Shown here one piece after another: positions 1 through 64,000 of a stretch of 64,000 nt of DNA. The translations under genes and the position numbers were made by a program. Location: the IMG/VR virus record IMGVR_UViG_2617271008_000003, positions 1 through 64,000 of that record, one strand, 5' to 3'. Numbering within the stretch: position 1 is the stretch's first letter; the number at the start of each line of letters is the position of its first letter. A model generated the notes under the pieces. The model saw nothing but the letters and a program-made list of their open reading frames with translations, made no database searches and had not been told where the DNA came from. This DNA comes from a virus.

Positions 1-1269
1 ATGAAATTCGACGCCAGAATCGCGAAGCAACTGAAGCCCGGCAGCCATCTGACATTCGCAAGCTTCCCCGGCCTGCGGCTGGAGGTTACCACTAGCCGGC
101 GTAGCTGGATATATCGCTACAAGTCACCTGTTGACAAGTGCATGCGTCAGCAAAAGCTCGGGCAGTGGCCAGAGATGTCGTACGCGTCGGCCATCTCGGC
201 ATGGGAGGAAATTCGAGGCCAGCGCGAGGCGGGCATAGACCCAGTTTTGGCCAAGAAACGTCCCAAGGATGCCGGGAAAGGCTACACGGTAATGCAGCTT
301 TGCGAAGATTTTTTGTCAGGATACATCGATGTCCATCGACAAGCAGATGGTGCGCGCTTGGTACGGCAGAGAATGCTGAAGAAGATCAAACCGATTGAGA
401 AGTTGCAAGCTGCGGAGATTACTCGCATGCAAGCTTTTGATCTACTTAATTCCGAGCGGCATGCTCCACGCAACGCTGCCGTTCTTCGATCCGAACTGGG
501 TGCAGCATGGGACTATGCTCTCGACGCAGCGAGAATTCCGCCAGAGACGCCTAATTGGTGGCGCCTCATCATGGCTCGTCAACTGCGCAGCAAAGGCCGA
601 ATTGTCGCTGGTACGCGCGTGACGGAGAAACGCATACTTACCGACAAGGAACTATCGATCCTCATCCCTTGGCTCAAAAACTTCTCGCCAACGATCGCCG
701 ACGTGCTGACCATGTACCTATGGACAGCATTGCGAGGCGGCGAAATCGTGGCGATTCAGGGCAAGTACATAGCCCAGGAAGACGATGGAACTTGGCTCAT
801 CATTCCGAAAGTGACAACCAAGAATAAGAATCGCTCATCGGCCCACGATCATCGAGTACCGCTAGTCGGCCGAGCACTTGAAATTATTGCGCGCAGGAAA
901 GAGGAATATGGTGATGGGTATCTGTTCCCAACTGACATCCATAAACATATCCCTCAAAAGAGCGTGCAAGCCATCGTTTGGAATCATCAGCCATATGCCC
1001 TAGATGAAGGGCAAACATTACGCCCGGTATTGCCTGTTTCTCATTGGTCGGCCCATGACCTTCGCAGGACGTCGCGAACTATTCTTGCATCTTTGGGGTG
1101 CCCGCATGAAGTCGGAGAGGTCATTCTTGGTCATGTAATACCGGGCGTGGCAGGGGTTTATAACAAATACAGATACGACAAGGAACGTAGGGAGTGGCTT
1201 ACGAAACTCTCTGACTATCTTGAAGGTCTTGCGCCAAAGATCGTCCAGGAGGAAGCAAATCGGAAATAG
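1..1269 (+). CDS. int: Phage integrase, tyrosine recombinase (P4-like)
   Basis: 422 aa ORF. C-terminal R..HDLRRT..LGH..Y catalytic signature typical of P4-family integrases. Sits at the prophage left end. Confidence 0.9.
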   Translation: MKFDARIAKQLKPGSHLTFASFPGLRLEVTTSRRSWIYRYKSPVDKCMRQQKLGQWPEMSYASAISAWEEIRGQREAGIDPVLAKKRPKDAGKGYTVMQLCEDFLSGYIDVHRQADGARLVRQRMLKKIKPIEKLQAAEITRMQAFDLLNSERHAPRNAAVLRSELGAAWDYALDAARIPPETPNWWRLIMARQLRSKGRIVAGTRVTEKRILTDKELSILIPWLKNFSPTIADVLTMYLWTALRGGEIVAIQGKYIAQEDDGTWLIIPKVTTKNKNRSSAHDHRVPLVGRALEIIARRKEEYGDGYLFPTDIHKHIPQKSVQAIVWNHQPYALDEGQTLRPVLPVSHWSAHDLRRTSRTILASLGCPHEVGEVILGHVIPGVAGVYNKYRYDKERREWLTKLSDYLEGLAPKIVQEEANRK

Positions 1270-1438
1270 GTCTTTCTTCGGCCCATGATTCGACTTCCCT
1301 GAATAGCCACCCTACTCTTTTTTGAGAAATACGGCGTGGCTTAGGGAATTCGTTTTTCCTGCACATTTCGTAAATTCTCGCTTCGGAAAGGGAAGTCGTC
1401 TCTGCTACTTGGTGGATATCCAAAAATATCGGTTTCAT
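1199..1438 (-). CDS. alpA: AlpA-family phage transcriptional regulator / excisionase-like HTH protein
   Basis: 79 aa. MKPIFLDIHQVAETTSLSEARIYEMCRKNEFPKP..VGW motif matches the AlpA / prophage CP4-57 regulator family. Convergent with int and overlaps its 3' end. Confidence 0.7.
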   Translation of the reverse strand: MKPIFLDIHQVAETTSLSEARIYEMCRKNEFPKPRRISQKRVGWLFREVESWAEERPISDLLPPGRSLAQDLQDSQRVS

Positions 1439-1516
1439 TTGAACGCCTTGTTAGGAGTTCCCCCGAAAACCAAAGCCCACGCGTTATCGCGATAATTCTA
1501 AGAAATGCTTCGTGCA

Positions 1517-1696
1517 TCAAGATGGATCGTGCTGATCGTGATATTTCTGTGCTCGGGCAAGGCGATCTGCTTCAATCACCTTGCGGGCAGCATCAACCTC
1601 TGATCCCCACTGCTTTTCAACTTCAATCGCTCCGGTTAGCTCGCAGTGCGGGCAATTTCCTAGCCATGGAATTCCATGGGGGCAGTTACCGTTCAT
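1517..1696 (-). CDS. Small zinc-ribbon protein (59 aa, CPHG..CPHC)
   Basis: Not in the ORF track because it is under 60 aa. Strong SD AGGGAGA 5 nt before the ATG. Two CxxC pairs. Confidence 0.35.
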   Translation of the reverse strand: MNGNCPHGIPWLGNCPHCELTGAIEVEKQWGSEVDAARKVIEADRLARAQKYHDQHDPS

Positions 1697-1704
1697 GATT
1701 CTCC

Positions 1705-1929
1705 CTATCCGGTAAGTTCATCGTATTCCTGCTGCTGCGCCTGTTTTGCAATCTCAAAACATGCAGCGCAACAGGTCTTCTTGACTTCAAAGCGGCGAGC
1801 CCATAAATAGCCGGTGAAGCATTCACGCTCTTTAACATCGTCTTTGAGTGTTTGGCATTCTGCGCAGAGATCAAGGATGCGGACTTCCATCTTTCGGCTT
1901 CGCCACGCATCCAGTTGCTTGTTGTTCAT
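1705..1929 (-). CDS. Hypothetical Cys-rich small protein
   Basis: 74 aa ORF with CAEC..CCAAC motifs. Same strand and operon as the DGR. Confidence 0.35.
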   Translation of the reverse strand: MNNKQLDAWRSRKMEVRILDLCAECQTLKDDVKERECFTGYLWARRFEVKKTCCAACFEIAKQAQQQEYDELTG

Positions 1930-2345
1930 GGCATCACTTCCCCATCCCTTTCGTTAGGAAGACTTGGAACAAAGGGCTTGACGTTTTCCCATGAACTGCC
2001 TTTTTGCCCCGGTTCATTACTGTTGGTGCATGCGTTCCGATGGTCAGTTGCATGAGGGCAGCGCTTGTTGCCACATTTGGCGCAAAGGATCATGCGGGCG
2101 TTCATGAAGTCCTGCGGCATGCAGCACTCACACGTACAGCCGATTTTTCCTGATCCCGCGTAGATCCCCGTCCGCATATTCGGGTCGCCGAGGTGTTCGC
2201 GCTCAGCCTCGACATATCCAGCATTGCGCCAAAGTCGCTCGATCATGACGACAAGCCCGTGTCGATCGGCCGGCGTCAGTTCGGTGTTGCAGTCGTTCAG
2301 GCGAGCGATGAGATCTCGCTCATGAGCTGTAGTATGACTCATCAT
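1926..2345 (-). CDS. Hypothetical Cys-rich protein
   Basis: 139 aa ORF with a CTCECC..CAKCGNKRCPH metal-binding-like cluster. Immediately downstream of the RT on the minus strand. Confidence 0.4.
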   Translation of the reverse strand: MMSHTTAHERDLIARLNDCNTELTPADRHGLVVMIERLWRNAGYVEAEREHLGDPNMRTGIYAGSGKIGCTCECCMPQDFMNARMILCAKCGNKRCPHATDHRNACTNSNEPGQKGSSWENVKPFVPSLPNERDGEVMP

Positions 2346-2352
2346 ATGTTTC

Positions 2353-3642
2353 TCAAATGTTTGTCTGACCTCGGTAAGTCTTAGTGAGATCGAAATTTAC
2401 AGATCGCCCGCGCGAAAGAGCGAGATTGGCGAGGCGTGCGCGATTTTGATGGCTGGCGGTGGCTTGGCGCAGCAATCCAAAATATGAATTACTCACAGCG
2501 AGAAAGTTGTCGAGTGATGTGGCCGCTGCTCGCCGGAGCGCTTCGTTACGCGTGCGCTTCCGTGTTTCTCGGCGCCAGGGTTTGATCACCTGGCCGACGA
2601 AATCGATGCCGCGGTCAATCGGTTGAAGAATGGTCTTGCGCGAGTTGATCTGCACTCCGAGGCGCGACGGCAGAAACGCAGTCACATTGGCGAGGATCTC
2701 GTTCAACCGCGCCGGCGACTCATGCAGGAACACGAAATCATCGACGTAGCGGATGTAGTGGCGCGCGCCGAGCACATGTTTGGCATGCTGGTCGAGCACG
2801 TCAAGATAGACGTTCGCGAAGAACTGGCTCGATAGGTTGCCGATCGGTAAGCCGAGGTGGTCAGCCTGCCGAAGTAGTCGTTTATGGGGCGGCACTAGCT
2901 TCAGCATCCATGGATCGCCATGGAATTCGAAGTCGCCCCGTGGATCGTGCATCAGCACGCGCGCGGTCAGATCGCGCCAGAACGGCTCGGAGATCTTCGT
3001 GAGCAACAGATCGAGCAAGATTGGCTTGTCGATACTGACGAAGAAGTTCGCGAGGTCGCACTTCAAGTAGAACGCCGGCCGCGACCAGTTCTGCGTGATC
3101 GAGCGAACCTTTGATTCGAGGCGGCGGGCGGCATAGAGGGTGCCGCGCCCCTTGATACATGCGCAGGAATCGGCGATGAATGCGCGCTCGAAGTGTGGCC
3201 CTATTCGGTTGTACAGCAGGTGGTGCACGATGCGGTCGCGAAACGCAGCAGCCCATACCTCGCGCGGTTTCGGTCGCGTAATTACGAAGCACTTCGATCG
3301 GCCGGGGGCATAGGTGCCGCTGACCAGCTCGTCGTACAGGCGGCGCAAGTTGCGTTCGAGTCGGATCTCGAACGACAGCGCCGCATTGGAATTTCTCTTT
3401 GTTCGCCGGCAGTCCAGATATGCCTCGACCAGCTCGGCGAACGAAATCGACCCTCGATCTGCGGACGGCTCGGGCTCGGAACTCGTTGTCCTGTCGGTCG
3501 TCGTCCTGGTAACCGTTGTTGAAGTTCTGATACCACGCCCAGCCGGATGTATCGTGCTATCTACGTCGCCTGCCCGATTATTCGGGCAGGAAACTGCGCT
3601 GGACCTATCCGCCAACTGGCGGCCGGTATCCTCATTGCGCAT
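2353..3642 (-). CDS. Diversity-generating retroelement reverse transcriptase
   Basis: RT motifs LPIGNLSSQFFANVYL (the DGR-specific ...SQ variant) and YVDDFVF (YxDD box). N-terminal region aligns to Brt-like DGR RTs (LVEAYLDCRRTKR..YAPGRSKCFVITRPKPREV..FRDRIVHH). True start uncertain: the maximal ORF runs to 3795 through the template repeat, and there is no ATG, GTG or TTG in frame near the conserved N-terminus. Confidence 0.85.
   Translation of the reverse strand: MRNEDTGRQLADRSSAVSCPNNRAGDVDSTIHPAGRGIRTSTTVTRTTTDRTTSSEPEPSADRGSISFAELVEAYLDCRRTKRNSNAALSFEIRLERNLRRLYDELVSGTYAPGRSKCFVITRPKPREVWAAAFRDRIVHHLLYNRIGPHFERAFIADSCACIKGRGTLYAARRLESKVRSITQNWSRPAFYLKCDLANFFVSIDKPILLDLLLTKISEPFWRDLTARVLMHDPRGDFEFHGDPWMLKLVPPHKRLLRQADHLGLPIGNLSSQFFANVYLDVLDQHAKHVLGARHYIRYVDDFVFLHESPARLNEILANVTAFLPSRLGVQINSRKTILQPIDRGIDFVGQVIKPWRRETRKRTRNEALRRAAATSLDNFLAVSNSYFGLLRQATASHQNRARLANLALSRGRSVNFDLTKTYRGQTNI
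3459..3547 (-). repeat. DGR template repeat (TR)
   Basis: ~89 bp copy of the VR sequences. On the plus strand it carries T at every position where the two VR copies vary, which is A on the coding minus strand. It codes AWYQNFNNGYQDDDRQDN, rich in AAC codons. Confidence 0.85.
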
Positions 3643-3688
3643 GGCGGTGGCCTCGTGAGCCAGCGGCACGACCAGATTGATATTTCGC

Positions 3689-4066
3689 TCAGTCATGGCG
3701 GCCTTGACCTTCATGAAGCGGGCGACGTTCTGTGGACTTCTTCCATCCATTGGCCTGTTTCCCGATACTCGTCGTCTGCTCGATCGCGCCAGCATAGGCC
3801 GCGCGCGCGATAAGACGCTTGTCCATGCCGAGGCGAAGCAACAGTTCTATCACTTGGAGGCGCTCAAGCAATTCGGCGAGATGCGGCGACTTGTCGGCCG
3901 CGACGTTCGCGCGGAACACCAGCACCATGATATCGATGCATTCGATCGTGATCTTCTCGCCGATGGTGCGCTTGAAGTCGCGAGGCATGTTCTTGACCAC
4001 GTCGGTGACAGTATCGAGCAGCGCATATGCCGCTCGATATATCGGCAGTTGGGTATGGATGGCCAC
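3689..4066 (-). CDS. avd: DGR accessory variability determinant (Avd-like four-helix-bundle protein)
   Basis: 125 aa basic helical protein lying between the target genes and the TR. Resembles the four-helix-bundle (TIGR02436/bAvd) family. Confidence 0.65.
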   Translation of the reverse strand: MAIHTQLPIYRAAYALLDTVTDVVKNMPRDFKRTIGEKITIECIDIMVLVFRANVAADKSPHLAELLERLQVIELLLRLGMDKRLIARAAYAGAIEQTTSIGKQANGWKKSTERRPLHEGQGRHD

Positions 4067-4080
4067 GGTGGATTAAATAA

Positions 4081-4545
4081 TCAAATTACTGAAGGGAGAA
4101 ACCTGCGGACGGCTCGGGCTCGGAACTCGTCGCCCTGCCGGCCGCCGTCCTGGTAACCGTAGTCGAAGTTCTGACACCACGCCCAGCCGGAATTTGACTC
4201 ATATACTTCGGCCGACCAGTACCATGCCGATTCGAACTCGTCGCGTAGGTTCGTGAACAGGAGCGATTGCTCGCGACGTGTAGGCAACTCACCACCTCGC
4301 TCGGCCGCCCATTTCTTGGCCGATTCCCAGTTGACCTCGTCGGCACCGCCCGGCAGCAGGATGACGTAGTGCGCGACCAATCCATCGTTGTTGAGGATTG
4401 CGCCGGCAACGCGTTCGCCAGCAGCGAGTGGAATTGTGACTGCGGGAATGCGCAGTTCGGTGGCAGTGGGCTGCTTCTTGAATTGTTCGATGAGCGCGCT
4501 GATACGAGCGTGTTCGGCCTCGATGGAGGCAAGCGTGATGGTCAT
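4081..4545 (-). CDS. DGR target protein B, DUF1566 / C-type-lectin (FGE-like) fold, VR at C-terminus
   Basis: 154 aa. C-terminal GGELPTRREQ..YWSAEV..SGWAWCQNFDYGYQDGGRQGDEFRARAVRRF matches the DUF1566 end (WRLPT..YWSST..AW..VRCVR). The variable repeat covers the last ~30 codons. Confidence 0.8.
   Translation of the reverse strand: MTITLASIEAEHARISALIEQFKKQPTATELRIPAVTIPLAAGERVAGAILNNDGLVAHYVILLPGGADEVNWESAKKWAAERGGELPTRREQSLLFTNLRDEFESAWYWSAEVYESNSGWAWCQNFDYGYQDGGRQGDEFRARAVRRFLPSVI
4103..4192 (-). repeat. DGR variable repeat VR-B
   Basis: Differs from the TR at 8 positions, all at TR adenines on the coding strand (A to G, T or C). Confidence 0.85.
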
Positions 4546-4575
4546 TGCGATGCTCCGTTGTGAATGGATGAAGGG

Positions 4576-4938
4576 TTAAATCGACAATCTGCGGACGGCT
4601 CGGGCTCGGAACTCGTTGTCCTGTCGGTCGTCGTCCTGGTAACCGCCGTCGAAGTACTGACACCACGCCCAGCCGGAATAGCCAGGATCGGTATCCGGTG
4701 TGTTCGACCAGTACGCTTCAGCCTGAAACTGGTCGCGGTTCTGCTCGTAGGCGATCACGAGCTCGGCGCGGGTCGGAAGGTCGCCGCCGATGCTCTTTGC
4801 CCAGTCGAGCTGTGCCTGCCACGAAGCATCGTCGTTGTCGCCGGGCAGGAGAATCGTGTGCGTCACGTCGCCAGCGGCGTTGACGAAGCCGCAGAGGTAG
4901 ATCTCACCTTCGGCGAGCGGGGGAATCTGGATTTGCAT
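4576..4938 (-). CDS. DGR target protein A, DUF1566 / C-type-lectin fold, VR at C-terminus
   Basis: 120 aa. GGDLPTRAELVIAY..YWSNTPDTDPGYSGWAWCQYFDGGYQDDDRQDNEFRARAVRRLSI. SD AGGAGA before the ATG. Confidence 0.8.
   Translation of the reverse strand: MQIQIPPLAEGEIYLCGFVNAAGDVTHTILLPGDNDDASWQAQLDWAKSIGGDLPTRAELVIAYEQNRDQFQAEAYWSNTPDTDPGYSGWAWCQYFDGGYQDDDRQDNEFRARAVRRLSI
4589..4678 (-). repeat. DGR variable repeat VR-A
   Basis: Differs from the TR at 5 positions, all at TR adenines. The 3' 45 nt on the coding strand (IMH-like, GC-rich) are identical to the TR. Confidence 0.85.
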
Positions 4939-5023
4939 GTTTCATCTCCTAGTAAAATGCTGCGTCAATGAAGTCACTGGTATGAATTCAATTTATGGAA
5001 CGTTTCAGCTTAGATTTGCTTAC

Positions 5024-5233
5024 TCACTTGCCGTCCTCCTCGGCCCGCGCGAAGTCCGCTATCTTTCGGGCAAGTTCTTCGTCGTCCATGCCGAGCGCGC
5101 GCGCGATTGCCAAGCGCGCTTGACTTGCCTGTGAGCGCGATATCGTGGGCAACCGCATGCCATGTGCTTCGCTGTAGTCCGTGACGTGCGCCCGGATGTA
5201 GTCGCAGGCTTCGGTGTATGGGTATCTGCTCAC
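5024..5233 (-). CDS. Hypothetical small phage protein
   Basis: GTG start overlaps the upstream stop (GTGA) inside the repeated GGAGGACGGCAAGTGA coupling motif. Ends ..EEDGK. Confidence 0.45.
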   Translation of the reverse strand: MSRYPYTEACDYIRAHVTDYSEAHGMRLPTISRSQASQARLAIARALGMDDEELARKIADFARAEEDGK

Positions 5234-5475
5234 TTGCCGTCCTCCTTCCTCTTGCGCTTGTCCAGCCACTTTTGAGCCTCGTCGCGCATGGTCGAGTGAG
5301 CTTCATACGAGATCCGGAACATGAGGTGCATGTCGCGGGTTTGTTCCTCGGGCTGGATGCATTCCTCGCGGAGCTTGCCGTTTTCGTCGCGCACGATGAC
5401 CCAGAGAGGGCGGTTTGACCAGCCAGGGCCACTGGCGAATTCGGCGTATGCTGTCACTACTTGTTCTTTTCTCAC
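5230..5475 (-). CDS. Hypothetical small phage protein
   Basis: Same GGAGGACGGCAAGTGA coupling motif at both start and end. Ends ..KEDGK. Confidence 0.45.
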   Translation of the reverse strand: MRKEQVVTAYAEFASGPGWSNRPLWVIVRDENGKLREECIQPEEQTRDMHLMFRISYEAHSTMRDEAQKWLDKRKRKEDGK

Positions 5476-5876
5476 TTGCCGTCCTCCGTGGTGATGCGCG
5501 CCAGCGGTTCCCACAAGCTCATGAGGTGAGCCAGTCGGGGCATCAAGTATTCGATGACTGCCGGCTCGTCAGCGCGGCAAACGTCGATGATCGAGCAGGA
5601 ATGGAAGCCCTTTCGCTGGACCATGAAGAACATCTTCAGCTTGCCATTTCGGTAATACGGGTCACCAGTGAAAGTGGGGCGATTGTCATCATCCATTTCG
5701 TCCCAGTCCCAGCGAAACAGCATGTTGTAGTCCATGTCTGCATCGCCCATTTCGGCAAAGAAGTCAGCCCATGACTTGAATTCCCAGATTGTCTTGTGCT
5801 GTTCCTGGCTATGCGTGTAGCCGCCCTCGGTGCAGTAGTACGGGTGCTTGATTTCCCACAGGTGCTTGTCGTTCAA
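5472..5876 (-). CDS. Hypothetical phage protein
   Basis: TTG start after SD GGAGGTGGAGC, overlapping the upstream stop (TTGA). The long 5472-6419 ORF upstream of this start is a shadow of the 5873-6217 gene. Confidence 0.5.
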   Translation of the reverse strand: MNDKHLWEIKHPYYCTEGGYTHSQEQHKTIWEFKSWADFFAEMGDADMDYNMLFRWDWDEMDDDNRPTFTGDPYYRNGKLKMFFMVQRKGFHSCSIIDVCRADEPAVIEYLMPRLAHLMSLWEPLARITTEDGK

Positions 5877-6217
5877 GCTCCACCTCCAGCTTCGGTGATG
5901 CGCGCCCCGATCTCGGCGGCAGCGCGGGTGATGGCGCGGCGAGTGGCGGCGTTCGCGTCCCCGTGCGGCTCCTCGATCGTCGCCCAGCCGTTCATCTCGT
6001 AGAACTGAGCGCTCGAAGAATGGCTGCTCGCATGCACCATCAGACGCAGATGCACCGCCAGCCGCAGCGCGTCGCCGTCGTCGTTGAGGGGGTTCCACTC
6101 GCGCCATACCCCATCGGCGCGCTCGATGTGCCAATGGTTCGGCGTGCCGCGCTGATAATCCGTCCATTCCGCGCCGGCAGCCTTCGCCGCTAGTCGCAAT
6201 AGTTCTTGATCGTTCAA
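5873..6217 (-). CDS. Conserved phage protein (three paralogs in this window)
   Basis: 114 aa MNDQELLRLAAKAAGAEWTDYQRGTPNHWHIERADGVWREWNPLNDDGDALRLAV... The first 55 aa are identical to 30916-31278, and it is related to 11766-12140. TTG start with SD GGAGGTGGATC. Confidence 0.6.
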   Translation of the reverse strand: MNDQELLRLAAKAAGAEWTDYQRGTPNHWHIERADGVWREWNPLNDDGDALRLAVHLRLMVHASSHSSSAQFYEMNGWATIEEPHGDANAATRRAITRAAAEIGARITEAGGGA

Positions 6218-6498
6218 GATCCACCTCCATCGCGAGCGGCGTCCAGAGCGGATTTGCCGAGTTCGGTGTTGAAGTAGCAGACGACATCGCCCGGGCCGTT
6301 GAACTCATGGCACACGCAGATGCCTCCGCAAGGCGCCAGCGTCTCGCGCTTGTCGAGCAAGCCGCATTCGACGGCGAAGCGCTCGATCTCGGATCCGTCA
6401 ACATCACCCGGGTAGCCATCGTTGCGGTGGGCGGCGAAGACGAGGCCGGCGAATCGAGCGAGCGCGGCGACCTGAGCGTCCGTGTAGGGATGGCTCAC
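6214..6498 (-). CDS. Hypothetical phage protein
   Basis: GTG start overlaps the DUF551 stop (GTGA) after SD GGGAGAG. Confidence 0.45.
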   Translation of the reverse strand: MSHPYTDAQVAALARFAGLVFAAHRNDGYPGDVDGSEIERFAVECGLLDKRETLAPCGGICVCHEFNGPGDVVCYFNTELGKSALDAARDGGGS

Positions 6499-7067
6499 GA
6501 TTTCTCTCCCTTGCGTGCGGCGTCGATAGCCTCGTCGCACGGTAATGGTTTCCAATGCTTCGGTTCGTAGATCAGAGTGCTGACGCCGCTTCCATTCGGA
6601 TGGTTATAGACAGCGTCCTCCACATAAAAGTAGTGATTTACGCGCTGGATTCTCACTGCGGCTTTGGGCCAATGCCAGTGGTTGGTGCCTGGCACTTTGA
6701 GATATCCTCCTTTGACCAAATATTTCCCACTCGCTGGCGCCGTCTCGATCGGTTGCCATTCGCTTTCCGAGATAGCCGGCGCAGCCTTGACGAGCGCAGC
6801 GTAGAGTTCATCCGGCGTACCGTATATGCAGTTCTCGTTTGTCAGCACTGCGCGCATGGCATCGTTCAGCGGCGGCATGGTGATAGTCGGCGCAGGCGAG
6901 GCGGCGAGCAGTTCTCGCGCGCGTTCCTTCGCCAGTTGAAACACGGATTCCAAGGCGTCGGCATTGAATGCCGTGTCGTTGCGCAGTTGCATGATTAGGA
7001 ACGCAGGGTCGCAGCGCTCGATGAATTCGAGGTGCTCTCGGCGTTCGTCGCTCAGCTTGTCACTCAT
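6495..7067 (-). CDS. DUF551-domain phage protein
   Basis: WQPIETAP motif. SD AAGGGAGA before the ATG (MSDKLSDERREHLE). Paralog of 30104-30919. Confidence 0.6.
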   Translation of the reverse strand: MSDKLSDERREHLEFIERCDPAFLIMQLRNDTAFNADALESVFQLAKERARELLAASPAPTITMPPLNDAMRAVLTNENCIYGTPDELYAALVKAAPAISESEWQPIETAPASGKYLVKGGYLKVPGTNHWHWPKAAVRIQRVNHYFYVEDAVYNHPNGSGVSTLIYEPKHWKPLPCDEAIDAARKGEKS

Positions 7068-7090
7068 CGGGTGTCTCCCTTGGTCGGTGC

Positions 7091-7294
7091 TCACGTCAAC
7101 CTCAGATATTCGTTCGTGACGGAATCAAGCTCGTCCTGAGATTCACAGCGATCCGAGCCGCACTCGGCGATGGCATGATTCGCTGCGTCCGTAGCAGCGT
7201 CTCCGGGCCATCCGCGAAGCCGAGCCTCAAGATAGACTTGCCCCCACATGTCAGGTGCGCCGAGTGCCAGCGAGTCAACGATTGGCTTCTTCAC
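7091..7294 (-). CDS. Hypothetical small protein
   Basis: GTG start after SD GGAGG, overlapping the upstream stop (GTGA). Confidence 0.4.
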   Translation of the reverse strand: MKKPIVDSLALGAPDMWGQVYLEARLRGWPGDAATDAANHAIAECGSDRCESQDELDSVTNEYLRLT

Positions 7295-9483
7295 GCTTCG
7301 CCTCCCTTCCCACCCTGCGCGCCCGACACCAGATCGCGCAGGTTCTGCTTTTCCTGCTCGGCGGTTTCGAGCGCATCGCCTTGGTCGAAGCGACCGCCCA
7401 CGAGTGACCATGCAGACGCCAACACCTGCGCCTGCGCCATGATCTCCTCGACGCGCTTGGGCGGGAGCACCGCCTCTCCCGCATCAGCAGGGACGGCGCC
7501 TCGATAGAGCGGCACGACGTGATCGGGCCTCATGTCCGCGATATCCTCGCGATCGAGGTAGACGCTCGCCGGTTTCAGGCTGACGCAATCGAGCGTCATG
7601 TATGCATCCGGCTCGCGCGCCTCGGCCGGTGCGGCGGCCTGCTCGTCTTCGACGATCTTCAACGCTTCGAGCACGTCGAGGAAGAAAACCAGAGGGCCTG
7701 CCTCGTGTTCCTTGCCGTCCCAGTTGTAGCGCTTGAAGGCTGGCATCGAGGCCGGTGCGGCGGCCTGCGCGCGATAAAGCTCGACTTCCATGCGGAGCAC
7801 TTCTGCAAGGCGCTTGACCAGTTCGATCTTGTTGAGCGGGTCATCGGGATGTACGGGATCTTCGCCGCGCAGGGTCACGCAGACATCTGCAAGCGTTTCG
7901 CTCAGTCGGCGGATCACGTAGGCATCCTCCGACTCTTCGGCAGCGTTCGCTTGAGGTGCGGCGGCCTGCGATTCCCGCGCGGCGACCTCGACGGCGCGAG
8001 CGAACTTGGACAACGCAGGATTGATCGGACAGCCCATGATTCGGGCACTGAGGCGCGCGAGGAGGCTGAAATCAAGCTTCGCCGCCCGCTCGTCGGCCGT
8101 GGCCGGGTTCTTTCGCGTGCCATCGTCGATGTCGCACGAGTCCTCCGGACAGCAGACGCCATCGCGGTTCCCTGCGAGGCACACATCGCCGCCGTTCTGG
8201 CAATGCTGCTTCGGCGCTTTCCAGGGCTCGGCCGTGGCCGGCGATACTGCTGCGCGCTCGTTGGCCGCGTCCGCTTCGGAATGAACAACCTGGCTCAAGC
8301 GTTGTTTCAACTCATCAACCATGCGCTGATAGCGGAGCACAGAAGATTCGAGATGCTGGATGATCTTGTCCGCCGGCGGCGATACTGCTGCGTGCATCAC
8401 GATGTCTCTAAGTTCAACAGCCCGTTCAGCGTCTATGAACTTCGCGATTTCGGCTGCGTCGATAGCGGTTCGAAGCGCATTCGCGTCACAAGCATTCAAC
8501 ATTCGGGTGGCCGGCGATACTGCTGCGCGCGCCTCGCGTAATGCTTCCCGGATGGCGTTCTTCACGTTGACGGGATATGCCATGCCGCCGGGACAGTGGG
8601 CATTGGCGATCCAATCGATGCGATCTTCGTCCGTGGCCTCCCCATCAGCTGCGACAGCCTGAGCGGCTATTTCCGGCACCGTCCAATCGCGAGTCGGGCA
8701 GTCTAAGGCTTGCTGGATAGTGCTGGTTGCATCTTGCCCTTCGCCCAATGGCACGGGGCCGAAATCGTGGATCGATGCCACTCTGACCGGCGCGTCGACA
8801 GCCTGAGCGGCCGATTGGACCTCCCCAATGCCGGCGATCTTCATGCTGTCGAAAATCTCGATCGTGCGCGTGTGGGCTTCGGACCAGCAGTCGACAGCCG
8901 ACATTGGCTCGTGAGACTCCGCTGCGCCGTGCGAAGCATCTTCCAATGCGCGCTTGATCGAGCCACGCACGAACCCGTACAGGTCGCGCCGGTCGATCGT
9001 GATCAGGTTCGCCGCGTTATCCGTCTGCGGCTCCGCGACCGGGGCGGCGGGAGCGGCGTCGAGCATGGCGCTCCAAATCTTCTTGAAGCCGGACCAGCCA
9101 TGTTCGTCGTAGGCGAGGTGGCCCGAATCGGCCATCTCGCGGGTGGCCTCGATCGGCACCAGCTTCCACCCCTTCGGTGCGGGCACTCCTGCTCGCGGGG
9201 AGGTGAGAAGTGCGCGGAGATCGGCGACGAGAAGCGGCGTGAAATTGATGGAATGAATTTTCTCTTGGTCGGCGCCTCGAAGAATGGAATATGCATCCAT
9301 GAAAGCTGCCACACGCTTCCGTGCGGCTTCGCGCTGCTCGTCTCGAATCGGGCTGTGTTGCAAAGCAAAAAGTTCGCGGAGGCGCACGAGCGTTTCGCGG
9401 GGGACGCGTGCGATGCCGTTTTCGCTGCTGTCGATCAGGTGGGCGATATCGCGATCCAGATCGGCGGTGGTGTTGTTCGTCAT
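7291..9483 (-). CDS. Large multi-module phage protein with repeated AAAPA / RAAVSPAT linkers
   Basis: 730 aa starting MTNNTTA, like its paralog at 27825. Contains a 50 aa block identical to 27825-29702, and a Cys cluster CCPEDSCD. Confidence 0.55.
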   Translation of the reverse strand: MTNNTTADLDRDIAHLIDSSENGIARVPRETLVRLRELFALQHSPIRDEQREAARKRVAAFMDAYSILRGADQEKIHSINFTPLLVADLRALLTSPRAGVPAPKGWKLVPIEATREMADSGHLAYDEHGWSGFKKIWSAMLDAAPAAPVAEPQTDNAANLITIDRRDLYGFVRGSIKRALEDASHGAAESHEPMSAVDCWSEAHTRTIEIFDSMKIAGIGEVQSAAQAVDAPVRVASIHDFGPVPLGEGQDATSTIQQALDCPTRDWTVPEIAAQAVAADGEATDEDRIDWIANAHCPGGMAYPVNVKNAIREALREARAAVSPATRMLNACDANALRTAIDAAEIAKFIDAERAVELRDIVMHAAVSPPADKIIQHLESSVLRYQRMVDELKQRLSQVVHSEADAANERAAVSPATAEPWKAPKQHCQNGGDVCLAGNRDGVCCPEDSCDIDDGTRKNPATADERAAKLDFSLLARLSARIMGCPINPALSKFARAVEVAARESQAAAPQANAAEESEDAYVIRRLSETLADVCVTLRGEDPVHPDDPLNKIELVKRLAEVLRMEVELYRAQAAAPASMPAFKRYNWDGKEHEAGPLVFFLDVLEALKIVEDEQAAAPAEAREPDAYMTLDCVSLKPASVYLDREDIADMRPDHVVPLYRGAVPADAGEAVLPPKRVEEIMAQAQVLASAWSLVGGRFDQGDALETAEQEKQNLRDLVSGAQGGKGGEA

Positions 9484-9688
9484 GGTGTCCTCAGATCGTT
9501 GGACTCAGTTGCATCGAAGGGCGCGCGGCTCGCATGTGGCATGCGTTTCAATATGAAGCCGCGCGGCTTGCAGTTCGCGTCAGGGTTGTGACGGGGCCCA
9601 GCCGTCACCCGCGCGCCCGTCGATGGAACCGAGGAAAAAGGGGCGTCGTGTGGACCGCCCAAGGCTCGCTACGGGGGCAGCGATTCGG

Positions 9689-10201
9689 TTAAGCAATCTC
9701 CAAGCGATCGCGCTTGATGAGCTTGGCACCAGGTACTTCCTTACCGGCCTTGATCGCTTTGGCGATTTCTGTCTTGCTCGGCTTGGGCTCGGGAGGCTTC
9801 GGTGTTTTCATGAACTCGGCCGGAATCTGCTTTTCATCGAAGATTTCAACAGCAGAGTCACGCTCAATGTGCAGCTTCGCGGAGAACGTACCGTCATGCG
9901 CCTTGATCTCGGTGATACCAGCGCGCTTCATGCTGTCCGCGAGGTAAGCCCGCAGCTTTACTTGCTTGGCGACGATTGCAGCCTTGCGCGCGGCCACTTG
10001 GGCCTCGTGCGCTTCGATGGCGGTCAGCGTGGAATCTTGGTTGAGGATGTAGGCGCAAACGCTCACACCCTTGTCCTTCGTCATCGCCAGCGCTTCGACT
10101 AGTTCAGCCGACAGTTCGCCGGTTTCCTGATCAATCGCGCTCGGATCGTTAAGAAGCTGCTCGACTTGCGAGGACAACGTGTAGAGGCTCAGGGTTGTCA
10201 T
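9689..10201 (-). CDS. Siphovirus Gp157-family protein
   Basis: MTTLSLYTLSSQVEQLLNDPSAIDQETGEL... coiled-coil protein. Start chosen at the internal ATG with SD GAGGG, 10 nt after the upstream stop. Confidence 0.55.
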   Translation of the reverse strand: MTTLSLYTLSSQVEQLLNDPSAIDQETGELSAELVEALAMTKDKGVSVCAYILNQDSTLTAIEAHEAQVAARKAAIVAKQVKLRAYLADSMKRAGITEIKAHDGTFSAKLHIERDSAVEIFDEKQIPAEFMKTPKPPEPKPSKTEIAKAIKAGKEVPGAKLIKRDRLEIA

Positions 10202-10211
10202 GGCTTGGCCC

Positions 10212-10850
10212 TCAGAACGGGATATCGTCGTCCATCTCGTCGAATCCGCCAGTAGGCGCGTTGCCATGGGGCTGACGAGATGTGGTTTGCGGTGCTCCAT
10301 TGCGCTTCTTCAGCGGTCGATGGCGCAGTGACTGAACCACCTTTGCAAGCTGGAGCGGCTGCACCTTGCGGTCGAGAATTTCTGCTGCCATCAGCTCGGT
10401 TGTCGGATCGAAGAATGCGGCCGGCACAACCTTGGTGCCAATCGAGCCGTCGTTTTTCTCGTAGTCTTCGGTCTCGAAGAGGATGCCGATCTTTTTCGAC
10501 ATCAACTCTTTGAACACTTCGGCTTCGACCTCGACCATGCTGGACGAATTGCGGTCCCACTTTTTCACGACGGCGCGAACGGGCTCGATGTTGCGAACGC
10601 GCATGCAGGCCATCATGGCTTGCAGTTGCTTGAAGCCGAACAACGATTCGCCTTGCGCGTTGAGCGTCCAGAGCGAAAAGTTCGCGCTGAGTCGATCATC
10701 CGTCTCGAAAGCGAAGTCGATGCCGCGCGTTCCTTTGGCGCTGGTCACGTCTTCAGCGCGAGAGAAGGTACCGATGAACTTCCCGATTTCGTTAATGCGA
10801 CCACTGCGCTCATCGGCTTGTCGGGCAGCGTTGATGTCAAGTGCGTACAT
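10212..10850 (-). CDS. DUF669-like phage ssDNA-binding protein with SSB-type acidic C-terminal tail (DDDIPF)
   Basis: The C-terminus GGFDEMDDDIPF is the canonical SSB protein-interaction tail. Adjacent to the Sak4-like ATPase, as in known phage Sak4/SSB pairs. Confidence 0.55.
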   Translation of the reverse strand: MYALDINAARQADERSGRINEIGKFIGTFSRAEDVTSAKGTRGIDFAFETDDRLSANFSLWTLNAQGESLFGFKQLQAMMACMRVRNIEPVRAVVKKWDRNSSSMVEVEAEVFKELMSKKIGILFETEDYEKNDGSIGTKVVPAAFFDPTTELMAAEILDRKVQPLQLAKVVQSLRHRPLKKRNGAPQTTSRQPHGNAPTGGFDEMDDDIPF

Positions 10851-10863
10851 TGCGATTCCTTAT

Positions 10864-11529
10864 TCAGGCGGGTGCGTGGATATCGTAGAAAGCTGCGATC
10901 GCGCTATCGATTTCAGCAAGATCGTTCGGCACGCGATCAGCATCGAACAATCCCATCGGGCTTTTAACGGTGTCCCTTCCGTTGTTGCGTGTCGTAAAGG
11001 TGTACTCACCATCACTGACATCGGTGCGAAGCACGATCGTTACCAACCCTTCCATGACGATCTTTTCGTCGAGAAGCTTGCCGATCGTCTTGATCTTGGT
11101 CTTGCCGAAGTCGTCGGTGGCCGTGTGACTGAGGATGTACACTCGCTTGTAATCGGCCAGTGATCCAGCAGCCATGAGAATGTCCCAGGCATGACGAGCG
11201 ATTTCGTTGTACTTGGCAAAGGCTGAGTTGCCGACTTCAACGTCTGTCACCCGGCGCATAAACTCATTCGCTAGAATGTATTGAAAATCATCGATGATGA
11301 TGATTTCCTTCTTGGTCTTCTCCATCGCCTTGACGATATGGTCGCTGTTGTCCGTCACGTAGACCGATCCATCTTGGCCTTTGGCAATAGGCTTCCAGCC
11401 AGTCGACTTAAAAGGCAGCGGCTTCTTGACTGCCTGAATCAGCAGAGTCTTGGCGGGGTCGAGATTGCGCATGCCGGCACTCTTGCCGGTCCCGCTTTCG
11501 CCGATCACCATCGTTGCAATGCTCATCAT
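10864..11529 (-). CDS. Sak4-like RecA-fold ATPase (AAA_24 family) recombination protein
   Basis: Walker A GESGTGKS near the N-terminus. 221 aa. Sits in the recombination module. Confidence 0.7.
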   Translation of the reverse strand: MMSIATMVIGESGTGKSAGMRNLDPAKTLLIQAVKKPLPFKSTGWKPIAKGQDGSVYVTDNSDHIVKAMEKTKKEIIIIDDFQYILANEFMRRVTDVEVGNSAFAKYNEIARHAWDILMAAGSLADYKRVYILSHTATDDFGKTKIKTIGKLLDEKIVMEGLVTIVLRTDVSDGEYTFTTRNNGRDTVKSPMGLFDADRVPNDLAEIDSAIAAFYDIHAPA

Positions 11530-11604
11530 GTTCTCCTTGTAAGTCGTGCCATTCGAGGAATTCTTGAAGTTCTTGTTGCTGTCGGTAGTCAGGTCCGTCT
11601 CTCA

Positions 11605-11865
11605 TCACGCACCCCAAACGCGAGGCACAGACATTCCGTCTTGATTGAGGCGGGCGATCACATACGTGGCACCGGCAGCAATGAGCACAGCCACCAGATA
11701 GCCCGCGATAGGGCTACGCTTGTGCAGGCGTTCGAGCAGATCGCCGAGGTAGTCGAAGGGCGTGTTCATGCGGCACCCATGTTCTTGCCGATCTCGGCGG
11801 CAGCGCGAGTGATTGCGCGGCGCAGTGCGGCGCACTGGTCGCCGCGAGTTTCGTGGTGCCAGCAA
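11605..11865 (-). CDS. Hypothetical small membrane protein
   Basis: Hydrophobic C-terminal segment IAGYLVAVLIAAGATYVIA. Confidence 0.3.
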   Translation of the reverse strand: MLAPRNSRRPVRRTAPRNHSRCRRDRQEHGCRMNTPFDYLGDLLERLHKRSPIAGYLVAVLIAAGATYVIARLNQDGMSVPRVWGA

Positions 11866-12140
11866 ATGAACTCAGCCACATCGGGGGCGAGTTTCTGCTT
11901 GTCGTATGTCTCGCCCACGCTTGCGTAGCTGCCGTAAGCTCCGACGATGAGATTCAGCTTCACCGCCAGCCGCAGCGCGTCGCCATCGTCCGCTAGCGGA
12001 TTCCAGAGGGAATTAGCATCCCAATGTTCCCCCTTTACTTTGTCCGCCGAAAGGCGATACATGCCTTTCCAGAATTCATTCCACCGCAGGTCAAGCCCCG
12101 CCGCCTTCGCCGCCAGTTCCAACAGTTCTCGATCGTTCAT
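11766..12140 (-). CDS. Conserved phage protein, paralog of 5873-6217
   Basis: MNDRELLELAAKAAG...NPLADDGDALRLAVKL... Start at the internal ATG overlapping the upstream stop (ATGA). Confidence 0.5.
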   Translation of the reverse strand: MNDRELLELAAKAAGLDLRWNEFWKGMYRLSADKVKGEHWDANSLWNPLADDGDALRLAVKLNLIVGAYGSYASVGETYDKQKLAPDVAEFICWHHETRGDQCAALRRAITRAAAEIGKNMGAA

Positions 12141-12364
12141 TTCGCTAATCCAGAGAGAATTTCGTCTTTGGCGAACATCGGATTCGCCGCAGTAATCCAG
12201 AAGCCGGCCGCGTTCTTGCACATGCCTGCTGCTTCCATTTCCTCCACCGAACGGCACCGGCGATCAATGCCGAAACCGCCGATGCGGTGTTTGTCGAAAG
12301 CTGCGGTCGAGTTGAAGAACTGCTTGCAGCCTTGACACTGGTTGCGATCGCCGCTGAGGTTCAT
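12137..12364 (-). CDS. Hypothetical zinc-ribbon protein
   Basis: 75 aa with CQGC..C motifs. Confidence 0.4.
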   Translation of the reverse strand: MNLSGDRNQCQGCKQFFNSTAAFDKHRIGGFGIDRRCRSVEEMEAAGMCKNAAGFWITAANPMFAKDEILSGLAK

Positions 12365-12597
12365 CGTGCAACTCCAGTAATCAGTTCAACAGCAGGCGCG
12401 ACGCCCGAAGCGATGAGATACAGCGCAAAGAGGATCGCGAAATCGAGCCAGTCGGGGCGGTTCATGGTCAGCACCAGCAGATATCGTCGTAGAAGATCGT
12501 CGTGAAGCACTCGTGAATCAGATGCCCGTCCGAGCACCGGTAATCCACGCTGTGCAACACGCCGTGCTTGAGGTCGATGTAGGTGTGGGTTCTCATC

Positions 12598-13032
12598 TCA
12601 GGCTCCTGCCTTCGCGAGCGCGTCTTCGCCGAGGCGCGTCAACTGGTCGAACAGTTCGTCGGCATCATCAAACACGCGCCGAGCTTCTTCGGCCGTCGCC
12701 ATGTGCGTGAACCGGACGTCGTGCAGATGGTGGTAATCGCAACCAACCTTTACCGACGTGACGCGACCCTCGTACATCGGGTATTCGAGAAGCGACGGGC
12801 CACCGTGCAAGATCAGCATGTTCGCCGCGTCCTGCCACATTTGCGGGCCCTCGAACTTCGCAAAGTGCGGATGCTGGGGATAGATGTACGCGTAGACGCA
12901 CCAGCGGTTCTGGCCTTCGCTGTCGTACTCGCGGCTGAGGCCACTGCTGTGCCGGCTGATTTCGACCATGAAGTCTTTCCCGCGCCGGCGCCACACATCC
13001 TTGTGATCCCACTGCTGCTTGCTCTCGCTCAT
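12598..13032 (-). CDS. Hypothetical phage protein
   Basis: 144 aa ORF in the operon. No recognisable domain. Confidence 0.4.
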   Translation of the reverse strand: MSESKQQWDHKDVWRRRGKDFMVEISRHSSGLSREYDSEGQNRWCVYAYIYPQHPHFAKFEGPQMWQDAANMLILHGGPSLLEYPMYEGRVTSVKVGCDYHHLHDVRFTHMATAEEARRVFDDADELFDQLTRLGEDALAKAGA

Positions 13033-13056
13033 AAATCCCCCGGTGGTGTCAGTTGG

Positions 13057-13332
13057 TCAGAAGCCGCGATAGACGCGGGCCGGATGAAAGAAGGACGCCG
13101 CGAGTTCGCGCAGTTGCCAGAGAGCCCCATCGGCGTGTCCGTCGGACCAGTGTTCAACTTCGTACACTCCAAGCACCTCGTCTCGGCTATCACGCGCCAC
13201 CCACTTCCAGCAGGGGCGATTCGTCATTACGGACGTTCCCTTTACGAACTGCGATCGAGCTACTGCTTTCCCGTTTCGGCAGATTCCTTTGGGGCCTTGC
13301 AGCCGCTGAGCTTCCATGTCTTTCACCTGCAT
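13057..13332 (-). CDS. Hypothetical phage protein
   Basis: 91 aa ORF. Confidence 0.35.
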   Translation of the reverse strand: MQVKDMEAQRLQGPKGICRNGKAVARSQFVKGTSVMTNRPCWKWVARDSRDEVLGVYEVEHWSDGHADGALWQLRELAASFFHPARVYRGF

Positions 13333-13411
13333 TCGAAAAAGGGAGGCGCCATACAGGCCGCCACCGAAGAACGCCGCGCAATCCGAGGGCCACGCGCAGC
13401 GCTGAGAGTCG

Positions 13412-13615
13412 TTACCAGTGGGTGTCGTTGTCGTCCTGCTTGCCCTTGATGCCGCGGTGCAGCCCGGTGGCCACGAAGGCGAGCACGATCAGCACGATGA
13501 AGCCGGCGGCTTCGAGCCATTCGGTGGGGGTCACAGTTCGTCTCCCAGGCTCACTTTCGGATGGTCCGAGCAGTGGCTGTAGCCGCTGTTGCCGGCGGGG
13601 AAGCTGCGGCCACAC
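13412..13615 (-). CDS. Hypothetical small membrane protein
   Basis: 67 aa with one TM helix AAGFIVLIVLAFVATGL. Confidence 0.35.
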   Translation of the reverse strand: MWPQLPRRQQRLQPLLGPSESEPGRRTVTPTEWLEAAGFIVLIVLAFVATGLHRGIKGKQDDNDTHW

Positions 13616-13911
13616 TGCGAGCAGTAGGTGCGCATGAACTTCTTGCCGCGCGCGCAGGCATCCACGGCGTCATCGAACAGGTTGTCGATCTGCCAGAGAA
13701 AGTGGCGACGGTCCGTGTGAAACGTGCGCATCAGTTGCTCGCGATCCGACTTGTGCAGGTTGGCGAGCTTTTCGAGCACGTCATCGAGCGTGACTGCGCG
13801 GCGCTTGGCGTCGAGTTCCGCAGCCAGCGCGTCCTGGGCGTCGTGGAACTGTTGCAGCGTTCGATCGGACCAGAACTCGACGGCGCGCTCGGTGTGAGAG
13901 AGGGGGCGCAT
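13531..13911 (-). CDS. Hypothetical protein with C-terminal zinc ribbon
   Basis: Start at the internal ATG overlapping the upstream stop. CSQCGRSF..HCSDH motif. Confidence 0.4.
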   Translation of the reverse strand: MRPLSHTERAVEFWSDRTLQQFHDAQDALAAELDAKRRAVTLDDVLEKLANLHKSDREQLMRTFHTDRRHFLWQIDNLFDDAVDACARGKKFMRTYCSQCGRSFPAGNSGYSHCSDHPKVSLGDEL

Positions 13912-13912
13912 G

Positions 13913-14224
13913 TTAGGCCTCGACCTTCGGCAGTGCGGCGATTTGGTCCAGGATCTCCTCGACCTCATGCCATTGAAGATGCCCCAACACGTCGTTGGTG
14001 ATGGGAGTGGAGTAGTCGAGGTGCCACGTATCGTCTCCGAACGTGACAACACCCAATTCCCACTTTCCGTCTTCGCCGCCATAGGTGAAGTAGCCGCGAA
14101 CCACGCTGGCACCGTATCCGTTGTCGAAGCGATAGATCTTTTGCTCGCCCTTGATGCCATGCATCGTTCCGCGATCGATTTCGCGGTAAGGGACGTGCTT
14201 GCTGCTCTCGTTGGTGGTGGTCAT
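13913..14224 (-). CDS. Hypothetical phage protein (first gene of leftward operon)
   Basis: MTTTNESSKHVPYREID... Internal ATG preferred because it has an upstream GGGGG SD and the 14278 start has none. Confidence 0.4.
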   Translation of the reverse strand: MTTTNESSKHVPYREIDRGTMHGIKGEQKIYRFDNGYGASVVRGYFTYGGEDGKWELGVVTFGDDTWHLDYSTPITNDVLGHLQWHEVEEILDQIAALPKVEA

Positions 14225-15007
14225 GTCAGTACCCCCGTAAGTAATATGGAGTGCTAATTGAGTAACAAACAGCTTCATGGAGCCGGGCCGGTGCTGTCAT
14301 CTTTCCGGCTTTGCGGCGATAGGCGTGCAGTAACGCCTCGTTTTATAGCTCGGCAGGACTCGAACCTGCGATATACGGCGCGTGTTGGCCCGCTGCCTCA
14401 TACCAACTCTGTGCTATCGCAGCTCTCGCTCGCATGATTAGCCCGTCAGCCCGGGCATTCCGGCTCCATGAAACTGCTTCCACTCGCGCGCCCGGCTACA
14501 CCTGGTCTAGCCAGCTCCGGGTCGCGCGAGGTTTGCGATCGATTACGACGCCATCAATCGCTACTACGGCTGTCTTGCATCAGGTCCAATCAGACTTCTT
14601 CCAGTAGCCAGCATCGGCCTAGCGTGGTTGGTCTGTCCTGACTCACCGTGCAGATCACACGGGCGCGGGGAATATCTCCGTTGTTCTGGCCTTACGGCCC
14701 GCGCTTGATGATGTGGATCGAGTGGGTTCAGGGCTGGCGGCTTGGCAGGGCGCTACACCTGCTATAGCCGGTCAGTCCGGTGAAAGGCTCGGCGCTTATT
14801 CCGGGCTATTCGCGCTGCCACCTAAGAGTCGTCCTCCGGGGCATCTTTCGACTTGAGCCTCCATCCGTCTTGCACATCGACACAAGACGGCAGCGTGTCT
14901 GCTTTCCACGCCGCAAGCCGCCAGTACTGAAGCTACTCAATCCACGTTGTTAAAGAGCGTTCCGCTTGGGGCGGTAGGTCTGCCAGTGGCGGTGACTTGA
15001 GACGATT

Positions 15008-15047
15008 AAACCATATGGTGTATGTCGAGTCAACACCAAACGGTTTA
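15008..15047. promoter_or_regulatory. Operator-like palindromes (OL candidate): ACCATATGGT and CACCAAACGGT
   Basis: Same ACC-N4-GGT palindrome family as the three sites between the CI-like and Cro-like genes. Confidence 0.4.
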
Positions 15048-15158
15048 TAGCCTACTGCGAATTTGTAACAGCGGGGAAGATGGGGCAGCACGCGGGCACA
15101 AAAACCCGCCGGAGCGGGTTGAGGCGACCTACGATGAAAGACCTATGCGGAGGCGACC

Positions 15159-15359
15159 ATGACACCCAAGGACGTGCTAACCATCTTTGAGCGCTTGAAC
15201 GTAGAGGGAAGAGCCGCAGTGGGCTTGGAATACACCTGCGCGGGATTCGCTGGATGGCTGGCGGAAGCCTGGGACCGCCTAGATGATCGTGACATTGCAG
15301 TTCTGACGTCGGTGGGAGCGACGCTATGGCGCGAAGGGTTCAACGTGCGCCGGATATGA
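15159..15359 (+). CDS. Hypothetical small protein
   Basis: 66 aa ORF with SD GGAGG. Confidence 0.3.
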   Translation: MTPKDVLTIFERLNVEGRAAVGLEYTCAGFAGWLAEAWDRLDDRDIAVLTSVGATLWREGFNVRRI

Positions 15360-15677
15360 AAAGCCCTACGGTGTCACGACCGCCTCGACACACGGCCGGA
15401 TCGACCGCCCTTCGTAGACAAGCACCGCCAGGAAAAAAGTGCGTGTGCGGCCAAGCCAGGAGCGGCAGAAGACCGTTCCGATCGGAGCTGTCGCGGCTAT
15501 CAAGAAGCATTCCCCACTCCGTAAGAAATGTATGATTACGATCAATGTTTGTGCATTCTCCTGGCCACTATGCGTCGGTCTGGTGCAACAGTTTCATGAA
15601 GATGCTGAATTTTTAGATAGCACTTAGACCAAGCCAAGCGAATCCAGTTGAAGCGTCGTCCGTTCCTTGGCAAACTA

Positions 15678-15693
15678 CTGTACAAACATACAG
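15678..15693. promoter_or_regulatory. LexA (SOS) box CTGTACAAACATACAG
   Basis: Perfect CTGT-N8-ACAG consensus, 27-45 nt upstream of the ATG pair at 15720. Confidence 0.55.
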
Positions 15694-15719
15694 TGATTAG
15701 GCCGGATCGAACGGGAGCT

Positions 15720-16019
15720 ATGATGAGCGCGAGCGGAGAGCAGCGGGGGGGATTGCGGTGCAGGCCGGGGGATCTGGCGCGAGTGGTGTATTCCGCGAAC
15801 CCGCTGCTGATTGGGCGAACCGTGTTTATTGAAGGGTGGGGAGGGCATGGACGATGGAACGTCACGCTCCTCGGCGCGCCGTCGTTTGGCCTTGAGTTCG
15901 AGACGAAACGCCCTGTCGTCGGAAACAAGACTGCCTTCAGGGATTCTTCGCTCGCCCCTATTGGGGATCTCGATGGCCGGGAAGAGTCAGTCGGAGGGAT
16001 ATCGGCCGTCGCTTGTTAG
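15720..16019 (+). CDS. Hypothetical protein downstream of LexA box (possible SOS-controlled antirepressor-type gene)
   Basis: The ORF track ORF starts at a TTG at 15648. Preferred start is the ATG at 15720 after GGGAG. Function unknown. Confidence 0.35.
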   Translation: MMSASGEQRGGLRCRPGDLARVVYSANPLLIGRTVFIEGWGGHGRWNVTLLGAPSFGLEFETKRPVVGNKTAFRDSSLAPIGDLDGREESVGGISAVAC

Positions 16020-16436
16020 CGGCGTGGGATCGTCGGGCCCCTTAGCAAGAAGCCCGCTGATGTAGGCCTCTACCTTCGCGCGGCCGAGATCGTCAAGTTG
16101 GGACCATCCGTCCGGCGCTCCCATCAGATTGGATGGCCGCGGGCGAGGGGCTACTAGATCGATTACCTCTCCGCTGGTACTTTCTCTCCATGCGCGCTCG
16201 AACTCCAACGCCACCTTCTCGCCAAACGACTTGGACCGCGCCATATCGTTGATCTGCTGAGGCAATCTTTTCATACGACGAGCGACTTCCGCCTGACCAT
16301 AGATATCTACTAGGGCGGCAAGCGCTTGGCGCCGCATCTCGGTGACTTCAGCGTGTGTCAAAAGTTGATCGTCCATGTGCGAAATTAGACCATCGCACAC
16401 CATTTGGTGAAATAAACCGAATGGTGTTGAATGCAT
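15987..16436 (-). CDS. CI-like phage repressor (XRE-type HTH, no S24 peptidase domain)
   Basis: HTH GQAEVARRMKRLPQQINDMARSKSFGEKVALEFERAW. Divergent from the Cro-like gene with operator palindromes in between. Candidate start ATG lies inside the operator CACCAAATGGTG, suggesting a leaderless transcript. Confidence 0.55.
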   Translation of the reverse strand: MHSTPFGLFHQMVCDGLISHMDDQLLTHAEVTEMRRQALAALVDIYGQAEVARRMKRLPQQINDMARSKSFGEKVALEFERAWRESTSGEVIDLVAPRPRPSNLMGAPDGWSQLDDLGRAKVEAYISGLLAKGPDDPTPLTSDGRYPSD

Positions 16437-16450
16437 AAACCATACGGTGT
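16397..16450. promoter_or_regulatory. Three operator palindromes (OR candidate): CACCATTTGGTG, ACCGAATGGTG, ACCATACGGTG
   Basis: Tandem near-perfect ACC-N4/5-GGT palindromes in the 86-bp divergent intergenic region. Confidence 0.55.
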
Positions 16451-16704
16451 ACTATTCCCGTATGGACAAGCTCAAATCCTTCCTGGCTGGCTACCGACCC
16501 GACGACCGAGAGGTGTTCGCTGCTCGTTGCGGGACCACTGCTGCATTTCTCAGAAACGTCGTGTACGGGCAGCGCAAGCCCGGAGAAAAGCTATGCGTCG
16601 CGATCGAACGCGCTACCGAAGGCGCAGTGACGCGCCGCGATCTTCGCCCCGACGACTGGCAGGACATCTGGCCCGAGCTGGTCGAGCTGAAGGAGGTCGC
16701 ATGA
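16447..16704 (+). CDS. Cro-like DNA-binding protein (YdaS/Cro family HTH)
   Basis: 85 aa ...FAARCGTTAAFLRNVVYGQRKPGEKLCVAIERATEG.. typical of the YdaS-like Cro family. Divergent from the CI-like gene. Confidence 0.55.
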   Translation: MYYSRMDKLKSFLAGYRPDDREVFAARCGTTAAFLRNVVYGQRKPGEKLCVAIERATEGAVTRRDLRPDDWQDIWPELVELKEVA

Positions 16705-16984
16705 ATTCAGTCGGATTCCATCGCTTCCCAGGCGCGCGGTCCAAACAAGCATTCGAGTCTCGATAGGTTTCGAGACTCAACCAGTGGTCTCCATCCGCGT
16801 TTAACCCCCGACGCGGTGTGGTTTGGCAAGTCTTCGGGCTTGCCCTTTTTATGAGGTGCTGGCTTGCGATGCGCAGGCTGGTCATGAGAGTTCCGTGTTA
16901 AGGCATCCTAAGCGACGCCTAAATTTGACGCGGTGCGCAATGGTTAAGGCAACAAGCAGCAACGGAAAAAACAATAGGTACCTG

Positions 16985-17413
16985 ATGAAGAATTTCAATG
17001 AACTGGTCCAGCTCGCACTGCCGACGATTGTCGACATCCCTGCGCCTCGCCAGTTGGACGAGCAGTTGATCGCTTCCTGCAAGGACTATTCGGATGCCGT
17101 GTGCTTGTGCCTGGAGAGCCGTCTGCGCCGTATTCGCGAGGGCGAGATCGCTGAATATCTCGGCTTCTCGGCTCCGCATCTGGCGAAGGTCAAGGGTGGC
17201 CGAGGCTACCTGACGACAGACCAGGAGTTGATTCTTCAGCGTCTATGTTCGAACTGGGCGATCAAGCAATACGCCGAGATGCGTGAACGAGAAATCGAAC
17301 GGTTGATCGAGCAGGATCGCCCTGCCCTGTCGGCCGACATGGAGGCCATGGTGATGCGTCTGGTTGAGCAGCGCCTGGCGGAACACCAACAACGTGCAGT
17401 GAGGTCGGCATGA
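16985..17413 (+). CDS. Hypothetical DNA-binding protein (CII-like position)
   Basis: HTH-like EIAEYLGFSAPHLAKVKGG. Start uncertain; alternatives at 16823 and 16940. Confidence 0.35.
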   Translation: MKNFNELVQLALPTIVDIPAPRQLDEQLIASCKDYSDAVCLCLESRLRRIREGEIAEYLGFSAPHLAKVKGGRGYLTTDQELILQRLCSNWAIKQYAEMREREIERLIEQDRPALSADMEAMVMRLVEQRLAEHQQRAVRSA

Positions 17414-17595
17414 AAGACTGGGCACTTTTTAACGGGCCTGCGCTCGTGGTGATCGACATCCCGACACGCACCTATGTCCGCTACTTCGGCAACAAGATGA
17501 CGATCCGCGCACGATCCGAAGAGGGCTATCTGACTGCGGCGGAGATCGAGCTGTTTCGGGTCGATCCGCATCGGTTCATGGGCATTCCGGAATAA
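17410..17595 (+). CDS. Hypothetical small protein
   Basis: 61 aa ORF. ATGA overlap with the upstream gene. Confidence 0.3.
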   Translation: MKDWALFNGPALVVIDIPTRTYVRYFGNKMTIRARSEEGYLTAAEIELFRVDPHRFMGIPE

Positions 17596-17607
17596 CGGAG
17601 CGACACA

Positions 17608-18543
17608 GTGACTGAAAGCGTAGCCCCGTTGACGCCTCCAGACTGCGACTTGAGGGATTTCCCCTTCATGCCGCTCGACATCGTTCGCTTGTTCAATTCG
17701 GAGTTTCATGCACGCAGCACTGATGCGGAATTTCGAGCTGGATTCACGCTCTGGTGTAAGTCGTTCCACCAGGTTCCTTCCGCCTCGATTCCTGACGACG
17801 ATGTTTCTCTGACGCGCCTTGCCGAAATGGGCCGAGACGTAAAGGGATGGAAGAAACTTCGCGATGGTGCATTGTATGGCTGGGTGAAATGCACGGATGG
17901 TCGCTGGTATCACCCGGTTGTCGCAGAAAAGGCACTTGAGGCATGGAATGGCAAGAAAGCCCAGCGTGCGCGTACATCCAAGGCGCGCCTACAGGCTCTG
18001 TTGACGCGTCTGTCTCAGGCTAAGGATTCCTTAGATTCTGCGTCTATCGAAGATAGCATACAGACTCTATTGGGGACTCTGTCACAGACTCTGTCACAGA
18101 ACGAATTCAAGTCTGTAACAGAGTCTGTCAATGCTTCGCTGACAGAAGCCAAGAGAAAGGGAAAGAGAGAGGGAGAGGGAAAGGGAGACTCTAGTAATTC
18201 CGTTCCTGGCGGAACGGGCGCTGAAGCGCCGACCGACTCAGGGTCGATGACGAAGGATGAGCTTTGGAGCGCCGGCAAATCCCTGCTTGAACAATCGGGG
18301 ATGCCTGCCAAGCAATGCGGAACCTTTGTCGGCAAGCTCGTGAAGGATTACGACGCGGAAACCGTGATGGATGCGGTGCGGCGCGCTGTGCTGGAGCGCC
18401 CCGCTGATCCCGCGTCGTTTCTGAAGGCGACCTGCCAGCACATTGCGGGCGAGCTCGCCGGGAAAAATGCAAAGCCGAGCCGCCACGGCGGGTTCGATCA
18501 AATCGACTATCGCGAAGGAGTGGCACCCGATGGTTCGTTCTGA
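17608..18543 (+). CDS. Phage replication protein (DUF1376 / YdaU-like N-terminal domain)
   Basis: N-terminal FPFMPLDIVRLFNSEF...FRAGFTLWCKSFHQVPSASIP matches the DUF1376 primosomal/replication family. Lies upstream of the DnaC-like loader. Confidence 0.55.
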   Translation: MTESVAPLTPPDCDLRDFPFMPLDIVRLFNSEFHARSTDAEFRAGFTLWCKSFHQVPSASIPDDDVSLTRLAEMGRDVKGWKKLRDGALYGWVKCTDGRWYHPVVAEKALEAWNGKKAQRARTSKARLQALLTRLSQAKDSLDSASIEDSIQTLLGTLSQTLSQNEFKSVTESVNASLTEAKRKGKREGEGKGDSSNSVPGGTGAEAPTDSGSMTKDELWSAGKSLLEQSGMPAKQCGTFVGKLVKDYDAETVMDAVRRAVLERPADPASFLKATCQHIAGELAGKNAKPSRHGGFDQIDYREGVAPDGSF

Positions 18544-19309
18544 GATTACGCAACTGACGCGTCCGTCGATCTGCGAAACGCATGGCGTGTTCGAGGAAAA
18601 GGGCATGACGCTTCCGTTCGGCGGGCGCCGGACGATTTGGGCGGGCTGCCCTGCATGTGAGCAGGCCCGGGCTAATGCAGCCGCAGCGGAGCGTGCAGCA
18701 AACGACAAGCATGAACGCCAGGCGCGCATCGAGCAGCGGCTTGACCGAGCCGGTATTCCGGCTCGGTTTCGCGATCGGACGTTTGAAAATTTCGTCGCTG
18801 ATACCGAGCCGAAGCGCGCAGCTTTGCGCGTGGCGCGAGAGTTCGCCGACGCATTTCCCGAGCACCTGAAGAACGGCACGACGATCGTGTTCTCGGGCAA
18901 GCCCGGCACTGGCAAGAGCCACCTGGCTATCGCCGCTGCGATGGTGGTGATGCAGCGTCACACGGCGATGTACATCAATGCGCTCGACATGATTCGGATG
19001 GTGCGGGCGACGTGGCGCCGGGACTCAGAGGTTTCGGAATCGACCGTGCTGTCCGACCTGTCGTCCGTGGCCCTGCTGGTCATCGATGAGGTGGGAATGC
19101 AGTACGGCACCGAAGGCGAGCAAGTGATCTTGTTCGACGTGATCAACCGTCGCTATCGCGATCTCATGCCGACCATTTTGCTCACGAACCTGGGCGTCAA
19201 GGGCATGAAGGAATTTTTGGGCGAACGCAGTTTCGACCGAACCCGCGAAGGCGGTATATGGGTCGCCTTTGACTGGGATTCATATCGTGGATCAAGAAAA
19301 GCAGCCTGA
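18530..19309 (+). CDS. DnaC/IstB-like AAA+ helicase loader
   Basis: Walker A GKPGTGKSHLA and Walker B LLVIDEVG. Start chosen at the ATG after AAGGAG; the ORF track ORF begins at 18443. Confidence 0.75.
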   Translation: MVRSEITQLTRPSICETHGVFEEKGMTLPFGGRRTIWAGCPACEQARANAAAAERAANDKHERQARIEQRLDRAGIPARFRDRTFENFVADTEPKRAALRVAREFADAFPEHLKNGTTIVFSGKPGTGKSHLAIAAAMVVMQRHTAMYINALDMIRMVRATWRRDSEVSESTVLSDLSSVALLVIDEVGMQYGTEGEQVILFDVINRRYRDLMPTILLTNLGVKGMKEFLGERSFDRTREGGIWVAFDWDSYRGSRKAA

Positions 19310-19490
19310 AAGGATCTGTCGAACCTGCCGTCATGCCTCCACGGAACAGGGCAATGAATCGCACTACCGAGTTGGCCTGAGGAACTGCAAGCATCGTCCG
19401 ATATGGATGTTCGTTATGGGAAATCAGACGTGCGATAGGTGGGCGCCAACAATGACGCAGAAGGCGCGGGAAAATTTTGATGACGCATGA
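19269..19490 (+). CDS. Hypothetical Cys-containing small protein
   Basis: 73 aa CRTCRH...C..C. Confidence 0.3.
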   Translation: MTGIHIVDQEKQPERICRTCRHASTEQGNESHYRVGLRNCKHRPIWMFVMGNQTCDRWAPTMTQKARENFDDA

Positions 19491-19799
19491 GTGAGGTATG
19501 TGATGAGCACAACCGTTGTTCGTGAATGCTTACGTAGCACTGCTTACGGTTCGTATGGGTATCGGATCGCCAAAGATGCGGGAGTTCCTTACCTCGCGAT
19601 CGAGCAAGCGATTTCATACATGGCGAGACGCGGCCAATTGGATCTCGTCCAGCGTGGCCGCACGTTGATGGACTCGATCTGGCGTCTTCCCACGGACAGC
19701 ACGCCTGCCGTTTTTCATGCTCTTGAGACGCTCACGAAGTTCCAACAGGCTGCACACAAGGCGACCACCGCCCGTCAAATGGAACTGGAGATTGCATGA
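19491..19799 (+). CDS. Hypothetical phage protein
   Basis: 102 aa ORF. Confidence 0.35.
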   Translation: MRYVMSTTVVRECLRSTAYGSYGYRIAKDAGVPYLAIEQAISYMARRGQLDLVQRGRTLMDSIWRLPTDSTPAVFHALETLTKFQQAAHKATTARQMELEIA

Positions 19800-20287
19800 T
19801 GGGAACCACCAAGAAACCGCGACGCAAGTACGATCCGAATCGTTGCATCCTCCGCATCTCGAACAATGTTGAGCGCCGGATGGATGCCAATCCGCTCACC
19901 GAAGATCGCCAGCGCGATCTCGGCCTTCAGTACCACATCGCATTCGAAAACATGCTTCGAGTTGGCAATGAGGAATCTTGGTACATCCTCGCCGGATCGA
20001 TGAACGTTGCTCTTGTTCTCGCAGAAAAAGGGTATGGCGAGGAATACATCCCCGAGATCAAGACTGCCATGTTGGGTTTGATGTCGATCAAATACAGAGC
20101 AGACGCGGGTGGTCCATGGAAGTTTGGCGAAGCGGGCGAAAAAGCGATGCGGCGTGCGATCGAGTTACACGATCAATGTCAACTTGCGACGCGCAAGGAA
20201 ATCAAGCAAGCGCTTCAGGTGATTGTGGAACGTGCTCGGCAAGGGCACATGTACGCAGCAGAAGACTGCCTTCTGGAGGTGGTGTGA
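19796..20287 (+). CDS. Hypothetical phage protein
   Basis: 163 aa ORF, ATGA-coupled to neighbours. Confidence 0.4.
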   Translation: MMGTTKKPRRKYDPNRCILRISNNVERRMDANPLTEDRQRDLGLQYHIAFENMLRVGNEESWYILAGSMNVALVLAEKGYGEEYIPEIKTAMLGLMSIKYRADAGGPWKFGEAGEKAMRRAIELHDQCQLATRKEIKQALQVIVERARQGHMYAAEDCLLEVV

Positions 20288-20289
20288 TG

Positions 20290-21006
20290 GGTGCGAAAGC
20301 TTGGACTGAAGACGAGATTAAGTATGTTCGCGATTGGTATGCATCCGGGAAGATGATTAAAGATTGCAAAATTCCTGGAAAATCCTCCGATGCGATAAAA
20401 AGCTATGCACACAGCCATGGCATTGAAAACCCGAAATATCGGGCATGGACGGAAGAAGAGGATGCAAAGCTCTCGAAGATCTGGGAAACCGACGAAACCA
20501 TTAAACATGGCATGCACATTCTCCCCGGTAGAACATACAATGCGGCACGGGTTCGTGCTCGACTCTTGAAATTAGACGCGAAAAAATCGGCTCGCATTGG
20601 ATCGAAATCTGTGATTTTATCGCTCGCGATAAGTACCATGAAAAAACGCGGACCCATGACTGTCGATGAAATTGCAAATATCGCCGGCATCAATCGATCG
20701 TCTTTACGGCAAGTTTTTAAAAAGGTACGGGGCATAGACGTTCATGTGTCCGGCTGGAAAAAGGTGGATGCGAATCACCAAAGCATGATTTTTGCCGTCG
20801 GTCCCGGCCAAGATGCGCCGAAGCCGGCGCCGAAGACGTGCAATCAAAGCTGGAAGGAGTACAAGCGGAAGAAAGCCATCGAAAGGGGGAAATATAACCC
20901 CTTCTCGATCGCCGCCGGATTAATCAATGTGCCAGATGCGCCTCAAGGACGTGTGTACAAACAAGACATGACGATCTACTCGAATAATCTGGAGGACGCA
21001 GCATGA
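20290..21006 (+). CDS. SANT/Myb-like HTH protein
   Basis: Two W..EDE..W repeats (WTEDEIKYVRDWY, WTEEEDAKLSKIW). Start at the ATG overlapping the upstream stop. Confidence 0.4.
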   Translation, partial: GAKAWTEDEIKYVRDWYASGKMIKDCKIPGKSSDAIKSYAHSHGIENPKYRAWTEEEDAKLSKIWETDETIKHGMHILPGRTYNAARVRARLLKLDAKKSARIGSKSVILSLAISTMKKRGPMTVDEIANIAGINRSSLRQVFKKVRGIDVHVSGWKKVDANHQSMIFAVGPGQDAPKPAPKTCNQSWKEYKRKKAIERGKYNPFSIAAGLINVPDAPQGRVYKQDMTIYSNNLEDAA

Positions 21007-21425
21007 TGAGCCTGTACGTTTCCGGCCCGATGACGGGTCGTCCGAATATGAACTTCGAGGCCTTCAACGATTTGACATGTCGTCTTCGATGGCTTGGCTA
21101 TACCGTGACGAATCCGGTTGAAATCAACCCTGATCCATCGGCCGACTGGCTGGACTGCATCGCTGCTGACATTGCAGCCATGCGCTACGTGGACGGAATC
21201 GTTCAAATGCCTGGCTGGGAGACATCCTTCGGAGCGTGGATCGAATACCTTGTCGCTTTGAAATATGGGCTTGATGTCTATTGCGTCGCAGATTCAAGGA
21301 TCGGTTATATCAAGAAAACCGCATCGCACCCGCTTTCGATCTGGTCGTCAATTTCCTATGCCGGAGCCCTTCTTGCCTTGCGCTGCTTCAAAACGAAACG
21401 GGCAAAATATCGGGAAGCGGTGTGA
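21003..21425 (+). CDS. DUF4406-family protein (nucleoside 2-deoxyribosyltransferase-like)
   Basis: MMSLYVSGPMTGRPNMNFEAFNDL... matches the DUF4406 N-terminal pattern (YLAGPMTG..N...F). Confidence 0.55.
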   Translation: MMSLYVSGPMTGRPNMNFEAFNDLTCRLRWLGYTVTNPVEINPDPSADWLDCIAADIAAMRYVDGIVQMPGWETSFGAWIEYLVALKYGLDVYCVADSRIGYIKKTASHPLSIWSSISYAGALLALRCFKTKRAKYREAV

Positions 21426-21428
21426 GCC

Positions 21429-21650
21429 ATGCAGTCCCGTCGTGCATCCATTTGTGAAGCGGCCACCAGTACCGCAATCGGCTGCCTGATCAATATGGTG
21501 ACGAATTATGTTGTGCTTCCGCACTATGGAATGCGGATCAGCATGGCTGATAACTTTGCGCTGACGGCAATTTATACAGCAATCAGCTTCGCACGCTCAT
21601 ATGGCGTCAGAAGACTGTTTGCAAACATTCGAGAACGAAATATCAGATGA
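21429..21650 (+). CDS. Hypothetical small membrane protein
   Basis: 73 aa with two hydrophobic segments. Confidence 0.35.
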   Translation: MQSRRASICEAATSTAIGCLINMVTNYVVLPHYGMRISMADNFALTAIYTAISFARSYGVRRLFANIRERNIR

Positions 21651-21678
21651 ATTTTCAGACAATCAAGCCACGCGCTAG

Positions 21679-22888
21679 GGAAACGCTGATTAATAGGCAA
21701 ACGCGCAAGCTTGTCGGCCGTGCTGACGCGCAAATTCCGGATGCCGAAGTGAATCGCAGCGAATTCGGGGAAGTTTGCCCCGGGAAAGCGCCTCATTTCC
21801 TGCATTTTTCATACACGTGACGGACTACTGCCATGAACCGAGCGCAACCGATTTCGCGCGATCACCAAGTTCGCCAAAGCGAACAGGCTGAACAGTTGCG
21901 CCGTGTTCTTCGCCAGTCCCTTGTAGCGCACCTTGCGATGACGGAACAGGTTCTTGACGACGTGAAACGGATGCTCGACCCGCGCGCGAATTTGTGCCTT
22001 GGTTCGCTCGAGCGCGATCACCAGATCCTTCAGTGCACCATCCTGCATCGCCTTGATCTTTCCTCGCTTGGCCGCCACGCGCCACTTCACCGACAGGTCC
22101 TTCATTTCATTGCGCTTGTCTACGCCGATGTAGCCCGCGTCGCCGAACGCTTCTTGCTCGTGACCATGCAACAGCGCGTGCGCTTGCGAAACATCCGACA
22201 CGTTGGCGGACGTGCCGACCACGCTGTGAACCAGCCCCGAATCGGCATCGACGCCGATGTGCGCCTTCATGCCGAAGTGCCACTCGTTGCCTTTCTTCGT
22301 TTGATGCATGTCCGGATCGCGACGCTTCTCGGCGTTCTTGGTCGACGACGGCGCTTCGATGATCGTCGCGTCGACCAGCGTGCCTTCCTTCATCATCAGC
22401 CCGCGTTCGCACAGCGAGGTGCCAATCTCGTCGAACAGTTTGCGCGTCAGGTCATGTTCAAGCAGCAGGCGCCGGAACTTCAGCAGCGTGGTCGCATCCG
22501 GCACGGTCTCGACGGCCAGATCTATCCCGGCGAAGGCTCGCATCGCGATGCTGTCGTACAGCGCATCCTCCAGCCCTTCGTCCGACAGGCTGTACCACTG
22601 CTGCAGGAAGTAGATTCGAAGCATCCGCTCCAGACCGATCGGCGGGCGGCCACGCTCGCCCTTCGGGTAGTACGGCTCGATTGCCATCAGCAACCGCGAC
22701 CACGGCACCAGCTTCTCCATCTCGTCCAGGAAACGCTGGCGCCGGGTCACGCGCTTCTTGCCCGCGCTTTCCGCTTCCGCAAAGCTCATTTGCCGTTTCA
22801 TCGTCGTGGATTCGTTCCGTGAACTGTCTTCTACAACGTCCTCGGCTACGTCAGCGATGACCGCCGAGCCGGATAAATCAGTGTTTCC
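21679..22888 (-). mobile_element. IS5-family insertion sequence (1210 bp) with CTAG target-site duplication
   Basis: Terminal inverted repeats GGAAACGCTGATTAATAGG (left) and GGAAACACTGATTTATCCGG (right, reverse complement). Flanked by 4-bp CTAG on both sides. Encodes a single DDE transposase. Confidence 0.8.
21809..22801 (-). CDS. IS5-family DDE transposase
   Basis: 330 aa. N-terminal MSFAEAE..RQRFLDEMEKLVPW and C-terminal ..HPFHVVKNLFRHRKVRYKGLAKN are typical of the IS5 family. Confidence 0.9.
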   Translation of the reverse strand: MKRQMSFAEAESAGKKRVTRRQRFLDEMEKLVPWSRLLMAIEPYYPKGERGRPPIGLERMLRIYFLQQWYSLSDEGLEDALYDSIAMRAFAGIDLAVETVPDATTLLKFRRLLLEHDLTRKLFDEIGTSLCERGLMMKEGTLVDATIIEAPSSTKNAEKRRDPDMHQTKKGNEWHFGMKAHIGVDADSGLVHSVVGTSANVSDVSQAHALLHGHEQEAFGDAGYIGVDKRNEMKDLSVKWRVAAKRGKIKAMQDGALKDLVIALERTKAQIRARVEHPFHVVKNLFRHRKVRYKGLAKNTAQLFSLFALANLVIARNRLRSVHGSSPSRV

Positions 22889-23039
22889 CTAGATGCATGA
22901 TGGACGCCGCATCCGGACGTCGTATCTGGCGTATCACCTTCCCTGATAGCCACACGAGATACATAGCATCGTCTCTCGATGGAGCAATTGGCGTCGCGTT
23001 TCGCTGCCGGCTGGCCCGGCTTACCGCTAGGAGCTACGT

Positions 23040-23210
23040 ATGATTTTCACATCAGAATTGATCGTTCGCGTCGGGATTCTCCAGCGACAAATTGTCGAGG
23101 CTAGTGCGAAGGGATTTTCGAAGAATGGCGCCGCACTGAAGCTCGTCAACGAGCTCAAGGATCTGGTCGATGACCTTGAAGCCAAGGCAACGGAGGAATA
23201 TCTCAAATGA
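23040..23210 (+). CDS. Hypothetical small coiled-coil protein (56 aa)
   Basis: Below the ORF-track size cutoff. SD GGAGCTACGT before the ATG. TGA/ATG overlap with the next gene. Confidence 0.3.
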   Translation: MIFTSELIVRVGILQRQIVEASAKGFSKNGAALKLVNELKDLVDDLEAKATEEYLK

Positions 23211-23710
23211 GCAAAGAAAATCCGAAGGATGCCATCGCTGTCAACAAGATGCCGAGCCATCTAGTATCGCCGATCGTCAAGGCATACCAAGCAATCGCCA
23301 GTTTCCTTGGCAACGTGAAATACGGGGCGTGGAACTATCGCGTTGCCGGCGCACGCGCTTCGGTCTATCGGGCCGCTCTCGATCGACACATGGATGCATG
23401 GTGGGAAGGCGAAGAACTGGATGCGATGGATGGAACGCCGCATCTAGCCAATGCCCTTGCCTGTATCGGGATCCTGATCGACGCAAAGCACGCGGGAAAG
23501 TTGATCGATGATCGGCCGCCGAGCCTTGGTCCGGAGCTTGCCAATGTGCGTGCTGAATTCGAGGCCATGATGCCGAAGATTCGTGAGCAATATGCTGATC
23601 GCGATCCGCGCCACTACACGATCAACGATGCGATGAACGAGCATGCGGCTCGCGAGGAAGATGCTCGTCTGATCGAGTCAAGCAATAGCTCCGCCATCGT
23701 CCAAATTTAG
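23207..23710 (+). CDS. Hypothetical phage protein
   Basis: 167 aa ORF. Confidence 0.4.
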   Translation: MSKENPKDAIAVNKMPSHLVSPIVKAYQAIASFLGNVKYGAWNYRVAGARASVYRAALDRHMDAWWEGEELDAMDGTPHLANALACIGILIDAKHAGKLIDDRPPSLGPELANVRAEFEAMMPKIREQYADRDPRHYTINDAMNEHAAREEDARLIESSNSSAIVQI

Positions 23711-23836
23711 CGAAAAAATCTTGCCGATCAAGTAGATATCCGTCTGCGAACTCGGCAAGATACAAATAGGAATCCGAATTTTAGTTCGATGGTTCGATGG
23801 TTTGGTGAGACAGTCGCAGGTTCTGTGAGGCTTGCA

Positions 23837-24250
23837 ATGCAAGAAGTTCTCTATCGCGAGTTTGTGATCCGCAACGGCAGCATACTGGCGGCCGCATTTG
23901 CATTCGTCAAGGCGAATGCCAAGGTATTTGCCGATCGCGGCCGACCCTTGCGAATGATCTTGACCTCGGAAGAACGTAAGCGAAATGCCGAACAGAATCG
24001 CTTTTACTTTGGCGTTGTGCTTCGTGACATTTCCGCTCAGGCATGGGTTGATGGGCAGCAGTTTGGAAAAGCGGCTTGGCACGAATATTTCGCGACCCAA
24101 TACGGGGTAATGGAAGAAATGCGCCTTCCTTTCGGCGAGATCGTGTTGCGCCGCAAGTCCACGACGGACATGACGGTTGGCGAATTCTCGACGTACATGA
24201 ACCAGATTCAGGCATATGCGGCTAACGAGCTTGGGGTGGAGTTCGAATGA
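23837..24250 (+). CDS. ninB: NinB/Orf-family recombination protein
   Basis: Aligns with lambda NinB: ..ERKRNAEQNRFYFGVVLRDIS..W...TDMTVGEFSTYMNQIQAYAAN.. Internal ATG start. Confidence 0.65.
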   Translation: MQEVLYREFVIRNGSILAAAFAFVKANAKVFADRGRPLRMILTSEERKRNAEQNRFYFGVVLRDISAQAWVDGQQFGKAAWHEYFATQYGVMEEMRLPFGEIVLRRKSTTDMTVGEFSTYMNQIQAYAANELGVEFE

Positions 24251-24450
24251 AAGTCAGAGAAAAAATGCATGAAAAGTTTGATGTCGAACAAATTGCTAAG
24301 TGCGCTGCATCGGAGAGAGTTCAATTCATGCTTTTTGGGAATGGGTTCCTTGAGGGAATGCTTGCCGCAGCAGAAATACTTGAATCTGAATGGTTCAAGA
24401 CGCAGCAAGAGTGCGTAGAGGCGATCCGCAAGGCTTCGAGGAACGTGTGA
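24247..24450 (+). CDS. Hypothetical small protein
   Basis: 67 aa ORF, coupled to ninG. Confidence 0.3.
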   Translation: MKVREKMHEKFDVEQIAKCAASERVQFMLFGNGFLEGMLAAAEILESEWFKTQQECVEAIRKASRNV

Positions 24451-25049
24451 AAGCCACCCTCAAGCCCAAGAAGTGCCGCGTGTGCCGGGTTGTATTCCAG
24501 CCAGCGCGCTCGATGCAGGTGGTCTGCACGCCGCATTGCGCAGGCGTACTGGCCGAGCGCGCGCGGGCGAAGAAAGCCGAGCAGGCAAAGCGTGCGGAGC
24601 GTAAGAGCCTGCGCGAAGCCAAGACGAAGCTCAAACCCCGGTCTGCATGGATTAGGGAAGCCCAGGCAGCCGTCAACAAGGTTGCGCGCCTCCGAGATAT
24701 CCGCGCAGGCTATGGATGCATTTCGTGCGGTTCTCGGCCAGAACAGCGATACGGTGGCTCTGTCGATGGCGGTCATTTCCGATCGGTTGGCAGTGCGGCG
24801 CATGTGCGGTTTTACCTCCCCAACATAAGGTTGCAGTGTAAAAAGTGCAACCAGCAACTTGGAGGTGCGCACGCGAATTACCGTGTCGGGCTAATCGAGC
24901 GGATCGGAATTGAGCGCGTCGAGGAAATCGAGTCGATGCAATGGACGGCGAAATGGTCAATTGAGTACCTGCAAAGGCTCAAGCGGATTATGAACAAGAA
25001 GGCTCGTCGCCTGGAGCGGCGTATCGAGATGGATAGGGAGGCGGCATGA
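24447..25049 (+). CDS. ninG: NinG/Rap-family protein (recombination-associated endonuclease)
   Basis: KKCRVCR..F..C..HC... CISCGS... CKKCNQQLGGAHANYRVGL is the lambda NinG zinc-cluster pattern. GTG start overlaps the upstream stop. Confidence 0.65.
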   Translation: MKATLKPKKCRVCRVVFQPARSMQVVCTPHCAGVLAERARAKKAEQAKRAERKSLREAKTKLKPRSAWIREAQAAVNKVARLRDIRAGYGCISCGSRPEQRYGGSVDGGHFRSVGSAAHVRFYLPNIRLQCKKCNQQLGGAHANYRVGLIERIGIERVEEIESMQWTAKWSIEYLQRLKRIMNKKARRLERRIEMDREAA

Positions 25050-25543
25050 GTTACCCCCGGAAAATCTTGTTTTTGGATATTGATGGAGTTTTGAATAGCC
25101 ATCGAACCGTTTATGCTGCCGATGGCTTCCCGCATGGATTCGAGGGCGCTGACAAGCATCGATTCGATTGGGTTGCAGTTGGGCTGATTCGTAAGATATG
25201 CGAACAGGAGGAAGTTTCGATTGTTCTTTCATCATCGTGGAGGATCATTCATACGGTCCATACATGTGCAAATGGGCTTGATCTTCCTATCTTCGATCGT
25301 ACTGAGAGCCTAGCGGGCAATCGTGGCACCGAGATTCAAGAATGGCTTGATCGTCATCCTGACGTCGAACAGTGGGCCATAGTTGACGACAACAGCGACA
25401 TGCTGGAATCGCAACGCGATCATTTCGTGCAGACCAATCACGAAGACGGGCTTTCCTATGCCGATTACAAGGCGCTTCAGCGAATCCTTCGCGGAGAGCT
25501 TGGCGGTTCATATCGGAATGCATTGTTTTGGGAGGATCAATGA
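25046..25543 (+). CDS. HAD-superfamily phosphatase (polynucleotide-kinase-phosphatase-like)
   Basis: Motif I FLDIDGVLN (DxDGV) at the N-terminus. 165 aa. Confidence 0.55.
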   Translation: MSYPRKILFLDIDGVLNSHRTVYAADGFPHGFEGADKHRFDWVAVGLIRKICEQEEVSIVLSSSWRIIHTVHTCANGLDLPIFDRTESLAGNRGTEIQEWLDRHPDVEQWAIVDDNSDMLESQRDHFVQTNHEDGLSYADYKALQRILRGELGGSYRNALFWEDQ

Positions 25544-25589
25544 AGCAATTTTATCGAGCGGAAGTCAGGCGCACGAAGCGGGAGGCGGC

Positions 25590-25799
25590 ATGACCATTCG
25601 TCAAATCAGCGAAGACGAATACTACGGAATCGTCGAGTCCGCAGTGATGGAAGGATATGATTTTGATGAAGCCATCGGGATCGCGCATGACCAACTGAAG
25701 TATTTGTACGGAAAGCATGCCCAATTCGATCTGCCGCATAACGCGGAAATAGAACAGCGGCTTCAGGAACTCTGCGAAGAAGATGGAGATGAAGAATGA
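25590..25799 (+). CDS. Hypothetical small acidic protein
   Basis: 69 aa from the internal ATG with SD GGGAGG. Confidence 0.35.
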   Translation: MTIRQISEDEYYGIVESAVMEGYDFDEAIGIAHDQLKYLYGKHAQFDLPHNAEIEQRLQELCEEDGDEE

Positions 25800-26017
25800 G
25801 CAAAGTAACAGAGTGGTATCCGGCGAACGTGAAGCCGGTGCGGGTGGGGGTATATGACATCCAAGACAAGTCGATTCGCTGCAACTGCTGCTGTACGTGG
25901 GCACATTGGGATGGCGAGAAATTTGTCAGGTATGGGAAGTTTGGTGGAGTGATGTATGTGACGCAAGAAGTGCGTGATGTCAGAACGTGGCGCGGCCTTG
26001 CGGAGAAGCCAGCATGA
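25796..26017 (+). CDS. Hypothetical small protein
   Basis: 73 aa with a CNCCC cluster. Confidence 0.3.
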   Translation: MSKVTEWYPANVKPVRVGVYDIQDKSIRCNCCCTWAHWDGEKFVRYGKFGGVMYVTQEVRDVRTWRGLAEKPA

Positions 26018-26077
26018 TCAGCGGACCTAAAAAGTCGATCGGTTCACGGGCCTGTCAATCGACCAAGCCGACATAAG

Positions 26078-26278
26078 ATGCCTCGCTACTGGAGAGAAGC
26101 AGACGATCCGCTCCGAGTGTTGGAGCGCCGAGAGTCAAGGACATGCGCCGGCTGTCAGCATTTGCAACGAGACATGCTGTTCGGGCAGATCAAGTTCTCT
26201 TGCGGCAAGCACGTGCGGCCGGCCGCTACGGAAATTTGCGACATGAGGAAATGCCCGAAGTACGTGGAAAAATCCTGA
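26078..26278 (+). CDS. Hypothetical Cys-rich small protein
   Basis: 66 aa CAGCQH..C..C. Confidence 0.3.
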   Translation: MPRYWREADDPLRVLERRESRTCAGCQHLQRDMLFGQIKFSCGKHVRPAATEICDMRKCPKYVEKS

Positions 26279-26351
26279 ATCATCAATAGCATTCCTAAAC
26301 GAAACGGCTACAATTTCGAGACACACAAATATTGCTTTTCTCGGGGGAAAC

Positions 26352-26867
26352 TTGCGCGGGGAAACCGTGATTCGAGAAAAGATTGTCAGCGCCACGCAGT
26401 CGAGCAATCTTCGGTGGGATGCTGAGTATGAACGCGCAGTAGATCGTCTGACAGCGCTAGGCCATGCCGACAAGCTTGGGTCTGCGCTCATCCGGGCGAA
26501 ATACCTAAACGATGCAGGATCGGCGCTCATTGCGGTTTCGCTTTTGGCGCAACGCTGTACGTCGATCAAGAAAGGGATGCAGATCGGCTACGCGATGCAA
26601 CTATCCCGTGTGGCCTTCTTCGAATGGATCGTTGACATGTGCGACCACTGCAATGGGACGGGCATTCGCGATGGTGCCTCGTGCTCGAAATGCAATGGCA
26701 CTGGTGCGCGACAGCATTCTGACTACGAGCGTGCAATGCGGGCAGAAATTGAGGTCAGCGATTGGCCGAATCATCAAAGGTCATTTGACGCAGTGACGGC
26801 AGCATTGCAAGCCGCAGTTGGTCGCACTCAAGGCAAGGTGCGATCGTCGTTGGGGGATGAAACATAA
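26352..26867 (+). CDS. Zinc-finger protein at the Q (late antiterminator) position
   Basis: CDHCNGTG...CSKCNGTG duplicated zinc-finger motif. Position after the nin genes. Assignment to the Q family is tentative. Confidence 0.35.
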   Translation: MRGETVIREKIVSATQSSNLRWDAEYERAVDRLTALGHADKLGSALIRAKYLNDAGSALIAVSLLAQRCTSIKKGMQIGYAMQLSRVAFFEWIVDMCDHCNGTGIRDGASCSKCNGTGARQHSDYERAMRAEIEVSDWPNHQRSFDAVTAALQAAVGRTQGKVRSSLGDET

Positions 26868-26946
26868 AAGGCTGGATGACTTTATCGGCTTCCTCGCGAA
26901 GCCATGAGTTTGTGCAGACAAATTTTATTCACATGAGGATTTAATC

Positions 26947-27822
26947 ATGTTTCAAATCATTGCAATCATATTGTTTTCAACGATCGCGGTATTCGCAGTT
27001 CGAATCATCCCGACGTTTTTTCACGCGAGATCGTTGTCGTGGGGAATGTCTAGTGCAGTGGGGATTGGCTTTATGGTTGGCAGCTTACTAATGGCCTGTT
27101 TCACGCAGGTAGCGCAGTCGCATATCGGCATCGTGACCACTTTCGGCAAAATCCAGGCCGAAACGCTCGGCGAGGGGCCGCACTTCGTCGCGCCGGTTTC
27201 GCGCGTTCACGAGGTGTTCGTCGGCACTGACGTTGCGCGCGTCGACAAGGCACAGGCCGCCTCGAAGGATCTCCAGTCAGTCCACACGGACCTGACCATG
27301 AACTACCGCGTCGACCCGTCCAAGGCCCGCGCACTGTTCGCCATGGCGCCATCGCTCGACTACGAAAGCGCCTATGTGCAGCCAGCCATGCAAGAAGTGT
27401 TCAAGGCCGTCGTCTCGCGCTACACCGCCGAGGAACTGGTGACGAAACGCGCACTGGTCTCGACCGACATCCAGAACGCACTCGTCGCGAAGCTTGCCGG
27501 CTACGGCTTCATCGTGCGCGACATCAACATCACCGGATTCGCCTTCAGCAAGGCATTCGACGACGCGATCGAGGCAAAGGTGACAGCTAGCCAGAAAGCC
27601 GAGCAGGCTGAGCGCGACTTACAGCGTGTCAAGTACGAGGCTGAGCAGAAGATCGCTGCCGCGCGTGGTGAGGCCGAGGCGATCGCTATCCAGGCCACAG
27701 CCATCAAGACCAACGGCGGCGAGGAATATCTGCGCCTACAGGCCATAAATCATTGGGACGGCAAGTTGCCCGTCTATCTGGCACCCGGTGCGCCGATGCC
27801 CTTCATCAACGCGGGGAAATAA
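26947..27822 (+). CDS. SPFH/band-7 (prohibitin/stomatin-like) membrane protein
   Basis: N-terminal TM helix. SPFH core ..GIVTTFGKIQ..GPHFVAPV..TDLTMNYRVDPS.. and a C-terminal coiled coil. Confidence 0.75.
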   Translation: MFQIIAIILFSTIAVFAVRIIPTFFHARSLSWGMSSAVGIGFMVGSLLMACFTQVAQSHIGIVTTFGKIQAETLGEGPHFVAPVSRVHEVFVGTDVARVDKAQAASKDLQSVHTDLTMNYRVDPSKARALFAMAPSLDYESAYVQPAMQEVFKAVVSRYTAEELVTKRALVSTDIQNALVAKLAGYGFIVRDINITGFAFSKAFDDAIEAKVTASQKAEQAERDLQRVKYEAEQKIAAARGEAEAIAIQATAIKTNGGEEYLRLQAINHWDGKLPVYLAPGAPMPFINAGK

Positions 27823-27824
27823 CC

Positions 27825-29702
27825 ATGACGAACAACACCACCGCAGTGCTGACGGACGAGCAGATTCTCGCGCTCAATGCCGGCGAAATCCATTTCAGCG
27901 AATCGCCGTCTAAGTACCCTGAATTCGGCCACGGCACTCAATACCACGCCGGAGCGCCGGGTGTGCTCAGTTTCGCCCGCGCCGTCGAACGCGCCCTTCT
28001 CACCTCCCCGCGAGCAGCAGTGCCTGCGCAGTTCGATACCGCTATGGATCTGATGATCGATGCTGGATGCGAGTGCCTGTCGCCCGAGCAGATGGATCGC
28101 TTTGAAGTGATGTTCGCTGGCGACGTCGATGCTTGGGAGCGCCTGTATCGCTGCATCGTTAAGCGACTCGACGCTGCTGCCAGTACCTTAGTAGCCGACA
28201 AGGCCGACGAGCGGGAAAAATTTTACGCACGAGGCTTACAAGATGGCATTCGCATAGCTGAAAGCCGAAAATCGCAGCCCGCCGCACCGGGCGGCATTGA
28301 TATTGGCGTGGACTGTCTGGCTCGATTGAGGAAACTGATGGTGCGTTTCGGCATCGCTAGCGATGGATCGCTTGAAGGATTCGGAGCGCGACTGGAGACC
28401 CACCTCAATCGGCTTGTTCGAGTCGCAAACGCTTTTCTTGATAATGTCGCCGCTCCCGCCGCCCCGGTCGCCGAGGCCGAGCCGATCCCGATGCTGCTGT
28501 TCTGCCCGCGGTGCGGCACGCAGCACATCGACGCGCCCGAGGATGCCGAGTGCGATGGCGAGGTTGTGCATAGCGCAGGATGGTCGAACCCGCCGCACCG
28601 GTCGCACCTGTGCCACGCATGCGGGATCGTGTGGCGGCCGGCCGATGTTGCAACGGTTGGCGTCGAGGCGATCGAGACGAGCGGCAAGGCCGATACATGG
28701 ACCAAGGAAACGCCCTGGATCGGTCATAACCGACCCGCCGCTCAGGCTGTCGCCGCTGATGGGGCGCGGTCCTGGCATCACGAGCTGAAGACCGACCCGG
28801 ATGTGTTCGCCGCCGTTCTGGCCGGCGACAAGACACACGAGATCCGATACAACGACCGCGGCTTCAAGGTCGGTGACACGCTGCGCCTGCGCGAGACGAG
28901 GTACAGCGGCGAGAGCATGAAATGCCAGCCCGACGATTACCCGCTGGAATACACCGGCCGCGAGGTCACGCGGGTGGTGAGCCATGTGCTCGACGGATAC
29001 GGCTTGATGCCGGGCTGGGTGGTTCTGTCGTTCGCGTCCGAGCGCGCAGCAGTATCGCCGGCCACCCGAATGTTGAATGCTTGTGACGCGAATGCGCTTC
29101 GAACCGCTATCGACGCAGCCGAAATCGCGAAGTTCATAGACGCTGAACGGGCTGTTGAACTTAGAGACATCGTGATGCACGCAGCAGTATCGCCGGCCAC
29201 GGCCGACGAGCGGGCGGCGTTCGTCTCGCTCATCGGTTACGAACGCCCGGAAACCGAAGGCTGCGCGGTAGACGTGTGGGATAGCCATCGCGCGACGTGG
29301 AGTGCAGCTATCGAGTTTGCCCGCGCATCGCAGGCCGCCGCCCCGGCCGCGTTCAATTGCGACGAATGCCGCGATACCGGTCAAGTCTGCGTCGGCACCA
29401 GCGGCCGGGAGGACGATGGCAACGCGCTGGAATTCGAGCGCTGTCCGTCGTGCGGCTACGGCGACGAGGCCGCCGCACCGGCCGAGGCGCGCGAGCCTTT
29501 CCCGTACCAGAAGACCTTCGACGCGATTGCTGCGGCTACGTCGATTAGTGCCGGGGGCCACGTGTCGATTTCTGTCGAAGCGTTCCGCAAGGCATTCGGC
29601 GCTATCCCTTCTGATGCGGGAGAGGCGGTGGCGATGACTCAGGCTGAACTCGATGCCCAGCCGAACTGGATCAAGAATGCTCTTCCGCCGGAGGGCGCAT
29701 GA
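27825..29702 (+). CDS. Large multi-module phage protein with DUF3850 (ASCH/PUA-like) domain and zinc ribbons
   Basis: Starts MTNNTTA like 7291-9483. HELKTDPDVFAAVLAGDKTHEIRYNDRGFKVGDTLRLRE is the DUF3850 signature. Shares an identical 50 aa block with 7291-9483. Modules are joined by AAAPA / RAAVSPAT linkers. Confidence 0.55.
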   Translation: MTNNTTAVLTDEQILALNAGEIHFSESPSKYPEFGHGTQYHAGAPGVLSFARAVERALLTSPRAAVPAQFDTAMDLMIDAGCECLSPEQMDRFEVMFAGDVDAWERLYRCIVKRLDAAASTLVADKADEREKFYARGLQDGIRIAESRKSQPAAPGGIDIGVDCLARLRKLMVRFGIASDGSLEGFGARLETHLNRLVRVANAFLDNVAAPAAPVAEAEPIPMLLFCPRCGTQHIDAPEDAECDGEVVHSAGWSNPPHRSHLCHACGIVWRPADVATVGVEAIETSGKADTWTKETPWIGHNRPAAQAVAADGARSWHHELKTDPDVFAAVLAGDKTHEIRYNDRGFKVGDTLRLRETRYSGESMKCQPDDYPLEYTGREVTRVVSHVLDGYGLMPGWVVLSFASERAAVSPATRMLNACDANALRTAIDAAEIAKFIDAERAVELRDIVMHAAVSPATADERAAFVSLIGYERPETEGCAVDVWDSHRATWSAAIEFARASQAAAPAAFNCDECRDTGQVCVGTSGREDDGNALEFERCPSCGYGDEAAAPAEAREPFPYQKTFDAIAAATSISAGGHVSISVEAFRKAFGAIPSDAGEAVAMTQAELDAQPNWIKNALPPEGA

Positions 29703-29941
29703 CTCTCGGCGAACTCATCAAATCGCGCCGCGAAGCGCAAGGCATGACGCTGGACGAGGTTGCCGATGCGGCTGGCTGCTCGAAGTCCTATCTGTGGGAA
29801 ATCGAGAATCGCGTCGGCTACAAGGTCAGCTTGATCAACGCCGTGCGTCTATCTGTTGCGCTGGGTATCCACATCAATCTCTTGGCGTCGGCAGTTCTTG
29901 AATCTGCTGCGCAGGATGGGAAGGGAGGCGATCGTGGCTAA
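29699..29941 (+). CDS. XRE-family HTH transcriptional regulator
   Basis: LIKSRREAQGMTLDEVADAAGCSKSYLWEIENR is a canonical HTH_3. Confidence 0.7.
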   Translation: MTLGELIKSRREAQGMTLDEVADAAGCSKSYLWEIENRVGYKVSLINAVRLSVALGIHINLLASAVLESAAQDGKGGDRG

Positions 29942-30103
29942 ACCGCTCGCAGGCAAACGCGCGTTCGAGGCCATGGGCCGGCGCGCAAGATCAAATGGAA
30001 TCCCAATCGGATTTGGACTTCGCCATCGTTCCGCATGGCCAAAATGGGCACGAGTCGCGTGGGCATACGGATGGACGCAACAACGAAAACCGGGAGACAC
30101 CCG

Positions 30104-30919
30104 ATGAGCGACAAGCTGAGCGACGACGAACGCGCACGCCTCGACGCAGAGGTTAGGCGCGACTACGAAATGAGCGCGAAATGGCCCTTCGATGCGTCTG
30201 ACGCCTGGTGGAATGACGACAGTAGATACGTTGCGCTACCGGCGGTCGATTCGGCGCACGCGGCAGCACGGGCCATCATCCGTGACCTGAGCGACCGCGG
30301 CGGCATCAAACGGGGTTTCGAGAACATCGACGAGGAAACGCGCGGCGAGATCGTGGCGAAGCTTGCGGCCATCATCCGGGCCGCCTCGCCTGCGCCGGCT
30401 ATCCCTGCCGGAGACTGGCAGCCTGTCGAGACGGCGCCAGAGGGCGAGCTTGTCGTGGTCTTCTGGCTTGATCCGAACGCCGCAGTCGAGCTGGAGTGTT
30501 ACGACTTCGACATGCTGGAAGACGGCTCCTGGCGCCAATGGACGGATCACTATGAATGGGCACACTCGGTCGCCCCAGTGACAGAGGTGCCCTGCACTAT
30601 GCCGCGCGAGCATCCACCCTACACGCACTGGAAGCGTCTCGGCACACCGACAGAGCCTGCGCCGGCTATCTCGGAAAGCGACGTACTCCGGCATCGCGCA
30701 CTTGCCGCTGAGGCGCGATGTGACCACGTCATCAAGATCCTGACGCGCATACACGGCTCCCTTTTGCCGAACGAGATGCGTCTGCCAGACGGCCGCGTTT
30801 TCGAGTTCAACAACCCCAAAGTCGAGCACGAAATGCTGCGCGGCCTGCGCGATGCGATCCGCGCAGTGCCCGACGAGATCGCCGCTATTGACGCAGAGCG
30901 CAAGGAGAATCAATCGTGA
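30104..30919 (+). CDS. DUF551-domain phage protein (paralog of 6495-7067)
   Basis: MSDKLSDDERARLD start with SD GGGAGA. DWQPVETAPEGELVVVFW motif. Confidence 0.6.
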   Translation: MSDKLSDDERARLDAEVRRDYEMSAKWPFDASDAWWNDDSRYVALPAVDSAHAAARAIIRDLSDRGGIKRGFENIDEETRGEIVAKLAAIIRAASPAPAIPAGDWQPVETAPEGELVVVFWLDPNAAVELECYDFDMLEDGSWRQWTDHYEWAHSVAPVTEVPCTMPREHPPYTHWKRLGTPTEPAPAISESDVLRHRALAAEARCDHVIKILTRIHGSLLPNEMRLPDGRVFEFNNPKVEHEMLRGLRDAIRAVPDEIAAIDAERKENQS

Positions 30920-31278
30920 ACGATCAAGAACTGTTGCGACTAGCGGCGAAGGCTGCCGGCGCGGAATGGACGGATTATCAGCGCGGCACGCCGAACCATT
31001 GGCACATCGAGCGCGCCGATGGGGTATGGCGCGAGTGGAACCCCCTCAACGACGACGGCGACGCGCTGCGGCTGGCGGTGAAGCTGGGACTAGCAGTGAG
31101 AGTGCTGGAGAAATGCGTGTTCGTGGAAAGCGATCCCGAAACTCTTCTCGGTCAATCTTCCGTGAGTGAATTGGAGATGTACGGCCGTCCCCGAGATCCC
31201 TACGCCGCCACCCGCCGCGCCATTACCCGCGCTGCCGCCGAGATCGCCCGCACTACTGATACCGGAGGGGAAGCGTGA
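30916..31278 (+). CDS. Conserved phage protein, paralog of 5873-6217
   Basis: First 55 aa identical to the minus-strand copy. Confidence 0.6.
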   Translation: MNDQELLRLAAKAAGAEWTDYQRGTPNHWHIERADGVWREWNPLNDDGDALRLAVKLGLAVRVLEKCVFVESDPETLLGQSSVSELEMYGRPRDPYAATRRAITRAAAEIARTTDTGGEA

Positions 31279-32024
31279 GCAACTTCGTCAAAAAGTTTGA
31301 GCGCAATTCCGAAGGCCGAGATTTTGCCGTCGGTGATATCCACGGGCACTTTTCTAGACTTGAGGCCGCCCTCATGTCCATAAAATTCGACCCATCCCAT
31401 GACCGACTGTTCTCCGTTGGCGATCTTGTTGACCGTGGCCCGGAGTCGGAGCGAGCACTCGGCTACATCGACATGCCATGGTTCCACGCAGTACGCGGGA
31501 ATCACGAGGACATGGCGATACGCTGGCCTGCCGGAAACATGGATGCAGGGAATTACGTGGCAAATGGCGGTGCATGGAACGTGTCGAACCCTCCGTTTGC
31601 AGCACAGGCTATTTCCGATGCTTTATCGATGCTCCCGATCGCAATCGAAGTGGAGACAAGCAGCGGAACGGTCGGCATCGTTCATGCGGATTGTCCGTTC
31701 CCGACGTGGCGCGATTTCGTCGTCTCGCTCGACGACAGCGGGATGTCCAACAAAATGCGCAAGCTGGTTTTTGAGGCTGCTCTCTGGTCACGCGAGCGCA
31801 TCCAGTCCGAGGACAGATCCGGCATCCCTGATGTTCGGGCTGTCATCGTCGGCCATACGCCACTGAAACACACTGTCGTGCTTGGGAACGTCTATCACAT
31901 TGACACTGGCGGTTGGACGCGCGACGGGAAATTTACACTGCTCGAACTCGATTCTTTGGTAGCGCACTATGCCAACGAAGTCCTCGACTGGAACGCGCAC
32001 ACCACCACAGAGGCCGGAAAGTGA
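31275..32024 (+). CDS. Ser/Thr protein phosphatase (PPP-family metallophosphoesterase, lambda-PPase-like)
   Basis: Motifs GDIHGH, GDLVDRGP and GNHE in order. Confidence 0.8.
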   Translation: MSNFVKKFERNSEGRDFAVGDIHGHFSRLEAALMSIKFDPSHDRLFSVGDLVDRGPESERALGYIDMPWFHAVRGNHEDMAIRWPAGNMDAGNYVANGGAWNVSNPPFAAQAISDALSMLPIAIEVETSSGTVGIVHADCPFPTWRDFVVSLDDSGMSNKMRKLVFEAALWSRERIQSEDRSGIPDVRAVIVGHTPLKHTVVLGNVYHIDTGGWTRDGKFTLLELDSLVAHYANEVLDWNAHTTTEAGK

Positions 32025-32260
32025 GCGACATAAAGCCTTGCGAGATTCCATGTCCAAAATGCGGAAGCAGCGACGTGACACGCAAATTTTGGGGCGCTGG
32101 TGAACGCCGCCAAGCAACTGAATACGAAAAGCAAACAATGGGAAAGTACGCAACAGTCACCTGTTGGAATGCGGTTGCTAACCGCGATCATATCGGGCAC
32201 TTCTGCCACTGCTGCAAGTTCAGATGGGAAACACTCCCGATGAGAAAAGACAAAGCTTGA
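32021..32260 (+). CDS. Hypothetical zinc-ribbon protein
   Basis: CPKCGSS...CHCC. GTG start overlaps the upstream stop. Confidence 0.35.
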   Translation: MSDIKPCEIPCPKCGSSDVTRKFWGAGERRQATEYEKQTMGKYATVTCWNAVANRDHIGHFCHCCKFRWETLPMRKDKA

Positions 32261-32311
32261 TTACGTAATACAAATGATCCTAGAAAATCACAACATGTAG
32301 TGAAAAAGTCC

Positions 32312-32339
32312 TTGCAAGCCCCAAAGTATTGCCTATAAT
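32312..32339 (+). promoter_or_regulatory. Sigma70-like promoter TTGCAA-N16-TATAAT
   Basis: Near-consensus -35 and perfect -10 in a low-GC intergenic region. Confidence 0.5.
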
Positions 32340-32345
32340 CGCACT

Positions 32346-32478
32346 TGAGCCTGTCGCAACGCGTAGATAAACGAGCTACGATAGACAGGAGCCGGAAACG
32401 GCAACCCCATCGAAGCGGATGGGTAGTCACGCCTCGGATTTCTTCAGCCCCGCCAGCTAACGCTCGCGGGGTTTTTTA
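32346..32478 (+). ncRNA. Candidate small RNA (~130 nt) bounded by strong promoter and intrinsic terminator
   Basis: Two internal hairpins (CCTGTC..GACAGG and CCCATC..GATGGG), then the terminator CCCCGC-loop-GCGGGG followed by TTTTTTATT. Confidence 0.35.
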
Positions 32479-32480
32479 TT
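32448..32480 (+). terminator. Rho-independent terminator
   Basis: 6-bp GC stem plus a T6 run. Confidence 0.55.
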
Positions 32481-32490
32481 GCGCTGCGCC

Positions 32491-32694
32491 ATGCCTGAAC
32501 CACTGCTCTCGATTGACGAGAAACTGGCGCTACAGCGGTGGACACTTGAATCCTTTGATTTCCTGATTCTGTCAGGAGCAATCGAGGTTCCATGGTCGCC
32601 ATCCGATGCTGAATATGATGCGCTGGTTGGGTATTACCGGGCTGGATTGACGCCCGGAGACGCGGCGGAAGCGCTCTTTGCCCCGCGTCATTAG
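32491..32694 (+). CDS. Hypothetical small protein
   Basis: ATG start (MPEPLL). The ORF track ORF begins at a TTG at 32479. Confidence 0.3.
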   Translation: MPEPLLSIDEKLALQRWTLESFDFLILSGAIEVPWSPSDAEYDALVGYYRAGLTPGDAAEALFAPRH

Positions 32695-32725
32695 CTCCTG
32701 AATTCTCTCACCCTAGGCGGCACGC

Positions 32726-32950
32726 ATGGCAACCAGGAAAGCAAAAGTGATCCCGGTTGTTGAATCGCCGGTAGGGCACACATGCCGCGAGTGTCGACAT
32801 GTGCTGGTAAAGCGTGGCGATGGCCTCTACTGCCGTCGCTACCCTCCCGAGTTCGTCTATGAGCCCGCTACGGGCCTAACGGATACGCGCAATCCAGAAG
32901 TCCAGCCAGACTGGACATGCGGGGAATTCGCTGCACATTTAGCGTCTTGA
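32726..32950 (+). CDS. Hypothetical zinc-ribbon protein
   Basis: CRECRH...C..C. Confidence 0.35.
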   Translation: MATRKAKVIPVVESPVGHTCRECRHVLVKRGDGLYCRRYPPEFVYEPATGLTDTRNPEVQPDWTCGEFAAHLAS

Positions 32951-32964
32951 GATAGGAGCGACGC

Positions 32965-34149
32965 ATGACCGAAAGAATTGATCCGGAATTGCGTCAATGG
33001 GCGACGCCTCGTCAAATTGAGTTCATCGAGGCCATTGAGAAACATGGCACGATGAATGCTGCTGCTGTTGCAATGGGCCTTAGCGCTGGCAGCATCAGCA
33101 ATTCGATGCGAGGGTTGAAAGCCAGGGCTGCTCGCTTAGGCTATGCGCCTGGTCATTGGACTGGCGGCGTTGCGCCTGGCTACGTCACTGGCAAAGTAAC
33201 CGTAGCCGTCAACGCGAAGACGGGCGAGGTCGAGCGCTATTGGCAGCGTCAACATCCCGACGCAAACCGGCTACAGGAGATGATGCAGGCTGCTGCGGAG
33301 GCAATGGCTGAGAGTCTGCCGCGAGTGCATGCGATCCCGGCTCCCGAGCATATTGACGAAGCGCTATGCAATCTTTATACATTCACTGATTGCCACGTTG
33401 GTGCTTTGGCGTGGCATCGTGAAGGCGGTGCAGACTGGGATTTGAAGATCGCAGAGCAAACGCTGGTCGCGACGTTCGCGCATATGGTCCAGGCATCGCC
33501 GCTCGCGAAGATCGGTTTCATCAACCAGCTCGGTGACTTCCTGCATAGCGACGGCTCAAACGGATTGATGCCCGTGACGCCAATGCACGGACACATTCTC
33601 GACCAGGATGGCCGGTATGCGAAGGTGGTGGCAACGGCAATTCGGATTCTGCGTCGAATCGTTGATTTCGCCTTGGAGCGACACGAACAGGTTGTCGTGT
33701 TGCTCGCAGAAGGTAATCACGACATGTCCTCGTCTATATGGTTGAGGGCAATGTTTAGCGCCTTGTATGAAAACGAGCCGCGCATCCGTGTAATCCAGTC
33801 GGAACTGCCCTACTACGTCTACCAGCATGGTAAGACGATGTTGGCATTTCATCACGGCCATCTCAAAAAAAATGACGATCTGCCGCTGCTTTTTGCTGCT
33901 CAGTTCCCAAAAGTTTGGGGCGAGACGAGCAAGCGGGTTTGCCATGTCGGACACCGGCACCACATCGAAGAGAGAGAGCATTCCGGGATGACGGTTATCC
34001 AGCATCCGACGATCGCGGCTCGCGATGCTTACGCCGCACGTGGCGGATGGTTCTCGGAGCGCTCAGCTACGGCGATCACTTATCACCGTGATTTCGGTCA
34101 GGTTGCACGAAATACGGTCACTCCGGAAATGTTTGTGGAAGCCGCATAA
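32965..34149 (+). CDS. Metallophosphoesterase with N-terminal HTH domain
   Basis: N-terminal HTH TPRQIEFIEAIEKHGTMNAAAVAMGLSAGSISN, followed by DCHVG, GDFLHSDG, EGNHD, HHGH and GHRHH calcineurin-like motifs. Confidence 0.55.
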   Translation: MTERIDPELRQWATPRQIEFIEAIEKHGTMNAAAVAMGLSAGSISNSMRGLKARAARLGYAPGHWTGGVAPGYVTGKVTVAVNAKTGEVERYWQRQHPDANRLQEMMQAAAEAMAESLPRVHAIPAPEHIDEALCNLYTFTDCHVGALAWHREGGADWDLKIAEQTLVATFAHMVQASPLAKIGFINQLGDFLHSDGSNGLMPVTPMHGHILDQDGRYAKVVATAIRILRRIVDFALERHEQVVVLLAEGNHDMSSSIWLRAMFSALYENEPRIRVIQSELPYYVYQHGKTMLAFHHGHLKKNDDLPLLFAAQFPKVWGETSKRVCHVGHRHHIEEREHSGMTVIQHPTIAARDAYAARGGWFSERSATAITYHRDFGQVARNTVTPEMFVEAA

Positions 34150-34936
34150 AAGGCGATTGAGCCTTGTATCTATTTTTCGGATAATCTCAAAGTATCCCAA
34201 AGGCCGATAAAGCGCGGATTTGGAATATTGCAGTATTCCGGCAGTAGGTTGGTGCCTAGCTCGGAGGTATCGCGCAAAGCGATTAGCCGAGACGCGGATC
34301 AGACATGAGTGCCGCGATCATGGAAAACCGTGTCAGCACGCGATTCCTGTTCTCCAATGAGACACCTCCAGGAAGGCGCGTAGAACATAGCGCGAGACCG
34401 ATGCAAATGGCGACGAGCCGAAAGGCATGCCCTGTCGACCGAAGGTGTTGGCGCGCAACCGTTCTTTGCCGACTGGCTCACGAGACGAGCCTTCTCCCAA
34501 AACCCGGAAACTGCTGGCGAGGCCAGTCGAACGCATCTATTGCGATGAACGGGTCGCCGGGTCTTGGGAGAGCGCAGTATGGCGTCCGGTGGGTGGTGCT
34601 CACCCTCATGCCGGAGCCGCGTATGGAGCCGCAATCCTTAACTGCGGTGACGGGCGGAGAAAATTAGCGTGCCGCCGGTTGGTCTCCGTTATCGGACCGT
34701 TTTCACGCATGCTTTCGTCTAGAGGCCTAGGACGGTGGGTCATGGCTAACGCCTACTCGCAAACTCTGGTTCGAATCCAGAAGGCAGCCGTGAGAGCGAA
34801 TCGCAGTTCGACGGGAGGAATCCCGCACGTTGCGATAGTGCAGGCTGATGCGCGCAAGATAGCCAGAGCCGGTTCGGTGCGGCCGAGGCGAAACCCCGAA
34901 AGCTGGAGATCAGCACCGGCCGCTCTCTCCATAGTT

Positions 34937-35012
34937 GCCGGTTTAGCTCATCAGGTAGAGCGACGGATTTGTAATCCGTAGGCGGTGGGTTCGAGCCCTA
35001 CAGCCGGCACCA
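34937..35012 (+). tRNA. tRNA-Thr (anticodon TGT)
   Basis: Folds as a canonical cloverleaf: 7-bp acceptor, D stem GCTC/GAGC, anticodon stem ACGGA/TCCGT with loop TTTGTAA, T loop TTCGAGC, CCA encoded. Confidence 0.85.
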
Positions 35013-35141
35013 GAATTTCCGGTCTGAACCCGGCGCGATCGGTGGAAAGCCGATCAAGGGGTAGCCCACTGTGCGGGCATCGATGGAAGTGGCGATGTTA
35101 AATGAGCCGCCCCCGGACGCGGCTACCACAACACCATATAC

Positions 35142-35234
35142 GGAAGAGTTAGCCGAATCGGCATAGCGGCAGCGGTCTTGAAAACCGAAGGCCCAGTAAT
35201 GGGTGTGTGAGTTCGAGTCTCACCTCTTCCGCCA
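35142..35234 (+). tRNA. tRNA-Ser (anticodon TGA), type II with long variable arm
   Basis: Perfect 7-bp acceptor GGAAGAG/CTCTTCC, T arm GTGAG-TTCGAGT-CTCAC, anticodon loop CTTGAAA, variable stem GCCCA/TGGGT, CCA encoded. The D arm is slightly irregular. Confidence 0.6.
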
Positions 35235-35239
35235 TCTAT

Positions 35240-35329
35240 GGAAGGTTGCCAGAGAGGCAATGGGTCGGCTTGCTAAGCCGTAGCCGATGCGTAAGCGTCG
35301 CGTGCGTTCGATCCGCACGCCTTCCGCCA
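35240..35329 (+). tRNA. tRNA-Ser (anticodon GCT), type II
   Basis: Acceptor GGAAGGT/GCCTTCC, D stem CCA/TGG, anticodon loop TTGCTAA, T arm GTGCG-TTCGATC-CGCAC, CCA encoded. Confidence 0.6.
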
Positions 35330-35382
35330 CTAAATCGGCCGCGCGATCAGGCGGCCGATGGGCCATAACTGGCAAGAACAAT

Positions 35383-35461
35383 TCCGCGAAATCCGAGCTT
35401 GGTGCACGGACCTGACTGTTAATCAGAGATTAGCTGAGTTCGATCCTCAGACGCGGAGCCA
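35383..35461 (+). tRNA. tRNA-Asn-like (anticodon GTT), possibly degenerate
   Basis: T arm CTGAG-TTCGATC-CTCAG, anticodon loop CTGTTAA, 6 of 7 acceptor pairs, CCA encoded. Overlaps and argues against ORF 35358-35639. Confidence 0.45.
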
Positions 35462-35684
35462 TTTACTAATCCGGATGGCGGCAGGAGCATGGGCGGTGCC
35501 CTTCCTGTTTGCCTGCCGGACCTTCACGCATGCGCTCTTATGCTTCTGCCCCGGCGGAGGCTTCAGTCGGCCGACAGAGAACGCAGTCGTGAAGGCAAAA
35601 CAGAATCGGCCGCGCACTGCGATGGCAGCCTACGGGTAAGTGGGCCGAGAGTTGAACCTTCTTCATTTCGCACAGGGAGCGAGC

Positions 35685-35870
35685 ATGCATTTGACATCTG
35701 ACGACAAAAGCAACGTTATCGGTCTAGCAGCCGCAGCAGCGGCCGAATGGGCCAAAGAAAACGTCAAACGTGGATCTATCGTTGATGGTCCGTCCGACAA
35801 AAGCATTGGGGAAAAGATTGGCGAGATTGTGGCCAACGCCGCCCTTAGCGCCGCGGAGCTGCTGAAGTAA
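35685..35870 (+). CDS. Hypothetical small protein
   Basis: 61 aa from the internal ATG. Alanine-rich. Confidence 0.3.
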   Translation: MHLTSDDKSNVIGLAAAAAAEWAKENVKRGSIVDGPSDKSIGEKIGEIVANAALSAAELLK

Positions 35871-35877
35871 TTCGAAT

Positions 35878-35953
35878 TGCGGGTGTAAGCCAACGGTAGA
35901 CAGCGAGGCTCATAACCTCGAAGCAGCCAGTTCGACTCTGGCCCCCGCAACCA
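35878..35953 (+). tRNA. tRNA-like sequence (anticodon CAT, Met/Ile-like) with defective D arm
   Basis: Good T arm GCCAG-TTCGACT-CTGGC, anticodon stem CGAGG/CCTCG with loop CTCATAA, acceptor 6 of 7 pairs, CCA encoded. The D stem does not pair. Confidence 0.3.
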
Positions 35954-36042
35954 AAATCACCGCCGGCTAAGGCTATTCAGCCATCCATAGCCGCTCGCCG
36001 TGCAACGCGGCATGCCGGGAAACCGGCACTCATTCTTAAGCC

Positions 36043-36402
36043 ATGGCCTATCCCAGCAATCAGAACAACGCTGCCGGTGCGATTCCAGTGTATATCGTGT
36101 CGCAGCCTGGGAATGGTCCGTGGCCGAACGTGCAAAGCAATGCGTCAGGAGCCATCCCGGTCGTGTTCGTAGCCCAGCCAGGAGCTGGGCCGTATCCGAA
36201 CGATCAATCAAAGGCCGCTGGAGCAATCCCGGTCCGCGTCGTGAGTGCTCCGACAGGCGCCGGGCCATTCCCGAACAGCCAAGGTCAGGATGGCGGCGCT
36301 ATCCCCATCTGGGACGCTACCACGCTTGAGGCGCACGCCACGGCGTATCCGAATGCGCAGAATGTGGCAGGCGGCGCTATTCCTGTTTGGCGGGTTAATT
36401 GA
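36043..36402 (+). CDS. Tandem-repeat protein (4-5 copies of ~25 aa unit N..AGAIPV.(V/I).S.PG.GP.PN)
   Basis: Units PSNQNNAAGAIPVYIVSQPGNGPWPNV, QSNASGAIPVVFVAQPGAGPYPND, QSKAAGAIPVRVVSAPTGAGPFPNS, QGQDGGAIPIWD..., QNVAGGAIPVWRVN. Confidence 0.5.
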   Translation: MAYPSNQNNAAGAIPVYIVSQPGNGPWPNVQSNASGAIPVVFVAQPGAGPYPNDQSKAAGAIPVRVVSAPTGAGPFPNSQGQDGGAIPIWDATTLEAHATAYPNAQNVAGGAIPVWRVN

Positions 36403-36441
36403 GTGAAATTCTCCGGGCAGTTGCGCCCCTGAGAGAAATGA

Positions 36442-37098
36442 ATGCCAAAGCAAAAGCGGGAATCTGAGCGAAAAGCTTTCGCTGATCGTCCTAAACCTCC
36501 GGAATCTTTGTTTGATGCCGGGAACTGGTTCCGGCGATTCATGCCGGCAGATGGGGTGCTGGATTGGGTAAGCCGCACGCTTCTTACAGAGGGTTCGTCT
36601 TTGTACAACCCAGATCATTTCCATCTCAAGGATGCCGACATTGAGTTTCTATGGGCGGCGCAAGAGAACTCAAGCAAGATGCGTCGCGTCGTCGGCCAAT
36701 GCGAAGAAGTTACCTTTCGTTGTGGGGCGTGGCAAAAAGGGCGCCAAGAGCAACAGATGCATGAGTGGTTCGGGCGCGTCCCGACCTATCTCATCACGCT
36801 CGATGCGATGTATGTGGCTGAGTGTTCGGATATCGAATGGTGCGCGCTGATCGAACATGAGCTTTATCACATAGGCCATCGTACTGATGAGTTCGGCGCG
36901 CCAGCATTCACGAAGGAAGGATTGCCGAAACTCGGCATCCGCGGGCACGACGTCGAGGAATTCGTTGGCATCGTCCGGCGATATGGCATCGGCGCAGGCG
37001 AAACAGCCAAACTCATCGAGGCATCACGGCGCGCTCCAGAGTTCGGCCAACTCAACATTGCGCAGGCTTGCGGGACTTGCCTGTTGCGCGCGGCTTAA
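36442..37098 (+). CDS. HExxH-motif putative metallopeptidase
   Basis: HELYH zinc-binding motif. 218 aa. Upstream of the packaging genes. Confidence 0.45.
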   Translation: MPKQKRESERKAFADRPKPPESLFDAGNWFRRFMPADGVLDWVSRTLLTEGSSLYNPDHFHLKDADIEFLWAAQENSSKMRRVVGQCEEVTFRCGAWQKGRQEQQMHEWFGRVPTYLITLDAMYVAECSDIEWCALIEHELYHIGHRTDEFGAPAFTKEGLPKLGIRGHDVEEFVGIVRRYGIGAGETAKLIEASRRAPEFGQLNIAQACGTCLLRAA

Positions 37099-37117
37099 CT
37101 GATCACAGGGGATCAGC

Positions 37118-37381
37118 ATGGATACACAGGATTTTGGTGGAGAACCTATCGCCCCGGTCGTCGCAGGACTCGCCGCCAAGACATGGGCCATCGTGCAGTT
37201 TTTTGCCTACATGATCCCCGATGAGGATCGAAGTAAGGTCGATTTCAATGCGACTGCCAAGGCAATTAAAGTGGTTGAGGCAGCGGCCGTGGGCAAGCCT
37301 GGGAATGAGTCGTCGCACGACCAACTTTCTGCCATTCTCGAAGTGTTGAGTGCGTACTACGACTGGCGCGTTAACGTCTGA
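37118..37381 (+). CDS. Hypothetical phage protein
   Basis: 87 aa ORF. Confidence 0.35.
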   Translation: MDTQDFGGEPIAPVVAGLAAKTWAIVQFFAYMIPDEDRSKVDFNATAKAIKVVEAAAVGKPGNESSHDQLSAILEVLSAYYDWRVNV

Positions 37382-37417
37382 CCCTACTTTCCCTCTACTT
37401 ATACAAGATTCCACATT

Positions 37418-37900
37418 ATGGCAACGCTCAAAGATGACGTGAAAGCGTTCATCGTTCGGGCGCTGGCGTGTTTCGATTCCCCCACCGATGTTTGTCGGCA
37501 AGTCAAAGAGGAATTCGGCATTGAAGTCACGCGCCAGCAAGTCTCGGCGTATGACCCGAATCGGCGTATCGCGAAGGATCTCAGCGACAAATGGCGACTA
37601 ATCTTCGAAGAGACCCGCAAGAAGTTTCTGGCCGACGTGTCGACCATTCCCATCGCTAGTCAGGCATTCCGTCTCCGCGCACTGAATCGGATGTATGAGC
37701 GTGTCCAAGGTCAGGGAAACATGGCGCTGGCCGCTCAATTGATTGAACAGGCCGCCAAAGAATCGGGTGGCGCATTCACCAATCGTCGGGAAATGACTGG
37801 CAAAGATGGTTCTCCTTTGATCCCGACGAATCCACAAGAAATGACCGATGAACAACTCGCTGCCATCGCCGCAACAGGCAGCGCGCGAGCTGCTGATTAG
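37418..37900 (+). CDS. Putative terminase small subunit (DUF2280-like)
   Basis: 160 aa protein immediately upstream of, and overlapping, the large terminase. N-terminal DNA-binding-like region. Confidence 0.45.
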   Translation: MATLKDDVKAFIVRALACFDSPTDVCRQVKEEFGIEVTRQQVSAYDPNRRIAKDLSDKWRLIFEETRKKFLADVSTIPIASQAFRLRALNRMYERVQGQGNMALAAQLIEQAAKESGGAFTNRREMTGKDGSPLIPTNPQEMTDEQLAAIAATGSARAAD

Positions 37901-39392
37901 GAGGAAGGCCCGGGATAGCGTTCTCGATTACGCGAACGCTATTGAAATCCCGGGTAAGCCTGCTGGCGAAGATCCGGATACGGAATTCTTCGAGCTTATC
38001 GAAACGACGATGGCTCAGCATCATCGCCTCATCCTTGAGACGATGGAGCGCATCAGCAAGACGCCGCACGGCCGGGCAATGTTCTTCATGCCGCCTGGCT
38101 CGGCTAAGAGCACGTATGCATCGGTTGTATTCCCTTCTCGTTACTTAGGAGCGGAGAAGAACCGCAAGGTCATTTTGGCCAGCTACGGCGATGACCTGGC
38201 GCGCAAGATGGGTCGCCGCACGCGGTCGATCATCAAGCAGAAGCGGTTCAAAGGAATTTTCGGCTGCGAACTGACTGCCGAATCGTCGGCGGCGCAAGAG
38301 TTTTCGCTGACTAACGGTAGTGAGTACATCGCGACCGGCATTCTCGGTGGCGTGACCGGCAACCGAGCGAACGGCATCATCATCGATGATCCGGTCAAGG
38401 GTCGCGAACAAGCCGACTCGCCGACGATTCGCGATAAGACGTGGGACGCCTATAACGACGATCTGAAGACTCGTCTTATCCCTGGCGGCTGGGTGGTCAT
38501 CATCCAGACGCGCTGGCATGAAGATGATCTTGCTGGCCGCATTTTGCCGGAAGACTGGAAAGGCGAGTCCGGGCCGATCCTCTGTCGCGACGGGAATGTC
38601 TGGGAGGTTGTGTGCCTCCAGGCCCGATGCGAGGTGCAGAACGATCCGCTCGGCCGGAAAATCGGCGAATACCTCTGGCCGCAATGGTTCAGCGAAAAAC
38701 ATTGGGCGCAGTTCGAGAGCAATGTCCGCACGTGGGCATCGCTCTATCAACAGTTGCCCAGGCCGCTCGAAGGAACGCTATTCAAGGTCGAAAACATGCT
38801 GGTCAATGGGGCACCGATCCCATGGCCGCAACGATGCGATTACGTCTTTGCCGTGATGGATTCCGCACTGAAAGCGGGAGACAAAAACGATGGCACAGGC
38901 GTGACCTACTTCGCCCGCAACAGACATATCGGTCACAAGCTGATCATACTCGATTGGGACATCACGCAGATTGAAAGCGATCTGATCGCCGAGTGGTTCC
39001 CCAATGTCATGTCGCGCGTGGAAGAGTTAGCGAGGCTTTGCGGGGCTCGCATGGGCAGCGCTGGCAGCTTCGTAGAGGATAAGGGCAGTGGTATCACCCT
39101 CCTTCAACGAGCTGCACGCAGCGGCTGGCCTGCGCAGGCGATCGACAGCAAATTGACCTCGATGAGCAAGGATGCTCGGGGCACTGGCGTTTCGGACTTT
39201 GTCCATTGCGGCGATGTGAAGATCAGCGAGCACGCATACAACAAGATCGTTGAATACAAAGGCCGCTCGCAAAACCATTTCCTGAGCCAATTCTTCGGGT
39301 ATCGGCTCGGCATTCCCAATCAGTCCGATGACCTGTACGACACGGGCGTCTACGGCATAGCAATTGGCCTCGGAGATAGCGACGGCCTCTGA
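37848..39392 (+). CDS. terL: Terminase large subunit
   Basis: 514 aa. ATPase P-loop FMPPGSAKSTYAS. C-terminal nuclease region with conserved acidic residues. Confidence 0.8.
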   Translation: MNNSLPSPQQAARELLIRRKARDSVLDYANAIEIPGKPAGEDPDTEFFELIETTMAQHHRLILETMERISKTPHGRAMFFMPPGSAKSTYASVVFPSRYLGAEKNRKVILASYGDDLARKMGRRTRSIIKQKRFKGIFGCELTAESSAAQEFSLTNGSEYIATGILGGVTGNRANGIIIDDPVKGREQADSPTIRDKTWDAYNDDLKTRLIPGGWVVIIQTRWHEDDLAGRILPEDWKGESGPILCRDGNVWEVVCLQARCEVQNDPLGRKIGEYLWPQWFSEKHWAQFESNVRTWASLYQQLPRPLEGTLFKVENMLVNGAPIPWPQRCDYVFAVMDSALKAGDKNDGTGVTYFARNRHIGHKLIILDWDITQIESDLIAEWFPNVMSRVEELARLCGARMGSAGSFVEDKGSGITLLQRAARSGWPAQAIDSKLTSMSKDARGTGVSDFVHCGDVKISEHAYNKIVEYKGRSQNHFLSQFFGYRLGIPNQSDDLYDTGVYGIAIGLGDSDGL

Positions 39393-39403
39393 TAAATACC
39401 CTC

Positions 39404-39586
39404 ATGGCAGAAATCACCATTTCCGGTTCGACGCTCTCATCGAGCCTGATGGATCTGCTCGGTGCCGATGACATCGTGCCAGGCTCGGAGCCGAGCTACC
39501 AGCTTTGCAAGACGATCTACGTGAGCCATCCGCTCGGCGGCAAGATCGTAGATCAACCGATCAAGCTGGCAATGAGCCAGAAGCGG
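39404..39586 (+). pseudogene. Portal protein gene, N-terminal fragment (interrupted by IS3-family element)
   Basis: 61 codons, then the IS insertion brings a stop 7 codons later. Same frame as the C-terminal part at 40790-42022. Confidence 0.6.
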
Positions 39587-39610
39587 GGTAGTCCCCCCAA
39601 GAATTAACGG

Positions 39611-39925
39611 GTGTTCAAGGTAGAATTTTCTAGCAGCAGGATCGACAGGAAATTTTGCATGAAGACGTCCAGATTCACGGAAAGCCAGATCATCGGGATT
39701 TTGAAACAGGCCGAAGCCGGAACACCCGTGCCGGAGTTGTGCCGCGAGCACGGGATGAGCAGCGCGAGCTTCTACAAATGGCGCTCGAAATACGGCGGCA
39801 TGGACGCGGCGCTGATGACCCGGATGAAGGAGCTTGAAGCGGAGAACGCGAGGCTCAAGAAGATGTACGCCGAAGAACGACTCAAGGCCGAAGTGGTGCG
39901 TGAGGCGCTCGAAAAAAAGTGGTGA
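39611..39925 (+). CDS. IS3-family transposase OrfA (HTH)
   Basis: [47 protein letters not shown] is a classic IS3 OrfA. Confidence 0.9.
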
Positions 39926-40746
39926 GGCCATCTCGTCGGCGCGAGATGGCCATGCGTGCTGTCAAGGATCGGGCGATGAGCGTACGGGCGGCCTGTGAGG
40001 CGTTTGGCGTGAGCGAGACCTGCTACCGCTACCAGGCAAAGCGCTGCCCGGAAAACGGGGTGATCGCCGAGTGGCTTGTGAAACTCACGCATAACCAGCG
40101 CAACTGGGGCTTTGGCCTATGCTTCCTGTACCTGCGCAACGTGAAGGGCTTCGTCTGGAATCACAAACGCGTTTACCGCATCTATCGCGAACTGGAACTG
40201 AATCTGCGGATCAAGCCACGCAAACGACTGATGCGTGAGCAACCGGAACCACTGGCCGTGCCGCAGGCACTGAACGAGTGCTGGTCAATGGATTTCATGC
40301 ACGATCAGCTTGCCGATGGGCGTAGCATCCGGCTGTTCAACGTGATTGACGACTTCAACCGGGAAGGCCTGTGCATCGAGGTGGACTTCTCGTTGCCGGC
40401 GCTACGTGTTATCCGGTCCCTGGATCAGGTGATCGAATGGCGCGGCAAGCCGCTGAAGATCCGCTGCGACAACGGACCGGAATATGTCAGCGATGCGCTC
40501 AGGGACTGGGCCGCTCGACGCGGCATCGTTCTGCAGTTTATCCAGCCCGGCAAGCCACAACAGAACGCGTACATCGAGCGTTACAACAAAACGGTTCGAT
40601 ACGACTGGCTCGCCCATTACCTCTTCGAGACCGTGGCCGACGTTCAGGAGTATGCGACGAAGTGGCTGTGGTCATACAATCACGAACGCCCGAACACGGC
40701 CATTGGCGGCGTACCGCCGAAACAGAAGTTGCTTATCGCGCCATAA
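39919..40746 (+). CDS. IS3-family transposase OrfB (DDE integrase core)
   Basis: DDE region ..[27 protein letters not shown]. Overlaps orfA in the -1 frame at the A6G motif. Confidence 0.9.
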
Positions 40747-40789
40747 CCTCTACTTCTGACCGCCGTTAAAAACGGGGGGACTACCGCGG

Positions 40790-42022
40790 AAGATCTCAAT
40801 TCCTGGCGGCCCGGAGGAACGCATCCGCGAAGCCTTCGAACGCAAGTGGAAGGAGATCAACGCCGATGCCTATATCGCCAACACATGGCGACTAGCGAAG
40901 ATTTACGGTGCTTCCGCGATCGTCTACGGCGCGAAGGATGTTGAAACCAATCAGCCGATTGCGCCCGAGGAACTGGCAAAGCTTCAGTTGTACTTCAACG
41001 CGCTTGATCCGCTGAACACGGCAGGCTCGCTGGTGCTGAACCAAGATCCGAACGCGCCCGACTTTCAGAAGCCGACCATCGTTACCGCTGCGGGCCAGAC
41101 ATATCACCCGTCGCGCTCTCTCGTGTTCTTCAACGAAGCCCCGCTATACATCGAGTACACCAACTCGGCATATGGCTACACGGGTCGCTCGGTCTATCAG
41201 CGCGCGCTTTACCCGCTGAAATCCTTCGTGCAAACGATGGTCGCGGACGATATGGTCTCGCGCAAGGCTGGCGTCATCGTAGCCAAGATGAAGCAGGCTG
41301 GGTCGATCGCCGATCGCGCGATGGCCGTGCTCCAGGGCATTAAGCGAAACGTCGTCAAGGAAGCGCAGACCAACAACGTCATCAACATCACGCCAGAAGA
41401 AGACATTGATACGCTGAACTTGATGAACGTTGACAAGGCGTTGGCCGGGTCGCGAAAAAACATTCTTGAGAACATCGCAGCGGCTGTCCCTCAGCCCGCC
41501 AAGCTGCTGAACTCGGAATCGTATGCCGAGGGGTTTGGCGAAGGCACTGAGGACGCGAAAGAAATCGTGCGCTACATCGAGCATGAGCGTCAGATGGTTC
41601 AACCGCTATACGAATTCTTCGACAACATCGTCATGCGCCTGGCATGGAACGAGGAATTCTTTGCCGCGCTCCAAACGGCTCTTCCTGAATACAAGAAGTT
41701 GACCTACAACGATGCGTTCTACCAATGGAAGAACGCATTCGTCGCCGAGTGGCCGTCGCTTCTCGTTGAGCCTGAGAGCGAGTTGGTCAAGGTCGATGAC
41801 GTCAAGCTCAAGGCACTCATTGCTGCGGTCGAAGTGCTGAATCCGAATCTCGATCCGGCCAATAAAGCGCATGTCATCCAGTGGTTCGAAGACAACCTCA
41901 ACGACATCAAGCATCTGTTCTCCAACCCGATGACTCTTGATTACGAGTCGTTGAAAGACTACGTGCCGCCTGAGTCCACTGGAGAACCAAGCGAGCCGGA
42001 ACCGTTCAATTCGAAAGTCTGA
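40790..42022 (+). pseudogene. Portal protein gene, C-terminal portion (open frame resumes immediately after the IS)
   Basis: The frame is open from the IS junction (KISIPGGPEERIRE...) into the ORF-track ORF 40988-42022. Followed by a MuF-like gene, as in Mu-like head modules. Confidence 0.6.
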
Positions 42023-42852
42023 TGGCTGAATCCTTCTACTCCGTCGTCACTGATGCGATCCGCGATTTCGAGGAAAACGGATTCGACAGCGCCGAGCGAT
42101 TGCAGTATTGGGTCGAGCGAATCCGATCGGCTGCCGTCGCTTCGATGACGCCTGAGAGTGTGCTCAACGAAACACTGACACGCACACTCCAAGGCGTCTA
42201 TAAGAAGATGATCGACGGAGGACAGATTATCCGCACGCATTCTGGTGTGTCGCGGTTCACGGTTGATCGCCTGAAGCCTCAGCTTCGCGCCGAGCTAGAC
42301 CGTCGCATGATGGTCTCACGCAGTCTCATCAAGCTCAATCGTGAGCAGATGGTCGAGAAGACTGTACAGCGTTTCGCCGGCTGGGCGTCATCGATACCTG
42401 CCGGCGGCAGCCGGGCGATCGAGGTCAAGGAGGTGAAAGACAACCTCCGTAAAGCGCTCACTTCCCTGCCCTTCGAAGAGCGTCGCGTTCACATTGACCA
42501 AACCGCGAAATTCACTGCGGCCCTTAACGAAATCGTCGCCGTTGATAGTGGCGCGATCGCTGTGCAATGGAACATTCGACATTCAGCCGGCTATCACAAT
42601 CGTCCCGACCACAAAGAGCGCGAAGGGAAAATATATCTGCTTCGTTCAAGCTGGGCCAAGGATAAAGGGCTCGTGAAGCCAGGGCCTGCCGGCTACTACG
42701 ACGACGTTACCAGCTTCGGCGAAGAAGTCTTTTGCTCGTGCTTTGGCCGCTGGTTGTATTCCCTGCGCGACTTGCCCCCTGAAATGTTGACCCAAGCCGG
42801 TGAGAAAGCGCTGGCCGAGGCAAAAGCGAAGATCAAAGCGATGAGAGCATGA
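42022..42852 (+). CDS. Phage head morphogenesis protein (Mu F / SPP1 gp7 family)
   Basis: 276 aa directly after the portal, ATGA-coupled. Central ..[21 protein letters not shown].. region typical of MuF-like proteins. Confidence 0.55.
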
Positions 42853-42853
42853 C

Positions 42854-44767
42854 ATGCCATTAGAGAAAGGATCGTCCAATGCGACGGTCGGACACAACAT
42901 CGCAGAGCTGCGCAAAGCGGGCCACCCCGAAGACCAAAGCATCGCAATCGCAATGCGCGAAGCAGGTCGCAGCAAGGCGGATTCCGACAAGGTGAAAGCA
43001 GCCGGCGTGCTGATCGTCGCGGATGGCAATGTGCTGTTCCTGCGGCGCGGAAGCCGTGGCGATCATCCTGGCGAGTGGGCGTTTGCAGGTGGCCACATTG
43101 AGGACGGCGAGACGCCTGAAGAAGCCGCCCGGCGCGAGACGCAAGAAGAAACCGGATACGAGCCGCACAAGCTGATCGAGCTTGGCAAGTCGGATGATGG
43201 CGCAGTCGAATTCACGACGTTCTACAACGAGTCGCGACCTTTCGATGTCGCGCTGAGCGACGAGAGCACCGAATTCCTTTGGTCCCCGCTCGGATCGTGG
43301 CCCGAACCGTTGCATTCGGGATGTCGATTTGTACTGGAGTCCGATGCATTCAAGGCGGTCCGCAAAGCCCACATGACGGAGACGGACCTCGCGCGAGCGA
43401 TGGTCGCAGGCGAATATTCGTCGCCACAGTTCTTCCGGAACATGTGGCTTTTCGATATCCGCATCACCGGTACTGGCACTTCGTATCGATCCAAGGATAA
43501 CGAATACGTATATCGGCCTCCTGAGAATTATCTCAACGATGACTTCCTCGCTCGATGCAGTGGGCTTCCTGTAATCATTGACCATCCCGAGAAAGCAACA
43601 CTTGATTCGAAGGAGTTCGATGATCGTGTGGTAGGCACCGTACTTCTTCCCTATATCAAAGGGGATGAAGTGTGGGCCATATCTCGCATTTACGACAAGG
43701 CAACCGCGACTCTCATGTCGCAAGAACAGCTTTCCACGTCGCCATCCGTCGTATTCCGAAATCCAGATGTAGAAAACGCCACCGTGACCCTCGACGGTGG
43801 CCAAAAGCTGTTGATCGAGGGAAATCCAATCCTGCTCGACCATATCGCTATTTGCGAAGTCGGCGTGTGGGACAAGGGCAGATCGCCATATGGCGTATCC
43901 ACCACCAACGTTCAGGAACCTGAAATGACTGAAGAAGAGCGTAAGGCCAAGGCGGACGCCGAGGCGAAGGAAGAACTCGAAGCGCGCGCGAAGGCTGACG
44001 CTGAGGCCAAGGCGAAGGCTGACGCCGAAGAAGAAAAGGCGAAGGCTGATGCAGAAAAGTGGGACAAGCTGATGTCCGCAGTCGATTCGCTGAAGGCCGA
44101 TATGTGCGCCCGCATGGACGCGCTGGAAGGCAAGAAGGACGATGCTATGCCGGCCGATGAGCTGGCAGTTGACAAGGCTAAGGCCGATTCGGAAGCCGAA
44201 GAAAAGGCCGCCAAAGAGAAGGAAGCCGAGGCGGCCAAACTGAAGGCCGAAGCCAAGGAAGAAGAAGCCAAAGCAGATGCTGCCGCGCGTGAAAGCGCTC
44301 TGCTCGACCGCGTTGCTCAGCTCGAAAAGATGCTGGTTCAAACCGCTCAGCTCACGCCGAAGCCCCTGAGCGATGCAGACCATGCGGCATTCGCAGACGT
44401 GCAAGCCAAGGCCGATAGCATCTATTCGGCGTTCGGCAAGCAGGCATCGCGCGCGCTCAACGGCGAAGACGTGCTCGCCTATCGCAAGCGCCTCGCCGCT
44501 CCGATGAAGTCGCACAGCGCCGCATGGAAAGACGTCGACCTGTCGAAGCTCGATGCATCGGTGTTCGAAATCGCTGAAGCCGCGATTTACGCAGATGCGA
44601 TGGATGCTGCTATCCGACCGGTTGGTGCTGCCGAAGGTGGCCTGCGCGCCGTGACCAAGGATACCGGCACGGGCCATCGCGTCACGACCTTCTACGGCAA
44701 GCCGAGCGACTGGATGGACGACTTCCGGGCGCCGCGCATGAAAGCGCAACTTCGCCGAAGCCACTAA
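42854..44767 (+). CDS. NUDIX hydrolase domain fused to phage scaffold/prohead-like protein with Lys/Ala/Glu-rich coiled coil
   Basis: Nudix box [23 protein letters not shown] near the N-terminus. Long [23 protein letters not shown] low-complexity coiled coil in the C-terminal third. Position between MuF and capsid. Confidence 0.6.
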
Positions 44768-44833
44768 GGCTAGTAGTCGCAAACACGAGGGCCGCCACTG
44801 CGCGGGCCTTTCTCATTTCTGGATAGGAAAATC

Positions 44834-45721
44834 ATGGCATTGAATACGCCTTTCTACCCGTACGCGACTACGAACGCCGCAGGCTCGTTCTCCGTACAGA
44901 GCGCTGGTTATGTGCAGGGTGTCTACCAAGACGAACCCGCGATCCGATACTCGCTGGCGTCCGGTACGCTGTCGCCCAACGCAACCGGCCCGATCTGGGG
45001 CGGCATGGCGATCTCGGAAAGCATTGCTCCCGCGAGCAATTACGATCGCACGCTGGGCGGAACGATTGTCCCCGCAACGGCAGTCTCGAACATCACCGGT
45101 TTCTCGGTCTTCAACAACGCCTATTCGATGGTGGGCTCGCCCTCCAGCCCGGTTCCCCTCGCCGGCAATGCTGGTGCGTCAGTCGCGTTCTTCCGTCTGG
45201 GCTGCGGCATCCGCATTCCGGTCGCAATGGACCCGTCGCTCGTGTCGCTCGATGGCAGCCTGATCACGACTCAGGTTTCGTGGGACTTCAACAACCAGGT
45301 GCTCCAGCCCTACGATGCTTCGACTCCGACGTATTCGATCACATCGCAAACGGCGACCTTCTCGAATGGCGTGTGGACCGTTGTTGTCGTGATGGCCGCG
45401 GCGTCGCCGGTCGGCGGTGTTGGCGACCTGATCAACATCAGCGGCGCAACGAATAGCGGCACGGGCGGCAATTCGCTCGTCAACGGCAATCAGACCGTTA
45501 CCGCTTTCATCGACAACCAGCATTTCAGCTATCAAGTTGTCGCCCCGGCCGGCGCAATCGGCACGATCGCCGGCACGCAAGTGCTGAACTATGGCACGGG
45601 CGCGCTACCGGTGAAGATCCTCGACATCAATGCCGGCAACAGCATGACCGTCGTCTACAACCCCACTACCGGTGCAGCTACCTGGAATCGCCAGGGTTAC
45701 GCGGCCCTCATCCAGATCTAA
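44834..45721 (+). CDS. Phage head structural protein (capsid or decoration candidate)
   Basis: 295 aa Gly/Ser/Thr-rich beta-type protein between the scaffold and the putative major capsid. Preceded by a hairpin. Confidence 0.4.
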   Translation: MALNTPFYPYATTNAAGSFSVQSAGYVQGVYQDEPAIRYSLASGTLSPNATGPIWGGMAISESIAPASNYDRTLGGTIVPATAVSNITGFSVFNNAYSMVGSPSSPVPLAGNAGASVAFFRLGCGIRIPVAMDPSLVSLDGSLITTQVSWDFNNQVLQPYDASTPTYSITSQTATFSNGVWTVVVVMAAASPVGGVGDLINISGATNSGTGGNSLVNGNQTVTAFIDNQHFSYQVVAPAGAIGTIAGTQVLNYGTGALPVKILDINAGNSMTVVYNPTTGAATWNRQGYAALIQI

Positions 45722-45730
45722 GGACAGAAC

Positions 45731-46750
45731 ATGGCCAATATCGTAGCTGCACAGATCCGGGTCAATCCTCATTATGAGATCCCGGAAATCCTCCTGCCGT
45801 ATCAACAAGCGTCGGGTGCGTTCGACCTGATCGCGACGGGCGATCCGCTCGTTCGTCTTGGCGAAGGCGATCTCGCTGTCTACATGAAGCGGATGGACGT
45901 TCGCACCGAGGTTGCGACCAGCCAATTCGCTCCGAACCAACTGCCGAGCTGCACGGTCGTCTACAGTGAAATCAGCACGCCGACGTATCTGATCCAGTCG
46001 CGCGCCGAGTACGATCACCACGACACCGCCGCTCTTGGTCGCGTCGGTGCATCCACGGTGGAAGCCCATCGCCTCGCAATGCGTCAGGGCACGTTCCAGC
46101 AACAACGGAACCTGCTCCTGTATGGCGCAAATCCGGCGAACGGCGAAGGGCTGCTGAATACGCCGGGAGCAACGGCTCTCAACCTGCCTCCCGATTCGAA
46201 CGGCAATACAACCGTCGTCACATATGACAACGGCCAGTTCGCGCTCTTCCTTTCGCAGACCATCGGCGCGATCAAGTTCCGCACGAATCAAATGGGCATG
46301 GCGGCGAAGTTCTCGATCACCACGACTCAGCGCGTGCTCGAAAACATCAGCTACAACGTCGTTCAGCTCACGCAGTTCCAACGCACCGGCGCCGGTACGG
46401 ATTCGGGCCGCGGTCTGGTGGATGCCGTGCTCGAAAGTAACGAGGACGAAATCACCTGGTCGTGCGACGACACGCTGATCGGCAAGGGTGCGGGTGGTAC
46501 CGATCTGATCATCATCTCCATGCCGGAAGTGAAGAAGCCGAAGGGCGGCAAGATCAATACCAACGCGTTCGCCGAGCTCACTCCGGGCTCGGCCGCGTGT
46601 GCGCTTCAACTGGTCGACCGTGCGGCACCCACCGAGATCATGGCGCCGCTTCCCCGTGGTGCCGTCGATGTGGTGTCCGAACTGCGCAGCACGTCGGGTT
46701 GGTCGGTCCGTCCGGAAGCACTCACGCTTCTGAGCGTTCAGTACCAGTAA
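45731..46750 (+). CDS. Putative major capsid protein
   Basis: 339 aa. Position after the scaffold, followed by a large stem-loop terminator. Abundant-protein codon usage. Family assignment not certain. Confidence 0.45.
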   Translation: MANIVAAQIRVNPHYEIPEILLPYQQASGAFDLIATGDPLVRLGEGDLAVYMKRMDVRTEVATSQFAPNQLPSCTVVYSEISTPTYLIQSRAEYDHHDTAALGRVGASTVEAHRLAMRQGTFQQQRNLLLYGANPANGEGLLNTPGATALNLPPDSNGNTTVVTYDNGQFALFLSQTIGAIKFRTNQMGMAAKFSITTTQRVLENISYNVVQLTQFQRTGAGTDSGRGLVDAVLESNEDEITWSCDDTLIGKGAGGTDLIIISMPEVKKPKGGKINTNAFAELTPGSAACALQLVDRAAPTEIMAPLPRGAVDVVSELRSTSGWSVRPEALTLLSVQYQ

Positions 46751-46847
46751 TGGTTAGCCCCGCAGATAGGTTGCGCAACTGACAAGCACGCCCCCTGTCG
46801 TGTTTCTGCGGGCTTCTTACACAGGGTTAAATCTCACAGGGAAAACC

Positions 46848-47363
46848 ATGTCACTTTTCATCGCAAATTGCAGCAAGCAGAATTTTGAGATTCATTACTG
46901 GGTCGAGGGTTCTCCGAACAAGCCAGTCGTCACCAAGATCAGGCCTGGCGCACAAGAGAACATCTATCCACAAGGCAATCGCGTTGACCATCAGCGCATC
47001 ATTGACCAGCATCGTCCATACGGTTTGATTCCTGTATCCGAGATCGACCGTCACGATGGTTTCGTCGGTCAGTGCTACCAGTTCGACACGCCCATTCCGC
47101 TCGACCGTCTTCAATCGACGATGAAGCGCAACGACGAAGACCTTTACGCTGAAGCGCAAGAACGACGGAAAGAAGCCGCTGCGGCCACCGACGATACCGT
47201 TCGCCGTGCCGCCCAAGAGTCGGAAATGAAGGTCGGCAACTTCGAGGTCGAGATCACGGAAGTGGAGCAGAAGGGCGTCGATCAGACAGTCCACGAAGTC
47301 ATCACCGTGACCGCGGATGCTCCGCAAGAAACCCGTCGTCGCGGCCGTCCTCGTAAGAGCTAA
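46848..47363 (+). CDS. Hypothetical virion protein with C-terminal AT-hook-like RRRGRPRKS
   Basis: Internal ATG start with SD. The basic tail suggests DNA binding. Confidence 0.4.
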   Translation: MSLFIANCSKQNFEIHYWVEGSPNKPVVTKIRPGAQENIYPQGNRVDHQRIIDQHRPYGLIPVSEIDRHDGFVGQCYQFDTPIPLDRLQSTMKRNDEDLYAEAQERRKEAAAATDDTVRRAAQESEMKVGNFEVEITEVEQKGVDQTVHEVITVTADAPQETRRRGRPRKS

Positions 47364-47366
47364 TCC

Positions 47367-47870
47367 ATGTGCACTCCCTGCTTTCCTCCGCTCCCTGGCA
47401 TGGGAGTGCTTGCTCCATGGCAGACGCAAACGGCACCCAATGCGACGGACCTGTACACGTTCCTGACGACGGTTGCTGGCGTCCCCACTGCCGCGTTGCC
47501 CGAGAACAGCCCGTACCTAACATGGGCACTGAGCTACGCAGAAGAAAAAACGCTTCTGGTTCTGTATGCGATCGGCCAGGACTACTACTGTTTCGCCGTC
47601 TACTGCCTTGCTACATCGTTTCTGCTGAATTGGTGTCCCGATCAACAGGGACAGACCTTCTTTACTACCGCGCGATCCGACATGAAGCTCAACAGCTTCG
47701 TGCCGGGCGTGGTCAATTCTGCGGCCGATCAGGGCACGTCCGATTCGTTGCTGTCGCCCGATTTCTTGAAAGGCCTAACCCTCGGGCAGTTGCAGGCGTT
47801 AAAAGACCCGTATGGGCGAGCTTGGCTAGCCGCTCAACAGGACCTCGGCGCCATATGGGGTATTAGTTGA
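47367..47870 (+). CDS. Hypothetical head-tail joining protein
   Basis: 167 aa in the neck-gene position. Confidence 0.35.
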   Translation: MCTPCFPPLPGMGVLAPWQTQTAPNATDLYTFLTTVAGVPTAALPENSPYLTWALSYAEEKTLLVLYAIGQDYYCFAVYCLATSFLLNWCPDQQGQTFFTTARSDMKLNSFVPGVVNSAADQGTSDSLLSPDFLKGLTLGQLQALKDPYGRAWLAAQQDLGAIWGIS

Positions 47871-47878
47871 GGTAAAAA

Positions 47879-48439
47879 ATGGCTGCGAAAGATCTTCCCA
47901 TGCCTATGGCGGAAGGCGGCGGAAGCTATTCTCCCGTCCATGTAGGCACAGCAAGCACTTCCCCCAGTCGCATCACGCTTCACCTAGGCGTGATTGATTT
48001 GCCCTATGTCGAACAGGAAAGTAAGGGCAAAAGCAAAAAGAAGCAGAAGAAAAGCGCAGTCACGAAGACCACTGGCGAAGTCGCCAAAATCCTCGAAGAA
48101 AAATATGGCGTCCTCGATACATTCGCTTTTGCGCGTCTCCCCGACATCGCTAAGGCGCTTGAGGAATCCATCGCCGGACAACTCGAAAACATGTTGATGG
48201 GCGGCCGTCCTTCAGGCAATCCGTTCGCGAGCGCCGAATCGTCGATCACGACGATGATGAAGAACTTCATCTCGTCTCAGCAGATTGAGCACATGGGCAT
48301 TGAAGGCGTCCCGACTCAGGCCGCTTTGAACGGCGTCAACCATCGCCTGAAGCATCCGTATGCGAAGGGCAATCCTCGTCGCCCATCGTTCATTGACACA
48401 TCGCTTTACTGGTCTACGCTAACCGCATGGGTTGATTAA
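47879..48439 (+). CDS. Hypothetical virion protein
   Basis: 186 aa with a KGKSKKKQKK basic patch. Confidence 0.35.
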   Translation: MAAKDLPMPMAEGGGSYSPVHVGTASTSPSRITLHLGVIDLPYVEQESKGKSKKKQKKSAVTKTTGEVAKILEEKYGVLDTFAFARLPDIAKALEESIAGQLENMLMGGRPSGNPFASAESSITTMMKNFISSQQIEHMGIEGVPTQAALNGVNHRLKHPYAKGNPRRPSFIDTSLYWSTLTAWVD

Positions 48440-49389
48440 TGCCATCTATTGCTGAATCGCTAGGCACGCAAAGCCAACTGGCGAGCACACTCGCGGCCGG
48501 CGTTGACCAGATTTCGCAAAGCCAGGAAATCACCTTCACGAGGTATAGCCAGTCGGTCTTAGCTTCTGACGGATATGTGTTCTGGGTGAATACCGGCCAA
48601 ACGCAAACGGTCAAGGGCTCGTTACATCAGGTGACCGATCAACAGCAGAACGAAGACGAAACGATTGATATCAATCGCATCATCTTCACGGCCTTGGACC
48701 CGATTGACGACTTCAACACGGTGGCACCCACCGACTTGTTCATAGGCGAGATCGACGGCATCAAGTTCTCGTTCAATGCGCGGGGCTCGCTGTACAGGCA
48801 GGCCAATTTGTATCACTACGTTGGCAATGCGGTCTATCCGGCGCTTGCATCGCAGTTGATCGATAGCGCTGCCGACTTGCCTGCCGGGCCGATCGTCTCA
48901 AACAGCTTGCCAATCTGGCTGGCACAAAGCACGCCGCAGCTTCCCATCTACCCATCGTATTTGGTCCCGGCCAATGTTGTGCCTCCCTATGTGGTCGCAC
49001 ATATAGAGCCGGATGCGACGGAAGCGCCCTCGTTCCCGGACTACGTTTGGCCTGGAACAGTTGTGCCGAATTCGGGTGGTTCCCCGCTACACAACCTCCC
49101 AAGCTCTCAGCTCGCGAAAGACAGAGTTCGTCTGACGATGTATGGCTTAAACAACCAACAGGCCATCCAGTTCTACGCGTCCCTGATCGATTACTCGCTG
49201 AACACCGACAACTTCGGATTCGGCAATTCGCCAGCAATCAAGGACGCGAAGCGCACGCAATCCGAACTCAACGTGATTGCGATGAAAAAGACGCTCGACA
49301 TTGATGCTTGGTATTTCCAGACCACTTCTGACGCGATCGCGCGCCGGCTGATTCTTGAGGCCGGCTTCAGTTCTATCACCACCAGCTAG
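48439..49389 (+). CDS. Hypothetical virion protein
   Basis: 316 aa, ATGA-coupled, followed by a strong intrinsic terminator. Confidence 0.4.
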   Translation: MPSIAESLGTQSQLASTLAAGVDQISQSQEITFTRYSQSVLASDGYVFWVNTGQTQTVKGSLHQVTDQQQNEDETIDINRIIFTALDPIDDFNTVAPTDLFIGEIDGIKFSFNARGSLYRQANLYHYVGNAVYPALASQLIDSAADLPAGPIVSNSLPIWLAQSTPQLPIYPSYLVPANVVPPYVVAHIEPDATEAPSFPDYVWPGTVVPNSGGSPLHNLPSSQLAKDRVRLTMYGLNNQQAIQFYASLIDYSLNTDNFGFGNSPAIKDAKRTQSELNVIAMKKTLDIDAWYFQTTSDAIARRLILEAGFSSITTS

Positions 49390-49412
49390 ACCGGGGCATC
49401 CCGACTGGCAAA

Positions 49413-49440
49413 CATTGCCCGCCTTGAGCGGGCTTTTTTC
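49413..49440 (+). terminator. Rho-independent terminator GCCCGC-CTTGA-GCGGGC-TTTTTTC
   Basis: Perfect 6-bp GC stem followed by a T6 run. Confidence 0.6.
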
Positions 49441-49454
49441 ATTCTGGAGTAGAA

Positions 49455-49838
49455 ATGCCCCAAGGTCCGCTTCAAGCAAACGTAGCAGTCAATAGCACCG
49501 TAACGCCGAAAACATCGGCTCCCCTTCAACTGGATGCCAGCGGCAATCTGCTCGTCGGCGTGGGGTCAACCAACAAACTCAACGTCTCGACGATCACTGC
49601 GGTTAAGGCTGCGCCCGGACGTGTTTGCAAGGTCACGGTTATTACTGCTGCGACGGCAGGCAATTTCGCGGTCTATGACGTCGCCACGACGGGCGCTGCC
49701 GCAACTGCCAACGCAATCATCAAATACACCGCCTCGTGGCCGGCTGTCGGCACGGTCATTTCTCTGGATTTCCCTTGCCTTGCTGGGATCGTTGTTGATC
49801 CGGGCACGAGTGGCGTCGTCGCTGTCTCGTTCGACTAA
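49455..49838 (+). CDS. Hypothetical tail-associated protein
   Basis: 127 aa Ala/Thr/Val-rich protein. Confidence 0.35.
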   Translation: MPQGPLQANVAVNSTVTPKTSAPLQLDASGNLLVGVGSTNKLNVSTITAVKAAPGRVCKVTVITAATAGNFAVYDVATTGAAATANAIIKYTASWPAVGTVISLDFPCLAGIVVDPGTSGVVAVSFD

Positions 49839-49856
49839 TAACCGGAGCACGCCCAC

Positions 49857-51179
49857 ATGGCGACCACGATCACGCCCACAATCGTAACGGTCAATACGAC
49901 CGTTACGCGCGCGCCGACTGTCTCGCAGCTTCAGCAAAGTGGCGCGATTGTGTCGGCGGGCGGCACCACTCTGACCGCAGGCACATATCAGTATTGCGGC
50001 ACTCTTTCGGCGGTCACGTCGATTCTCGCGACTCCGCTTGCACTGTCCGGCCTCGTATGGTCGAACGGTGTTGTAACTGCCACTACGTCGGCTGCGCTTT
50101 CCCTGTCTACGGGTCAGACATTCACCACGACCATCGCTGGTGCGACGCCGGCAGGTTACAACGGCACGTTCACGGCCACGGTGACTGGTACGAGCACGTT
50201 CACCTATGCGCTCGCCACGAATCCAGGTAGCGAGACCGTACCGGGCACGTATCTGCCGTCCAATGCTGGGTTCGTCAATAACGCAGCCACAACGTTCTTC
50301 GCACAAGGCACATCGGTTGGTGTGTATGTGCTCGAACTTGGATCGGTAACGACTGCGGCGGCCGGCATTACAGCGCTTCAGACGTGGATCACTGCGAACA
50401 GCAATCCGCAAGTGTTCTATGCGTACCTGCTACCCGCTTCATGGGACGCTGCGTCTTCCGTGGCGCTGAACACGATGACGGCGAACTACGAAAGCCCAAG
50501 CGGGCAGACGTATTTCTTCATCACGACGACCGTTTCGAACCTCCCGAATTACGCATCAAACAAGGCTGTCTACGCTCAGGTTCCGAGCCCGACCAAGGCA
50601 TCAACGGAGCATCAGCTCGCGGCTGATTTCTATCAGTGGCTCGTGAACAATCCGGGTTCTGCGAATCCGTTGGCCCCGATGTCGTTTCGCTTTGTCTTCG
50701 GAGTTACGCCGTGGTCTTCGGTGAATAACCAGACCAACATCAACACGACGCTTACTAACTTCGGCAACCTGATTTCCACCGGTGCAGAAGGCGGCATATC
50801 CACTGCGTGCATTTTCAAAGGCACGACGATGGACGGCGAGCAAGCGGCATGGTGGTACGGCGTCGATTGGTTCCGTATCCAGGTCAAGCAAGCGCTGGCC
50901 AATGCCATCATCAACGGCTCGAACAGCAATCCCCCGCTGCTTTATAACCAAGCGGGCATCAACACGCTGCAAGCCATTGCGCAGAACGTCGGTAACTCCG
51001 CCGTTGTGTTCGGCTGCGCATTGAGTGTCGTCGTGAATGCGGTTCCCTTTGCGACCTACACGCAGCAAAACCCGAACGACTACAACAACGGTATCTACAA
51101 CGGTCTTTCGGCAACGCTGGTCGGTCAAAACGCCTTCCTGTCGATCACCTTCAACCTCGACGCTGTTCAGTTTGCTTGA
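49857..51179 (+). CDS. Putative tail sheath protein
   Basis: 440 aa, directly followed by a tube-sized gene, chaperone pair and tape measure (Mu/P2-like order). Confidence 0.5.
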   Translation: MATTITPTIVTVNTTVTRAPTVSQLQQSGAIVSAGGTTLTAGTYQYCGTLSAVTSILATPLALSGLVWSNGVVTATTSAALSLSTGQTFTTTIAGATPAGYNGTFTATVTGTSTFTYALATNPGSETVPGTYLPSNAGFVNNAATTFFAQGTSVGVYVLELGSVTTAAAGITALQTWITANSNPQVFYAYLLPASWDAASSVALNTMTANYESPSGQTYFFITTTVSNLPNYASNKAVYAQVPSPTKASTEHQLAADFYQWLVNNPGSANPLAPMSFRFVFGVTPWSSVNNQTNINTTLTNFGNLISTGAEGGISTACIFKGTTMDGEQAAWWYGVDWFRIQVKQALANAIINGSNSNPPLLYNQAGINTLQAIAQNVGNSAVVFGCALSVVVNAVPFATYTQQNPNDYNNGIYNGLSATLVGQNAFLSITFNLDAVQFA

Positions 51180-51197
51180 TGATAGGAGAAAACGAAA

Positions 51198-51641
51198 ATG
51201 CCTAATCCCTATCTGAACGCAGGACCGCTGAACCGCGTCCGATGCCATGTCGTGGTTGCTTCATATCCGACGTTGAACGTCACGGCTCAGAACATGGGCA
51301 AGTCGTTCGCACGGATCGAATTCGAAGGCGACTTCACGCAACAAATCGAAACCGCAACCGGTGTCGTGAATTCGCCCGAGCCATATGTTATGGCGACGGT
51401 CAATATCGGTTTGCTGCGGCCGCAGCCGCTTTCTGCTGCATGGCTTGCCCAAGCTCAGGATACAAGCGTCCTCGGTGACGTGACGATCTACAGCGACACG
51501 TCATCGTTTCCGGCGATCCAGCTCAACGACACCAGCATTCGAATGCTTGATCCGGGCGCATACGATGGAACCGACCCTGTGACGCGCCTGGTGTTGCGAG
51601 GGACATTCAACATCAACAATTCGCTCTGGTCGTTCACGTAA
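51198..51641 (+). CDS. Putative tail tube protein
   Basis: 147 aa between the sheath and the chaperones. Confidence 0.45.
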   Translation: MPNPYLNAGPLNRVRCHVVVASYPTLNVTAQNMGKSFARIEFEGDFTQQIETATGVVNSPEPYVMATVNIGLLRPQPLSAAWLAQAQDTSVLGDVTIYSDTSSFPAIQLNDTSIRMLDPGAYDGTDPVTRLVLRGTFNINNSLWSFT

Positions 51642-51734
51642 TCCCCCTGCGCTGCGGCTAGGACACGCGATCCGAACGCCAGCACCTTACTGGCTGCCGC
51701 AGCCCTTCCTAAGGGCTGACAAAGGTATCAGCAC

Positions 51735-52373
51735 ATGCGCATTGATGAAAAACGGAATCTCGTGATTCCTATCGTGACAGACACGATCACACAGAATGTT
51801 GACGGCAAAGACGTGGCGGAAAGTGTTGTTCGAGTCTATGGCTACCATTCTCCGATTTCTCGCGAAGTATTTGAAGCGAACTTCCGAGTGTTGGCGGCTA
51901 CGAAAGCGGCGCTTTCGAGTAAGGGCTCGCACTACCTCATAGGAGCTGGCCCGCGCGTTGCCGCACTGACCCTGAAGGATGAGGGACGGAAAGATGCCGC
52001 TGCGCGCGGTTCCTTCGACGGCGATGGCAATGTCGTCGATCACGATACGCAAGCGTTTCTTCAGGAACTGAAGCGCCTGACGACGGTGTTGTGTGCCGGC
52101 CCGAATGGCTGGGATCTGCTTCCGGTCGATGTTGCGATCCAGCAAGAAAAAATCGACGCAGAGGATTGGGAGGAAGCTCTAGCGAGCTTGGTTTTTTTTA
52201 CCTCTCAGTATTCGATGGCAAAAAAGGCGGATCGCCAGAAGGCGCTAGAGGCAATGGCCGGATTTCTTGGCGGATCGACTACATCCTCGACGCCTACGGA
52301 ATTCATCGCCTCTTTGCAGAAATCGACGCCTGTCGCACCTACGAAAAACACACCTTCCTCGATAGCATACTGA
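51735..52373 (+). CDS. Tail assembly chaperone (frame 0 product)
   Basis: Contains the A AAA AAG slippery site at ~52220-52227 in the XXXYYYZ register. Confidence 0.55.
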   Translation: MRIDEKRNLVIPIVTDTITQNVDGKDVAESVVRVYGYHSPISREVFEANFRVLAATKAALSSKGSHYLIGAGPRVAALTLKDEGRKDAAARGSFDGDGNVVDHDTQAFLQELKRLTTVLCAGPNGWDLLPVDVAIQQEKIDAEDWEEALASLVFFTSQYSMAKKADRQKALEAMAGFLGGSTTSSTPTEFIASLQKSTPVAPTKNTPSSIAY

Positions 52374-52489
52374 CCTACATCACTGGAGAAGGATTCTCTG
52401 AGGTGTTTGAGCAGTACGATGCGCCGTTTAAGACCGCACTCGAATATCGCAATCGATATCTGCTGCAAGCACTAAAGAGACCAGCATGA
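52091..52489 (+). CDS. Tail assembly chaperone -1 frame extension (expressed as frameshift fusion)
   Basis: Open in the -1 frame across the slippery site. The fusion would read ...QYSMAKK/GGSPEGARGNG... and ends at an ATGA overlap with the tape measure gene. Confidence 0.5.
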   Translation: MCRPEWLGSASGRCCDPARKNRRRGLGGSSSELGFFYLSVFDGKKGGSPEGARGNGRISWRIDYILDAYGIHRLFAEIDACRTYEKHTFLDSILTYITGEGFSEVFEQYDAPFKTALEYRNRYLLQALKRPA

Positions 52490-54093
52490 CAGCTAAAAGC
52501 ATCATTGATATCGAGATCAACGACTCGAAGTTCAAGGAGTTTCATGCGCTCTTTACGGAGTACCAGAAACGCCTTGCGGAAATGCCGGAGGATTGGAAAA
52601 AGGTCGTTGATGTAATCGACGATGCCGGAAGCGGCATGGATGAGTTCGCAACAGCATCCATGCATTCGAAAGACTTCCTGATGATCTCGGCTATCCAGGC
52701 AGATGCGATTTCGAAGGGAATGCTGCGCGCCACATCGTCTCAGGACAAATTCAACTCCAAGGCCAAAGATGGAGCAATCCAGGTTGGCCGGATGGCTAAG
52801 TTTTCCAAGGAATTCGAAAAATCCATCTTCAACATGAGCAGGGTATTGCTCAAGTTGGGAGCGGTGGGCGTCAGTGGTATTGGAAGCGCCGTGGGTGCAG
52901 TGTATGGGGCGACCAGTATGCTCGCCGGCCAAAACTTGCAAGCACGTGGCCTTGGCCTGAGGATCGGACAAACTCAGGCTTTCAACGCCAACTTTGAGCG
53001 GTTCGGCCTCGGCGCATCGGATCTTGGAAATGTCGCCAACGCTCAAGGTGATGTGTCGAAATGGCGCGCGTTCATTGCGGCCGGCCTCACGCCGGAGCAG
53101 ATCCAAGGCGAGGACGCTGAGCAGTTGACTTACGACTTTGCCCGTGCGGCAAGCGGAAAGTATCGAGAGTGGCAAAAGGCCGGGATGCCTGCGGCTTCCA
53201 TGGCCCAGGCCTATGGCTTCACTGACGTCCTGTCACTTCAGCAATTGCGCACTGGCGCGAGCTACACCGATCAGCAGTTCATCGCGGCGCAAAACAAGAC
53301 GCTTGCCGATGCGAAGGCTAATGAAGTCAATCAAGGTGTTGCTGACCAAGCGTCTGAAGTAAAAGCCGCCCTGCAATCTGACTGGGCAAAGGTGCTCAAC
53401 ACGTTCAATGAGCAGTTGGCAAGCGCATCTCCAGAACTCAAGATACTTGGCGATTCGGCTGCCGCAGCAGCAGTCAATCTATTGAAGGTTGCTGGTCCGG
53501 AAGCAAAAAAAGTATTGGATGCGCTACAAGGGCCGCCAATCTCGAAAGACCAGGCCAAGAAGGAAGGTGGCGTTGTTGGCGGATTGGCAACGATGGGGTA
53601 CTGGCTTCGCAGTCATATCCCAGGCCTTTCGAATGATTCGTCTCAGCTCGAATCAGCGATGACGTTGCCCGCTGGAATTTTGGGGGCGCAGTATCAGATC
53701 GAATCCAGTGGTGGGAAAAATCTGAAATCTCCCAAAGGCGCCCTTGGCCCGATGCAGTTCATGCCGGACACGTGGAAAGAATGGGGTCGTGGAGACATCA
53801 ATAATCTCAACGACTCGATGGATGCGGCAAGTCGGTACGACAGCTATCTGTTGAAAAGATATGGTGGGGATGTTCGCAAGGCTCTTGCTGCTTACAACTG
53901 GGGCATGGGAAATCTCGACAAGGATATTGCGAAAAATGGCGATAACTGGGAATCCCACGCCCCGCGCGAAACACAACAATACATCAGCAAAATCATGTCG
54001 TTGATGGCAAAGCAAGGTCAAAACGTCAACATCAACATTACCAACTCGACGGCAGCGAACGTGGCAACGTCGATGAATGCTGCACCTCATTGA
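52486..54093 (+). CDS. Tape measure protein with C-terminal lytic transglycosylase (SLT) domain
   Basis: SLT motifs QYQIESSGG, GPMQFMPDTW and AYNWGMGN in the last 130 aa. Confidence 0.7.
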   Translation: MTAKSIIDIEINDSKFKEFHALFTEYQKRLAEMPEDWKKVVDVIDDAGSGMDEFATASMHSKDFLMISAIQADAISKGMLRATSSQDKFNSKAKDGAIQVGRMAKFSKEFEKSIFNMSRVLLKLGAVGVSGIGSAVGAVYGATSMLAGQNLQARGLGLRIGQTQAFNANFERFGLGASDLGNVANAQGDVSKWRAFIAAGLTPEQIQGEDAEQLTYDFARAASGKYREWQKAGMPAASMAQAYGFTDVLSLQQLRTGASYTDQQFIAAQNKTLADAKANEVNQGVADQASEVKAALQSDWAKVLNTFNEQLASASPELKILGDSAAAAAVNLLKVAGPEAKKVLDALQGPPISKDQAKKEGGVVGGLATMGYWLRSHIPGLSNDSSQLESAMTLPAGILGAQYQIESSGGKNLKSPKGALGPMQFMPDTWKEWGRGDINNLNDSMDAASRYDSYLLKRYGGDVRKALAAYNWGMGNLDKDIAKNGDNWESHAPRETQQYISKIMSLMAKQGQNVNINITNSTAANVATSMNAAPH

Positions 54094-54841
54094 TATGGCG
54101 ATCGTATCCACTGCATTCCGAAATTCGTATGACCTCGCGTTCCAAGTGTCTCCCATTATCCTGGTCGGCGGGATTGCGGCAAATACGCTCGGCGGCATGC
54201 TTCCGTTGATCGCTCTGACCGGCCAATTGGCGGGATTCGTGCAAGGCACCCTTTCTAGTGGTGGCCTTAATACGGATGATTTTTTTGCCAGTTTTATCAC
54301 CGTGCCTGGGTCGACATTGGTGAGCCAACAGATCGCTACATACCCATTCGCGAACCAATCCGTGGCCGCCAATGCGACGATTCAGCAGCCGCTGAATATC
54401 AGCCTGCGCATGATTGCTCCGGTGAAAGACACGGCTGGATATCTGACAAAAACAGCCATATGGACAGCTCTCAAGACGTCAATCACTGCTCATAATGCAG
54501 CGGGCGGTCTTTATCACGTTGCGACGCCAGCATATATCTACACGAATTGCCTCCTAACCCAAGTCACTGATGCGACAGGCGGCGGCACAAAGCAGCAACA
54601 GGTTGAGGCGCAGTGGGATTTCATTCAGCCTCTCGTGACTCAACAGCAGGCGACTAACGCGCTCAACGGACTTATGTCCAAGCTAAATAGTGGAGCAGCC
54701 ATTTCCGGATCGGCTCCTGCCGCCGGGTCTTCCTTCTGGTCGAGTGTTGCAACTGCGGTTGGTTCTGCCGCGCAGAGTGCCGTTCAGAACGTCAACCAAG
54801 TGGCAGGCGTGGTTAATCAATATCTTAGTTCTCCGCTCTGA
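54077..54841 (+). CDS. Hypothetical tail protein
   Basis: 254 aa after the tape measure gene. Confidence 0.4.
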   Translation: MLHLIDMAIVSTAFRNSYDLAFQVSPIILVGGIAANTLGGMLPLIALTGQLAGFVQGTLSSGGLNTDDFFASFITVPGSTLVSQQIATYPFANQSVAANATIQQPLNISLRMIAPVKDTAGYLTKTAIWTALKTSITAHNAAGGLYHVATPAYIYTNCLLTQVTDATGGGTKQQQVEAQWDFIQPLVTQQQATNALNGLMSKLNSGAAISGSAPAAGSSFWSSVATAVGSAAQSAVQNVNQVAGVVNQYLSSPL

Positions 54842-55119
54842 TGACCACGCTAATCCCCTTTTCTCCATCGAACGCGTCGAATCCGCCATTTTCGACACCG
54901 GTTACCCTGGATGGCGCAAGCTACGTCTTGAATGTCGGGTGGAATTTTTACGGACAGCGCTACTATATGACGATTTCAGATACGTCCGGGAATGTCATAT
55001 GGAATGGCGCCATGGTCGGCTCTCCACTGTCATATGACATATTCCTTGCGCCCGGTGTTTTTAGCCAATCAACAATCTTGTTCCGAGAAGATTCGGGGAA
55101 CATCGAGGTGACGCCGTGA
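54841..55119 (+). CDS. Hypothetical small tail protein
   Basis: 92 aa, ATGA-coupled. Confidence 0.35.
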   Translation: MTTLIPFSPSNASNPPFSTPVTLDGASYVLNVGWNFYGQRYYMTISDTSGNVIWNGAMVGSPLSYDIFLAPGVFSQSTILFREDSGNIEVTP

Positions 55120-56075
55120 GGTATTACGAACTCTCCTTAACACCGCAGGGTGCGACGAAACCTCTGCGTGTGTGGAGTTCGCACCCTAACAACGTTATCG
55201 ATCCTGGCGCCCTTCAAATCGAGTATGACGTACTTGTAGGACCGTATGGCATACCAACCGGTGCATCGACAGTTGTATTGCGTGGGATTGCACTACAAGA
55301 TTTAACGCAACCTCAGCAGTTCGCCGGCATGTCTCTAGAGTTGAAGGCAGGCATGCGGCCAGGTCTTCCTCTGGTCAATCCGGCGCAAGCTGGAACGATC
55401 CTGAAAGGACAAGTATTTCAGGCATTCGGAAACTGGGAAGGCGTCAACCAGACTGTAGACTTCGTTGTCCTTCCAGGCGGATATACAATCGACAATCCGG
55501 GCAATTTTGTTTTGAACTGGCGAGCAGGAACAGAATTGTCTGATGCATTATTGCAGACTTTGGATGTCGCATATCCCAATACCCCGTTATCCATAAACAT
55601 CAGCACTGATTTAATTCAGAACCATGATGAAATAGGGGTTTATGACACTCTGGATCAGCTCGCACAAGTTGTTGGCGACATCAGTGAAGGAATTTTTGAC
55701 AATCGAGTAACGATTGGGATTCAGGCAGGCAAAATCATTGCCTATGACACCAATTACAAAACGTCTCCCATCCAGCTCGCATTTACGGATTTTGTAGGTC
55801 AACCGACATGGATCAATGTCAATACGATCCAATTAAAGTTAGTGACGCGCGCTGATTTGCAAATGGGCGCGATTGTTAGGATGCCGGCAGGGTTACAAAA
55901 TCTCCCAGGCTTCGTTACGACGACCCAATCAGCCTATCCTTCAAGCATCAAATATCAAACAACTTTTCAGAATTATTTTATCGTTCAAGAAATGCGCCAG
56001 ATCGGGAATTTTCGTTCGCCCGACGCAACGCAGTGGGTAACGATCGTCAACTGCATCTTGAATCCAAATGGCTGA
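55116..56075 (+). CDS. Putative baseplate hub/late control D-like protein
   Basis: 319 aa, immediately before the gpV-like spike gene. Confidence 0.4.
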   Translation: MRYYELSLTPQGATKPLRVWSSHPNNVIDPGALQIEYDVLVGPYGIPTGASTVVLRGIALQDLTQPQQFAGMSLELKAGMRPGLPLVNPAQAGTILKGQVFQAFGNWEGVNQTVDFVVLPGGYTIDNPGNFVLNWRAGTELSDALLQTLDVAYPNTPLSINISTDLIQNHDEIGVYDTLDQLAQVVGDISEGIFDNRVTIGIQAGKIIAYDTNYKTSPIQLAFTDFVGQPTWINVNTIQLKLVTRADLQMGAIVRMPAGLQNLPGFVTTTQSAYPSSIKYQTTFQNYFIVQEMRQIGNFRSPDATQWVTIVNCILNPNG

Positions 56076-56694
56076 CAACTACGACAAGCTATGGGTACAG
56101 AAGAGCGCCAATCAACTAGCGCTCAATCGTGCTCAACAAGCTATTCAGAAGTTAGGAAGAGCGCTTCCTTGTCGCGTTGTTGACGTAAACGGCGCCATCG
56201 TCACTGTCGCTTTCGAAATCCAAAACTCGCCTCAAGCTCTTCCGAACGTCACGATCCCCAAAGCAGAAAGTCCGTGGATTCGGATGCCGACGCAGGTTGG
56301 AGACAAAGGCGTTACGATGCCTGCGGATGCATATCTGGGTGGTATCTCGGGCCTGGGTGGTGGAGTTGCTACGACGACGCAGCGAGCGAATCTGACTGCC
56401 CTCGTGTTTGTTCCAGTCAGCAACTCATCGTCAGCGCCCATCGATTCCAATATGGCGCAGATTCAAGGACCTGCGGGCGTCATACTTCAAACGGCAGACG
56501 GCAATGTTGCTCTAACTTTGAATGAAACCGGCATCACAATCAAGATTGGCTCGCAGACATTCACATGGGATGCCGCAGGCGTCAATTTCCCGGTTCCTAT
56601 TACTGCTCCGGATGTGATTTTGCCGAATGGGGCAGTCAATCCTCATGTCCACTCTGATCCGCAAGGTGGCAACACTGGACCCATGATCGGTTAA
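56068..56694 (+). CDS. Baseplate assembly protein V / spike (gpV / Mu gp45-like)
   Basis: N-terminal OB-fold-like region and C-terminal ..VNPHVHSDPQGGNTGPM.. characteristic of the gpV family. Confidence 0.55.
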   Translation: MADNYDKLWVQKSANQLALNRAQQAIQKLGRALPCRVVDVNGAIVTVAFEIQNSPQALPNVTIPKAESPWIRMPTQVGDKGVTMPADAYLGGISGLGGGVATTTQRANLTALVFVPVSNSSSAPIDSNMAQIQGPAGVILQTADGNVALTLNETGITIKIGSQTFTWDAAGVNFPVPITAPDVILPNGAVNPHVHSDPQGGNTGPMIG

Positions 56695-57332
56695 TCGGGA
56701 AGCCACGCATCAAAGGAATTCGGATCAAACCTCGGACAGATATCGCATAGTTTGCTTACTCCATCTGCCTGTATCTGATCAACGATCGATGATGGATGAT
56801 GTCGCTGAGCTGAGAACCATTGCAGCATGTGTCGACAAGGGAAAACATATAATCCCTGCTCTGCCTTTGCTTCCAAGTGGCGAAGATGAGGCACGACATG
56901 ATCAAGGTTTCGATAGGGTGCGAGCGGATCAAATGGATTGTCTATAAGACGAAAACAATGCGCCCTAAAGTCTTTTGCAGAACAAGAGTCCGCAAAACAT
57001 TTCACGACTGCTTCGAGAAGAAAGGCTTGTTCCATCTCGCCGATGACCATCCGACCGCGCGCATAGAAATGCGTCCCCTTCCAGCCGCGCACATAGTGGA
57101 TCAAATCCATGGCCTGAGTTGCGCCTTCAAACGTCGGCAAAAATCCTGACACGAATATCTTCAGCGTCTCAAGGTCTCGGACAGCAAATAACGGCGCTTG
57201 CTTTGCCGCTTCTAGAGCCAATGGGAATACATCCGACCGACTTTTCACAAAAAGCACGATGACAAGATATTTGTGCGACTGCATCGACAAGTTTTCGTGA
57301 GAAAAAAATTTCGGCGGATAGTTGTCTGTCAT
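56691..57332 (-). CDS. Reverse-strand hypothetical gene of lower GC content (~48%) inserted inside baseplate cluster
   Basis: 213 aa ORF on the opposite strand in a ~640 bp stretch whose GC is ~12 points below its flanks. No recognisable domain. Confidence 0.45.
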   Translation of the reverse strand: MTDNYPPKFFSHENLSMQSHKYLVIVLFVKSRSDVFPLALEAAKQAPLFAVRDLETLKIFVSGFLPTFEGATQAMDLIHYVRGWKGTHFYARGRMVIGEMEQAFLLEAVVKCFADSCSAKDFRAHCFRLIDNPFDPLAPYRNLDHVVPHLRHLEAKAEQGLYVFPCRHMLQWFSAQRHHPSSIVDQIQADGVSKLCDICPRFDPNSFDAWLPD

Positions 57333-57338
57333 ATATAG

Positions 57339-57695
57339 GTGAGTGGAATGAGGACGTGGGGAAGATCGTATAACGACGACGGAACATATCAGTGGATCGA
57401 GGTAACGCCGGATGTTAATGGATATGAAGATAACATTTGGCTTACCACCCTGGTGCAGGCTCTGAAGCTTAACCTAGGCGAATCCCCCTTCTATGCAAAC
57501 CTGGGGATTCCTCAGCAGCAGACGATCGTTACACAAGTCTACCCCGACTTCTATGTGTCTCAGATCCAGCAGTATTTCGCGCCTCGATTCGCCTCCTTGA
57601 CCATCATTCGCGTCCCTGCTTCGTTCCCACCTGTCTATCAAGTGAACGCTTTGTGTCATAGCGGCGCCATCATCAACGAAACAATCGCGACATGA
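57339..57695 (+). CDS. Baseplate wedge protein W-like (gp25/GPW lysozyme-like fold)
   Basis: 118 aa, the size and position of GPW. Confidence 0.45.
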   Translation: MSGMRTWGRSYNDDGTYQWIEVTPDVNGYEDNIWLTTLVQALKLNLGESPFYANLGIPQQQTIVTQVYPDFYVSQIQQYFAPRFASLTIIRVPASFPPVYQVNALCHSGAIINETIAT

Positions 57696-59110
57696 CCACT
57701 TCATCCACGCCTATTCCGCTGGTCATGACGACAGCGGGCCCGTCTACGACTCCGCCCGCCACGCTGTATGCCAATCTGATTGACTATGTTGCGTCGCAAG
57801 ATCCGGGTTATACGGTCCTCCCTTCTGGCCTCATTGATGACATCAGCGGAACCGACGTAGGGGCGATGGTGGCGATCGACCAAGCCAGGGTTGACGCCAT
57901 CAATAGCGTAACGCCGTATGGGGCGAACGCTTTCATCCTTGCGCAGCTAGGCGCGCAGTTTGGTATTGCACAAGGCACCAGCGCAAACGCGAGCGTCTAC
58001 GTTCAATTTTCCGGGCCGGCCGGCTATGTGTTGCCTCCCGGATTTTTGGTGTCGGATGGATCGAATCAATACGCGCTGCAAGACGGGGGGGTGATTCAAA
58101 CAGGAGGGCTCAGTTCCCAGTTGTTTGCCGTCGCCACAAATAGCGGCACCTTCGCTATCCCGGCGAACACGGTCACGCAGATCATCACTTCAGTACCGAG
58201 CGCCTATGCAGTAACAGTTACGAATCCCGAGGCAGGCATTCCAGCGACGTCGGCAGAGAGTGTACAGACGTATCGCAGCCGCGTCCTTTTGGCGGGACAA
58301 GTGGCCTCGGTGGGTACCCCGGCTTTTCTCAAGACTCTGCTTGGCAAGATCAATGGTGTGCAACAGCGCCTCGTCTCGATCAATCAGGTTACTGGAGGGT
58401 GGCAAGTCGTATGCGGCGGCGGTGATGCATATGCAGTCGCTGCTGCAATCCTACAGGGCGTTGGTGACATTGCTTTGCTCCAGGGTTCGCGACTAGCTAT
58501 CACGGGGATGACGAACGCCAATCCGGTGGTCATCCAAACGAACCTTGCCAGTGGATATGCAACCGGCCAAACCATTACGGTGACAGGCGCGACGCCAAGC
58601 GCTTTCAACGGCACATACACCGTTGCATCGATCTCCGGAACCTCCATTACGACTACTACGAACGGCACAGGATTCGGTACTTATGTAAGCGGTGCAACGC
58701 TTTCGCCCAACCCGCGTAACGTGAATGTCTCGCTGTTCCAGAACCCGAACACATACAACATTACGTTCGTCAATCCGCCCCAACAAGTCGTGACGATGGC
58801 CGTTACCTGGAACACGACGCTGCCGAATTTCACGGGTGGCAGTTCAGTGAATCAACTCGCGGCACCAGCTCTCCAGACGTACATCAATTCGATCTATGCA
58901 GGACAGCCGATCAATCTGAATGAGGCGACGGCAACGTTCCTAGATGCGGTGGCGTCTGTCATTGATGGGCCGAATGTGACGACCCTTCAATTTTCGGTAA
59001 CGATCAACGGAGTTCCGGTCACGCCTGCCGCTGGGACAAACATCATCTCAAGCGACCCGGAAAGCTACTTTTTCTGTTCAGCGACTGGCGTAACCGTAAC
59101 GCAGGGGTAA
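57692..59110 (+). CDS. Baseplate J-like protein
   Basis: 472 aa, ATGA-coupled to the W-like gene. Confidence 0.5.
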   Translation: MTTSSTPIPLVMTTAGPSTTPPATLYANLIDYVASQDPGYTVLPSGLIDDISGTDVGAMVAIDQARVDAINSVTPYGANAFILAQLGAQFGIAQGTSANASVYVQFSGPAGYVLPPGFLVSDGSNQYALQDGGVIQTGGLSSQLFAVATNSGTFAIPANTVTQIITSVPSAYAVTVTNPEAGIPATSAESVQTYRSRVLLAGQVASVGTPAFLKTLLGKINGVQQRLVSINQVTGGWQVVCGGGDAYAVAAAILQGVGDIALLQGSRLAITGMTNANPVVIQTNLASGYATGQTITVTGATPSAFNGTYTVASISGTSITTTTNGTGFGTYVSGATLSPNPRNVNVSLFQNPNTYNITFVNPPQQVVTMAVTWNTTLPNFTGGSSVNQLAAPALQTYINSIYAGQPINLNEATATFLDAVASVIDGPNVTTLQFSVTINGVPVTPAAGTNIISSDPESYFFCSATGVTVTQG

Positions 59111-59113
59111 TGC

Positions 59114-60010
59114 ATGCAGATCGAGTCGTTCAGCATACAGCCTCTTCAGCAAACTATTCCGTCATATCTGTACAAAGAGTACAGCGACGATGCTTCTCTG
59201 CAAGCGTTCGTAGATGGATACAACAGTCTGTCTCAGGGGTATCTTGACTGGTTCAACCAAACGCCGCTTGGTCTGTACACGTCGCCGTTCATCACTGGTT
59301 CGCTGCTCGATTGGATCGGTCAGGGTATCTACGGGATTCGGCGTCCTGTTCTCGCTTCACAGACGACGGTGCAGCGAGCCGGGTACGACTCGGTGCCATA
59401 CGACACGCTGGCATACAACGAGCAGTATTTTTCGTCCAGTCAAACGGCTTCACTCGCGAATGACGATATCTACAAGCGTGTCTTGACGTGGCACCTGTAT
59501 CGCGGCGACGGGATGCAGTTCTCGATGCAATGGTTGAAGAACCGGATCTCGCGGTTCGTCAACGGCGCCAATGGTGCTGATTGGCCGGTATTGAACGATC
59601 CGCCGTCGATCACGGTGTCCGGCACGGTGTTTTCGGTGATCGCGCTGGATAGCATCGGCCTAGAGGCGCTCCAGCTCTGCTATTCCAATGGCGCGCTCCA
59701 GTTTCCATTCGAGTATCAGCTTCAGATTAGCATCGTCAAATTCGTCAACAACGGCGGTGTGTTGACGATGGATTATCCGCTCGTCTATCCGACTAGTCCC
59801 GTAGGTCTTGCGGCCGGCGCAGTATGGTGGAACGGCGGAGTGATTTCGGTCATCCCTGGTGTCACACCCAATCCTGCGGCGCCCCCGCTTTTCTTCGCAA
59901 CGACCTTCCCTCTTCAACTGTTGGCGCTCGGTGGCGGAAACCTTCCGCTGACCAATCCGGGCGTCAGCGGTCAACTCTGGAATGACGGCGGCGTTGTCGC
60001 CATCGCATAG
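59114..60010 (+). CDS. Tail protein I-like (baseplate wedge / fibre attachment)
   Basis: 298 aa ending GQLWNDGGVVAIA. Followed by a terminator. Confidence 0.45.
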   Translation: MQIESFSIQPLQQTIPSYLYKEYSDDASLQAFVDGYNSLSQGYLDWFNQTPLGLYTSPFITGSLLDWIGQGIYGIRRPVLASQTTVQRAGYDSVPYDTLAYNEQYFSSSQTASLANDDIYKRVLTWHLYRGDGMQFSMQWLKNRISRFVNGANGADWPVLNDPPSITVSGTVFSVIALDSIGLEALQLCYSNGALQFPFEYQLQISIVKFVNNGGVLTMDYPLVYPTSPVGLAAGAVWWNGGVISVIPGVTPNPAAPPLFFATTFPLQLLALGGGNLPLTNPGVSGQLWNDGGVVAIA

Positions 60011-60027
60011 CAAGACATCGATTCAGT

Positions 60028-60056
60028 GAAGCCACCTTCGGGTGGCTTTTTTGTTT
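60028..60056 (+). terminator. Rho-independent terminator AAGCCACC-TTCG-GGTGGCTT-TTTTGTTTT
   Basis: 8-bp stem followed by a T-rich run. Confidence 0.55.
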
Positions 60057-60147
60057 TCGGCTCCCGATAGATCGACGGATCGAAAGCGCGTTTCCCTGGA
60101 CGCGCCCTCGGGAGCCCCTTATCCAGGAATTCTCAGGGGAATCCCCT

Positions 60148-61113
60148 ATGACTGTTTTCACCTTCGTCAACAACGTCTCGACCACTCTCGCAGGCGCGAT
60201 CACTTCTACGGCTACCTCACTGACGCTTTCAAGCGCGGCGAATCTGCCTTCCACGATCTCGGCCGGGAAACCGCTCGTGATCACGCTGAATGATCGCGCG
60301 ACGGGTCAACAGTTCGAGATTATCTACGCAACCTCAGTATCAGGCGCGACCCTCAGCGGTCTACAACGTGGCCAAGAAGGCACGACTGCACAAGCATGGT
60401 CGACAAATGACTACGCATGGAGCGGACCGACTGCGGGACAAATGGGCTCGCTCAATCCCGGTCGTCTGCTGAACGTGCAAACGTTCATGGTTGCCGGAAC
60501 GTTTCAATATACGCCGACGCCGGGCATGGCGTTTGTCATCGCTTATTGCCAGGGGGCGGGCGCGGGTTCGGGCGGTGTAAGCGCGACCAGTTCTGGATCG
60601 GCTTCCATCAGTGGCGGAGCTTCTTCGGGAGCACTCGCGGTCGGCAAATTCACCGCTTCGGATATTGGTTCGTTTCAAACCATCACTGTCGGCGCTGCTG
60701 GTACTGCCGGCGCTGCTGGGAATAGCTCAGGCGGCAGCGGCGGTGACTCCATATTCGGGACGCTTATGCGCGCGCAAGGTGGATTCCCGAGCCAAGGCTT
60801 TGGACCTACCGGAACATCAACCGGCACTGTTCTCGTCATAACCGGTGCCGGTGCACAAACCCATCCCGTAGCAACCGGAGGCAATCTCATGAACATCTCT
60901 GGTGCGCCGGGCTCTTTGAGCATTGGCGGAGCGAATATCGGCGGCGCTGGCGGTGCAAGCGCGGTTGGCGGCCTCGGTGGCGGATCGCCTCTGGCAGGCG
61001 GCGGGATTGGTCCGGGGGCTGGCGGCGGGGGGGTGGCGATCAGTGGCGCGACAGGCGATACCGCAGGCAATCCGGGCCTCGTCGGCGCAATCTTCGTCTA
61101 CGAGTTTTCCTGA
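60148..61113 (+). CDS. Tail fibre protein (Gly-rich C-terminal region)
   Basis: 321 aa. The last third is dominated by GGxGGxG repeats. Confidence 0.55.
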   Translation: MTVFTFVNNVSTTLAGAITSTATSLTLSSAANLPSTISAGKPLVITLNDRATGQQFEIIYATSVSGATLSGLQRGQEGTTAQAWSTNDYAWSGPTAGQMGSLNPGRLLNVQTFMVAGTFQYTPTPGMAFVIAYCQGAGAGSGGVSATSSGSASISGGASSGALAVGKFTASDIGSFQTITVGAAGTAGAAGNSSGGSGGDSIFGTLMRAQGGFPSQGFGPTGTSTGTVLVITGAGAQTHPVATGGNLMNISGAPGSLSIGGANIGGAGGASAVGGLGGGSPLAGGGIGPGAGGGGVAISGATGDTAGNPGLVGAIFVYEFS

Positions 61114-61322
61114 TGAACGAAATCTACGGCCTCCCGCAGCCACTTACTGGCGGTGAGCTTGTGAGCATCAAGCAAAAGCAAAACGGCGAATGGGCGGAAT
61201 GCACGATGCCGCTCGCGATGCTGATCCAACTGATGACCGCATTCGCGGCATCGCTTCCCACCGATAAGCCCACATCCGCCGGCCAGCTTTGGAACGACGC
61301 CGGAATGGTAGCCATTTCGTAG
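61113..61322 (+). CDS. Tail fibre assembly chaperone-like small protein
   Basis: 69 aa ending SAGQLWNDAGMVAIS. Confidence 0.4.
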   Translation: MNEIYGLPQPLTGGELVSIKQKQNGEWAECTMPLAMLIQLMTAFAASLPTDKPTSAGQLWNDAGMVAIS

Positions 61323-61329
61323 AGCACCC

Positions 61330-61875
61330 ATGATGAAAAAACTGATCGCTGCGGCGCTGTTTGCGCCGCTGTCGGCGCTCGCCCAGACATACCCGAGCCC
61401 GACATTCAACAACATCACGGTCAACGGTACCGCGACGATCGCGAACGCGACTTTCACGAATCCGCCGTCTTTCCCGAGTGGGATTCCGATCGCTAGCCTA
61501 TCGAGCATCGCAGCGAATACGGTGCTCGCGAATGTCACCTCTGCAACCGCTGGTGTAACCGCAGTTTCGATTCCTTCATGTAGCGGGTCGGGTAGCGCGT
61601 TGGCCTATGCCAGCGGAACGGGGTTTAGCTGCGTGACCGGCCTTGCTTCGCTTTCGTCACCAACCTTCACCGGCACGCCGGCCGCGCCAACTGCAACGAC
61701 TGGCACCAACACGACGCAGATCGCAACCACAGCATTCGTCAATAGCTCGATCTCGGGTATGTCGTCATCGACATTCGGATCACTCTATCTCACTTGGTTC
61801 AACAGTTTGCCGACAACTCTTCCGGCAAGCGCAGGCGTTCTCTGGAACAACGGCGGGGTTCTCTCCAAGTCATGA
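61330..61875 (+). CDS. Tail fibre-like / secreted Thr-Ser-rich protein with signal-peptide-like N-terminus
   Basis: N-terminal MMKKLIAAALFAPLSALAQTYPSPTFNN. C-terminus AGVLWNNGGVLSKS. Confidence 0.4.
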   Translation: MMKKLIAAALFAPLSALAQTYPSPTFNNITVNGTATIANATFTNPPSFPSGIPIASLSSIAANTVLANVTSATAGVTAVSIPSCSGSGSALAYASGTGFSCVTGLASLSSPTFTGTPAAPTATTGTNTTQIATTAFVNSSISGMSSSTFGSLYLTWFNSLPTTLPASAGVLWNNGGVLSKS

Positions 61876-63770
61876 AAAAACTTATCCTCTCGCTTCTGCT
61901 GATTCCAGCTTTTGCTCTCGCGCAGTCGTACCCGACGCCGACGTTCAATAGCCTGAGCCTGCAAACCCCGCTGACGCCCGCAAACGGCGGCACTGGAACG
62001 ACTTCAGCAACAGGCACTGGCTCCGTTGTTCGGTCAAGCTCGCCAACAATTGCGAGTCCGACGATCACCGGCTCTCTGTCCGCGAGCGGCGCTACTTTCT
62101 CCGGCGGCATCTCGGCTAATGGGGTGACTTCGACGTCGAACTTCGTCGGCCCCAATGCCTATTCGATCTACACATCAACGGGGATCAATAACGGCGGCGG
62201 CATTCAAGTATTTGACGCGTCGCACGGGAACTATGTTGGCATCTTGAACAACGGCACGACCGTTGGTCAATTCGGGTCTTACGGCGCGACGATTGGCTCA
62301 TCTGTCTATCCCACGATCGTCGCACCGATCAATACCACTGCGACAACGACCAACGGTTCGGCAAACATCACGGTCACGAGTGCGGCCGGGATCACGACGG
62401 GGATGGGAGTGTATGGGAGCTTCACTGGTGGCTGTTCCGGACCTTCGGCGGCGTTCCAGCAATCCTATGTGACGGCAATTTCTGGAACCACCGTCACCAT
62501 GAGTTGCGCGTCCACGGCCACGAATTCGAGCCCGGTCGCCGTTCAATTCGGCCAGCAACGATACAGCACAACCTCAACTTTGATCGCAAGTGATCTTGGG
62601 GCGCAGACCCTGAAGGTAGGCGCTGCGTCACAGGGAAATTCCTCTGCGTGGCTGAACCAAGTATCGGGCGGCAATGACTATCGCCTCACGGCAGCGGCCC
62701 AGATCGTGGCACCGCCTTCGGGAGGTTATGGATTGGTAGTCGGCTCGCGGTCATCGGATGCGACAGGCGGCGCGGCTGCATTTCCGATCGCAAGTTTCCT
62801 GTATCTGGACTCATGGGGCAACAGCGAATATGGGTCCGAGAATCTGTATTTGCAGGACAACTTGCTCGCGGCAACTGCCGGGAAGGGTCCGCACATCCAG
62901 TTCGAGCAATCCATCAATAGCCAATGGGGATCGCCGCCTAGCGAAGATCCATACAATATCAACCAGGTAAATCAGACGATAGGCCACCGCTATGATTGCG
63001 GCACCGGCCAATCTACTACGTCCGGTCTGAATGGATGCACTAGCGCTATTGACATAGTGCCCAACCCTCAAACGTTCGAAAATGGTATCGTCGTTGCTAA
63101 CGGCGCTCTCGATACAGGAGGCGGCACTAGACAGGCTAGCGTAATTTCGATGCCGACAATGACCGGATTTACGTGGTTCAGCGCGCCATCTACTTTTTCA
63201 TCGGCCGTTTATTCCCCCAGTGCTGGAGTATTGTATTCTCTGGTTCCCGCAGGTGGCCAGTTCAATAACATTGTCAATGGCAATACAGTTACTACCATTA
63301 ATAGCACTGGCTTGACTGTTAATGGCTTGATTACCCCTTCTTCCACGAGTGGCATCAAAGGAACAATTGTGGGAGATAATGCAAATGCAGGTAGCGTAGG
63401 TGAATTCGTCAATTCGAATTTCTCCAGCGTCAGCATGACGACGAGCGGGACGGCACAGAATCTGACGAGCATCAGCCTGACGGCCGGAGATTGGGATGTG
63501 ACCGGCGCCGCAACATACACCTCGGGTAGCGGTGCCACACAGACGATCTGGCTCGCCGGCGTGAACACGACTTCGGCGACGCTTCCATCGTTGGGAAGCT
63601 ACTTCCAAAGCGGAGGCTCGATCACGGCGACGGGCGCGGCTTCAGCAATCCCACCGGTCACGCGCATCAACGTGTCGAGTACGACGACGGTCTACTTGGT
63701 CGGAGAATCCGTGTTCAGTGGTGGAAGTGTGACAGCATCTGGGTTCTTGCGCGCTCGGCGCGTGCGGTAG
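61872..63770 (+). CDS. Large tail fibre-like / secreted beta-rich protein with signal-peptide-like N-terminus
   Basis: N-terminal MKKLILSLLLIPAFALAQSYPTPTFNS, homologous to the preceding gene. Gly/Thr/Ser-rich. ATGA overlap with the previous stop. Confidence 0.45.
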   Translation: MKKLILSLLLIPAFALAQSYPTPTFNSLSLQTPLTPANGGTGTTSATGTGSVVRSSSPTIASPTITGSLSASGATFSGGISANGVTSTSNFVGPNAYSIYTSTGINNGGGIQVFDASHGNYVGILNNGTTVGQFGSYGATIGSSVYPTIVAPINTTATTTNGSANITVTSAAGITTGMGVYGSFTGGCSGPSAAFQQSYVTAISGTTVTMSCASTATNSSPVAVQFGQQRYSTTSTLIASDLGAQTLKVGAASQGNSSAWLNQVSGGNDYRLTAAAQIVAPPSGGYGLVVGSRSSDATGGAAAFPIASFLYLDSWGNSEYGSENLYLQDNLLAATAGKGPHIQFEQSINSQWGSPPSEDPYNINQVNQTIGHRYDCGTGQSTTSGLNGCTSAIDIVPNPQTFENGIVVANGALDTGGGTRQASVISMPTMTGFTWFSAPSTFSSAVYSPSAGVLYSLVPAGGQFNNIVNGNTVTTINSTGLTVNGLITPSSTSGIKGTIVGDNANAGSVGEFVNSNFSSVSMTTSGTAQNLTSISLTAGDWDVTGAATYTSGSGATQTIWLAGVNTTSATLPSLGSYFQSGGSITATGAASAIPPVTRINVSSTTTVYLVGESVFSGGSVTASGFLRARRVR

Positions 63771-63771
63771 C

Positions 63772-64000
63772 CTATCGAGCCTTCGTCGCGCCCCCGTCGA
63801 AGGCGTGACGCGTCCCTGCGAAGAGTTTGGGTATTCGATGGCCGAAAGAGATCGCAGGCTTCTCGATCAAATACCACGATAGCGCCCCGAGTAGGATGGC
63901 GGCCGGCATTGCTATCATTTGATTCACGTAAGGGCCGCCATCTGGCAGCAAAGCTGCAACCACTTGCTGCGTCGGCCAACCGTAGACGTACACGCCATAG
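63772..64000 (-). CDS. Acyltransferase-3 (OafA-like O-antigen acetylase) C-terminal end, truncated by window edge
   Basis: ..AILLGALSWYLIEKPAISFGHR is the typical acyltransferase_3 C-terminus. The gene continues beyond position 64000. Confidence 0.5.
   Translation of the reverse strand, partial: YGVYVYGWPTQQVVAALLPDGGPYVNQMIAMPAAILLGALSWYLIEKPAISFGHRIPKLFAGTRHAFDGGATKAR

Follow-up and report, generated by a model that had tools for sequence, protein, structure and literature searches.

The portal gene of a prophage of Burkholderia gladioli is split by an element that is, judging by its sequence, an intact IS3-family insertion sequence (IS). The reading proposed here, to which a probability of about 0.93 can be given, is that a recent, simple and strain-specific transposition of this element knocked out the portal of the prophage. 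In the proposed course of events, an intact and probably active IS, native to the replicons of B. gladioli, would have landed just past codon 61 in the portal gene, which belongs to an integrated prophage of the myovirus type. This insertion would have cut the portal to a peptide of 67 amino acids (aa) and left the remaining 410 codons without a usable start. With no portal vertex, the prophage alone would neither package its DNA nor yield infectious particles. For reversion, the IS would have to be deleted precisely together with one of its two flanking GCGG copies; such a deletion does not correspond to any step of the copy-out-paste-in transposition of IS3-family elements, which proceeds via a circular intermediate, and, without an excision enhancer of the IEE type, would probably be very rare. 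Globally, the event is an ordinary and well-resolved inactivation of a prophage structural gene by an IS.

The analysis concerns a window of 64,000 nucleotides, that is, the whole stretch of DNA analysed (positions 1 to 64,000 of the IMG/VR record IMGVR_UViG_2617271008_000003). The window begins with the start codon (ATG) of a tyrosine integrase gene, is phage-like throughout and is 100% identical to scaffold KN150850.1 of the B. gladioli assembly GCA_000756855.1. The insertion is regarded as strain-specific because the exact 67-aa chimeric product that it generates is recorded from this assembly only. A search of the literature on B. gladioli prophages carrying IS insertions returned nothing specific to the portal locus.

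The insertion sequence and its ends

The initial annotation had described the portal gene as split by an IS3-family element of 1199 bp flanked by a GCGG duplication. The element and its flanks comprise the following features.

39583..39586, no strand: left target-site duplication GCGG, directly abutting the IS and present as a single GCGG at empty sites
39587..40785, + strand: IS3-family insertion sequence of 1199 bp, whose transposase genes are co-oriented with the portal gene and the late operon
39587..39598, no strand: left terminal inverted repeat GGTAGTCCCCCC, matching the reverse complement of the right end at 12 of 12 bases
39659..39925, + strand: orfA (88 aa), the helix-turn-helix (HTH) DNA-binding part of the transposase (PF01527 HTH_Tnp_1, E 1.9e-23)
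39913..39919, + strand: A_AAA_AAG slippery heptamer, in the correct phase with orfA, predicted to direct -1 programmed frameshifting
39919..40746, + strand: orfB, which encodes the catalytic (DDE) part of the enzyme and is shifted by -1 with respect to the frame of orfA (PF00665 rve, E 6.4e-22; PF13683 rve_3, E 2.4e-20)
39922..39955, + strand: stem-loop (-22.7 kcal/mol) located 3 nt past the slippery site, a likely stimulator of frameshifting
40774..40785, no strand: right terminal inverted repeat GGGGGGACTACC, the perfect 12-bp partner of the left end
40786..40789, no strand: right target-site duplication GCGG, directly abutting the IS

The stem-loop has as its core a perfect inverted repeat of 10 bp (39926-39935 / 39942-39951). 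As computed from the sequence, the -1 fusion of orfA and orfB (OrfAB) is one open frame of 362 aa, and RefSeq displays one CDS over the same extent in identical copies of the IS. OrfAB reaches 279.3 bits on the NCBIfam profile NF033516 (IS3 family transposase), for a cut-off of 160, whereas its next-best profile, that of IS481, gives 144 bits and stays below its cut-off of 224. The fusion carries a catalytic triad of the DD(35)E type, made of D212, D271 and E307, with spacings of 59 and 36 and an arginine at +7. The family assignment of the initial annotation is thus upheld by NF033516. The inverted repeats at the ends and the 4-bp duplication also agree with the family, in which target duplications are short (3-5 bp).

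Termini of IS3-family elements are usually TG...CA, a feature that is typical rather than defining. The termini found here, which read GG...CC in each of the four copies analysed from B. gladioli, deviate from this usual pattern, which is not considered as a ground for excluding the element from the family. Furthermore, the length of 1199 bp, the 4-bp duplication and the layout of the open reading frames (ORFs) fit the features described for the IS407 group, which includes IS407 and the Paracoccus elements ISPam3 and ISPbe1 (1197-1198 bp) (PMC3281130). The element, a putative member, shares with them a size of about 1.2 kb, two ORFs that overlap and are joined by a -1 shift at A_AAA_AAG, HTH and DDE (rve) domains, short inverted repeats and a 4-bp direct repeat. 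A literature search for an ISfinder-style name (ISBgl or ISBugl) yielded nothing useful.

The ends of the IS are fixed by its inverted repeats, by the duplication and by plasmid copies. Indeed, megablast against plasmids identified full-length copies of the 1199-bp IS on five B. gladioli plasmids, with 99.7-100% identity, the copy carried by NZ_CP022209.1 being 100% identical over positions 1-1199. The three plasmid copies that were fetched (100%, 99.8% and 99.7% identity) start and stop at the same bases as the IS of the portal gene, and each is flanked by its own 4-bp duplication (GAAC, CGAG and ACGC), so that, with the portal site, four independent insertions show a duplication of 4 bp. Since these three copies share the exact ends, the delimitation of the IS is independent of how the portal gene is read. 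Therefore, the IS plus one GCGG does amount to 1203 bp, as first proposed, and an error of the boundaries by a non-multiple of three, which the initial annotation had considered, can be discarded. A Paraburkholderia copy that is only 92% identical displays the same ends, without a clean duplication; no further copy was found within the 64-kb window. Because the IS is 100% identical to a plasmid copy, without any decay, it is probably still active in B. gladioli.

The portal gene and its intact orthologues

The two fragments of the gene, and the genes that surround them, are located as follows.

37418-37900, + strand: gene of a DUF2280 protein (PF10045), full length relative to the orthologous prophage L011; a small-terminase role is suggested by its position
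37848-39392, + strand: large terminase gene (PF03237; PHROG 38 terminase large subunit, E 4.5e-76), full length relative to L011
39404..39586, + strand: N-terminal fragment of the portal gene, codons 1-61, 100% identical to residues 1-61 of an intact orthologue
40790..42022, + strand: C-terminal fragment of the portal gene, codons 62-471 and stop, 99.3% identical to residues 61-471 of the orthologue, without gaps
42022..51641, + strand: downstream genes of the virion head and tail, among them those for head morphogenesis, NUDIX/DUF2213, major capsid and tail sheath, assigned by PHROG and all full length

The insertion point lies between codons 61 and 62, and the two pieces of the portal gene share one frame of the window. 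Joining 39404-39586 to 40790-42022, which removes 1203 bp, gives an open frame of 1416 nt encoding 471 aa, followed by a stop; the prediction that precise excision would restore a portal of about 470 aa is therefore confirmed.

According to profiles, gene order and a modelled fold, the split gene is a phage portal gene. This identity rests on four lines, i.e., PF06381, PHROG 146, gene order and the fold of an AF2 model. The restored protein matches PF06381 (Phage_portal_3) over residues 37-344 with 70.5 bits, for a cut-off of 33.8, and PHROG 146 (portal protein) with an E-value of 3.3e-57. The genes follow the order DUF2280, TerL, portal, head morphogenesis, NUDIX/DUF2213, major capsid and tail sheath, the DUF2280 and large terminase genes being both intact and located directly upstream of the portal gene. 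As a sequence search against solved structures gave only a marginal match (the Pam3 portal, E 0.39), a fold search was needed. The model, of moderate confidence (pLDDT 66, pTM 0.62), was built on P0001, an intact orthologue that is 99% identical to the restored protein. When it was compared with the PDB by Foldseek, the best 50 of 212 matches were all portal, neck or connector entries, the top matches being the portal of Pam3 (E 4.1e-10), then E217, T1 and Pa193, although sequence identity to solved portals is low (11-19%). The restored protein thus shares with the PF06381 / PHROG 146 portals a profile match above the cut-off, a portal fold in the model and the location of its gene beside that of the large terminase. 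The PF06381 family was formerly known as DUF1073.

At NCBI, the name given to this portal family is 'anti-CBASS protein Acb1 family protein'. Acb1 is a small cyclic-nucleotide phosphodiesterase, whereas the protein encoded here would have 471 aa and gave, among the best 50 of 212 structural matches to its modelled orthologue, nothing but portals and their neck or connector counterparts. The fold and gene-order evidence thus favours a portal over the Acb1 name.

A database search retrieved 2985 relatives of the restored protein, and all of the 120 listed span 93-100% of it as one chain. Among these listed matches, the closest intact orthologues all have 471 aa. They are P0001, from the Logan assembly of run SRR28754068, which differs from the restored portal by three residues (E113D, V159I and S171T), P0149, from B. 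gladioli GCA_902832345.1, which differs by two, and P0148, from B. glumae. No close relative was found in the phage database, where the best match is that of the Shewanella phage vB_Sb_QDWS, with 50.6% protein identity. The restored portal gene displays 52-54 nucleotide differences from its relatives, yet only 2-3 conservative residue changes, which indicates that the divergence accumulated under purifying selection. Additional lesions of the portal, a possibility raised by the initial annotation, were sought by comparison with the intact orthologues and none was detected; nothing in the sequence suggests that the portal has decayed since the insertion.

The comparison with uninterrupted orthologous prophages that the initial annotation had advised shows intact 471-aa portals and a single GCGG. 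In L011, L012-L014 and L016, the empty site reads ...ATGAGCCAGAAGCGGAAGATCTC... with one GCGG, and the restored junction expected after precise excision of the IS is ...CAGAAGCGGAAGATC... On either side of the IS, the DNA of L011 and L016 aligns with the window at 94-97% identity, and the alignments of the left and right flanks have exactly GCGG in common. Furthermore, a tblastn search with all the L011 gene products of the interval that opens with the DUF2280 gene and includes the structural genes (37418-51641 of the window) gave end-to-end matches; the downstream gene products are 89.5-100% identical to those of L011, with gaps confined to the NUDIX/DUF2213 gene. An apparent truncation of an upstream gene (34427-34837) was rejected, as it corresponds to a difference in gene calling, the 184-aa version being also called in L017.

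These data bear on the hypothesis that an assembler misplaced a repeated IS into the portal gene. The IS is indeed multi-copy in the replicons of B. gladioli, where it occupies up to 3-4 places per plasmid, and repeats are a classic source of misjoins. However, a misjoin would not yield a perfect 4-bp duplication of bases that are single at the empty site, and both flanks are colinear with an orthologous prophage over more than 10 kb, which leaves next to no probability for an artefact.

Consequences of the insertion for the prophage

The transposition proposed here would deprive the prophage of its portal. The N-terminal ORF extends into the IS as far as the TAA located at 39605-39607, only 6 codons past the left end, and encodes a 67-aa product made of the 61 native residues and GSPPKN. 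Thirteen more in-frame stops follow within the IS, i.e., 14 in total, which rules out any read-through or fusion across the element. On the other side, the initial annotation had noticed that the C-terminal part is open from the first base after the right GCGG; it is indeed open there, but this frame reopens as early as 40760, 26 nt inside the IS.

It may be asked whether the portal remains functional, made in two polypeptides or as a protein shortened at its N-terminus whose expression an outward promoter of the IS would drive. The C-terminal frame, open from 40760, would allow such a product, RefSeq models a protein of 407 aa starting at 40799, and elements of the IS407 group can possess promoters directed outward, from which genes located downstream are expressed (PMC3281130). 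However, a start-codon scan of the C-terminal fragment found no in-frame ATG, GTG or TTG before the TTG located at 40988 (residue 128), at which no Shine-Dalgarno sequence was found at normal spacing, and the RefSeq model needs an ATT as start. An independent start of the C-terminal fragment is therefore ruled out. A promoter scan of 39300-41100 gave one promoter-like site, on the minus strand and at chance level. Furthermore, the 61 residues that would be lost include 14 columns that are invariant in 36 homologues (among them P26, G27, H42-G45, S58, Q59 and R61), and the listed homologues are, without exception, single chains that cover nearly the whole portal. A portal that would still be functional appears exceedingly improbable.

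Emphasis had also been placed by the initial annotation on the preservation of the reading frame across the insertion. This weight is not warranted. The observation is uninformative because precise excision restores any gene whatever the length of the insert, because 1199 + 4 gives 1203 at every insertion of this IS, and because no translation crosses the element. A multiple of three has a 1-in-3 expectation and is here a fixed property of the element, not of its insertion in the portal gene. The divisibility of 1203 bp by three has no biological consequence.

Phage portals are dodecameric rings set in a single vertex of the capsid. Without a portal, a tailed phage can neither initiate the assembly of its procapsid nor dock its terminase. 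Since the portal vertex cannot be built, the prophage alone should not package DNA or make infectious particles, and the packaging defect anticipated by the initial annotation thus agrees with the established role of the portal. Another prophage of the same genome might conceivably complement the defect in trans; such rescue of defective prophages is documented in E. coli O157 Sakai, and the same source describes the disruption by an IS of nu1, the small-terminase gene of prophage Sp4 of E. coli O157 (PMC2669165).

The knockout of the portal would account for the reason why this prophage of B. gladioli should be non-productive, which is relevant to phage induction from the strain and to the scoring of prophage 'intactness'. 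It has little significance beyond the strain concerned. It also reveals annotation flaws. The fragments of the portal are deposited as separate proteins, one of 67 aa (the hypothetical protein KGC14621.1 in GenBank) and another of 407 aa (RefSeq, from the ATT at 40799) or 344 aa (GenBank, from the TTG at 40988); one of these fragments is named 'anti-CBASS protein Acb1 family protein', and there is no flag identifying the gene as a pseudogene disrupted by an IS.

Reversion of the insertion and the second insertion sequence

The initial annotation had added that the prophage could in principle revert. This holds in principle but is overstated, as the donor copy is retained in copy-out-paste-in transposition and frequent excision is documented only with IEE. 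Indeed, reviewed data indicate that IS3-family elements transpose by copy-out-paste-in, the donor copy staying in place, and that high-frequency precise excision of such an element is documented only in the presence of both IEE and an active transposase (bioRxiv 10.1101/2023.06.07.543989). The documented case comes from a prophage of E. coli O157:H7, where the precise excision of IS1203v/IS629 out of stx2 requires an active OrfAB and IEE, a PrimPol-type protein (bioRxiv 10.1101/2023.06.07.543989; PMC9943667). In E. coli K-12, which is devoid of IEE, precise excision is about 10^5-fold lower than in O157:H7 (bioRxiv 10.1101/2023.06.07.543989).

The prophage studied here resembles stx2::IS1203v in that an IS3-family element inactivates a prophage gene that precise excision can restore. 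The two systems differ in the host, the type of phage and the gene hit, and it is for O157:H7 that the presence of IEE is known and excision was measured.

From this precedent, the insertion could be viewed as a reversible switch, the IS excising precisely at an appreciable frequency, for example on induction, so that the prophage would be only conditionally defective. The duplication is perfect, the restored portal is intact and the transposase looks functional from its sequence. In addition, the IS points in the same direction as the late operon, and a scan of 39300-41100 found no intrinsic terminator, so that late transcription could raise the amount of OrfAB. A precedent is the stx2 system, where IS1203v/IS629 leaves the gene when OrfAB is abundant and IEE present (bioRxiv 10.1101/2023.06.07.543989; PMC9943667). 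However, the retention of the donor copy and the need for IEE stand against such a switch, and no IEE-like (PrimPol-helicase) protein was found among the larger proteins of the 64-kb window that were scanned. Slippage would have at its disposal only a 4-bp direct repeat and the 12-bp inverted repeat, and with a direct repeat of only 4 bp its spontaneous occurrence should be very rare. Moreover, the prophage carries a second IS elsewhere, and therefore repair of the portal alone might not restore a wild-type phage. A switch of this kind is judged very unlikely. If excision did prove frequent, the prophage would add a further example to the IS-mediated reversible inactivation already known from stx2::IS1203v.

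A self-repair coupled to induction, in which read-through would raise OrfAB and an IEE-like host factor would allow precise excision, restoring the portal in a fraction of the cells, seems highly improbable. If it did take place, the IS would act as a conditional brake on virion production instead of a dead end. The preferred reading, which no feature of the sequence contradicts, is still that of a simple transposition that knocked out the portal.

The second IS, which belongs to the IS5 family and is unrelated to the first one, lies in the early region of this prophage; it was absent from the initial annotation. It can be described as follows.

21679..22888, - strand: IS5-family insertion sequence of 1210 bp with an inverted repeat, splitting a 60-aa ORF that starts at 21647

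Its transposase scores 359 bits on NF033581 (IS5 family transposase), for a cut-off of 140, and it is flanked by a CTAG duplication (21675-21678 and 22889-22892). At the corresponding empty site of B. gladioli GCA_902832345.1 (L019), CTAG is single and the 60-codon frame is open.

Disrupted portal gene and its public annotation

The IS3-family element that splits the portal gene (39404-42022) carries GG...CC termini (window 39587-39588 and 40784-40785), and these termini are found in all B. gladioli copies, whereas the usual termini of IS3-family elements are TG...CA. In the public annotation, the two portal pieces (39404-39607 and 40799-42022) are entered as two separate proteins and are not assigned to a single IS-disrupted pseudogene. 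The upstream fragment is annotated as a 67-aa hypothetical protein and the downstream one as an 'anti-CBASS protein Acb1 family protein' of 407 aa, a length that requires an ATT start; in GenBank, the downstream fragment is 344 aa long. Both the portal fold and the gene order established for the disrupted gene are at odds with the Acb1 family name.

Module boundary and head genes

The region extending from the portal to the tail is 97% identical between the window and two related B. gladioli prophages (L016 and L017). The terminase pair of these prophages, a Sf6-type small subunit and a 425-aa large subunit, is unlike that of the window. Homology restarts 8 nt 5' of the portal ATG (window 39396), which places a module swap between these prophages and the window exactly at the terminase/portal boundary.

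Head-module gene of the window
42854-44767, + strand: head-module protein of 637 aa, NUDIX and DUF2213

In this protein, an N-terminal NUDIX hydrolase domain is fused with a DUF2213 region, which gives weak PHROG matches to head maturation protease and is followed by an Ala/Glu/Lys-rich tail. The NUDIX-DUF2213 fusion is kept in every related prophage examined. In one related prophage from a metagenome assembly (L012, 11416-13200), the portal-adjacent head-morphogenesis gene encodes 594 aa versus 276 aa. An intein appears to be inserted in this structural gene, because the 594-aa product bears an intein-splicing domain.

Other elements and composition of the prophage

Additional features of the window
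2353-3795, - strand: reverse transcriptase, 480 aa (PADLOC RT, 120 bits)
21675-22892, including the CTAG duplication: second insertion sequence of this prophage (1210 bp, IS5 family)
34937-35953: four clustered tRNA genes (Thr-TGT, Ser-TGA, Ser-GCT, Met-CAT)

The tRNA cluster lies within the prophage, 5' of the packaging genes, and the right end of the prophage is outside the window, past 64000. G+C content is 50-62% throughout positions 1-64000, apparently below the roughly 68% of B. gladioli chromosomes; this lower value would fit with the entire window consisting of phage DNA acquired by horizontal transfer.

The IS5-family element has imperfect terminal repeats of roughly 17 bp and a CTAG target duplication. 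It interrupts a 60-codon ORF (start 21647) coupled with both of its neighbours through ATGA overlaps. The site is empty in B. gladioli GCA_902832345.1.

The reverse transcriptase gene is about 1.1 kb away from the integrase gene (1-1269). The sole match of its product is the generic PADLOC model, and its scores on the group II intron, retron and DRT families of NCBIfam are well under the respective cut-offs. It may be a defence reverse transcriptase of unassigned class carried by the prophage.
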